From assembly GCA_944325615.1 (NCBI GenBank), contig CALVAU010000049.1, positions 1-34,811 of the forward strand: a stretch of 34,811 bases of DNA, read 5' to 3'. A model generated the notes under the pieces. It worked only from the letters and a program-made list of their open reading frames with translations. It was not told the origin of the DNA and ran no database searches. This document shows, in pieces, positions 1 through 34,811 of the stretch; the first letter of the stretch is position 1; each line of letters starts with the position of its first letter. A program made the translations under genes and the position numbers. Source of the stretch: Candidatus Gastranaerophilales bacterium (GTDB lineage Bacteria > Cyanobacteriota > Vampirovibrionia > Gastranaerophilales > Gastranaerophilaceae).

Positions 1-45
1 AAGTCTTTTTGCCTGTTCTATAAATTCTTCTCTTATATCTACCAT
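1..45 (-). CDS. hypothetical protein, N-terminal fragment running off the left edge
   Basis: The reverse strand reads AAAGGAGAGAAATAA-ATG GTA GAT ATA AGA GAA GAA TTT... (MVDIREEFIEQAKRL). The ATG is at 45 and the frame stays open to the window edge. GGAG lies 8 nt upstream. The ORF is too short to appear in the ORF track. Confidence 0.35.
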   Translation of the reverse strand, partial: MVDIREEFIEQAKRL

Positions 46-119
46 TTATTTCTCTCCTTTGTCATTTATTGTACCAAAAACAAAAGAAGATAAATAAGAA
101 AATATACAAATATTAAGGA

Positions 120-143
120 AGGCACCGAAAGCTTTCGGTGCCT
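120..143. terminator. 24-nt perfect palindrome, probable terminator after the 151..636 ORF
   Basis: AGGCACCGAAAG/CTTTCGGTGCCT lies immediately 3' of the minus-strand ORF. The U-tract on the minus strand is weak, so strength and direction are uncertain. Confidence 0.45.
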
Positions 144-150
144 AAAAATT

Positions 151-636
151 TTATTTTGTAAGTTCAATATAATCTTTTGTCTCAAAAAATCTGTCCAGTT
201 GTTCGGTCGTGAACCCAAGCATTGTTCCCACTTGCTCTATATAGGGATTTCCTCTGTAAAAATTGTTTGCATTCAATTCTATTTTAAGAGCTTTGATGTC
301 AATAGATGAGGGATTGCCAGATTCACTTAAAGTTTTTTGTTCAACAATTTTTATGAGATCTTCAAAATCCATTCCTTTTACTTTATAAATAGCTCGTTCT
401 ACATCAGCAGCGGTGAGAGATAATTGATTTAGTCGTTCTCTTTCTTTTTGAGCAAGTTCAGCTTCATAATTCGGATTAATTATTACGTTGCCGTTTTCGT
501 CTAAAATTTCATTAGCTTCAAGAGCATATATTGTATCTTCAGTTTCTACAATAAGTCTTTTCTTTTTGTGGTTATGTTCTACAACAAAATCAGCATATTG
601 TTTGTTTGTGTATGGCTTTTCTAATTTGTAACTCAT
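151..636 (-). CDS. phage-associated hypothetical protein in the tail-fibre accessory/chaperone position
   Basis: 161-aa ORF with an AAGGAG SD (rc of 642-647) placed right after the tail-fibre stop, with a 12-nt gap. I recognise no named motif. The function is inferred only from its position downstream of a tail-fibre gene. Confidence 0.55.
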   Translation of the reverse strand: MSYKLEKPYTNKQYADFVVEHNHKKKRLIVETEDTIYALEANEILDENGNVIINPNYEAELAQKERERLNQLSLTAADVERAIYKVKGMDFEDLIKIVEQKTLSESGNPSSIDIKALKIELNANNFYRGNPYIEQVGTMLGFTTEQLDRFFETKDYIELTK

Positions 637-648
637 ATTTTCTCCTTT

Positions 649-1464
649 CTAATATCCGCAAGCACGCCAAAAAGCACCATGTAAACCTATTGTTCTATGT
701 ATTGTAAAATTGGTTTTTGTAATGTTTGGATCTATTTGTGCACCGAAATCGTTGTATGCTTTAATATATTTTCCAGATAACAGAATGTTACAAAACGTGG
801 TGTTAAATGTTTTAGGAAATGTTACAATATCAGGTTCGGTTGCAAGTGTAGTGAAACCTCCTTGTTCTATCCATCCGTCAGACCATACCCTATACCAAGC
901 AGTATCTGAAATATAGTTTTCTATAACAACCGCAGGTCTAGTGCTTGAGGCAGTTGCTTCGTTTGTGGCATTGTCAGATGCCCAGTGTTTTGATAAATAA
1001 CTTGTTGTGACGATTTTGTCAGATTCATCCGAGTAATCTTCTGTATAAGTAGGACAAGTTGCATAACTTATACCATTTGTGTTTCTGATGCACAATTTGC
1101 CTAATTCAGAACCGTCTTCATTTGCTGCTGTAAGCATAGTTTCGTTATACCCAGCTCCGTTTGTCATTCTTAAAGAACCGCAAATTCTTTTAGATGTATT
1201 CATCATAATAATTGCATCTGAGTTTTTGTTATCAGCAACGTTAGGTATGATTATGTTACCACCTGTTGTGTCTTGAATTACAGCAGAATATATCGGTTTA
1301 GTAAATGTTTTTTGACCGGTAAGTGTTGATTCTGTGTTTTCATGAACGGTTGTTGAGTTATTTTCATCTATTTTATCAGCGAGAGCATTAAAATTTGCAT
1401 TTACTTCCTGAGCTTTAGCTTTGGTGCCGGGTGTAAATGAATATGGTATCAAAGAATTTGTCAT
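649..1464 (-). CDS. phage tail-fibre / receptor-binding protein-like
   Basis: The N-terminus PYSFTPGTKAKAQEVNANFNAL is the typical prophage tail-fibre N-terminal motif. The C-terminal WYRVWSDGWIEQGG...FPKTF resembles tail-fibre tip domains. An SD GGAAAGG lies upstream. Confidence 0.7.
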   Translation of the reverse strand: MTNSLIPYSFTPGTKAKAQEVNANFNALADKIDENNSTTVHENTESTLTGQKTFTKPIYSAVIQDTTGGNIIIPNVADNKNSDAIIMMNTSKRICGSLRMTNGAGYNETMLTAANEDGSELGKLCIRNTNGISYATCPTYTEDYSDESDKIVTTSYLSKHWASDNATNEATASSTRPAVVIENYISDTAWYRVWSDGWIEQGGFTTLATEPDIVTFPKTFNTTFCNILLSGKYIKAYNDFGAQIDPNITKTNFTIHRTIGLHGAFWRACGY

Positions 1465-1522
1465 ATATGCCTTTCCGGCAACAACAATGACTATGTTCTT
1501 TGTCTATAAAGCGCAATATACA

Positions 1523-1552
1523 ATTATACTATGTCATTTGAAAAATCGTCAA
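1523..1552 (-). promoter_or_regulatory. sigma70-type promoter for the tail-fibre gene
   Basis: The reverse strand reads TTGACG (1552-1547), an 18-nt spacer, then TATAAT (1528-1523). This sits about 55 nt upstream of the ATG at 1464. Confidence 0.45.
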
Positions 1553-1560
1553 GTGTGGAA

Positions 1561-2406
1561 TTATTTTGAATATGATCCGAAAAATCTGAAAAATGTTGTT
1601 TTTTCTTTAATCTGTTCAACTGTTCTGAAAATTTTAGGATCTTTAATATGACCATCAAAGTTAACGATAAAGTTGTAATCTCCGAAATTAATTTTTGATG
1701 GTCTTGAGACAATGTAGGAAAGATTAATATTATTTTCGTAGAAAATATTCAGAATTTCCATTAATGCACCGGGTTTATTTTCTGTTGCGAAAACTAAAGA
1801 TGTTTTATCGTTTCCTGTAAGCTCAGTTTCAAAATCTCCAATTAATACAAATCTTGTTTGATTAGTTTGGTCATCGTTAATATTTTCTCTTAAAACATTC
1901 AAATTATAGATATCAGCAGTTTTTTTGCTGCCGATTGCTGCGTATGTCAAATTGTAGTTAGCAAGACTTCTTGCTGCTTCAGCTGTGCTTGTAGCTTCGA
2001 TAATATTCAAATTTCTTGGCATTTCATCATGTATAAAATTTTGACATTGAGCAAGAGCTTGTGGATGAGAAATAATACCTGTAATACTGTAAAATTCAGT
2101 AGTTCTTGCCAAAAGACAATGTCTGATAGGCATAATAACTTGTGAGAGCATTCGGATATTCTCATTTTTTGTAAGCATAAGATAATCAAGAGATTCTCTA
2201 ACTGAACCTTCAATTGAATTTTCCAGAGGTAATACACCTAAGGTATTCGGGTTGTCATCTACAAATTCTATTACTTGACGTATTGTTGTCATTTTTTCCG
2301 GATACGCTGTAATTGAATATTTTTCTCTAAAAATATCAGTTGCCATTTCCGAAAAAGAGGCTTCTGGACCTAGGTATGCAATTCTTTGAATGTTTGAAAA
2401 ATCCAT
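1561..2406 (-). CDS. pheA: prephenate dehydratase with C-terminal ACT domain
   Basis: PDT domain start IAYLGPEASFSE, a TRF motif (QTRFVLIG), and a C-terminal ACT-like segment (SLVFATENKPGAL...VSRPSK). Confidence 0.9.
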   Translation of the reverse strand: MDFSNIQRIAYLGPEASFSEMATDIFREKYSITAYPEKMTTIRQVIEFVDDNPNTLGVLPLENSIEGSVRESLDYLMLTKNENIRMLSQVIMPIRHCLLARTTEFYSITGIISHPQALAQCQNFIHDEMPRNLNIIEATSTAEAARSLANYNLTYAAIGSKKTADIYNLNVLRENINDDQTNQTRFVLIGDFETELTGNDKTSLVFATENKPGALMEILNIFYENNINLSYIVSRPSKINFGDYNFIVNFDGHIKDPKIFRTVEQIKEKTTFFRFFGSYSK

Positions 2407-2469
2407 TATTTACTAACTCTCCTGTTTTGAATATAATTATATCAGAGACAGAATAAAAGGGCAATTGAG

Positions 2470-3858
2470 ATGAGTGGAATAAAATTTGGGACAGACGGCT
2501 GGAGAGCAATAGTAGGAGAAGATTTTACTAAAGAAAATGTTATAAAAGTATCAAAAGCAGTCGGAAAATATGTATTTGACAATTTTGGCAAAGAAAAGCT
2601 TATAATTGTGGGCTATGATCCAAGAAACAAAGCTGATGAATTTTCAAAAATATCTGCTGAAGTTTTGGCAGGTTTGGGATTTAGAGTATTGTACAGTGAT
2701 AAAATTTTGCCGACTCCTGTGCTTGCATATAATGCAAAACTTTTGAATGCTTGTGCATTGATGTTCACTGCTTCTCACAACCCGCCTGAGTATCTTGGAA
2801 TAAAGTTCATTCCTGACTATGCCGGTCCTGCAACATCTGATATTACTGATGAAATTGTTTCTAATTTGGATGTAGATTTTGAAAAATTTTCAGATGGTGT
2901 TGTCGAAGGTTATGATTTTAGCAAAGATTATTTTGCTCATATTGAATCTTTAGTGGATATTGAAAAAATTAAAACCCTAAAGACAAATATAATTTTTGAT
3001 GGTCTATATTCTGCAAGTATTGGATATTTTGATGAGTTATTGAAATCTCATGATATAAAGTTTGAAAGCCTTCATATGTTCCACGATCCGAATTTTGGGG
3101 GCGGAATGCCTGAGCCAAAACCTAAGTATATGAAAGAGTTGATTGAGAAAATAAAAAAATCTAAAAATTCTGTCGGATTTGCAAATGACGGTGATGCAGA
3201 CAGGTTCGGGGTAATAAATGAAAACGGTGAATACGTAACCCCAAATGAAATTATATCAATGCTTTTAATTCATTTGAAAAAGAATAAAAACTTAAACGGT
3301 TCAATCGTAAAGACTGTCGGAGCAAGCCTTTTGATGGATAAAACTGCACAAAAGCTCGGTGTAGAAGTAATCGAGACAGCAGTAGGGTTTAAGCACGTGG
3401 GCGAAGCTATGAGAAAATATAATCCGATAATCGGCGGTGAAGAAAGCGGCGGTTTGAGTATTCAAGGGCATATCCCAGAAAAAGACGGTATTCTTGCAAA
3501 CCTTTTGATTTTAGAGATGATGGCGTATTATCAAAAATCATTGACTGATTTGCAAAAAGAATTGTATGACTTTGTCGGATGCAAGTTTTATAACGATAGA
3601 ATAGACCAAAGACTTGAAAATCAGTCAATGGTAAAACCTGTGATTGAAAAGTTTAAAGAATTGTCTAAAATAGGTGATTTTGAAATTATTAAAAAAGATT
3701 TTAAAGACGGAGCAAAACTATATTTAGCTGACAATTCAAGCTGGATTTTAGTTCGTGCAAGCGGAACTGAGCCGTTGTTGAGAATTTATTTTGAAAGTGA
3801 CAGCTTGGATAAGATTGATTATCTAAAGTCAAAAGTTTTGAGTTGTAACATTTTTTAA
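2470..3858 (+). CDS. alpha-D-phosphohexomutase (phosphoglucomutase/phosphomannomutase family)
   Basis: All four family motifs are present: TASHNP (catalytic Ser), DGDADR (Mg), GEESGG (sugar) and RASGTEP (phosphate). Confidence 0.9.
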   Translation: MSGIKFGTDGWRAIVGEDFTKENVIKVSKAVGKYVFDNFGKEKLIIVGYDPRNKADEFSKISAEVLAGLGFRVLYSDKILPTPVLAYNAKLLNACALMFTASHNPPEYLGIKFIPDYAGPATSDITDEIVSNLDVDFEKFSDGVVEGYDFSKDYFAHIESLVDIEKIKTLKTNIIFDGLYSASIGYFDELLKSHDIKFESLHMFHDPNFGGGMPEPKPKYMKELIEKIKKSKNSVGFANDGDADRFGVINENGEYVTPNEIISMLLIHLKKNKNLNGSIVKTVGASLLMDKTAQKLGVEVIETAVGFKHVGEAMRKYNPIIGGEESGGLSIQGHIPEKDGILANLLILEMMAYYQKSLTDLQKELYDFVGCKFYNDRIDQRLENQSMVKPVIEKFKELSKIGDFEIIKKDFKDGAKLYLADNSSWILVRASGTEPLLRIYFESDSLDKIDYLKSKVLSCNIF

Positions 3859-3925
3859 TATAAAAGTAAATTTTTTGTGGCATATAAACTTTATATAAAT
3901 ATGGAATAAACCGAGGAGATTCAAA

Positions 3926-5959
3926 ATGAGTGAAAATGTGCCGCAAATTCAACCTGTAAAAATTAAAATTCAGAAGAACTTAGGCATTTCGCATGCCCTG
4001 AAAAAGTTGGTAGAAGATCAAAAAATGCAGTTGACTGACGGTAAAATTACCGCTAGTGAATGGAATGCTGTATTGGATAAGTTAGTTGAAATTCAACAAA
4101 ATCGCAAAGCTGAAGGTAAGACTTCGATCTTTGGCGGTGGTACCGACAAGACAAGAGCTGGTTGGCACAGTAGTTTTGTAGTGCATCCTGATCAAGAAAT
4201 CGAGTTTACAGCTGATGAGATAGGTTCATTATACAAGGCTATGGGTGCAAGTTTTACAAAGGATTCGACTCCGGTTGAGCCTCCAAAGGGTGATAAACCC
4301 AATGAAACAGGAGGGGGTAACGATGCAGGAAATGATGTTGTAGAAGAAACTCCCGGTCCTAATGATACTGTAATCAAAAATGGTGAATATTATACAAAAG
4401 ATGGTACCAAAGTGAATGCAGGATTTGCAAGAGGTACTCAGCTGGATTTTGAAAGCGGAGCTTCAGCAAGAGTCTGGGAAAAAGGCGATCATGTAGATTA
4501 TGTTGACGAAAACGGAAAAAGAATGGATGTTGTTGAATTTATGAACAAATATCCTGAGGAATATGCAAATACCGTAGGTCAGCAATTTATTAACATGGCA
4601 GGAGAAGAAGCTGTTAAAGGTTTGAATATCAGTCTTATACAAAATGAAGACAACGAAATCAAAGGTGCTGAAATTGAATTAAATGGTAAAAAAGTGAAAA
4701 CCCATACTCCGGTTGTAGCAAGAGCTGTACTTGAAAAGTTTGGAATAAAACCTAAAGAAACAGAAGACGCTCCTGAAACACCTGAGGCTAAACCAGAAAC
4801 TAAGCCGGAGACAAAGCCTGAAAATACTCAGCTTCCTAAGGGTGTAACAGAAGAAGTTAAAACTGATGAAAATGGTAATGAATATACAGCACAAATAAAA
4901 GACGGCAAAGAAATTAAACGTACATATAATGATGATAACGGTACATATACAGTTTCAATAGAATATGGCAATGGCGGTAAAAAGACAAAAGAAGTAGAAA
5001 CTCAATATGATAGCGATAAAACTGACCGTATCAGAGAATATGATAGTGCAGGAAATATGACAAAAGAGACTTTTTATCATGAGGATGGCAAGACAGTATA
5101 TTCAAAATATGACTATGAATATGATGGTGCAGGCAATAAGACAAAAGAGACTTGTACTCGTGGAGATGGAACACTTTCTTATGTAAGCATTTATGAAAAC
5201 GGCAAAGAAAAGACTAAGACTTATTACAAGGAGGATGGCAAGACAGTATATTCAAAATATGACTATGAATATGATAGTGCAGGAAATATGACAAAAGAAA
5301 CTCGTACTCGTGGAGATGAAACACTTAGTCATGTAAGCATTTATGAAAACGGCAAAGAAAAGACCAAGACTTATTACAAGAAGGATGGCAAGACCGTAGG
5401 TGACAGATACGACTATGAATATGATAGTGCAGGAAATATGACAAAAGAAACTCGTACTCGTGGAGATGGAACACTTGAATATGTAAAAACTTATGAAAAC
5501 GATGAAAAAGAATCCGCGACTTATTATGATATGGATGGAAAAACTCCAATAAAAATCATAGAAAACGGGCAATTGAAAATGACGACGATTGCAAGTCATA
5601 AGTATGAGTTTGATGAAAACGGGTTATGTACAAATTCTACACTTGCAAATGCTTTGAAAAATCAAATAAACGGTCCAAGTATTAATAAAAATACTATTGA
5701 ATTACTCAAACAATTAAATACCCAGAATATAATAAAAGTTCTAGCTTCATACTATCAAATAACTAACGAAACTCTACAAGATGCAATATCTAAAGAATGG
5801 GGTTTGAGCGATGAAGAAATACAAATAGCTAAAGATAAGAAAATTAAAGTAAAAGATCTTATTCCTATGCTGATGTCTCAAAGGGCTGAAGAACTTGGCT
5901 TGAGTATCGATTCTGATATGAGTGAATTAGTCACTGCAGATACTAATAAAAGTAAATAA
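3926..5959 (+). CDS. large repeat protein with YD/RHS-like repeats and no signal peptide
   Basis: GAGGAG SD. Contains a PETPEAKPETKPETKPE linker and reiterated YDYEYDSAGNMTKET...YYKEDGKTV units. The N-terminus is hydrophilic. Confidence 0.75.
   Translation: MSENVPQIQPVKIKIQKNLGISHALKKLVEDQKMQLTDGKITASEWNAVLDKLVEIQQNRKAEGKTSIFGGGTDKTRAGWHSSFVVHPDQEIEFTADEIGSLYKAMGASFTKDSTPVEPPKGDKPNETGGGNDAGNDVVEETPGPNDTVIKNGEYYTKDGTKVNAGFARGTQLDFESGASARVWEKGDHVDYVDENGKRMDVVEFMNKYPEEYANTVGQQFINMAGEEAVKGLNISLIQNEDNEIKGAEIELNGKKVKTHTPVVARAVLEKFGIKPKETEDAPETPEAKPETKPETKPENTQLPKGVTEEVKTDENGNEYTAQIKDGKEIKRTYNDDNGTYTVSIEYGNGGKKTKEVETQYDSDKTDRIREYDSAGNMTKETFYHEDGKTVYSKYDYEYDGAGNKTKETCTRGDGTLSYVSIYENGKEKTKTYYKEDGKTVYSKYDYEYDSAGNMTKETRTRGDETLSHVSIYENGKEKTKTYYKKDGKTVGDRYDYEYDSAGNMTKETRTRGDGTLEYVKTYENDEKESATYYDMDGKTPIKIIENGQLKMTTIASHKYEFDENGLCTNSTLANALKNQINGPSINKNTIELLKQLNTQNIIKVLASYYQITNETLQDAISKEWGLSDEEIQIAKDKKIKVKDLIPMLMSQRAEELGLSIDSDMSELVTADTNKSK
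5081..5530 (+). repeat. three tandem copies of a 150-bp (50-aa) coding repeat
   Basis: Units start at 5081, 5231 and 5381 (GAGGATGGCAAGACAGTATATTCAAAATATGACTATGAATATGAT...). They are near-identical at the DNA level. Degenerate copies flank them. Confidence 0.9.
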
Positions 5960-6036
5960 GAATAATTGTTAAACAGCTAAGAAAGAAATTAAGGTGCGTC
6001 AATGAACGCACCTTGATGCAAAATAATTGTTTAAAT

Positions 6037-6082
6037 AAAAAACACAGGTTCTGTGCAATTCAAAACCTGTGTTTTGTTTTTT
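6037..6082. terminator. bidirectional intrinsic terminator between convergent genes
   Basis: Stem AACACAGGTT (6041-6050) pairs with AACCTGTGTT (6064-6073). An A-run lies 5' and TTGTTTTTT lies 3'. Confidence 0.75.
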
Positions 6083-6092
6083 ATAATTTCTA

Positions 6093-6611
6093 TTATCTGC
6101 CGTAAATCATAGCATTGAAAAGTTTTGAGATAGGTGATTGTTTTGCTCTTGCAGCATTGCGTTCATCTTCAAGCTCTTGCAATTTTCCGCCGACAGTTTT
6201 GTATAGTTCTTGCATAGTTGCTTGAGATCTTTCTTCTTCTGTATCAAATTCTGCACGTATTTTTTGCAATTCGCCGTTATCCAAAAATTTTCCGCCACAG
6301 CTGTAACATTCTTCAATTTGAATTGTTCTGTTTGCGCTTGAATAATTTTTTACCATTTTTGATCCGCATACAGGACAAGTTCTAGGTAAGCTCTCATCAA
6401 CTGTTGCAAAAGTCTTTCCTTCAATGGCTTTTAATATTTCATCAATGCTTTCAGCTTTTTCATCAAATTTATTAAATTCTCTATTGTCAAAATATATTCC
6501 GCCGCATCCGTTTAGGCATATATCAACGTTTATACCTTCTTCGGGTACAAAAACTTTTACCATTTCCTTGTTGCAAGCAGGGCATTTTATTGTTTGTAAT
6601 GTGTCAGACAT
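6093..6611 (-). CDS. protein with two TFIIB-type zinc-ribbon modules
   Basis: Two copies of CPxC...C..CGG.(Y/F).D..E: CPACNKEM...CLNGCGGIYFDNREF and CPVCGSKM...CYSCGGKFLDNGEL. AGGAGG SD. Confidence 0.7.
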   Translation of the reverse strand: MSDTLQTIKCPACNKEMVKVFVPEEGINVDICLNGCGGIYFDNREFNKFDEKAESIDEILKAIEGKTFATVDESLPRTCPVCGSKMVKNYSSANRTIQIEECYSCGGKFLDNGELQKIRAEFDTEEERSQATMQELYKTVGGKLQELEDERNAARAKQSPISKLFNAMIYGR

Positions 6612-6640
6612 TCTTAAATCCTCCTAAATTTTTACAAGGA

Positions 6641-6670
6641 TATCTTAATATATTTTAACAATTCTGTCAA
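6641..6670 (-). promoter_or_regulatory. sigma70-type promoter for the zinc-ribbon gene
   Basis: The reverse strand reads TTGACA (6670-6665), an 18-nt spacer, then TAAGAT (6646-6641), followed by AGGAGG and the ATG at 6611. Confidence 0.5.
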
Positions 6671-6671
6671 T

Positions 6672-6700
6672 AAAAAAGCGCCCTGTATTTTACAGGGCGC
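6672..6700 (-). terminator. intrinsic terminator of the 6718..7548 gene
   Basis: GC-rich stem GCGCCCTGTA (6678-6687) pairs with TACAGGGCGC (6691-6700). It is followed on the minus strand by T6 (rc of 6672-6677). Confidence 0.8.
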
Positions 6701-6717
6701 AAAACCTTTTGTTTATA

Positions 6718-7548
6718 TTAGTTTTCTGATGAGTTAGCAAATTCTTCTAAAAGTGTATAAGTTGCATCCCAACCGTTTACGCCGCCTGTTGCTTTGTATT
6801 TTGCAATTTGTTTTGTGCGTTCTTCTTTTTTCTTTGCCTGTTCTTCGTTAAACTTTTTAAGCTGTTTTTCGTTTGAGTTCCTTTTTTTAACGATAGGATC
6901 AGCGTAAGTCAAAAAGTATCTGTATTCATTACAAGCATATCCTGCTTTTACTTTTGAAGGGTAGTTGTAAGTCAGATAATCATAAATATTCATTGCTCTT
7001 TTAGAGTTTGACGGATCACCTTTGATTGATTCCCAAAAGCTTCCCGGCATTTTTGTTACCCATACTACCATAGCAAGCGGGTTGTATCCTGCGTTAATCA
7101 TAAGATCAACACCAGTGATATCAGCTTCCATGTCATCTTTTGATGAAATTTTGTTTTCTGCAAATTCGCTGTTTGCTGCTGTATTTATTATGTTATCTTC
7201 ACTTAGTGTGCTTGCAAGTGCTGCTTTTGCAATGTTTCTGAATTTTTCTTTTGAAACTTGAGCATTCATAATGCGTCCGATTTCGTTTGTAATAACAGCT
7301 GCTACTTCATTGTCATTACCAGCATAAATCAAATCCTGTTTGCTTACTTCAATAACCTTTGATGCAGTAGCGTTTGAATTATCAGATTCTGTATCAACAA
7401 CTTTGAATGTGATAGTTGACGGAAGTCCGTTTTTAGTAACAATTTGTTTTCCTATGACAGGCACTCTTGCTGTAGTATCGTATGCTGCTTGGGCAGGCAA
7501 AATGAATACTAATGCTGAAAATGCAGTCAGTAAAAATTTTTTAATCAT
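6718..7548 (-). CDS. secreted M48-like protein with a degenerate zinc motif (pseudo-peptidase)
   Basis: Signal peptide MIKKFLLTAFSALVFILPAQA. NEVAAVITNEIGRIM occupies the place of ..HEIGH.., and the downstream EADITGVDLMINAGYNP matches the M48 E-x-x-AD...AGYdP region. Confidence 0.65.
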   Translation of the reverse strand: MIKKFLLTAFSALVFILPAQAAYDTTARVPVIGKQIVTKNGLPSTITFKVVDTESDNSNATASKVIEVSKQDLIYAGNDNEVAAVITNEIGRIMNAQVSKEKFRNIAKAALASTLSEDNIINTAANSEFAENKISSKDDMEADITGVDLMINAGYNPLAMVVWVTKMPGSFWESIKGDPSNSKRAMNIYDYLTYNYPSKVKAGYACNEYRYFLTYADPIVKKRNSNEKQLKKFNEEQAKKKEERTKQIAKYKATGGVNGWDATYTLLEEFANSSEN

Positions 7549-7597
7549 ATTCCCTCCTTAATTCGTCAAAAATACACTTTTTGTACCTATTATCTAA

Positions 7598-7626
7598 TTG
7601 AATTCTATCACAAAATATTGTATAAT
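7598..7626 (+). promoter_or_regulatory. sigma70-type promoter of the signalling operon
   Basis: TTGAAT (7598-7603), a 17-nt spacer, then TATAAT (7621-7626). This is about 30 nt upstream of the ATG at 7657. Confidence 0.5.
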
Positions 7627-7656
7627 TGAATTATAGTTTTTTGGTAAGGTGTGGTT

Positions 7657-9384
7657 ATGAAAAAGTTGGAATATAAGAAGAGTCAAAAAGGCAACGATGG
7701 TTTAAGTTTAATAAAAAATGCAATATCAGCTTTGCATAAGGAAAATCCTGCTCAGGCAAAAAAGGATTTTACTGATGCTTTGAACTTTTTTAAAGTTAAA
7801 AACTCTATTCCTTATATGTCAGTTTGTCTTAGTTTTTTAGGGCTTACCGATTACATAATTGACAGAAAAAATTACAGTAATTCTCTTGCTTTGATGCATG
7901 ATGGGGCTTATATGGCAGATTACTCGAATTCCACCACCGCAAAATTGGTGAATGAATTTGTATCAGGTAGTATTTGTTTTGCGGAAAAAAATGATAAAGT
8001 CGCACTTTTGCATTACCAAAACGCTAAAAACTATGCTTTAGAAGATGATGAGTTTGATTTGATGAATTATATCGATTTGCAGCTGAATAAAATTAAGCAA
8101 ATTGATACTGCTGTTCCGACTCAAAATGATCCGTTGGTATCGCTTGTTAAAATTGGGCGTTCTATTAATGCGCTTACGGATATAAATGTTTTGCTTAAAG
8201 TTATCGCAGAAGAAACAAAAAATGCAATGCAAGCTGATAGATGTACAGTTTTTATTTATGACAAAGAGAAAAATGAACTTTGGTCAAAAGTTGCATTAGG
8301 AATGGACAGTCAAGAAATTCGTTTTCCTGCTGATAAAGGACTTGCCGGTTACGTTGTTAAAACCGGTGAATCTTTGAATATTGAAGATGCTTATAACGAT
8401 AAAAGATTTAATAAAGATGTTGATTCCAAAACCGGATATCGTACAAAAACAATTCTTTGTATGCCTATAAAAAACAACAATCAAGAAATAATAGGTGCTT
8501 TCCAGGTTTTGAATAAAGTTGATGGAACTTTTACAAAAAATGATGAAGATTTGCTTGTTGCAATTGGCGGAAGTGCAAGTATTGCTTTAGAAAATGCTCA
8601 GCTTTTTGAACAGCAAAAACAATTGTACAAAGAGCAAAAAGAGTTGTTTGAAAGTTTTATAAATACTCTTGCATCTTCAATAGATGCTCGAGATAAGATT
8701 ACAGCAGGTCATTCTAGCAGGGTTAAATTATATTCAATGCTTCTTGCGGATCAGTTGGATCTCAATGAAAAGATGAAAGAATTGATTGAAAAAGCTGCAA
8801 TTTTGCATGATATAGGTAAAATCGGTATCAGAGACAGTGTGCTTCAAAAAGAAGGCAAACTCACGCCTGAAGAATATAGCCATATTCAAGAGCATGTAAA
8901 AATTACGCATAATATTCTTGATAATATTAGTATGTCCAGTGATTTTAGAATAATAACGGAAATTGCCTGCTCTCATCACGAAAAATATGACGGCACTGGC
9001 TATTACAGACATTTGAAAGGCGAAAAAATTCCTTTCGGCGGAAGAATTTTGGCTGTGGCGGATGTGTTTGATGCTATTACATCCCGTCGTCATTATCGTG
9101 ATAAAATGCCGATTAAAAATGTAATTGATATTTTGATAAAAGATTCAGGTACTCATTTTGATAAAGATCTTGTAGATGAGTTTTTAAAAATTTCTGTTGA
9201 TAAAATAATAAAAGTTTTCTTAACAGAAAATCATAACAGTTTTAAAGTCGAAGATCGTAAAACCTTAAGTAAATACAATCTTTTGGATATTTATAATTTT
9301 ATCGTTAACGAAAATGTAAATTCTGAGCAGAAATCTATTGTAGATTTGTTCAATTACTATTATTCTGGTAATATACAGGAGTAG
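7657..9384 (+). CDS. GAF domain / HD-GYP domain protein (putative c-di-GMP phosphodiesterase) with a helical N-terminal region
   Basis: HD-GYP signature HSSRV...LHDIGKIGI...HHEKYDGTGYY...DVFDAITSRRHY, with a central GAF-like segment (DRCTVFIYD...LCMPI). I prefer the ATG at 7657 over the track's GTG at 7651. Confidence 0.85.
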   Translation: MKKLEYKKSQKGNDGLSLIKNAISALHKENPAQAKKDFTDALNFFKVKNSIPYMSVCLSFLGLTDYIIDRKNYSNSLALMHDGAYMADYSNSTTAKLVNEFVSGSICFAEKNDKVALLHYQNAKNYALEDDEFDLMNYIDLQLNKIKQIDTAVPTQNDPLVSLVKIGRSINALTDINVLLKVIAEETKNAMQADRCTVFIYDKEKNELWSKVALGMDSQEIRFPADKGLAGYVVKTGESLNIEDAYNDKRFNKDVDSKTGYRTKTILCMPIKNNNQEIIGAFQVLNKVDGTFTKNDEDLLVAIGGSASIALENAQLFEQQKQLYKEQKELFESFINTLASSIDARDKITAGHSSRVKLYSMLLADQLDLNEKMKELIEKAAILHDIGKIGIRDSVLQKEGKLTPEEYSHIQEHVKITHNILDNISMSSDFRIITEIACSHHEKYDGTGYYRHLKGEKIPFGGRILAVADVFDAITSRRHYRDKMPIKNVIDILIKDSGTHFDKDLVDEFLKISVDKIIKVFLTENHNSFKVEDRKTLSKYNLLDIYNFIVNENVNSEQKSIVDLFNYYYSGNIQE

Positions 9385-9397
9385 AGGTATAAAAAAT

Positions 9398-10939
9398 TTG
9401 AAAAAAAATAAATTCAAATTATTATTGTTGATAGTGTGTATGTGTAGTTGCGGTAGTGCTTGGGCTCAAAATCCTTATGCACGTATTCAGCCTGCAAACC
9501 CTCTATCAGGTTCTCCTTCTGTAGAATTTAATTTTTTTGAGCCTAAACGTGCGACGTTAACTAAAAATGATGTTTACAACCAATACGCAATAGGCTTAAA
9601 TCGTTTTATGCAAAGCAATGTAAGATCTGCGTATGCTGATTTTACAGTATTAATAGAAAGTATTCAGCCAAATGATTATGCTTATCTTCAATTTGCTACC
9701 AAAATGGCAGATATAGGCTTTTTTAACCTTGCAGAAATCTCTTTGAATAAAGTAAAAGATAAAGATATTGCCATTTTGTTAAACGATGAAATTAAACGTT
9801 TTTATTTCCCTTCAGCAAAATTATCTCGTAACGATGAAGTTTATTTAGGGGAAATATTTTCAAATATAATATACAATGATCAAAGTAGAGAAGCGACATC
9901 AGAACTGATTAAAAATACTATGTTAATGGCGGCATCAGATTATGCAAATTATCTTGCAGCTCTTGGCTCTTTTAAATCAGGCAATCAAGAGTTAGCTCTT
10001 AAATATATAGATGATGCAATAGCTAAAAATCCGCAAAATATTAATTACAGCAAATTAAAAGCTGAAATCCTTTCTCAAAGCAAAAAGCCTCAAAATGCTT
10101 TAAAAATTGTTAAAACAATTAAAGAACAGCCTTTAATAACAGATGAATATACAAATAAGATAAATTCTCTTGAGCAATATATTTTATATAAAACTCAAAA
10201 AACTGAAGCAAAGAAAAATTATCATCTCGGATATTATTACTATTACGAAAAAGAATTGAATAAAGCTTTAAAAACTCTTCAAGGAGCTGTTACGACAAAG
10301 AAAAAAGATAACAGAGAAGTATATGCTCTTTTATCAAGGGTTTATTTTGATATGAAAGAGTTTGAAAAAGCCGAAGATATTGCTCTAAAAGCATACAAGC
10401 TTGATAAAAATAATGTAAATGCACTTTTGGTATTAGGTGATGTTGCTTATAGAAAAAAAGATTTTAAAACGGCATTGAAATATTATGAAGATGCTCAAAA
10501 TCATGAAAAAGTATCTCAACTGCCTTCTGTAAAAGTTGCACAAACTTGTTTGATGCATAAAAAAAAAAAAAGAGCTAAGGATATAATTTCAAAAATTTTG
10601 AAAAACCATTCTGATTGTGCTGAGGCATATTATTACATGGCACTTTTTGAAAAAGATAGAGAAATACCTTATTTGAAAAAATCAATTTCAATAAATTTAA
10701 ACTATAAAGATGCTTGGATTGATATGGCAAGAGTTGAAATTGAAAAGAAAAATTTATCTCAGGCAAAAGTTTATTTAGCAATTGCGGGCTCTATTGACGA
10801 AAATGATTTTAGATATTATTATTATCAAGGATTGATTGCAAAAGCACAAGGGTTGGAGAAGGATGCTAATGCAAATTTTCAAAAAAGTCTAAAACTAAAC
10901 CCTGATTACAGCCCTGCAAAAGAGGAATTAAATATATGA
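9398..10939 (+). CDS. exported TPR-repeat protein
   Basis: TTG start. Signal peptide MKKNKFKLLLLIVCMCSCGSAWA-Q. Multiple TPR-like A/Y/L patterns are present (YYYYEKELNKALKTL, ALLVLGDVAYRKKDFKTALKYYEDA, and others). Confidence 0.8.
   Translation: MKKNKFKLLLLIVCMCSCGSAWAQNPYARIQPANPLSGSPSVEFNFFEPKRATLTKNDVYNQYAIGLNRFMQSNVRSAYADFTVLIESIQPNDYAYLQFATKMADIGFFNLAEISLNKVKDKDIAILLNDEIKRFYFPSAKLSRNDEVYLGEIFSNIIYNDQSREATSELIKNTMLMAASDYANYLAALGSFKSGNQELALKYIDDAIAKNPQNINYSKLKAEILSQSKKPQNALKIVKTIKEQPLITDEYTNKINSLEQYILYKTQKTEAKKNYHLGYYYYYEKELNKALKTLQGAVTTKKKDNREVYALLSRVYFDMKEFEKAEDIALKAYKLDKNNVNALLVLGDVAYRKKDFKTALKYYEDAQNHEKVSQLPSVKVAQTCLMHKKKKRAKDIISKILKNHSDCAEAYYYMALFEKDREIPYLKKSISINLNYKDAWIDMARVEIEKKNLSQAKVYLAIAGSIDENDFRYYYYQGLIAKAQGLEKDANANFQKSLKLNPDYSPAKEELNI
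10559..10571 (+). repeat. A13 homopolymer inside the TPR gene
   Basis: I counted 13 consecutive A residues, encoding HKKKKR. Confidence 0.95.
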
Positions 10940-11583
10940 AAATAAATATTCTTATAGTTGAAGACCATGAATTAACTCGTTTCGGATTAAAAACGACTTT
11001 TGAAGGCGTTGATTATGTAGAAAATATTTACGAGGCAGAATCAGCGGAGAAAGCTATTGAGGTATTTCAAGCAAATCCTATTGATGTTGTAATTATGGAT
11101 TTGGGGCTTCCAAATATGAACGGTATCGAAGCTACAAAACAAATTCGTTCTTTCAATAAAGATGTAAAAATAATTATTTTAACTTCTCATAACGATGAAA
11201 AAGAAGTGATGAACAGCTTAAAAGCCGGAGCTAATGCTTATTGCTCAAAAGAAATTAATCCGCAAAGACTTGTTGCAGTTGTGCAGTCAGTAGCTGATGG
11301 TGCTGCTTGGTTTGACCCTAGTATTGCGCATATTGTGCTGAAAGCAACAACAACATCAAGCAAATTTGATTCAGATTCAAATTGTAAAGATTATGAATTG
11401 ACTTCAAGAGAAAAACAAATATTGAAGCTTATGACAGAAGGGTATTCAAATATGGAAATAGCACAGCTTTTAGTCATAAGTATAAATACAACAAAAGCGC
11501 ATGTCGCAAGTATTTTGCAGAAATTAGAAGTTGACGACAGGCTTCAAGCTGCATTAAAAGCCCTAAAAAATAATATCGTGTAA
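10936..11583 (+). CDS. response regulator, NarL/FixJ type (REC + LuxR HTH)
   Basis: REC residues are intact (VEDHE, VIMDLGLP, ILTSH, CSKE). C-terminal LTSREKQILKLMTEGYSNMEIAQLLVISINTTKAHV. An ATGA overlap joins it to the TPR gene stop. Confidence 0.9.
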   Translation: MKINILIVEDHELTRFGLKTTFEGVDYVENIYEAESAEKAIEVFQANPIDVVIMDLGLPNMNGIEATKQIRSFNKDVKIIILTSHNDEKEVMNSLKAGANAYCSKEINPQRLVAVVQSVADGAAWFDPSIAHIVLKATTTSSKFDSDSNCKDYELTSREKQILKLMTEGYSNMEIAQLLVISINTTKAHVASILQKLEVDDRLQAALKALKNNIV

Positions 11584-11593
11584 AGGAATTAAG

Positions 11594-12226
11594 ATGTCTG
11601 CATTGGCAAATGTATTGTTAGTCGATGACAATCCTAAATATCTGAAAGATGCCCTGCCATATTATGGGTATAATGTTCGTGTTGCAATAGACGGGATTCA
11701 GGCACTTGAGATTCTTACGACCGAAAAAAGTAAATTTGATATTATTCTTTTAGATGTAATGATGCCAAACCTTGACGGGTGGGAAACGTTAAAGGCTATA
11801 AGAAAATTAGATAAAACAAAATATATTCCGATAATTATGATAACAGCTCTTTCTGAGGAGCAAAAAGTTGTAGCAGGCCTAAAAAACGGTGCTGATGATT
11901 ATATTACAAAGCCGTTTGTCTTACCAAATCTTTTAGCACGTATGGAAGCAGTATTAAGAAGAACGGAATGGGCAGAGCAGGCAAAAAGTTCAATATCAGA
12001 ATTACCGTTTAAGTCAAAAGCTCCGCTTAAAACTCTTACGAATAGAGAATTAGAGGTCTTGACATTGGCTGCGAAAGGTGCAAATAATAAAGATATTGCC
12101 GAAAAATTAGTTTTAAGAGAGGTTACAGTCAAGAGTCACCTTAATAGTATCTTTAAGAAACTGAACGTAACTAGTCGTACACAGGCAGTATTACTGGCGA
12201 TGCAGATGGATTTGATAAAAAATTAA
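11594..12226 (+). CDS. response regulator (REC + LuxR-type HTH)
   Basis: LLVDDN, ILLDVMMP, MITAL and DYITKPF, followed by LTNRELEVLTLAAKGANNKDIAEKLVLREVTVKSHL. AAGGA SD after a 10-nt gap. Confidence 0.9.
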   Translation: MSALANVLLVDDNPKYLKDALPYYGYNVRVAIDGIQALEILTTEKSKFDIILLDVMMPNLDGWETLKAIRKLDKTKYIPIIMITALSEEQKVVAGLKNGADDYITKPFVLPNLLARMEAVLRRTEWAEQAKSSISELPFKSKAPLKTLTNRELEVLTLAAKGANNKDIAEKLVLREVTVKSHLNSIFKKLNVTSRTQAVLLAMQMDLIKN

Positions 12227-12255
12227 CATTTAAAATATACATAAAGGAGAATAAA

Positions 12256-12786
12256 ATGATTGATTATACCAAGGAAGAATTAGTCGAATTATTACAAAAA
12301 TATCCCGAAAAATTCAATGAATGGAAACACGAACAAGAAGAGGTTGACCTTAGTGAGGTGGACTTTTCAGGCATAAATCTTGCGGAAATAGATTTCAGTG
12401 ATGTTGATCTAAATTCAAGTTCATTTGCAGATTGTGCATTATCTTTCGTAAAGTTTAATAATGCAGATTTAACATCAGTAGATTTTACAAGAGCAAGAGT
12501 TTTGGAATGTGATTTTACAGATGCACTTTTGAACGGTGCGGATTGCAGTTATGCAGAAATGACTTACTGTAATTTCACTGATGCAGATATGGCGGGATGT
12601 ATTTTCTCAGAAAGCGATTTGAGTAATTCTGATTTGTCAGCTTCTGTAAATCTTCATGCTTGTCGTTTTGATGAAGATACTATTTGGCCTGATAATGAAT
12701 TGATGCCTGAAGATTTTGATGCAAAATACAGTGATGATTTATCATCTTTAAAAGATGATGAAGATTCAGCGATAAGTGATTACTAA
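12256..12786 (+). CDS. pentapeptide-repeat protein with an acidic C-terminal tail
   Basis: Runs of A(D/N)LxX-type pentapeptides (VDFSGINLAEIDFSDVDLNSSSFADCALSFVKFNNADLTSVDF...). AAGGAG SD. Confidence 0.85.
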   Translation: MIDYTKEELVELLQKYPEKFNEWKHEQEEVDLSEVDFSGINLAEIDFSDVDLNSSSFADCALSFVKFNNADLTSVDFTRARVLECDFTDALLNGADCSYAEMTYCNFTDADMAGCIFSESDLSNSDLSASVNLHACRFDEDTIWPDNELMPEDFDAKYSDDLSSLKDDEDSAISDY

Positions 12787-12802
12787 TCATTAAAATACAA
12801 CT

Positions 12803-12838
12803 AAAAAACGCCTTGTAGATTTTACAAGGCGTTTTTTT
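12803..12838. terminator. bidirectional intrinsic terminator
   Basis: A6, stem CGCCTTGTA (12809-12817), stem TACAAGGCG (12823-12831), T7. It lies between convergent genes. Confidence 0.85.
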
Positions 12839-12848
12839 ATTCTATTTA

Positions 12849-13898
12849 TTATTCTACATTAGCGCTTAAGCATTTTTTTTCATAATGCAGTCTGTCATTA
12901 AACTGATTAAGTCTTTTCATTACATCCTTAAACATTGGAATAGGAAGACTTTGTTTACCGTCAGAAAGCGCATTTTCAGGGTCGTGGTGTACTTCAATCA
13001 TAATTCCGTCCGCTCCGACAACCAATCCAGCTTTTGCAAGCGGTTCAATCAAATATCTTTGACCGGTACCATGGCTAGGATCAACTATTATCGGAAGGTG
13101 TGAATACTTTTTGATGACAGGAATTGATGCAATGTCCATAACATTTCTTGTAAATGCACTGTCAAAGCTTCTTATACCTCTTTCGCATAAAATTACATTA
13201 TGATTTCCTTGATACATAATATGTTCTGCTGCTAATAAAAATTCTCTTATTGTGCTTGCAAGTCCTCGTTTTAGGATTACTGGTTTATTGCATTTGCCGA
13301 CAGCTTGAAGTAATTTGAAATTTTGGACGTTTCTTGCGCCGATTTGCAATACATCAATGTATTCGCACATCATATCCAAATCAGATGCGTCCATAATTTC
13401 AGAAACAGTTAAAAGTCCTGTCGCTTCACTTGCTTGTTTTAAAAATTTAAGAGCCTTTTCTCCGTGTCCTTGAAAATCATAAGGAGAAGTTCTCGGCTTA
13501 AATGCTCCGCCTCGTAAGAATTGGCAACCCATTTCTTTTGCTGCCATAGCAACCTGTAAAAGCCCGTCATAATCATCTTCTACAGAACAAGGTCCTACCA
13601 TTGCAACAGGTTTGTTATTACCGCCTATTTTTACTCCGTTTGAAAATTCAATTACGGTATCTTCTTCATGACTATCACGAGAAGCTAATCTGAAGGGTTC
13701 TCTTATTACTTTAACTTCTTTAACTCCCTCATAAGCAGCAATTCTGCCCGGTGTAATTGTTGTTTTATCACCTAAGGCATCAATTACAGTATGCACTTCA
13801 CCTTGGTTGCATCTTACTTGGAAACCGTTTTCTTTCAGTAGTTCAATAATTTTATCTACATTAGCTTGAGTCGCATTGCGCTCCATAATGATAATCAT
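12849..13898 (-). CDS. aroF: 3-deoxy-7-phosphoheptulonate (DAHP) synthase, type I-beta, with an N-terminal regulatory domain
   Basis: GAFKPRTSPYDFQG, LQIGARN, ILKRG, ERGIRSF and DPSHGTG. About 70 extra N-terminal residues form a ferredoxin-like domain. GAGGAG SD. Confidence 0.9.
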   Translation of the reverse strand: MIIIMERNATQANVDKIIELLKENGFQVRCNQGEVHTVIDALGDKTTITPGRIAAYEGVKEVKVIREPFRLASRDSHEEDTVIEFSNGVKIGGNNKPVAMVGPCSVEDDYDGLLQVAMAAKEMGCQFLRGGAFKPRTSPYDFQGHGEKALKFLKQASEATGLLTVSEIMDASDLDMMCEYIDVLQIGARNVQNFKLLQAVGKCNKPVILKRGLASTIREFLLAAEHIMYQGNHNVILCERGIRSFDSAFTRNVMDIASIPVIKKYSHLPIIVDPSHGTGQRYLIEPLAKAGLVVGADGIMIEVHHDPENALSDGKQSLPIPMFKDVMKRLNQFNDRLHYEKKCLSANVE

Positions 13899-13962
13899 AA
13901 ATTTTTCTCCTCGGGGTTCGTAAAATCCAGCGTTACCAGTGTAGCATAAAGTTTTTTTCTAA

Positions 13963-14562
13963 TCAATTTTTCATTAATTTTCTTTTCAAATCTTTTGCAG
14001 GAAAATACTCCGGCAAAATTCTAAGACAGGTATCAACTGAGTTAATTGCTTTCCATTTTTTGCCTTCTGCCAGATAAGCATTTGCTAACAGAACATGAAG
14101 TTCAGGGTCTTGCCACAAGTAGTTTTTAGCTTGTTCTAAGAAAAATTTACCGTAAGAATACAACTCATTATTCCAGAAAACGCGACCTAAATATTTATAA
14201 GTTTCGGTATTTACTGAGGAGAATATATCAGCATAGCTGATTAATTCTTCAACAAATTCACCTTTTTGGTAGTTTATTAGTAAATTCAAATCAATTTCAA
14301 GAAAATTTCTAATTTCAAAATATGTCGGATAAGGGGTTAGTTTTTTTTGTAAAATTCCGCATAGAATTTTTCCCCAACGAGCTCTTGGATCAAGACTAAT
14401 TATTTTATTAAATAAATCTTCGGCTTTTTGTAAATCGCCAATTAGAACTTTGCAATAGGCAAGTTCTAAAATGTAATTATTCTTTTCAAAAAAACTTTGA
14501 CATTCGTCATCAAGGGCGAATGTCAAAAGTTTATTTATAGCTGTGTTGTAATTATATGACAT
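13963..14562 (-). CDS. TPR-like helical repeat protein
   Basis: The ATG at 14562 (MSYNYN...) lies 1 nt after the upstream stop. I prefer it to the track's longer start at 14592. TPR-like segments include AYCKVLIGDLQKAEDLFNKIISLDP and LLANAYLAEGKKWKAINS. Confidence 0.6.
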   Translation of the reverse strand: MSYNYNTAINKLLTFALDDECQSFFEKNNYILELAYCKVLIGDLQKAEDLFNKIISLDPRARWGKILCGILQKKLTPYPTYFEIRNFLEIDLNLLINYQKGEFVEELISYADIFSSVNTETYKYLGRVFWNNELYSYGKFFLEQAKNYLWQDPELHVLLANAYLAEGKKWKAINSVDTCLRILPEYFPAKDLKRKLMKN

Positions 14563-14563
14563 A

Positions 14564-15547
14564 TTAATTATTATCTGATGTATTAAAATCAAAATTACTC
14601 ATCATAGAATTCATCATCATAGCTTGAATAACTTGCGGATTCAAGTTTTGAGCACCTTCTTTAGTACCTGCTTGCATCATATAAGGAAGCATTTGTGCCA
14701 TTGGGTCATTATTTTGATTTCTGTTATTTCCTAGCATCATACTCATTTCTGCCATTTGAGGATTTTGATAAGCTGTACTTGCTGTTGGTTGGATTGAAAC
14801 TGTCATACCGGCTTTTCTTAAGGTATTGATTGCAGATACAATGTCCTCATTTGATACTTCGCCGTCAGCCATTGCAATTTTGTTATCAGTAAGAATTTCA
14901 CCGGAGTGCTGTTGGTCAAAATCTTTGATTTCTTGAACATCTTCTTTATCTAATTCAGGTTTTCTGTTGATATTTTCTTGTATATTTTCAAGTTTTTTAA
15001 GCTTCATTTGATCTTTTAACTCAGGAGAAAATCCGTCATCGTAAGGAGCATTAATGAATTCATCTAACGGATCCGGTTCTTCGCTCTGCATTAGAGCTGA
15101 ATCAACACATAACGGTCCACCTGTAAGGCAATCTCTGCCTTTAGCTGCAGATGTTACGAAGGCTTCATTTGTGTTCATTGCAATAACTTTTTCGTAAAGT
15201 GCTATTGCTGCATCAGAATCCCCTAGATTTGCAAGAGTCATTGCAAGATAGTATGTTGCTTTAGGATCATCTGGTGATTTTTTCAAATATGAAAAAATCT
15301 CTTGCGCAGCACCTGTATAATTACCTTTTTTATAGTTGCTTACTGCATGATTTAAATTCGGATTTGGATACAACTCAGGGTGGTATTCTATTACACTTGT
15401 TGGTACCGGGGGTTCTTCTGTTACTGTTTTTGGTATTGTAGATTCGTTAATTACAGCATAAGGTTTTTGTTTTGCTGCAGCAAAAGATGGAGCTGCTGCA
15501 CCTAAAACCATTATGGCTGATAAAAATAAAGCTAATTTCTTATTCAT
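14564..15547 (-). CDS. exported protein: N-terminal TPR region plus a Met/Gln/Asn-rich C-terminus
   Basis: The start at MNKK (15547) has AGGA 8 nt upstream. Signal peptide MNKKLALFLSAIMVLGAAAPSFAAA. The C-terminus reads PQMAEMSMMLGN...MAQMLPYMMQAG...IQAMMMNSMMSNF. Confidence 0.7.
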   Translation of the reverse strand: MNKKLALFLSAIMVLGAAAPSFAAAKQKPYAVINESTIPKTVTEEPPVPTSVIEYHPELYPNPNLNHAVSNYKKGNYTGAAQEIFSYLKKSPDDPKATYYLAMTLANLGDSDAAIALYEKVIAMNTNEAFVTSAAKGRDCLTGGPLCVDSALMQSEEPDPLDEFINAPYDDGFSPELKDQMKLKKLENIQENINRKPELDKEDVQEIKDFDQQHSGEILTDNKIAMADGEVSNEDIVSAINTLRKAGMTVSIQPTASTAYQNPQMAEMSMMLGNNRNQNNDPMAQMLPYMMQAGTKEGAQNLNPQVIQAMMMNSMMSNFDFNTSDNN

Positions 15548-15657
15548 CTTAATCATCCTTTTTCTTAATTTTAATGATTTTATATATAAAATCAAATATT
15601 GATTTATTTTATTATATATCTTTTTCCCAAAATATACACTAATATAAATATATGAAA

Positions 15658-16239
15658 TTAATTGTTATCTTTTTTAAACATATGGCGTTTTTTGTAAAGT
15701 ACAACAAAGAAAAGAATAATCAGAACTGTTACACCAAGTATTACCCATTCAATGTAGTGTTTAATGGTTTCACCAAATAGCATTAAGACCAGACTGACTA
15801 AGAAAAATCTTAACCCCCTGCCAAGAAAACTTGCAAGCATGAACTTCCAAAAGTTCATACTTAAAATACCGCTTGCAATTGTAAAAATTTTATATGGGAT
15901 TGGGGTGAAAGCTGAGAAAAATACAGCAAAAGATCCGTATTGACCATATAGTTTTTCGACTTGTTCGAATTGTTCATGTTTGTTTCTAAATAAAAAATTG
16001 AATACCGGTCTGCCGCCCAAAAATCCTATTAGATAACCAACCGCACCACCGAGAGCTGATGCTATTGTACAAATTGTTGCATAATACATGGATTTTTCAG
16101 GTTTTGCAAGATCCATTGAAATCAGAAGAATATCTGGAGGAGGTACTAGGAAAAAGCTTTCAATAAAAGAGTTTAAAGCAAGCCCTTGTACCCCCAAACT
16201 TTGAAAAATATCATTAATTTTTACAAGAATTTCATGCAC
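15658..16239 (-). CDS. DedA/VTT-family (YqaA-like) membrane protein
   Basis: FLVPPPDILLISM plus several TM helices. I prefer the GTG at 16239, preceded by GGGAGAGA, over the track's TTG at 16269. Confidence 0.7.
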   Translation of the reverse strand: MHEILVKINDIFQSLGVQGLALNSFIESFFLVPPPDILLISMDLAKPEKSMYYATICTIASALGGAVGYLIGFLGGRPVFNFLFRNKHEQFEQVEKLYGQYGSFAVFFSAFTPIPYKIFTIASGILSMNFWKFMLASFLGRGLRFFLVSLVLMLFGETIKHYIEWVILGVTVLIILFFVVLYKKRHMFKKDNN

Positions 16240-16313
16240 GTTATTTTCTCTCCCTAATCTTTTCGGCAAAAATATTATAGCATGAATATTTCTAAATAAA
16301 TTTTATTTATAAG

Positions 16314-16895
16314 TTACCTAAGGCTGAATTTACATCCGCAGTAATTTTGTCTGTATAAATAGAGTGAGTTTGCTATTTTATTTGTTTTTAAAAATCCGTC
16401 TTTCTTTTTAAAATCAATTGCTAAAAAGTTTAAATTTTCTTTATTGGCAATTTCTTGTCCGATTGCAGAAAGTTTTTGGAAATTTTTATGCGGGCTTATA
16501 ACTATTGATGTTGTGAAATTTTCAATACCTAATTCCTTTGCTTTTTCTGCTGTTTTTTGAAGTCGCAGCGCAAAGCATTTATCACACCTCAATCCTTTTT
16601 CAGGCTCATTTTCAAATCCTTTTACGTATTCAAAAAATTCATCCTGACGATATTCTTCTTCAATTAATTCAACTTCAAAATGCTTGCATAAAGTTTTTTG
16701 CGCATCCAATCGTTTTTGATATTCAGAATCAGGGTAAATATTTGGGTTGTAAAAATATACTATAACCTCATATCCCGCATCTTTTAGGTAAGATACGGGA
16801 TATGAAGAACATATTGCACAGCAGGCATGAAGAAGTATTTTTTCTTTATTTTTCTTTTGCTCCTGCTTCAATAAGAATTTTTTTGAATTCTTCAT
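16314..16895 (-). CDS. queH: epoxyqueuosine reductase QueH (DUF208 family)
   Basis: LLHACCAICSSYP, YFYNPNIYP, RCDKCFALRL and NYCGC. It overlaps the upstream gene by 50 nt. Confidence 0.8.
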   Translation of the reverse strand: MKNSKKFLLKQEQKKNKEKILLHACCAICSSYPVSYLKDAGYEVIVYFYNPNIYPDSEYQKRLDAQKTLCKHFEVELIEEEYRQDEFFEYVKGFENEPEKGLRCDKCFALRLQKTAEKAKELGIENFTTSIVISPHKNFQKLSAIGQEIANKENLNFLAIDFKKKDGFLKTNKIANSLYLYRQNYCGCKFSLR

Positions 16896-18054
16896 AAGGT
16901 CTTATTCCTACGTATAATTCACCGTTAATTTCGGTTGTTGGTGTACCGTTAATTCCTTTAGAGGTAGCTTCTTCAATATCGTTTTCAACTTGTTTTCTTA
17001 CTTCAAGGCTGTTTGCGTCTTGTTTTAGTTTATCAATATCAAGTCTTAGTTTTTTAGCGATTTCCAAAATTTCTTCTTCGTTATTAGGCTGTTTTTCAAA
17101 GAAAATAGAGTTTATATCCCAGAATTTTCCTTGTTTTTCTGCAGCTAGTGCATAGCGTGACATTGTACAAGAGCCTATGTGGAATGGTTGTTGCATATAT
17201 TTATTACATTCTGTATCAAGTGGCAAATTCTTGTGTACGATTTTTACATTTTTCAATTCTTTTGCAAGTTTGTGAATCATAATATTGTATGCGCAACAGA
17301 TAGGGCATCTGTAATCTGTATATGCATAAAGTATAACAGTAGCATTTTCTTCACCTAATATATTGCCTTTTGCTGCATATTTGTTATGTTTAGATCTTGT
17401 AAATTCAGCGAAAACACTTTGATTTTTTAGTTGTGGTGTAAAAATGTATGATTTTGTTGTGTAAGTTAAAAATCCTGCAGCTGCTGCAGCTACAACTAAA
17501 AATGCAATTAAGTATTTTTTGATTCTTATAGCATCAAAAAAGTCTGTTACGCTTGTTTTAAATGCTTTTATAAAATGTCCGTTTTTATAATCTGCAGCAA
17601 CAAGTCCTATTAACAAATTTATTACGTATGTACAAGCACATAGTACGCATAATTTATTAATTTCAAAAAGGCTTATACATAGAAGGCTCATGCTTATTGC
17701 AAATGAAATTAAGCCCAATGCTGCTATGTAATCTAAAGGATTTTTAAAAACCTCTAAGAATTTTAACAATTTAAAGTTTTTCAATTTTGGTGCGAATAAA
17801 AGCATTGTAATAAAAGAATACAAAAATAATCCCCAATAAGCAAGTGGTACACCAAAGAACTGTGATTCTGTAGTTTTTGCGACTCCATCACAATCAATAA
17901 AGTCACTAACTGAACAAAAACTTGGCAGTGCATATGGATTGAAGTTTGCATTGTAATATATGATTGCCAGTTTTATTGTTGTTATAAATCCGATAAGTGT
18001 TAGTATTAAAATAATTATTTTTTTTACTAACAGCGATTTGTTTTCATTTTCCAT
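16846..18054 (-). CDS. VKOR (vitamin K epoxide reductase) fused to a thioredoxin/DsbA-like domain
   Basis: Loop Cys pair CSVSDFIDC, a membrane CVLC (CxxC), five TM-like helices, and a C-terminal CPIC thioredoxin motif. Confidence 0.85.
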   Translation of the reverse strand: MENENKSLLVKKIIILILTLIGFITTIKLAIIYYNANFNPYALPSFCSVSDFIDCDGVAKTTESQFFGVPLAYWGLFLYSFITMLLFAPKLKNFKLLKFLEVFKNPLDYIAALGLISFAISMSLLCISLFEINKLCVLCACTYVINLLIGLVAADYKNGHFIKAFKTSVTDFFDAIRIKKYLIAFLVVAAAAAGFLTYTTKSYIFTPQLKNQSVFAEFTRSKHNKYAAKGNILGEENATVILYAYTDYRCPICCAYNIMIHKLAKELKNVKIVHKNLPLDTECNKYMQQPFHIGSCTMSRYALAAEKQGKFWDINSIFFEKQPNNEEEILEIAKKLRLDIDKLKQDANSLEVRKQVENDIEEATSKGINGTPTTEINGELYVGIRPYEEFKKILIEAGAKEK

Positions 18055-18257
18055 AACTATGTCTCCTATCCAATATAATTATTTTACAATTATTTAAAAA
18101 GTAAATCAATAGGAAAAAAAGGGGATTTTTTTAATGAAAGTCTTATAAGGGAGCTTTTTTGCCCCCTTTAAATATCTTAACACCCATAACAAAACTTCTA
18201 TTTATGTGATATTATTTAAAAAGGTTTAAAACTATTTGTAAGAGAGGTTACAGACAA

Positions 18258-19010
18258 TTGGGAAAAAATATTTTTAAATTATATCTTGCGAAATTCATGG
18301 AGCTTCCGCTTTGGGTAAAGCAAGTGCTTTATGTAAAATTGAAAGAGGATATAAGCAGATATAATTGTACAAAGTTTTTGGATGCATCTTCTGAGGAAAT
18401 GTTTTCGTTGTATGCACCTACTCTTACATTCAAAGGCCGTACAGAACTTGATGAACATAAAAACGGACTTGATTCAAATATATATAATTTTTTAAGTTTG
18501 TGTGCAAAAGATTATTCAATAATAGAAATTTCTTTAAATATGTTCCTTACAATGGAAGAGACAGCAAAATATTTTATGTTTTGTGTAGAACAGAATTATT
18601 TAGAGTCTCCGGAAGCTGATGAAATTTATGCAATGGCGGGGTTTATTTCCGGGAAATTCAAAACTGGAGAATATTTTACTCGTAATAAATTACTGTCTTT
18701 TGATCAGTTGCAAAAAGCATTGGAAGAACAACAAAAACGTGAAGATAGTGGTCAAAAACATTTAAAATGTCTTGAAATTCTTGATTCAATGGGTTTTGTA
18801 AGTGCAGATGATCATAAAGTTATTTTTCAATTACAGGAAGAAGCTAAAAAAAGATTTATTTTGGATTACAATTTAGTGCCTGATACAGAACAAAGTTTTC
18901 AAAATTCTGAGGAAAAAACTTCTGCCGAAATTGAAGCTTTAAAGTTGGAAAATAAAAAATTAAAAGAAAAACTTTTACAATTATTACGATTGGTAAAAAA
19001 GAATGTTTAA
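18258..19010 (+). CDS. hypothetical protein; the C-terminal half has a GspE-N-like helical repeat plus a coiled coil
   Basis: TTG start 10 nt after GAGAGG (start uncertain). LLSFDQLQKALEEQQK...LEILDSMGFVSADD resembles the T2SSE_N-type motif. The C-terminus is a Leu/Lys heptad region. Confidence 0.5.
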   Translation: MGKNIFKLYLAKFMELPLWVKQVLYVKLKEDISRYNCTKFLDASSEEMFSLYAPTLTFKGRTELDEHKNGLDSNIYNFLSLCAKDYSIIEISLNMFLTMEETAKYFMFCVEQNYLESPEADEIYAMAGFISGKFKTGEYFTRNKLLSFDQLQKALEEQQKREDSGQKHLKCLEILDSMGFVSADDHKVIFQLQEEAKKRFILDYNLVPDTEQSFQNSEEKTSAEIEALKLENKKLKEKLLQLLRLVKKNV

Positions 19011-19950
19011 CCCAAGACCGGAAATTTTAGCAAAATATTTGCGCGGGACCCTTGTTGAAGAAGAGCATTACGGCTTTAGAATGCTGGCAGACAATGACAG
19101 AGTCATTGAATATAGCGGAGAAACCGGTAATTATCCGTTTTATCTTAATTCTTGTGCTAATCCATTAATAGCATCATTAATAGTTGATTATGGTATGGAT
19201 GTTAAATATGATATGACATTGGAAGAAATTGCCATAAGCTGTTCTTCTCATACCGCAGAAAATTTGCATATAGAATTAGAAAAATCTTTATTAAATAAAA
19301 TAGGTGTAGATGAAAAATTATTAAAATGTGGTGTAAGCAGACGTTTGCCTGATCATAAGTATAAAGATGTTTTGTTTGATGCAGAAAATGAAAGCGTGTT
19401 GCAAAATGGCTGTGCTGCTAAACATATTATGATGCTTGGCTTGTGTAAAATGAATGGGTGGAATATGGAGAATTATGATAACTTAGAACATCCATTACAG
19501 GTTAAAATAAAGGAAAAAATCATTGATTTATGCAGGTTAAAACATAGATTTCCAATTACAAAAGATTTTTGTGGCTTACCTGCAATGTCAATGCCTCTTG
19601 AAAATGTTTTGTGGGGGTATTTGAAAATTTTTACGGATCCGCGTTATCAAAAAATTTCTGAGGCGTTTTTGAATTATCCCGATATAATAGGCGGCAAAAA
19701 TCGGCTTGATACAAAGATTATTAAATGTTCAGATAATATAATTGCAAAAGCAAGCACCTGCGGGATTTGTGTGGTAGTCAATGTCGAAAAACAAGAAGCT
19801 TTAGTCGTAAAAATTAGCGATAGCAATATGGATACGCTTGAAGCCGTAGTTGTAAAATCATTGAATAATCTGCATTGGACAGATATTCCTTTTGAGTATT
19901 TAATAAAAACTTTTCATAATGAAATTGTTGGAGAAATTGTTGTACTCTAA
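19003..19950 (+). CDS. asparaginase II (Rhizobium-type) family homologue
   Basis: RGTLVEEEH, SCSSHTAENLHI, NGCAAKH, HPLQ, DFCGLP, GGKNRLDT and VKISDSN align with my recollection of this family's conserved blocks. It overlaps the upstream gene by 8 nt. Confidence 0.6.
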   Translation: MFNPRPEILAKYLRGTLVEEEHYGFRMLADNDRVIEYSGETGNYPFYLNSCANPLIASLIVDYGMDVKYDMTLEEIAISCSSHTAENLHIELEKSLLNKIGVDEKLLKCGVSRRLPDHKYKDVLFDAENESVLQNGCAAKHIMMLGLCKMNGWNMENYDNLEHPLQVKIKEKIIDLCRLKHRFPITKDFCGLPAMSMPLENVLWGYLKIFTDPRYQKISEAFLNYPDIIGGKNRLDTKIIKCSDNIIAKASTCGICVVVNVEKQEALVVKISDSNMDTLEAVVVKSLNNLHWTDIPFEYLIKTFHNEIVGEIVVL

Positions 19951-21284
19951 GAAGTTTTTATATGAACATCGACAACTTTTTCTCTGTTATTTGTAACTAA
20001 AAAAGTTGGTTTTTGTATTGGTAAAGTCATAATTTCACCGTTTGGCTTTTTGACTAATTGACATCCCATAAGTTCATTTGTAGTTCTGAAAAATTCACTC
20101 TTGTTTTGTGCGGCATATAGTCCTTTTGTGTAATTTTCGTATAATTTTTGAAGAACTTTTTGCGGCATTTGAGAGGGTTTGTAGCCTGTAAAAAGTATCA
20201 TATCATTTATTCTGCGTTTGCATAGTCCGGCTTGTACATCGCCGCCTGCAGATCTGTGATCAAATTCCATTGCTGCTTTATAAAAACAAGCCGCTGCTTT
20301 TTTAGGATTTCTGTTTTTTTGTGCGCAGCCATCGTTAATATATTTTATAAGTTTTTTACTTTTTGCAATAGCATTTTCACCGATATTGAATGTTAAATCT
20401 ATCAAAGCTTCTTTTTGTTTTTGATTCAGTTTGTGATAACTGTCTCCGAAAATTTTTATTAATCCGTTTTGAGCATCGATTATATCTTTGGCTAATATTT
20501 GATAGATTTGTTTGTCTGATAATTTGTAGCCTTGAGCTTTCAATCTTTTATATTTATTTAGCTCAGATTTTGGTCTGCAAGCCAAATCATGTCCGATACC
20601 TATTACAGGTCTTTTTATTGCATCAGGAGTAAGCTCTCTTTTAATACCTTCAAATTCTGCAAGTTTATCTATAAAATCTGAGCTTATACCTGTTAATTTG
20701 CAAACATCAGATATTGTTGATATTTTAGCTAATTGCTTATCATCCACGTTTTGCAATATAGGTTTTGGACGATTGGGAATTTCTATTTTATCAGCTTTTA
20801 CTTCAGAGGGTTTTTCTTTTGTCTTAGGGGGAAGAGGTGGCTGAGTTTCAATTGGTTTCTCAAACTGTTTTTTGAAATTTTCTGTTGGTTTTGTATAGAC
20901 ATAATAAATTTCATTTTGTGAAATTGTAGCTTTTTTATTATTGATTTTATTAAGTTCCAAAAATTCTTTTACTGTCATTCCGAATTTTGTCGCAATAGAA
21001 TATGCAGAATCTCCCTTTTTAGCTTTATAGCCCGGAACATTGAATTTTGTTCCAGCTGGTATTGATAATTTGGGGTTTTCAAAATATTTTTTCAGTTGAG
21101 GGTTGTTTTTTACCAAATCTTTTTTATCAATTTTAAATTTTGAAGTAATACTTCCCCAACCTTTGCCTTTTTCAAGAGTGTATTCTCCGATGTAATCGGT
21201 TTTAGCTGTTTTATCGGGCTTACCTTTTATTATTTCATTGAACTCAAATGTGTTTAGAAATAAATTGTAATCAAATTCTGCCAT
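19947..21284 (-). CDS. 2x LysM + GH24-type lysozyme, no signal peptide
   Basis: Two LysM-like segments (YTLEKGKGWGSITSKF.., YKAKKGDSAYSIATKFGMTVKEFLELN), a Pro/Lys linker, and EFEGIK...VIGIGHDL of phage-type lysozymes. Confidence 0.75.
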   Translation of the reverse strand: MAEFDYNLFLNTFEFNEIIKGKPDKTAKTDYIGEYTLEKGKGWGSITSKFKIDKKDLVKNNPQLKKYFENPKLSIPAGTKFNVPGYKAKKGDSAYSIATKFGMTVKEFLELNKINNKKATISQNEIYYVYTKPTENFKKQFEKPIETQPPLPPKTKEKPSEVKADKIEIPNRPKPILQNVDDKQLAKISTISDVCKLTGISSDFIDKLAEFEGIKRELTPDAIKRPVIGIGHDLACRPKSELNKYKRLKAQGYKLSDKQIYQILAKDIIDAQNGLIKIFGDSYHKLNQKQKEALIDLTFNIGENAIAKSKKLIKYINDGCAQKNRNPKKAAACFYKAAMEFDHRSAGGDVQAGLCKRRINDMILFTGYKPSQMPQKVLQKLYENYTKGLYAAQNKSEFFRTTNELMGCQLVKKPNGEIMTLPIQKPTFLVTNNREKVVDVHIKTS

Positions 21285-21308
21285 ATTAATAACCTTATTT
21301 TCTACACA

Positions 21309-21357
21309 TAAAAAAATAACGGTATTATTTTTCGTAACTTTAAAAAATACCGTTATT
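21309..21357 (-). terminator. intrinsic terminator after upp
   Basis: 12-bp stem AATAACGGTATT (21315-21326) pairs with AATACCGTTATT (21346-21357). A T-run follows on the minus strand (rc of 21309-21314). Confidence 0.7.
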
Positions 21358-21380
21358 AATGTTAAATTTTGTTAATATAA

Positions 21381-22031
21381 TTATGTGTTAAAAATTCTAT
21401 CTCCGGCATCGCCCATACCTGGAACAATATAGCCTTTTTCATTTAACGTTTCATCTACTGCTGCTGTGATAATTTCAATGTCAGGATAATGTTTTTGAAT
21501 ATTTTCAATACCTTGAGGTGCAGCAATTATACAGATACATTTGATATTTTTGATCGGAATACCTTTATCTGCGTATAATTTAATAGCTTCCAAAAGTGAA
21601 TTTCCTGTCGCAAGCATAGGATCTGTTATATAGATATAGAATTTTTCTGGGTTTGGAGCTTCCATAGGCACCTTGTTGTAGTACCAAATAGGTTTTAGAG
21701 TCTTTTCATCTCTATACATACCGATATGTCTTATGCAAGCTTGAGGCAGAATATCAATTGCTTCATCTGTAAAAATAAGCCCTGCTCTCAAAATCGGTGA
21801 AATAATGATATTGATATCAGGGTCTATTGTTTTTGCTTTAAATGTTGTAACGGGTGTTGTAATTTCTTTTTCTACAAGAGGAAGATTTTTCGAAGCTTCA
21901 TATAAAAGACTTCTTGTAATCTTTCTTGTCGCAATACGAACGCCCTGACTGTCTGTTTTTTTATCACGCATAGTGCATAAATTTAAAAGAACGACAGGAT
22001 TTGAAATTACTCGTACATTTTCTAAATTCAT
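21381..22031 (-). CDS. upp: uracil phosphoribosyltransferase
   Basis: ILRAGL, DPMLATGNS and YIVPGMGDAGDRIF. The ATG at 22031 forms an ATGA overlap with the upstream stop. The track's GTG at 22040 is less likely. Confidence 0.9.
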   Translation of the reverse strand: MNLENVRVISNPVVLLNLCTMRDKKTDSQGVRIATRKITRSLLYEASKNLPLVEKEITTPVTTFKAKTIDPDINIIISPILRAGLIFTDEAIDILPQACIRHIGMYRDEKTLKPIWYYNKVPMEAPNPEKFYIYITDPMLATGNSLLEAIKLYADKGIPIKNIKCICIIAAPQGIENIQKHYPDIEIITAAVDETLNEKGYIVPGMGDAGDRIFNT

Positions 22032-22654
22032 CTTTTCCACTCCTTTATTCTATGTTTAAAATCTTTGTTATTTTTTTCCATTCTATCAAGAACATCATTA
22101 ACTTTGTTAATTTCGTTAGTAATTATTGCGGGGTTTATATTTTTAACATCTTTAGTTTCTTCTTCAAATTGGTTCATAAAATATGCACTTCTTGTGCCTA
22201 TTGCTCCGATTTTATCAAACATTTCATTAAGCAGAGTTATAGAAGCATTAAGCCTTTTAGGTTGGTTGATTACAATAAATTGTTTGGAATCTAGTGTCTC
22301 TTGAGTCGGCTGAGTTATTTCCAATGATTTAGATCCGCCAAGCCCGTTGAATTCGACTGTTGCAATTGAGCCTTGTGGAATTGTTACATCTTTTTCTGTG
22401 ATGACAAATTTTACATATACAGTATTGTTTACTATATTAATTTTATTGACATGGCCTACCTGAACTCCCATAAATTTGACTGGAGAGCCGACAATCATTC
22501 CATCTACATCAGGCATGAATATTTGATAAGTCTTTAGTTCTCTAGTTTTTTTGTAATGGTAAACTCTAATTCCGCCAATCACAAAACACAAGATAAGGAG
22601 CCAAATAAAAAACTCTATCCATGCGTAAAAATGCAGTTTAAAATCCTTTACCAT
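22028..22654 (-). CDS. MlaD/MCE-domain protein with an N-terminal TM anchor
   Basis: GSPVKFMGVQVGHVNKINI...VEFNGLGGSKSLEI. I prefer the ATG at 22654 (MVKDFK) over the GTG at 22690. Confidence 0.8.
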   Translation of the reverse strand: MVKDFKLHFYAWIEFFIWLLILCFVIGGIRVYHYKKTRELKTYQIFMPDVDGMIVGSPVKFMGVQVGHVNKINIVNNTVYVKFVITEKDVTIPQGSIATVEFNGLGGSKSLEITQPTQETLDSKQFIVINQPKRLNASITLLNEMFDKIGAIGTRSAYFMNQFEEETKDVKNINPAIITNEINKVNDVLDRMEKNNKDFKHRIKEWKR

Positions 22655-22748
22655 GTCTATAATTATACATAAACACATGATTTTTACCACTTGCCAAAAA
22701 ATTTTTTGTATTATAGTATTAGAATTATTAAAGTTGTGAGGTTTACAT

Positions 22749-22988
22749 ATGGAACAGATAATAAAAGTAGCATGGGATTTAAACGAAAATACTGATAACA
22801 GATATCAATTAGTTTATGAAATAGCTGAATTGGCTAAAAAACTTGTTGATGAGAATCAGGCTAAAAAAGCTCATGATGACTTTGGATTTGAAGAAAATTA
22901 TGATACAGGATATTCTAAAGAAAACCCTGTAGAACATGCCATTATGGTTAAAGCTTCAGAAGCTGATGATAACAGATTGGTAGGTTAG
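22749..22988 (+). CDS. rpoZ: RNA polymerase omega subunit-like
   Basis: DNRYQLVYEIAELAKKL matches the omega NRY...A.RA motif. ENPVEHAIMV resembles the KPV..AI.E block. The size (79 aa) is typical. Confidence 0.6.
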   Translation: MEQIIKVAWDLNENTDNRYQLVYEIAELAKKLVDENQAKKAHDDFGFEENYDTGYSKENPVEHAIMVKASEADDNRLVG

Positions 22989-23002
22989 TAAAAAAGTTTT
23001 TA

Positions 23003-23041
23003 ATATGCACAAGAGTTTTTATGCTTTTGTGCATATTTTTT
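23003..23041 (+). terminator. intrinsic terminator after rpoZ
   Basis: Stem ATATGCACAA (23003-23012) pairs with TTGTGCATAT (23027-23036), followed by T5. Confidence 0.7.
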
Positions 23042-23068
23042 GAAAAATATTTTGATTAGGGAGTTTAT

Positions 23069-23872
23069 ATGGAAGATACATTAAAATATATAAATGAAAA
23101 AACTGCTAGCTTTCGACCTGAGATAGGTGTTATTTTAGGATCGGGGCTTGGTGAATTTGCCGATGAATATTGCGATGTAGCTGTATCTTATGCTGAAATC
23201 CCGAATTTTATAAAGTCAACTGTACAAGGTCATAAAGGTCGGCTTGTTTTTGCTGAAATTTCAGGGAAAAAAGTTGTAATGATGCAGGGCAGAAATCATT
23301 TTTATGAAGGTCATTCAATGCAAGAAATTACATACCCTATAAAGGTAATGAAAAAATTAGGGGTAAAAACTCTTATTTTGACAAATGCCGCTGGGGGTGT
23401 AAATCCTGAATTTAAGCCTGGTGATTTGATGTTGATTACAGATCATATAAATTTTATGGGCTCAAATCCATTAATTGGACCGAATGATTCTCAATTTGGA
23501 GAAAGATTTCCGGATATGAGCGAAATCTATAAAAAAGAGTTGATAGAAATTGCTGATACTTCTGCTCAAAAACTTGGAATAAAGCCTCAGCATGGTGTAT
23601 ATTTTGCATCATCAGGCCCGAGTTATGAAACCCCTGCTGAAATCAGAATGGCGAGAACTTTAGGAGCTGACGCTGTCGGTATGTCAACTGTCCCTGAGGC
23701 AATTGTTGCAAATTACTGTGGTATGAAAGTTTTAGGTATAAGTTGTATATCAAATGCCGCAGCAGGTGTGAAAGGTGCGCAAAAATTGTCCCACCAAGAA
23801 GTTATTGAAACTACAAATGCTGCAAAAGCCGGCTTTAAAGCTCTTTTGAAAGAGATTATTTCAGCCGTTTAA
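23069..23872 (+). CDS. punA: purine nucleoside phosphorylase (trimeric PNP family)
   Basis: GVILGSGLG, GHKGRLVF, GRNHFYEGH, LTNAAGG, GPSYETPAE and GADAVGMSTVPE. Confidence 0.9.
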   Translation: MEDTLKYINEKTASFRPEIGVILGSGLGEFADEYCDVAVSYAEIPNFIKSTVQGHKGRLVFAEISGKKVVMMQGRNHFYEGHSMQEITYPIKVMKKLGVKTLILTNAAGGVNPEFKPGDLMLITDHINFMGSNPLIGPNDSQFGERFPDMSEIYKKELIEIADTSAQKLGIKPQHGVYFASSGPSYETPAEIRMARTLGADAVGMSTVPEAIVANYCGMKVLGISCISNAAAGVKGAQKLSHQEVIETTNAAKAGFKALLKEIISAV

Positions 23873-24033
23873 TTGTTGTATTTGTCATCTTCTGCTTTTT
23901 TAATCAATATAGATTTATCTTGGAATGTAATTTCGATATCATCTTTAGTCGGATTTATTTCCAAATGTTCAAGCATAGTTTTTGTAAGTATTATGCCCCA
24001 ACTGTTTCCGATTGTGATGAGAGATTTTTTCAT
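23869..24033 (-). CDS. AbrB/MazE/SpoVT-type DNA-binding protein (54 aa), absent from the ORF track
   Basis: My hand translation gives MKKSLITIGNSWGIILTKTMLEHLEINPTKDDIEITFQDKSILIKKAEDDKYNN. IGNSWGIIL is the swapped-hairpin signature. AAGGA SD lies 6 nt upstream. Its stop overlaps the punA stop by 4 nt. Confidence 0.7.
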   Translation of the reverse strand: MKKSLITIGNSWGIILTKTMLEHLEINPTKDDIEITFQDKSILIKKAEDDKYNN

Positions 24034-24049
24034 TACTTTCCTTTAATTG

Positions 24050-24073
24050 ATTATTTTGTACTTACAAAATAAT
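24050..24073. promoter_or_regulatory. 24-nt palindrome, candidate operator upstream of the AbrB-like gene
   Basis: ATTATTTTGTA-CT-TACAAAATAAT has perfect 11-bp arms and lies 17-40 nt upstream of the ATG at 24033. Confidence 0.4.
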
Positions 24074-24086
24074 AACATATATCTTA

Positions 24087-24128
24087 TTGACTTTTGTTAT
24101 AACTTTGTTTATATTTTATTATAACAAA
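24087..24128 (+). promoter_or_regulatory. sigma70-type promoter with a bracketing 10-bp inverted repeat
   Basis: TTGACT (24087-24092), a 17-nt spacer, then TATATT (24110-24115). TTTGTTATAA (24093-24102) and TTATAACAAA (24119-24128) flank the -10 element. Confidence 0.55.
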
Positions 24129-24140
24129 TTGGAGGTTTTT

Positions 24141-24365
24141 ATGAACAACTTAGAAATAATGAAAAAAATAGGTCAAGAGATTAAAAAACGACGACTTGAG
24201 AAAAATATTTCAATAATAGAGTTTGCAAAATTCTGTAATATGTCAATTAAAAGAGCAAAGAGAGTTGAAGAGGGTCTTGCAGTTTTGAAGATTTCTGATT
24301 TAGACAAATTTGCAAAATTTTTTAAAAATTCATTATCAGAGTTGTTGCAATCAGTAGATTTTTAG
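24141..24365 (+). CDS. XRE-family helix-turn-helix regulator (74 aa)
   Basis: GGAGG SD 5 nt before the ATG at 24141. IGQEIKKRRLEKNISIIEFAKFCNMSIKRAKRVEEG is a Cro/C1-type HTH. The track's TTG at 24087 is the -35 box itself. Confidence 0.8.
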   Translation: MNNLEIMKKIGQEIKKRRLEKNISIIEFAKFCNMSIKRAKRVEEGLAVLKISDLDKFAKFFKNSLSELLQSVDF

Positions 24366-24452
24366 AATTGTAAACTATCGTAAAATTTTTATATATTCCC
24401 ACTTGCGAAAAAAATCAGTTCAGTTGAAAATACATGTCGGGAAGGATTAAAA

Positions 24453-27200
24453 ATGTTAGTAGGAAAAATTCAACAACCGATACAACCAAAGTTTAAAGAC
24501 AAAGGTGAGGTATCTCAAAAGCAGGTGCCCTTAATACAATCGTCAGTTTCCGAGCACATGTCCTCAAATTCAAGTTTAAATAAGAGTCCTTTAAAAACGA
24601 ATTCAAATGAGTTAGCTTTTAAAGGCTCTTTTTTTAGTCTGTATAAAGAGGTCGGAAAAACTGATATTAATAAATTTTTAAAAGAGATGGATGAGCCGCT
24701 GGACGGCATGGTAAGACATCTTTATGATGCGGTTATTAAATCAAACCTCGTGAAAACCGAAGGTAATACAGTCATCGTTTCTAAAAAGACCATTCCTGCT
24801 CTTATCGGGAATGGTTTTTCAGATCCGTTCTTAAAATTTCCGGGTGATATTTTGAACGGAGTAGTTGAAGGACTTGGACATATAAAACCGCTTCAGGGCT
24901 GGGCTGAAAAAACTCTTGAGCAGCCAATGTTCAAAAAAATCAGGCAGCGTTCAAAAATTGATTATGAAGTAAATGCCTTTCAAGGACTTCTTGATTTCAA
25001 AAAAATGACTTTGAGTGATGCTTTAAAAAACGAAGCTCAAAAGTTGGGTGTCAAAGTTGAAGAATTATCGGATGAGGTGAAAGCAAAAGTAGAACAGGAT
25101 GTAGATAAAAATATGCAATGGCATATTTTCCAACGTTCTATGAAACCTTTTGATTCAAAAGTAGGTAATTATGATACAAAACATGAAAGAGCTTTGAACA
25201 GATTAGTTTCAGGGCTTCCACCAGCTATATTTTTGGCAAATGATGCTTATAACTTATCTCGTATGATGGATGACAATCCGAATGAAGCTAAAAAAGAAAG
25301 ACGCACAAGGTTCAAACAAGAAGTTTCAAGAATTTTGATGAGTGGTTATTTAACTTTAATCACAATGGGTGCGTTAAGCAAGCTTATAAATAATTCCAAA
25401 ATGGGTATTATGTTGAATACAGGAATAACAGTTCTGTTTACCGAAATGTATTCACGTTTACGCAACGGAAAATATGTAACAAAATTAACTCCTGAACAGG
25501 CAAGAAGAATTAATGAAAAAAATCATGCTCCTGAAGCTGCAATTAAGCCTGAAAAGTTAAGTTTTAAATCAAATTCAGAAAAAACAAATTCAAAGGAAAA
25601 AACTCAAAAACCGCTATTATCTTTTGATACGCTTGTTAAAGCAAGTTTAGCATCAATTGCAATAGGATTTTCATTGAAAGGCTTGAGAAAGATTCCGAAA
25701 GTTGATGCTGCGTTTGAGGCATTCTTCAAACCTTTTAATAAATTTTATAAAAATATTGCAGAAATTTCTGATTACAAAGTTTCGCAAGATAAAATTGATG
25801 AAGTAGCAAATGTATTGATTGATCAAGGTTTCAAAACTAGAGGTAATCAATATAAACAGGTTGCAATTCGTTCAAGAGAACTTGTAGTAGAAAAAGTGAT
25901 GAATGAGTTAAACAAAACGATTGATATCAAATCTATAAATAATTTCTTGAGTAATCTTGAGAAAAAAGATGTTCATTCGGAAGTTCTTAAAAAGAATTTA
26001 AGTTCATTAATAGCTATTTTAGAAAAGAATGAATATAAAGATTTGGTATCAAAGTATCGCTATAAAACGATTTCAAGCTTAAAAAATGATACTGCACTAA
26101 AAACTGAGCTTTTGAAAGTTAAAGATGAGTTACAGAACATAGGGCAAGCTAACAGTCAGTTAATTGAAAAAATTAATAAGAACGGCTTGAATAAAATTTC
26201 AGATAGTGATTTTGAAACTGAAATTAAAAAAGCTCTTGAAAAAGTAGGAGATAAAGACGGTAAATTATTTAATGATTATTCAGATGCTCTGAAAGGACTT
26301 GTAAATTTCGGAGTAAGAGATAAAAAAGTAAAACCATTCGTAAACTTTGTAATTACACCATTCTCATTTATGTGGAGTGTTGTTAAATTCCCATATAAAA
26401 TCGCAAATGGTATTGCTGAATTATTTATGAAAAAGCCTCCGAAATCTCAAAAATCAATGGATGCTTTGAATATGGAAGCAGTTTCAAAGAGTTTTGATAA
26501 AATATACGAGCAAGTTGGAAAATACAAAAAAGCTATAGCAAGTACAAATGATCCAGCTATGAAACAAAAATATTGTAAGAAATTCCAAGACTTTGTAATG
26601 GATAATACTTTGAAAGCTTTCAATGTAAATACAATGTCAAATTTATCAAACAGTGATCTTTCAAATCTTGCAAAAACTGCAGCAACAGCCTCTACAATTT
26701 GGTTCTTGATGACGGATAACTACAACATGGTTATGTTGAAATCAAACGGTAACGATGTAGAAGGCGCTGAAACTAAATTTAAAGAAAGATTTGTCCAAGA
26801 AGGTTCAAGACTATTCTATCAGACAATGTTGATTGACTTATTCAACAAAACATTCCAAAAACAATACCATAGTTCATTGATGGGTATGAGTTGGATTACA
26901 TTGACTAATACAACAATCGGTGAATGGCTGACAAGAAAATCAGTAGGTGTTCCGATTGGAATGCATACAAGAAATGAATTGTTGAAGTTGGAAGAAGAAC
27001 AAAACAATGCAACTGGTTTCAAAAGAGATTACTATCAATTTATGAAACGCTTAACAGGTAAACGTTCAATCCAATCTTATAATGTAAGTAATAAAAATAT
27101 TGATACTCAAACAAACCAAATTGCTTCAACAACAACTCAACCAAAGTCTGAATTGAATTTTACAAACAGCCATACATTCAATAAAATGATTAAAGGTTAA
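24453..27200 (+). CDS. 915-aa uncharacterised membrane-associated protein with an internal duplication
   Basis: GGAAGGA SD and one long uninterrupted ORF. There are two related hydrophobic modules (about 25224-25470 and 26694-26945). I recognise no family motif. Confidence 0.75.
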   Translation: MLVGKIQQPIQPKFKDKGEVSQKQVPLIQSSVSEHMSSNSSLNKSPLKTNSNELAFKGSFFSLYKEVGKTDINKFLKEMDEPLDGMVRHLYDAVIKSNLVKTEGNTVIVSKKTIPALIGNGFSDPFLKFPGDILNGVVEGLGHIKPLQGWAEKTLEQPMFKKIRQRSKIDYEVNAFQGLLDFKKMTLSDALKNEAQKLGVKVEELSDEVKAKVEQDVDKNMQWHIFQRSMKPFDSKVGNYDTKHERALNRLVSGLPPAIFLANDAYNLSRMMDDNPNEAKKERRTRFKQEVSRILMSGYLTLITMGALSKLINNSKMGIMLNTGITVLFTEMYSRLRNGKYVTKLTPEQARRINEKNHAPEAAIKPEKLSFKSNSEKTNSKEKTQKPLLSFDTLVKASLASIAIGFSLKGLRKIPKVDAAFEAFFKPFNKFYKNIAEISDYKVSQDKIDEVANVLIDQGFKTRGNQYKQVAIRSRELVVEKVMNELNKTIDIKSINNFLSNLEKKDVHSEVLKKNLSSLIAILEKNEYKDLVSKYRYKTISSLKNDTALKTELLKVKDELQNIGQANSQLIEKINKNGLNKISDSDFETEIKKALEKVGDKDGKLFNDYSDALKGLVNFGVRDKKVKPFVNFVITPFSFMWSVVKFPYKIANGIAELFMKKPPKSQKSMDALNMEAVSKSFDKIYEQVGKYKKAIASTNDPAMKQKYCKKFQDFVMDNTLKAFNVNTMSNLSNSDLSNLAKTAATASTIWFLMTDNYNMVMLKSNGNDVEGAETKFKERFVQEGSRLFYQTMLIDLFNKTFQKQYHSSLMGMSWITLTNTTIGEWLTRKSVGVPIGMHTRNELLKLEEEQNNATGFKRDYYQFMKRLTGKRSIQSYNVSNKNIDTQTNQIASTTTQPKSELNFTNSHTFNKMIKG

Positions 27201-27399
27201 TTTGATTATATTCAATATGATAACCTGTTTTAGAAAAATTCTTTAACAGGTTATCTTTTTTCCACCAGAAAAATCCGATTACTAATGCTGCGATTAGTAT
27301 TATTGTAAAAAGTATTTTGGTAACTACTTTTAAAATTTTACCGATAATTATAATTGCTATAATGATAGCAAGTCCGATTAAAATAATTGTTAAATCCAT
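27190..27399 (-). CDS. small two-TM membrane protein (69 aa)
   Basis: TAATG overlap with the plsY stop. Two hydrophobic helices are present. The C-terminal 20 codons run through the convergent gene's terminator, so the true 3' end and expression are uncertain. Confidence 0.45.
   Translation of the reverse strand: MDLTIILIGLAIIIAIIIIGKILKVVTKILFTIILIAALVIGFFWWKKDNLLKNFSKTGYHIEYNQINL
27219..27261 (+). terminator. intrinsic terminator of the 915-aa gene
   Basis: 11-bp stem GATAACCTGTT (27219-27229) pairs with AACAGGTTATC (27245-27255), followed by T6. Confidence 0.8.
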
Positions 27400-28007
27400 T
27401 ATTGTCTCACTTTGTTTTCTTCACCTTTAATAAGTCTTTGAATGTTAGATCTGTGAAGATATATTATATAAATAGCACCTAATGCGCAATAGGCAATGTA
27501 TGCAATAGGTTGATTAAATAAATACATAAGAATTGGAGAAAGTGCAAGTGCTATTATTGAACCAAGTGAAACATATTTTGATGTGTATGTGATGATACCC
27601 CAAATCGCTGCAATAATAAGTCCTACAATCCAGTTAAGGGCAAGAATTGTACCAACGCCTGAAGCTACAGATTTTCCGCCTGTAAATTTTAAAAATATAG
27701 ATTTACTATGTCCTAAAATCACCGCAACAGCAGCAAGCACAGGTAAAAGCCCAATTCCTGTAAATGTTGTTGCAAAAAGTTTTGCTAAAATAACAGGCAA
27801 AGCACCCTTAAAAGCATCAAGAAGAAGGGTTATGAAAAACCACTTTTTCCCCATCACTCTTTTTACGTTAGTAGCTCCTGTAGATCCTGAGCCGATTGTT
27901 CTAATGTCTTGACCTGTTGCAAGTTTAACTATTATATACCCTGTCGGGATAGAACCTATTATGTATGCACCTAATATTACAGCTATTAATTCAATATAAT
28001 TTTCCAT
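27399..28007 (-). CDS. plsY: glycerol-3-phosphate acyltransferase PlsY
   Basis: GSGSTGATNVKRVMG plus multiple TM helices. The ATG at 28007 (MENYIEL) is preceded by AAGGAG. Confidence 0.9.
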   Translation of the reverse strand: MENYIELIAVILGAYIIGSIPTGYIIVKLATGQDIRTIGSGSTGATNVKRVMGKKWFFITLLLDAFKGALPVILAKLFATTFTGIGLLPVLAAVAVILGHSKSIFLKFTGGKSVASGVGTILALNWIVGLIIAAIWGIITYTSKYVSLGSIIALALSPILMYLFNQPIAYIAYCALGAIYIIYLHRSNIQRLIKGEENKVRQ

Positions 28008-28081
28008 AAAATTCTCCTTTATAAAACCGATTTTAGCATAATTGATAAAAAAAGTCATATTGTTAAAATTACACTAAAAGA

Positions 28082-28110
28082 TTGATTTAAAGGGGGCGAT
28101 ATGATAATAT
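28082..28110 (+). promoter_or_regulatory. sigma70-type promoter with an extended -10, upstream of the vWA operon
   Basis: TTGATT (28082-28087), a 17-nt spacer ending in TGa, then TAATAT (28105-28110). Confidence 0.5.
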
Positions 28111-28146
28111 TATATTAAAATGATATATTAGTAGAATGAGAGAGTT

Positions 28147-28818
28147 ATGAATAATAAAAGATTAATCACAATTGGAATTTTAATAGTTGCATTATCAGTA
28201 GTGGGTAAATTGTTATGGTCAGCAATGTCCAGAGTTAAAGTAGATGATTTTAAACCAGCTGCTGTTATGTTTTTAGTAGATTCTTCAGCTTCAAATCAAA
28301 AAGCTTTGGATGATCAGAAGAAAACTCTGAGACAAATCTGTAATCTTCTTGATCCTGAAGATCAAATAAAAATCTTAAGAGTATCAGAAGATGCTTATTT
28401 AATTTATGAAGGTACACCATTTAACGGTTCAGGCATAACAAAAGCTTTAGATGCTTTTACTGCTTATGATAGTAAGGACTATGGCACCGCTTATGGTATT
28501 GCATTGAAAAAAGGTTTCAATCACGCTCTAGCAATGCAAAAAGAAGGTTATACTCCTGCAATAGTCGTATTGGGAGATTTGGAAAATGAAGGTGCGGTAG
28601 AAAAACAGATAAATTGGGAATTATTACCTAAGAACGTTGAAAATGCAAAACAATATATGCCGGGTCTTGCTATGATGTTTTTGTATGCTCATCCTGAAAA
28701 ATTAGATATGGTGAAGGAAAAACTAAATCCGGTATTGGGTGAAAAACAGCTTATAGTTTCACCGGAACAAAATACTGACAAAGCAATCAGACAGTTTATT
28801 CACGCTTTGGGCAGATAA
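28147..28818 (+). CDS. membrane-anchored von Willebrand factor A (vWA) domain protein
   Basis: N-terminal TM helix ITIGILIVALSVVGKLLW. MIDAS positions are present: VDSSAS (DxSxS), YGTAYG (Thr) and VVLGDLENEG (Asp). Alternating beta/alpha pattern. Confidence 0.7.
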   Translation: MNNKRLITIGILIVALSVVGKLLWSAMSRVKVDDFKPAAVMFLVDSSASNQKALDDQKKTLRQICNLLDPEDQIKILRVSEDAYLIYEGTPFNGSGITKALDAFTAYDSKDYGTAYGIALKKGFNHALAMQKEGYTPAIVVLGDLENEGAVEKQINWELLPKNVENAKQYMPGLAMMFLYAHPEKLDMVKEKLNPVLGEKQLIVSPEQNTDKAIRQFIHALGR

Positions 28819-28859
28819 GATAAAAATAATTTTATATTACAAAACATGAGGAAATTTTT

Positions 28860-30470
28860 ATGACAATTGTTGTATCATCTTCAAAACAAGAAAAGGTATT
28901 TGATGAAAAAGATGTGATAAATATTGGTACAAATCCAAATTGTGACTTTTTGTTGGAATTGGATTTTGATCTGTTATTAACTCTTCAATATGACAAAAAT
29001 GAAAATAAATGTGTTTTGATTAACACTTTCCATAGTGATAAAGTTCTTTTCAAAGGCCAACCTATTAAGAAAGTTGAAATCGGAAATATTTGTAAAATAA
29101 TGTTTGCGAACAGCAATGAGTTTTTGAATATCAAAATTCTTGATAATGTACCGGTTAAGAAGACTGTATCAACAATTGCTAAAGAAGATTTGACCGAAGA
29201 AGATATGAAAAAACTTTGTGGTAACGATCCAAATGCCGTTACAAGATTAAAGCTTGAAAAACAAAGAGCAGATATTGAAGGTATGCGAGTTGCAATTATA
29301 AAACAAGTTGCTTTTCAAATTAATGATTTGAAAAACAAAATTGGTTCTAATACAAGAACTAATGTGTTTTTGCATTTTGCCATGGCAATAAGCTCAATTT
29401 TATGTGCATTTGGTCTTGCTAACTATTTGATGGGCTTATCAATTAAAGAATCTGCAAATTATCTGCATATGCCAACAAATATAAAAGTTTGGGTTGCATA
29501 TTCTATACTTGTTTTTGGTGCAGCGTTGCTATTGAAACAAGGAGTTTACTTGTTCTTGCAAAGTTCAAATGATAAAAATATTTCACCAACAGCAAAATTT
29601 GCGCAAGGATTTATGGTTGTTTTATCACTTATATTTATGTTGGGTATTTATGTTGTAAACCTTGTATATTATATGAATTTAAGTGATTTTATGACATTTG
29701 CTGTATTTGTTTCATTGTTCTTCTCAGGACTTTTAACAGCATTGTCTTTAGGCTGCGGATATTTCAAACATACTTCAGGTGAATGGGCTGTAACACTTAA
29801 TAAATATGAATACCGTGAAGATTTTGAAGCGGTATTGAAATCATACAGACAATGGATTGAAAGATATATAAACAGTTTTTCAAAAACAAAAATTCAAAAT
29901 ATAAAAGATAGAATATTTAACTTACAATTAAAATCAATAACGGAAGTTGTAGTTGGTATTTTAACAGCACCATTCTTAGCTTATGGTGTGTCAAACACTC
30001 TTGCAATGTGTTTCCCTGAAGCTGCAGGTTGGATAAGAATTTCAGGATTAAGATTTTCACCTGTGTTCTTGGTATTAGCAACATTTTTGATTATCTTTGC
30101 ATTTTTCTCATTCGTTGCAGCTTTTACAGCTACCAAAAAAATTCAAGCTTCTCAGGTAATCAAACAAGATGGTTTTAGCGATTACAGACAACACGGTGTA
30201 AGTATTTTTGGTCTAGAGGGTACAAGAAAGCTTGAGTCAGATAGAAGAAGATCTTTATTTATCGGATGTTCAATAATTTTCATTGAATTTACAATGAACA
30301 TATCATATTTTGCAACAGAAATCGGTGGAGATTTACAAGGTTTGTTTTTAAGCTTTGTAGCAGCTCTTGTACCGACAGCGCTTTTGATTGCTGAAACATT
30401 TATGCTTTCTCAAACAATGTTTGATGTATATGCAAGTGATGAGTTAATTGCAAAACTTGATAAAGATTAG
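28860..30470 (+). CDS. FHA-like N-terminal domain fused to an ~8-TM membrane domain
   Basis: GAGGA SD. The N-terminal ~95 aa has FHA-like strand spacing (VINIGTNPNCDFLL...VLINTFHSDKVLFKGQPI...IGNICKIMF) but lacks the conserved R/S/H/N residues. Eight hydrophobic helices lie between residues ~165 and 520. Confidence 0.6.
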   Translation: MTIVVSSSKQEKVFDEKDVINIGTNPNCDFLLELDFDLLLTLQYDKNENKCVLINTFHSDKVLFKGQPIKKVEIGNICKIMFANSNEFLNIKILDNVPVKKTVSTIAKEDLTEEDMKKLCGNDPNAVTRLKLEKQRADIEGMRVAIIKQVAFQINDLKNKIGSNTRTNVFLHFAMAISSILCAFGLANYLMGLSIKESANYLHMPTNIKVWVAYSILVFGAALLLKQGVYLFLQSSNDKNISPTAKFAQGFMVVLSLIFMLGIYVVNLVYYMNLSDFMTFAVFVSLFFSGLLTALSLGCGYFKHTSGEWAVTLNKYEYREDFEAVLKSYRQWIERYINSFSKTKIQNIKDRIFNLQLKSITEVVVGILTAPFLAYGVSNTLAMCFPEAAGWIRISGLRFSPVFLVLATFLIIFAFFSFVAAFTATKKIQASQVIKQDGFSDYRQHGVSIFGLEGTRKLESDRRRSLFIGCSIIFIEFTMNISYFATEIGGDLQGLFLSFVAALVPTALLIAETFMLSQTMFDVYASDELIAKLDKD

Positions 30471-30482
30471 AAATGATGCGAA

Positions 30483-31379
30483 ATGAAACGGTTGAAAGGT
30501 TTTATAGTATTTTTATATATCTTTTTAACAGTACTGGTGTTAATAATACATCCAGTAATGCATAAGCCTGTTTCGCTTGAAAGTATGAATTTTAAAATTC
30601 AAGATCAGTTGATGAACCCACAACCTAGAGTAGTTTCGGATTTTGAGGTAAAAGTAAAGTTTACTGTAACTCATAAAAATGTTGCAAAAGCTCCTGATAA
30701 AACCATACATATCAAACCGGATGATGATAAACGGCTCTCATTTGATATAAATTCCTCTACTCAGGAAATTCAGCAGACTGATATTGAGTTAGAGGACAAT
30801 TCTTCATACAGTACATCTGAAATAGATATGAATATGGAAGATCAAAGTTCGTATCAGGAACAAAATGTAAACTTCTCTGATCAGGAGATGCTTTTTACGG
30901 ATCAAGATTTGAAAATCGCGGATATGGACCGTCCGACAGCAGGGCGAGACATAACAATGGAAATTCCTGAGGACAATGTTGAGCTCAAAGATAGTGATGA
31001 AGTCGGAAATCGTAAGTTTAAAGGTTCAAGAGAAGAGGTAATTGCATGGAATGTATGGCGCAGTAATCTTCAAAATAGAATAATGGATGAATCAGCTATA
31101 GAAGCTCCTGTCGGTACGTTGATATTGTTTAGTTTTGATGTCTCAGAGACCGGTAAAATTACAAATTTAAGCTACACTTGTTCAAGTAAAAAATATGCGG
31201 TTGCAGCAAAAGCTGATATGGTCAGTATATTAAAAAGACTGGAAGGGGATTCTGTACTTAATTTCCCTGATAATACAAAACGAAAAAAAGTAAGATTTAA
31301 AGGCGGATTTTTATTAGATTATTCAACTCAATATTCTTCACCTGAAGATTATTCAGATTATGAAAGGGTTAGATTATGA
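30483..31379 (+). CDS. TM-anchored protein with an acidic spacer and a TonB_C-like C-terminal domain
   Basis: TM helix FIVFLYIFLTVLVLIIHPV. EDNSSY/EDQSSY low-complexity region. The C-terminus W..WRSNLQNRI...GTLILFSFDVSETGKITNL...AVAAKADMVSIL...P follows the TonB_C pattern. Confidence 0.6.
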   Translation: MKRLKGFIVFLYIFLTVLVLIIHPVMHKPVSLESMNFKIQDQLMNPQPRVVSDFEVKVKFTVTHKNVAKAPDKTIHIKPDDDKRLSFDINSSTQEIQQTDIELEDNSSYSTSEIDMNMEDQSSYQEQNVNFSDQEMLFTDQDLKIADMDRPTAGRDITMEIPEDNVELKDSDEVGNRKFKGSREEVIAWNVWRSNLQNRIMDESAIEAPVGTLILFSFDVSETGKITNLSYTCSSKKYAVAAKADMVSILKRLEGDSVLNFPDNTKRKKVRFKGGFLLDYSTQYSSPEDYSDYERVRL

Positions 31380-31522
31380 TGAATAAAAAAACATTTCTGG
31401 TTACTGCAGTTGCAGTTCTCGCAGTGGCTATGCTATGTACAACATTTATAATTACAGGGCTAAAACCGCAGATGCATAAATCATTTATGCTGGAAATTAT
31501 AAATGTGAAAATTAAAAAATAA
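31376..31522 (+). CDS. 48-aa single-pass membrane protein, absent from the ORF track
   Basis: ATGA overlap with the upstream stop. My hand translation gives MMNKKTFLVTAVAVLAVAMLCTTFIITGLKPQMHKSFMLEIINVKIKK. Confidence 0.5.
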   Translation: MMNKKTFLVTAVAVLAVAMLCTTFIITGLKPQMHKSFMLEIINVKIKK

Positions 31523-31524
31523 TA

Positions 31525-31533
31525 TGGTATAAT
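31525..31533 (+). promoter_or_regulatory. extended -10 element (TGgTATAAT) 10 nt upstream of the ATG at 31544
   Basis: TGGTATAAT at 31525-31533. No SD lies between it and the ATG, which implies a nearly leaderless transcript if the element is active. Confidence 0.3.
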
Positions 31534-31543
31534 AAATTCAGAT

Positions 31544-32194
31544 ATGTATAGATGTAAAGAATGTAAAAGTTTATATAAAGAAAAAATAGATTATTGTGAT
31601 TGCGGAAATAATGTATTTGAAGAAATTCCGGATGCTCCGATAAATCCAATAAAAGAAACTTCTGATGATAGAGAAGTTGAACTAAGACGACCGATTTTAC
31701 CTGTAAATTGGTTGTCATTGATAGTATTTTCATTGTGTTGTATTTTTTCTTTGTGTTTTATATTATTTTTAGGACCTGAGCCAAAGAAAAAAGAGAAAAC
31801 CCCGACTACAAAAGAAAAAGTAGTAGTAAAAGATATTCCTGATATTGATAAAATTTGGGATGATACACCTGCATATAAGGTTAGTTCAAGTTCAGTTTCA
31901 GATTTAGATATGTATAAAAGCGGTCTAAGAAACGCTCTAATGGCTAATCTTGATACTATTGCAATTGCGGGTGAGGGTACTTGTGAAATTCAGTTCTTTT
32001 TGGATGATCATGGTAATTTGAAAAAGAAAAAGCTTTATCAAAATACTGCCAATAAACCTTTAACTAATGCCGTTAAAAAAATGCTATCTGCAGTAAAAAA
32101 ATATAATCCGCCACCACAAGGTTATGAAGGTTCTACAATAATAATGGAAGTCATCGGTAGTGGTGAAAATTATCAATTACGTTACAAAAATTAA
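31544..32194 (+). CDS. zinc-ribbon / TM / TonB_C-like domain protein
   Basis: CKEC-x10-CDC at the N-terminus. TM helix LSLIVFSLCCIFSLCFILFLG. PEPKKKEKTPTTKEK linker. The C-terminus YKSGLRNALMANL...GTCEIQFFLDDHGNL...NAVKKML...P is TonB_C-like. Confidence 0.6.
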   Translation: MYRCKECKSLYKEKIDYCDCGNNVFEEIPDAPINPIKETSDDREVELRRPILPVNWLSLIVFSLCCIFSLCFILFLGPEPKKKEKTPTTKEKVVVKDIPDIDKIWDDTPAYKVSSSSVSDLDMYKSGLRNALMANLDTIAIAGEGTCEIQFFLDDHGNLKKKKLYQNTANKPLTNAVKKMLSAVKKYNPPPQGYEGSTIIMEVIGSGENYQLRYKN

Positions 32195-32278
32195 TTTTTG
32201 TAATTATTGTATATTTTTGTAAACTGTATTCATTGCGAAATTAAAGAATATTTCAGCAATATCCGAATACTTTTTTGT

Positions 32279-33820
32279 ATGGGAACTAATATACAATCAA
32301 ATTCGCCGTTATTGCAATTAATCCTGAAGAAGCAAATTTATGATTTGGCTATTTCTTCAGACAATGTTGTGCAAAATGATACTGTAAATAACGAAACTTC
32401 AGTCTCAAATATTGTTGATAAGATGATTGAGGCAAATAAAAATGCTACGATATATTCAATAGCTGATGATGCTGCTAAAAAAGCAACTGAATTGCAAATA
32501 CCTGAATTAGTTACAAAAACAGATAATTGTAGCGGTAAAATATTAAAAATTGAGGATGTTAACAATAACAAAAAAATAAAAACATCTTTATCAATATCTA
32601 TTGATGAACTGCCAGAACCCAAAATAGAAAATATAAAAAAGATAATTTACGATCTGCATCACAAAAAGCCTGATGATACACCAGATCCTGAAGATAAGCC
32701 TAAACCGTCATTTTTAGATGAATTTGATGATGTAGAGAGTATGTTTGAATGGCTTCATGAGAAAGACCCTACAATTTCAGCTGAAAATGGACTAACAAGA
32801 TCGCAATTGATTGCATTGACTCAAGATGATGTCTGGGAAGATGCTAATCATGACTTTTTTGGTTCTTTGAACAGAATATTCAATGTTTTGGATAAAGATT
32901 CCGATTCTATTTTGACTGTAGATGAAATAAAAAAATTAATCGGTGAAGAAATAGGCGACTCATACGATGATTATAAAGCTAAAGTTGATGCTTATGCAGC
33001 TGAATTAGAATCTTATTATGAAACATTAGATATTCAAGGTAAACTGGAATTTTCAATAGACAGGGCACGTGAGTATTTTGAAGCTGCAGGATTATATGAG
33101 CAGCTTGAAGCTTTGGAACGTCTGGTAAACGGTGTAGATCAATACAGTGATGTAAAAGTAGGAAATATTTCCATAAGAGATTTAAACCCGGATTATAAAG
33201 GTGAAGAAGGCGAGCGTGTAACCTTTGGGGCTTATTCTATGGAAGCTTGGGTGGAAGAACATAACGGCGGAAATATAAAAATGTTTGCAAGTGATTATGA
33301 TACTGCAGAGGTTGACCGAGGGTTGGTCTTGGATATAAGATTGTTGAATGGTAATTGGTATTCTTTTGTCGGGGTATTAATTCATGAATTGACACATGCA
33401 AAAGCTTTTCTTTATTCTTGGGCAGAAGAGCTCGGAGATGGTAATTATAAATATTCAAAAGCGAAAGCTTTAGAGGTAGCTCAAAGACTATATGATAATG
33501 GCATAATGTCAAAAGATGAATATGATTATTATAAAGATAATATTGCTTCAATAAGTTTTAATTCAGAAGAGTTTAAAAGATTAAAATATTTAGCATCTAC
33601 TGCAAGAGGGGAATATGCGGCATATCAGGCTGGTGCTGATTATGGGGATAGCGTTGCTGAAGATATTTACAAATCATATATTCCTATAGATGACAGATAT
33701 GTTTTTCAAATACCGGGTTTGACTGATGGTGTAAATGAAAAAAATGAGATAGATGAACATATAAAAGTCGGTTATCCTAATGAGGTTCTCCCTGATTGGA
33801 AATGGTGGAGTTACGCATAG
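32279..33820 (+). CDS. 513-aa EF-hand + HExxH (putative Zn-metallopeptidase) protein, no signal peptide
   Basis: EF-hand loop DKDSDSILTVDE. VGVLIHELTHAKAF, with a possible downstream Glu ligand (RGEYAAYQ). I prefer the ATG at 32279 to the track's TTG at 32207. No clear SD, so the start is uncertain. Confidence 0.65.
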   Translation: MGTNIQSNSPLLQLILKKQIYDLAISSDNVVQNDTVNNETSVSNIVDKMIEANKNATIYSIADDAAKKATELQIPELVTKTDNCSGKILKIEDVNNNKKIKTSLSISIDELPEPKIENIKKIIYDLHHKKPDDTPDPEDKPKPSFLDEFDDVESMFEWLHEKDPTISAENGLTRSQLIALTQDDVWEDANHDFFGSLNRIFNVLDKDSDSILTVDEIKKLIGEEIGDSYDDYKAKVDAYAAELESYYETLDIQGKLEFSIDRAREYFEAAGLYEQLEALERLVNGVDQYSDVKVGNISIRDLNPDYKGEEGERVTFGAYSMEAWVEEHNGGNIKMFASDYDTAEVDRGLVLDIRLLNGNWYSFVGVLIHELTHAKAFLYSWAEELGDGNYKYSKAKALEVAQRLYDNGIMSKDEYDYYKDNIASISFNSEEFKRLKYLASTARGEYAAYQAGADYGDSVAEDIYKSYIPIDDRYVFQIPGLTDGVNEKNEIDEHIKVGYPNEVLPDWKWWSYA

Positions 33821-33864
33821 TGTAATTTATTGTTAAATAAAATAAAAGAAACAAAAAAATCTAC

Positions 33865-33893
33865 TTGACAAAATGTTAGTCATGCCTTACATT
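33865..33893 (+). promoter_or_regulatory. orphan sigma70-type promoter
   Basis: TTGACA (33865-33870), a 17-nt spacer, then TACATT (33888-33893). No ORF follows it. Confidence 0.4.
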
Positions 33894-33899
33894 TATATT

Positions 33900-33974
33900 A
33901 TAGATTTGATTTACTATTAATTACCACCATTTGTAAGGGTATTATAATTTCTCTCGGCGACGGGAGATTTTTTT
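33900..33974 (+). ncRNA. candidate ~75-nt small RNA (promoter-to-terminator unit without an ORF)
   Basis: Bounded by the promoter at 33865-33893 and the terminator at 33950-33974. There is no start codon or SD inside. This is purely structural inference. Confidence 0.25.
33950..33974 (+). terminator. intrinsic terminator (GNRA-type tetraloop hairpin + T7)
   Basis: TCTCTCG-GCGA-CGGGAGA forms 7 bp including one G-U pair, followed by TTTTTTT. It may also terminate the 28.1-33.8 kb operon. Confidence 0.7.
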
Positions 33975-34152
33975 ATTGCCAAAAAACTTCTTGCCAAACT
34001 CCCATTTTTTCAAGTTTAGTTATGTGAGATTTAATTGTATGGGAACTTGTATTTAATATTTTGGCTATTTCTTTTTTTGTAAAATTTTGTTTTAATAACT
34101 CAAGAATAAACCTCTCTTGTTCTAAGAGAACTTTGTTTTCCTGTTTATTCAT
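33973..34152 (-). CDS. stand-alone LuxR/GerE-type HTH protein (59 aa), absent from the ORF track
   Basis: My hand translation gives MNKQENKVLLEQERFILELLKQNFTKKEIAKILNTSSHTIKSHITKLEKMGVWQEVFWQ. GGAG SD lies 5 nt upstream. Confidence 0.65.
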   Translation of the reverse strand: MNKQENKVLLEQERFILELLKQNFTKKEIAKILNTSSHTIKSHITKLEKMGVWQEVFWQ

Positions 34153-34232
34153 CGTATCTCCACTTTATAATTCCAACAATTAATGCTAGCATAAGGAATT
34201 TTACGATTGTATTGGCTGGTTGACCAATATTT

Positions 34233-34811
34233 TTAGTGGGAATTTAAGATAATAATAACAGCTCCAATTACAATGATGATAGAGCCTAAAAGTTTGCTTA
34301 AAATATTTTTTTCTTTGAACAGTTTCCATCCGAGTAATACATTCAAGATGACAGAGAGTTGAAATAAAGAAAGAGCATAAGATACGTTTATTCTTTCAAA
34401 TACAAATGCAGTGGAAAAAGTCATTATGCCAAAGCATAGAGCGGTAATAATGTAAATGATAGAAATATTTAATGCAGGCGGTTTAATTTTAGAGAAATTA
34501 TCTTTTAATAGTATAAGAAAAGAAAATACAGCTCCTAAAATACAAGTTGTGATTACAGAAAAGCTTACAGAAGATAGTAAAATGACTTTTTTTATAAAAA
34601 CGGCTTCTATTGCGGAAAAAATTAGTGCATAAAATCTGTATTGTACGTCTTTTCTTTTGAAAATTTCTTTAAAATTTAAAGTTCCAAAAATAAAATAACT
34701 TCCAAAAATAATCAAACAAATTCCAATCAGCCCGAAAATATTAGGAAATTCTCCAAGCAGAAATATAGCAAAGATCATCCCGATAATCGCTTTATAGGAA
34801 TTTATCGGGCC
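34233..34811 (-). CDS. EamA/DMT-family transporter, 5'-truncated by the window edge
   Basis: The frame is open to position 34811 (GPINSYKAIIGMIFA...). There are repeated TM helices, with the end of the first EamA repeat (LLGEFPNIFGLIGICLIIFGSY) and a complete second repeat. Confidence 0.8.
   Translation of the reverse strand, partial: GPINSYKAIIGMIFAIFLLGEFPNIFGLIGICLIIFGSYFIFGTLNFKEIFKRKDVQYRFYALIFSAIEAVFIKKVILLSSVSFSVITTCILGAVFSFLILLKDNFSKIKPPALNISIIYIITALCFGIMTFSTAFVFERINVSYALSLFQLSVILNVLLGWKLFKEKNILSKLLGSIIIVIGAVIIILNSH

Follow-up and report, generated by a model that had tools for sequence, protein, structure and literature searches.

Does the run of + strand genes between positions 28147 and 33820 encode an envelope system of its own, and how does it relate to machinery that is already described? 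The window, that is, the whole stretch of 34,811 nucleotides that was analysed, had been read as holding a seven-gene envelope operon without a counterpart among named systems. The ORFs listed in that original prediction number six, and seven was a miscount. Five of them, P1 to P5, are genuinely conserved together as an envelope gene set, for which no named system provides a match.

Organization of the locus

The six ORFs are real and lie on the same strand, with gaps of 41, 12, -4 (ATGA), 21 and 84 nt as originally given. Upstream of P1, the sequence TTGATT-N17-TGaTAATAT (28082..28110, + strand), read directly, is a possible sigma-70-type promoter in the intergenic region between P1 and the divergent plsY gene. 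The predicted motif is present, but its frequency is indistinguishable from that in shuffled sequence, with 43 promoter-like matches vs 36.4 +/- 5.9 expected in this AT-rich DNA. Downstream, an intrinsic-terminator-like hairpin and T-run (33950..33976, + strand, with the hairpin itself at 33950-33967; a 7-bp stem with 4 GC pairs, then TTTTTTTATT) is the sole + strand terminator-like site within 27300-34400, in agreement with the claim that no terminator hairpin precedes 33950. This hairpin is common to the cluster and a convergent LuxR-type gene.

Conservation of P1 to P5

Gene order was compared in 86 species-level loci. P1 is directly upstream of P2 in all 86, at 61-96% identity; P3 is found downstream of P2 in 85 and P5 in 78. 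Throughout the order Gastranaerophilales these five genes are conserved together and closely spaced, and the conserved unit is P1-P2-P3-P4-P5. A minimal set survives where P2 identity has fallen to 28-47%: the VWA gene, the membrane core of P2 and one or more TonB_C-type anchors. It is retained in the distant loci L087, L088, L095 and L096; P3 again lies downstream of P2 in L087, L088 and L096, and P5 comes directly after P2 in L095. Across genera, identity is 68-78% for P1, 65-72% for P2, 75-86% for plsY, 41-47% for a 915-aa neighbour and 24-31% for P3. Much of the wider surroundings (MlaD, PNP, an rpoZ-like gene, the 915-aa ORF and plsY) is also syntenic among these MAGs. plsY adjoins the cluster in 69/86 loci, with MlaD and MlaA-like genes nearby.

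Co-occurrence in the same order held for P1 to P5 and failed for P6 (32279..33820, + strand, 513 aa), whose homologues are scattered. P6 follows P5 in only 1/86 species-level loci; it keeps this position in the close relatives L008, L093 and L094, and a homologue occupies an unrelated genomic place in L091. P6 is thus a lineage-specific appended gene outside the conserved cluster, and its proposed membership of the operon does not stand. The letters behind its description as a calcium-regulated metallopeptidase are there: P6 contains DKDSDSILTVDE and HELTH, corresponding to a DxDxDx6E EF-hand-like loop and an HExxH motif. However, the Pfam matches to EF-hand_6 (E 0.0025) and Aspzincin_M35 (E 0.093) are both under cut-off. 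A precomputed PF13499 annotation is carried by 2 of 56 clusters of P6 homologues. A PDB search returned no relative of P6, the protein has neither a signal peptide nor a TM segment, and PADLOC-DB gave one chance-level match (E 0.089). With a single species-level locus and homologues at unrelated places, the role of P6 as cargo or processing enzyme is not supported. The three other signal-less proteins once proposed as clients are likewise unlinked: of these, the 915-aa ORF alone is often found nearby (45/86 loci, beyond the divergently transcribed plsY), and the RHS protein and the LysM-lysozyme protein show no synteny with the cluster.

The VWA protein and the polytopic membrane protein

P1 (28147..28818, + strand, 223 aa) has an N-terminal TM helix followed by a VWA domain, as predicted. 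The domain matches Pfam VWA_2 (E 3.5e-8) and VWA (E 1.4e-5), both passing curated cut-offs, and the MIDAS residues Asp45, Ser47, Ser49, Thr114 and Asp144 are unchanged throughout 84 homologues. The TM helix (residues 6-24, LITIGILIVALSVVGKLLW) contains no Asp or His. There is nearly no linker, the first VWA strand beginning ~12 residues past the helix. On which side of the membrane the domain lies is ambiguous; positive-inside counts disagree among homologues, and a lipobox may be present in the one from L087.

P2 (28860..30470, + strand) combines an FHA-fold N-terminus with a long helix and about 8 TM helices, an architecture on which AlphaFold2 (AF2), hydrophobicity and Foldseek agree with the earlier description. 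Residues 1-94 (28860..29141, + strand) are modelled by AF2 as a beta sandwich with pLDDT ~77. Foldseek matches this domain to Rv1747 FHA-1 (E 7.6e-4, TM 0.75, rmsd 2.4 Å) and also to GarA/OdhI; Pfam gives no FHA match. Read from the sequence, other residues stand at the canonical Gly-Arg, Ser-x-x-His and Asn positions, and the domain is predicted to be cytoplasmic and phosphothreonine-independent. It is missing from distant P2 homologues of 410-431 aa. In the AF2 model and by hydrophobic segments, a long helix (residues 124-190, of which 124-168 are assigned as an amphipathic helix) leads into the 8-TM core (~169-515), the two together covering 29229..30470 on the + strand. The model also contains a hairpin at residues 392-399, and the C-terminal tail is acidic and conserved (LDKD). 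Glu476, Asn480, Ser378, Pro505 and Thr506 are invariant in 32 sequences reaching down to 28% identity; the Glu476/Asn480 pair is located in TM7.

The 8-TM core of P2 is a new family. P2 has no matches in Pfam, NCBIfam, PADLOC or PDB sequences, its profile finds nothing among all PDB sequences, and Foldseek against PDB folds gave no credible match for the membrane core. Only 140 matches, mainly fragments, were obtained among 1.84 billion (1.84e9) cluster representatives. Relatives are encoded in 460 species genomes, and the best 80 of these 460 all belong to Gastranaerophilales or Melainabacteria. An alignment of the two halves with hhalign revealed no internal repeat of the kind typical of transporters (prob 1%). 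Comparison with E. coli TolQ gave an hhalign prob of 0.3%, and ExbB, TolQ and MotA are not among the top 50 Foldseek matches.

The TM anchors

P3 (30483..31379, + strand, 298 aa) carries a TM anchor, an acidic linker and a TonB/TolA-like C-terminal domain. Thr16, Pro24 and His27, in or near the TM helix, are invariant and define a conserved juxtamembrane T-x7-P-x-M-H motif with the His at the periplasmic boundary. The linker is disordered (AF2 pLDDT <50) and the C-terminal domain, residues ~180-290, reaches pLDDT 70-91. The top Foldseek matches of this domain are FusB, a TonB homologue (prob 0.98), and the H. pylori TonB C-terminal domain, with TolA III and HasB also among the matches, and hhalign relates it to the C-terminal domain of P5 (E 2.6e-5). 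There is no Pfam match; the domain is TonB/TolA-like by profile and fold only, which is how the predicted TonB_C-like character of P3 is upheld.

P4 (31376..31522, + strand) encodes the 48-aa single-pass micro-protein that the ORF track had missed. Its start overlaps the end of P3 (ATGA), pointing to translational coupling. A P4-type TM ORF of 43-50 aa, beginning close to or at the stop codon of P3, occurs in 76/80 loci, and public gene calls include it as a 47-aa gene in L093. P4 contains a T-x6-KPxMHK-x3-LE motif that it has in common with the P3 N-terminus. P4, though unannotated, is a genuine gene.

P5 (31544..32194, + strand, 216 aa) comprises a zinc ribbon, a TM helix (residues 59-77), a Lys/Pro linker and a TonB_C domain (~117-200). 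Cys4, Cys7, Cys18 and Cys20 of the CxxC-x10-CxC ribbon, predicted to be cytoplasmic, are invariant; within the TM helix, only Phe62 and Cys65 are. Among 16 family members, Pfam TonB_2 is detected in 14 (best E 2.6e-7) and TonB_C in 12, although the copy in the window is itself under the Pfam TonB cut-off (E 1.5e-3). The domain also aligns to E. coli TolA domain III (hhalign E 5.7e-4). The predicted ribbon and second TonB_C-like domain are thereby substantiated. An SHLS-type motif with a His inside the TM helix is absent from both P3 and P5, as judged by eye. Overall, the proposed domain assignments passed formal Pfam detection for VWA and, in the P5 family, for TonB_2; those of the P2 FHA and P3 domains rely on fold and profile, with no Pfam match.

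A divergent relative with a kinase-like protein

In L087, the FHA and zinc-ribbon domains are carried by a separate pseudokinase protein within the cluster. Besides a kinase-like domain, this protein has an FHA domain (Pfam E 9e-12) and a double zinc ribbon (E 2.5e-8). The FHA domain also matches Pfam Yop-YscD_cpl (E 4.4e-5, under cut-off). The kinase-like domain scores 28.1 bits vs a Pfam cut-off of 31.7 bits and, as read from the sequence, does not have HRD and DFG motifs. The presence of this protein in the cluster suggests an evolutionary link between the module and the vWA/FHA/kinase theme.

Possible function of the gene set

The proposal we tentatively prefer is that P1 to P5 are a lineage-specific trans-envelope tether that resembles Ton and Tol but has a non-homologous core in the inner membrane. 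The earlier suggestion of an inner-membrane platform with two TonB_C-type arms fits both the anatomy of the proteins and their synteny. The five proteins would form an inner-membrane-anchored complex that couples the cytoplasmic membrane to peptidoglycan or the outer membrane, with the 8-TM protein P2 as its hub. The invariant intramembrane residues Glu476/Asn480, Ser378 and Pro505/Thr506 may constitute an ion/proton site or a ligand site. The P2 FHA domain could serve as a phospho-independent docking or oligomerisation module at the cytoplasmic face, where the P5 zinc ribbon would also lie. P3 and P4 probably dock at one P2 site through their common TM-proximal T...P-x-M-H motif. P3 and P5 would span the periplasm via low-complexity linkers of variable length, their TonB/TolA-type C-terminal domains gripping an outer-membrane or wall partner, and P1 may provide metal-dependent adhesion through its MIDAS-bearing domain, at a short distance from the membrane. 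P1 and P2 are nearly as conserved as the housekeeping gene plsY, suggesting a core rather than accessory envelope role, for example in outer-membrane tethering or constriction as for Tol-Pal. Against a tether, P2 resembles the MotA/ExbB/TolQ stators in neither sequence nor fold, neither the SHLS/His signature of TonB/TolA nor the Asp of ExbD/TolR is found in the TM helices of P1, P3 and P5, and the window contains no TonB-dependent receptor, TolB, Pal or OmpA-like gene as outer-membrane partner. TonB_C-like domains are also found in proteins that do not transduce force.

The L087 protein lends itself to another reading, in which the cluster encodes a force-free transmembrane signalling scaffold akin to ArnA-ArnB and the vWA-STK-FHA-PP2C modules. 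The TonB_C-like and VWA domains in the periplasm would monitor the state of the envelope, and the FHA domain and zinc ribbon would recruit or release a cytoplasmic regulator. Pairing of vWA with FHA, sometimes with a zinc finger, is an established theme (PMC6509490; bioRxiv 10.64898/2026.01.23.701218), and the FHA and zinc-ribbon domains shift between proteins of the cluster as adaptor domains typically do. Yet the Gastranaerophilales cluster lacks any conserved kinase, phosphatase or transcription factor, the P2 FHA domain has lost the phosphothreonine-binding residues, the L087 kinase-like domain has the sub-threshold score and missing motifs described above, and it is left unexplained why an 8-TM core with its invariant Glu inside the membrane is so strongly conserved. 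We regard this reading as unlikely, though it is the strongest of the alternatives. Alternatively, P2 could act as a previously undescribed transporter or flippase whose substrate is an ion or an envelope precursor, with P1, P3, P4 and P5 as accessories passing substrate to or from the periplasm or outer membrane. Eight TM helices with an invariant polar/charged cluster (Glu476, Asn480, Ser378, Thr506) and the lipid/envelope surroundings, with plsY, MlaD and MlaA-like genes close by, would suit such a function, which stands next in probability. It is weakened by the dissimilarity of P2 to every transporter family in Pfam, NCBIfam and the PDB, by Foldseek alignments to ABC/MFS exporters with rmsd ~20 Å, by the missing internal repeat and by the fact that no ATPase is present.

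Two further readings carry little weight. The secretion or export route of the original prediction, with P6 as cargo or processing enzyme and other signal-less proteins as clients, draws on the same-strand position of P6, 84 nt past P5 with no intervening terminator, on its retention there in three close relatives and on its lack of a signal peptide or TM segment. It is now very improbable and largely refuted: P6 trails the cluster in a single species-level locus and occurs elsewhere in L091, its EF-hand and peptidase matches are sub-threshold, the RHS and LysM-lysozyme proteins are not syntenic with the cluster, and no ATPase, secretin, outer-membrane channel or other secretion component accompanies it. 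The adjacency of the genes could also be a frozen order among close genomes without any functional link, as the synteny of the wider surroundings among MAGs might imply. This is scarcely credible, as the VWA/P2/TonB_C-like triad persists amid otherwise different surroundings at 28-47% P2 identity, domains migrate among the cluster proteins, and the reading frames overlap or nearly abut.

Comparison with known systems

The claim that the set matches no named system withstood comparison with Ton, Tol-Pal, Bat and TerY-type systems and with the PADLOC-DB defence models, all of which fail. Likeness to Ton and Tol is found in P5 and, less certainly, in P3, each with a TM anchor at the N-terminus, a periplasmic spacer that is of low complexity or rich in Pro/Lys, and a TonB_C/TolA-III-type domain at the C-terminus, and both encoded beside a polytopic inner-membrane protein with an invariant intramembrane carboxylate. 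However, P2 shares no homology with ExbB, TolQ or MotA, and there is no ExbD/TolR-like protein: MotA/TolQ/ExbB and ExbD have no Pfam match in the window and are absent from the gene tables of related loci. The anchors of the cluster have a juxtamembrane P-x-M-H instead of SHLS/His in the TM helix, P5 has an extra cytoplasmic zinc ribbon, and the vicinity of the cluster contains no gene for a TonB-dependent receptor, TolB or Pal. From the TolQ-TolR-TolA-TolB-Pal set, only a TolA-III-like domain is detectable in the window, which contains no TolB, Pal or OmpA-like gene.

A role as periplasmic force transducers, next to TolA and TonB, has been proposed for vWA proteins tethered to the inner membrane (PMC12204202, Mol Biol Evol 2025). 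Those families adjoin tolQ-like genes and bear either a long linker together with an SHLS/His motif or a trans-pore helix containing an Asp (PMC12204202). P1 resembles them in its VWA domain on a single N-terminal TM helix beside inner-membrane proteins, but it has no TolQ neighbour, no Asp or His in the TM helix and almost no linker. A Bat-type arrangement finds no MoxR AAA+ or DUF58 gene in the window or syntenic loci, and there is one VWA gene only. P1 to P5 gave no match at E <= 1 to the PADLOC-DB anti-phage models.

Phospho-independent FHA scaffolds occur in secretion machines, as in the cytoplasmic domain of T3SS YscD/PrgH and in T7SSb, where EssC carries FHA domains and EssB is a pseudokinase. 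P2, with an FHA domain devoid of phosphopeptide residues fused to a membrane protein, resembles these, as does the L087 combination of FHA, pseudokinase-like domain and TM anchor. The cluster differs in having no FtsK-type ATPase, ring-building periplasmic domains, secretion substrates or chaperones.

The vWA/FHA modules include archaeal ArnA (zinc finger-FHA) with ArnB (vWA), the Deinococcus DRA0331-0334 vWA-STK-FHA-PP2C genes and TerY-type triads. As in these, vWA, FHA and zinc ribbon stand side by side, the VWA and FHA-fold genes being adjacent in 86/86 loci, and L087 adds a kinase-like domain. The cluster had been described as lacking all canonical partners. For the window this is correct, with no MoxR, kinase, PP2C, ExbB/D or TonB-dependent receptor; it does not extend to L087, whose cluster includes the kinase-like protein. 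Kinase and PP2C genes are absent from the window and the Gastranaerophilales loci, the kinase-like domain occurring only in that distant locus. ArnA/ArnB and the vWA-STK-FHA-PP2C systems are soluble, cytoplasmic and phosphorylation-driven, whereas the cluster proteins are all membrane-anchored, with an FHA domain lacking phosphothreonine residues and no active kinase or phosphatase. The defining conserved component of the cluster, which sets it apart from these modules, is the novel 8-TM domain.

Conservation and boundary of the cluster

Six + strand ORFs lie head to tail in the window, not the seven originally counted: P1 (28147-28818), P2 (28860-30470), P3 (30483-31379), P4 (31376-31522), P5 (31544-32194) and P6 (32279-33820). 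The gaps between them are 41, 12, -4, 21 and 84 nt, as claimed, and the terminator-like hairpin at 33950-33967 is indeed the sole one on the + strand between 27300 and 34400. Promoter-like hexamers are present at 28082-28110, but matches of this kind are not enriched over shuffled sequence in this AT-rich stretch (43 observed versus 36.4 ± 5.9).

A scan with one genome per species found a P2 relative encoded in 460 genomes; the best 80 of these are all Gastranaerophilales or Melainabacteria MAGs. Complete Gastranaerophilales genomes seen in the scan include CP017245.1 and OZ006972.1. The window proteins were compared by tblastn with 86 loci, consisting of these 80 and six from metagenome assemblies. 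P1 is encoded immediately upstream of P2 in all 86 loci (61-96% identity) and P3 immediately downstream in 85 (23-74%). P5 is found downstream of P2 in 78 of the 86 (29-67%), on the opposite strand in one. The plsY gene lies upstream in 69 loci and is divergent in all but two (75-95%). Where plsY is 75-86% identical, P1 and P2 are 65-78% identical, nearly at housekeeping level, which argues for a core role in the envelope. Judged from this conservation, the P1-P5 module is likely part of the basic envelope biology of Melainabacteria.

P6 behaves differently, following P5 in 1 of the 86 loci (50% identity). Its homologues (~56 clusters of proteins 500-630 aa long that carry an EF-hand-like loop and an HExxH motif but lack a signal peptide) adjoin the cluster solely in the window's nearest relatives (L008, L093 and L094), and the homologue in locus L091 (L091:7001-8728) sits among unrelated genes. 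P6 is therefore a recent local addition rather than a component. Synteny rules it out of the cluster, and the operon boundary is corrected accordingly. The EF-hand-like loop and the HELTH motif described for P6 are present, but all its Pfam matches are sub-threshold; no relative was found in the PDB. The P6 family seems restricted to the same lineage, and its genomic position shifts between genomes. The gene may be mobile or fast-evolving and effector-like.

Other genes recur around the cluster. A gene of ~270-310 aa lies directly upstream of P1 in 50-65 of 82 loci (e.g. L001:8341-9276) and is missing from the window. The encoded protein combines a signal peptide with a weak TrbI/VirB10-like stretch (Pfam E 1.2e-5, below cut-off) and a C-terminal hydrophobic segment rich in Gly. 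This gene may be a sixth component that was lost or moved in the window's lineage. In 20 loci (e.g. L024, L028 and L036) an extra ORF of 54-67 aa, typically ~59 aa, lies between the P4 and P5 homologues; it encodes two TM helices, carries E-x-P-F and R-Q-T-A motifs and is absent from the window. Downstream of the cluster, a secreted ~240-aa protein with a signal peptide and a TonB_2-type C-terminal domain is encoded on the opposite strand, at L033:12696-13436 (-) and 37 loci, and at L001:13615-14334 (-). TonB_C-like modules seem unusually abundant around this locus.

Setting in the window

The window has a GC content of ~32%, and its gene content marks it as chromosomal DNA from the Gastranaerophilales (Melainabacteria/Vampirovibrionia); the nearest relatives of its proteins, where they carry a name, are assigned to this group as well. 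The flanking genes are ordinary housekeeping and regulatory ones. They include prephenate dehydratase, phosphoglucomutase, DAHP synthase, QueH, a VKOR-DsbA fusion, asparaginase, UPRTase, MlaD, PNP, response regulators and plsY. Scans for Rfam families and tRNAs detected none in the window. A separate same-strand block at 7651-12226 (+) encodes a GAF-HD (HD-GYP-like) protein, a TPR protein and two tandem LuxR-type response regulators; the window contains no histidine kinase.

Directly downstream of plsY, a 69-aa hydrophobic ORF at 27190-27399 (-) probably encodes a real small membrane protein. With tblastn it was found at 42-63% identity in 26 of the 86 related loci, and in L093 the public annotation has a 71-aa gene at the same position. 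The 915-aa ORF at 24453-27200 (+) has no strongly hydrophobic segment and no match in Pfam, NCBIfam or PADLOC. It is found further upstream of P2 in 45 of 86 loci (41-83% identity), yet the divergently transcribed plsY stands between it and the cluster. Three further window genes are not syntenic with the P1-P5 cluster. They encode an RHS-repeat protein (3926-5959, +), a protein with LysM and phage-type lysozyme domains (19947-21284, -) and a 271-aa ORF (649-1464, -) weakly matching a tail-fibre gp53-like C-terminal domain (E 5.9e-4, below cut-off).

P1 and P2

P1 passes the curated Pfam thresholds for both VWA_2 and VWA, and its MIDAS residues D45, S47, S49, T114 and D144 do not vary across 84 homologues, distant ones included. 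It has a single N-terminal hydrophobic helix. The sidedness of the VWA domain is ambiguous: positive-inside counts conflict between homologues, and the copy in the distant locus L087 has a possible lipobox (LVSC).

P2 is a membrane protein family without detectable relatives and merits a family model of its own. It had no match in Pfam, NCBIfam or PADLOC scans, and its profile gave one chance match (E 0.72) against all PDB sequences. No public assembly was found to encode a protein identical to the window P2. Modelled by AlphaFold2 from 25 homologues (pLDDT 77), P2 shows a beta sandwich (residues 1-94), an unbroken helix (124-190), ~8 TM helices and a short hairpin (392-399). In Foldseek the N-terminal domain clearly belongs with FHA domains, matching those of Rv1747 (FHA-1; E 7.6e-4, TM 0.75, rmsd 2.4 Å), GarA, OdhI and Ki67. 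The sequence has other residues at the canonical Gly-Arg, Ser-x-x-His and Asn positions, which agrees with the original description of an FHA-like module without phosphothreonine-binding residues. Only this domain was truly matched; the TM part gave Foldseek matches to ABC and MFS transporters at an rmsd of ~20 Å. An hhalign comparison with E. coli TolQ was negative, and no internal repeat was found between TM1-4 and TM5-8 (probability 1%). Across 32 aligned P2 sequences, the invariant residues cluster in three regions. One comprises TM5, the hairpin and TM6 (T369, P371, G376, S378, F385, P386, R393, G396 and P401); the others are TM7 (I475, E476 and N480) and TM8 (P505 and T506).

P3, P4 and P5

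The TonB-type domain predicted for P5 was detected with Pfam models at family level. The window copy itself matches TonB_2 below the Pfam cut-off (E 1.5e-3), and 14 of 16 family members match TonB_2 (best E 2.6e-7) and 12 of 16 TonB_C. The domain also aligns with E. coli TolA domain III (hhalign E 5.7e-4). All four cysteines of the P5 zinc ribbon are invariant. P3 has no Pfam match, and its comparison with E. coli TolA was negative. Its C-terminal domain (pLDDT 70-91 in the AlphaFold2 model, with a linker below 50) aligns with the P5 TonB_C domain (hhalign E 2.6e-5, probability 75%). The best PDB folds are the TonB homologue FusB (probability 0.98), the H. pylori TonB C-terminal domain, TolA III, HasB and BtuB-bound TonB. 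The TonB_C-like assignment of P3 is thus supported but not proven, because no PDB fold match falls below 1e-3.

P4 is a validated micro-protein gene. By tblastn it was found in close relatives only, and a directed search revealed a 43-50-aa single-TM ORF in the P3-P5 interval of 76 of 80 loci, starting at the P3 stop codon or a few nucleotides off. P4 and the P3 N-terminus share a motif (T-x6-K-P-q-M-H-K-x3-L-E in P4; T16-x7-P24-x-M-H27-x4-E in P3). By this motif, P4 resembles the membrane anchor of P3 encoded as a protein of its own.

A minimal core in distant relatives

A P2 profile search of 1.84 billion cluster representatives gave only 140 matches, most of them fragments from the same family. 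Divergent full-length clusters are few and share 28-49% identity with the window P2; three divergent clusters (410-431 aa) lack the FHA domain. Gene content was compared at four distant loci. L088 and L096 encode a VWA protein, a P2 core and a P3-like protein, and L095 encodes a VWA protein, P2 and a P5-like protein bearing a zinc ribbon and a TonB_2 domain. L087, on a contig of 30% GC, encodes a VWA protein, a P2 core and a P3-like protein, with a 633-aa protein (L087:9327-11228) encoded between the latter two. What stays invariant is therefore a VWA protein and the P2 membrane domain, together with one or more anchored proteins of the TonB_C type.

In the 633-aa protein, a canonical FHA domain (E 9e-12) is combined with a double zinc ribbon (E 2.5e-8), a C-terminal TM helix and a sub-threshold kinase-like domain. 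Judged by eye, this last domain has neither an HRD nor a DFG motif and would be a pseudokinase. FHA and zinc-ribbon modules thus join different subunits in different lineages. The P2 FHA domain has no significant similarity to the L087 one (E 0.36), so this apparent domain migration is a parallel at the fold level only. The P5 profile did not match the L087 zinc-ribbon protein.

Proposed model and alternatives

We tentatively prefer a model in which P1-P5 form a Ton/Tol-like trans-envelope coupling device. The FHA domain of P2 should be cytoplasmic because P2 has no signal sequence, and eight TM helices would place both of its ends in the cytoplasm; the positively charged loop 425-462 fits this topology. 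The basic N-terminus of P3 followed by a TM helix suggests that its linker and C-terminal domain are periplasmic, and P4 likewise has a basic N-terminus and a TM helix. In P5, a single TM helix would separate the zinc ribbon, on the cytoplasmic side, from a Lys/Pro-rich spacer and the TonB_C domain in the periplasm. P2 could then serve as a membrane hub, with the buried Glu476 and Asn480 as a possible ion site. P3, P4 and P5 would dock on it via TM or juxtamembrane segments, and P3 and P5 would extend to the wall or the outer membrane with their TonB/TolA-type domains. The MIDAS adhesin P1 may add a metal-dependent contact, and the FHA domain and zinc ribbon may provide phospho-independent control or oligomerization at the cytoplasmic face. 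Inner-membrane-tethered vWA proteins beside TolQ-like motors were proposed in 2025 to act as periplasmic force transducers (PMC12204202), so a force-transducer theme is not far-fetched. A bolder version, which we consider improbable, makes P2 the first of a class of ion-driven inner-membrane energizers or hubs that have no relation to the MotA/ExbB/TolQ 5:2 stators. In this role P2 would link membrane energy to a MIDAS adhesin and two arms of the TonB/TolA type, functionally replacing Tol-Pal or Ton for outer-membrane tethering and constriction in Melainabacteria.

The alternatives are taken in order of weight. The vWA, FHA and zinc-ribbon proteins could form a signaling scaffold akin to ArnA/ArnB or to vWA-STK-FHA-PP2C operons (PMC6509490 and a 2026 bioRxiv preprint). 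The architecture of L087 favors this idea, but there is no kinase or phosphatase and the FHA domain is degenerate; it is a serious alternative, though an unlikely one. That P2 is a novel transporter with the other proteins as accessory subunits appears rather doubtful. The original prediction of a secretion route with P6 as cargo is largely refuted by the synteny of P6 and is now very unlikely. Mere frozen gene order, with no functional link, is hardly credible, since the triad of VWA, P2 and TonB_C-type proteins is kept where the surroundings differ. A defense system was rejected on the lack of a PADLOC match and the fixed chromosomal position beside plsY, and a Bat/aerotolerance or TerY system on the missing required partners.

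Significance and comparison with known systems

Melainabacteria, the non-photosynthetic sister group of Cyanobacteria, are frequent in the guts of humans and animals and essentially uncultured. If the cluster is a trans-envelope coupler built on a membrane protein unrelated to ExbB, TolQ and MotA, it would widen the known routes by which diderms link their outer layers to energy or signals from the inner membrane. It would also be a concrete candidate for outer-membrane tethering in Melainabacteria. The practical yield is the P4 micro-protein gene, the new P2 family and a corrected operon boundary. The cluster is of relevance to envelope biologists and Melainabacteria researchers.

Literature searches gave nothing relevant on a Melainabacteria Ton/Tol system or on the P1-P5 cluster. 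The cluster lacks the defining features of Ton, Tol-Pal, Bat, TerY/ArnAB-type modules and PADLOC defense systems, and P1 and P2 lack those of the published vWA force transducers (PMC12204202). The claim that it matches no named system therefore holds for every known system compared. That P2 defines a new class of inner-membrane energizers is a real but minority possibility. The cluster is a set of familiar periplasmic and adaptor domains built around P2, a family without detectable relatives, and we classify it among the trans-envelope systems based on TonB/TolA-type anchors.
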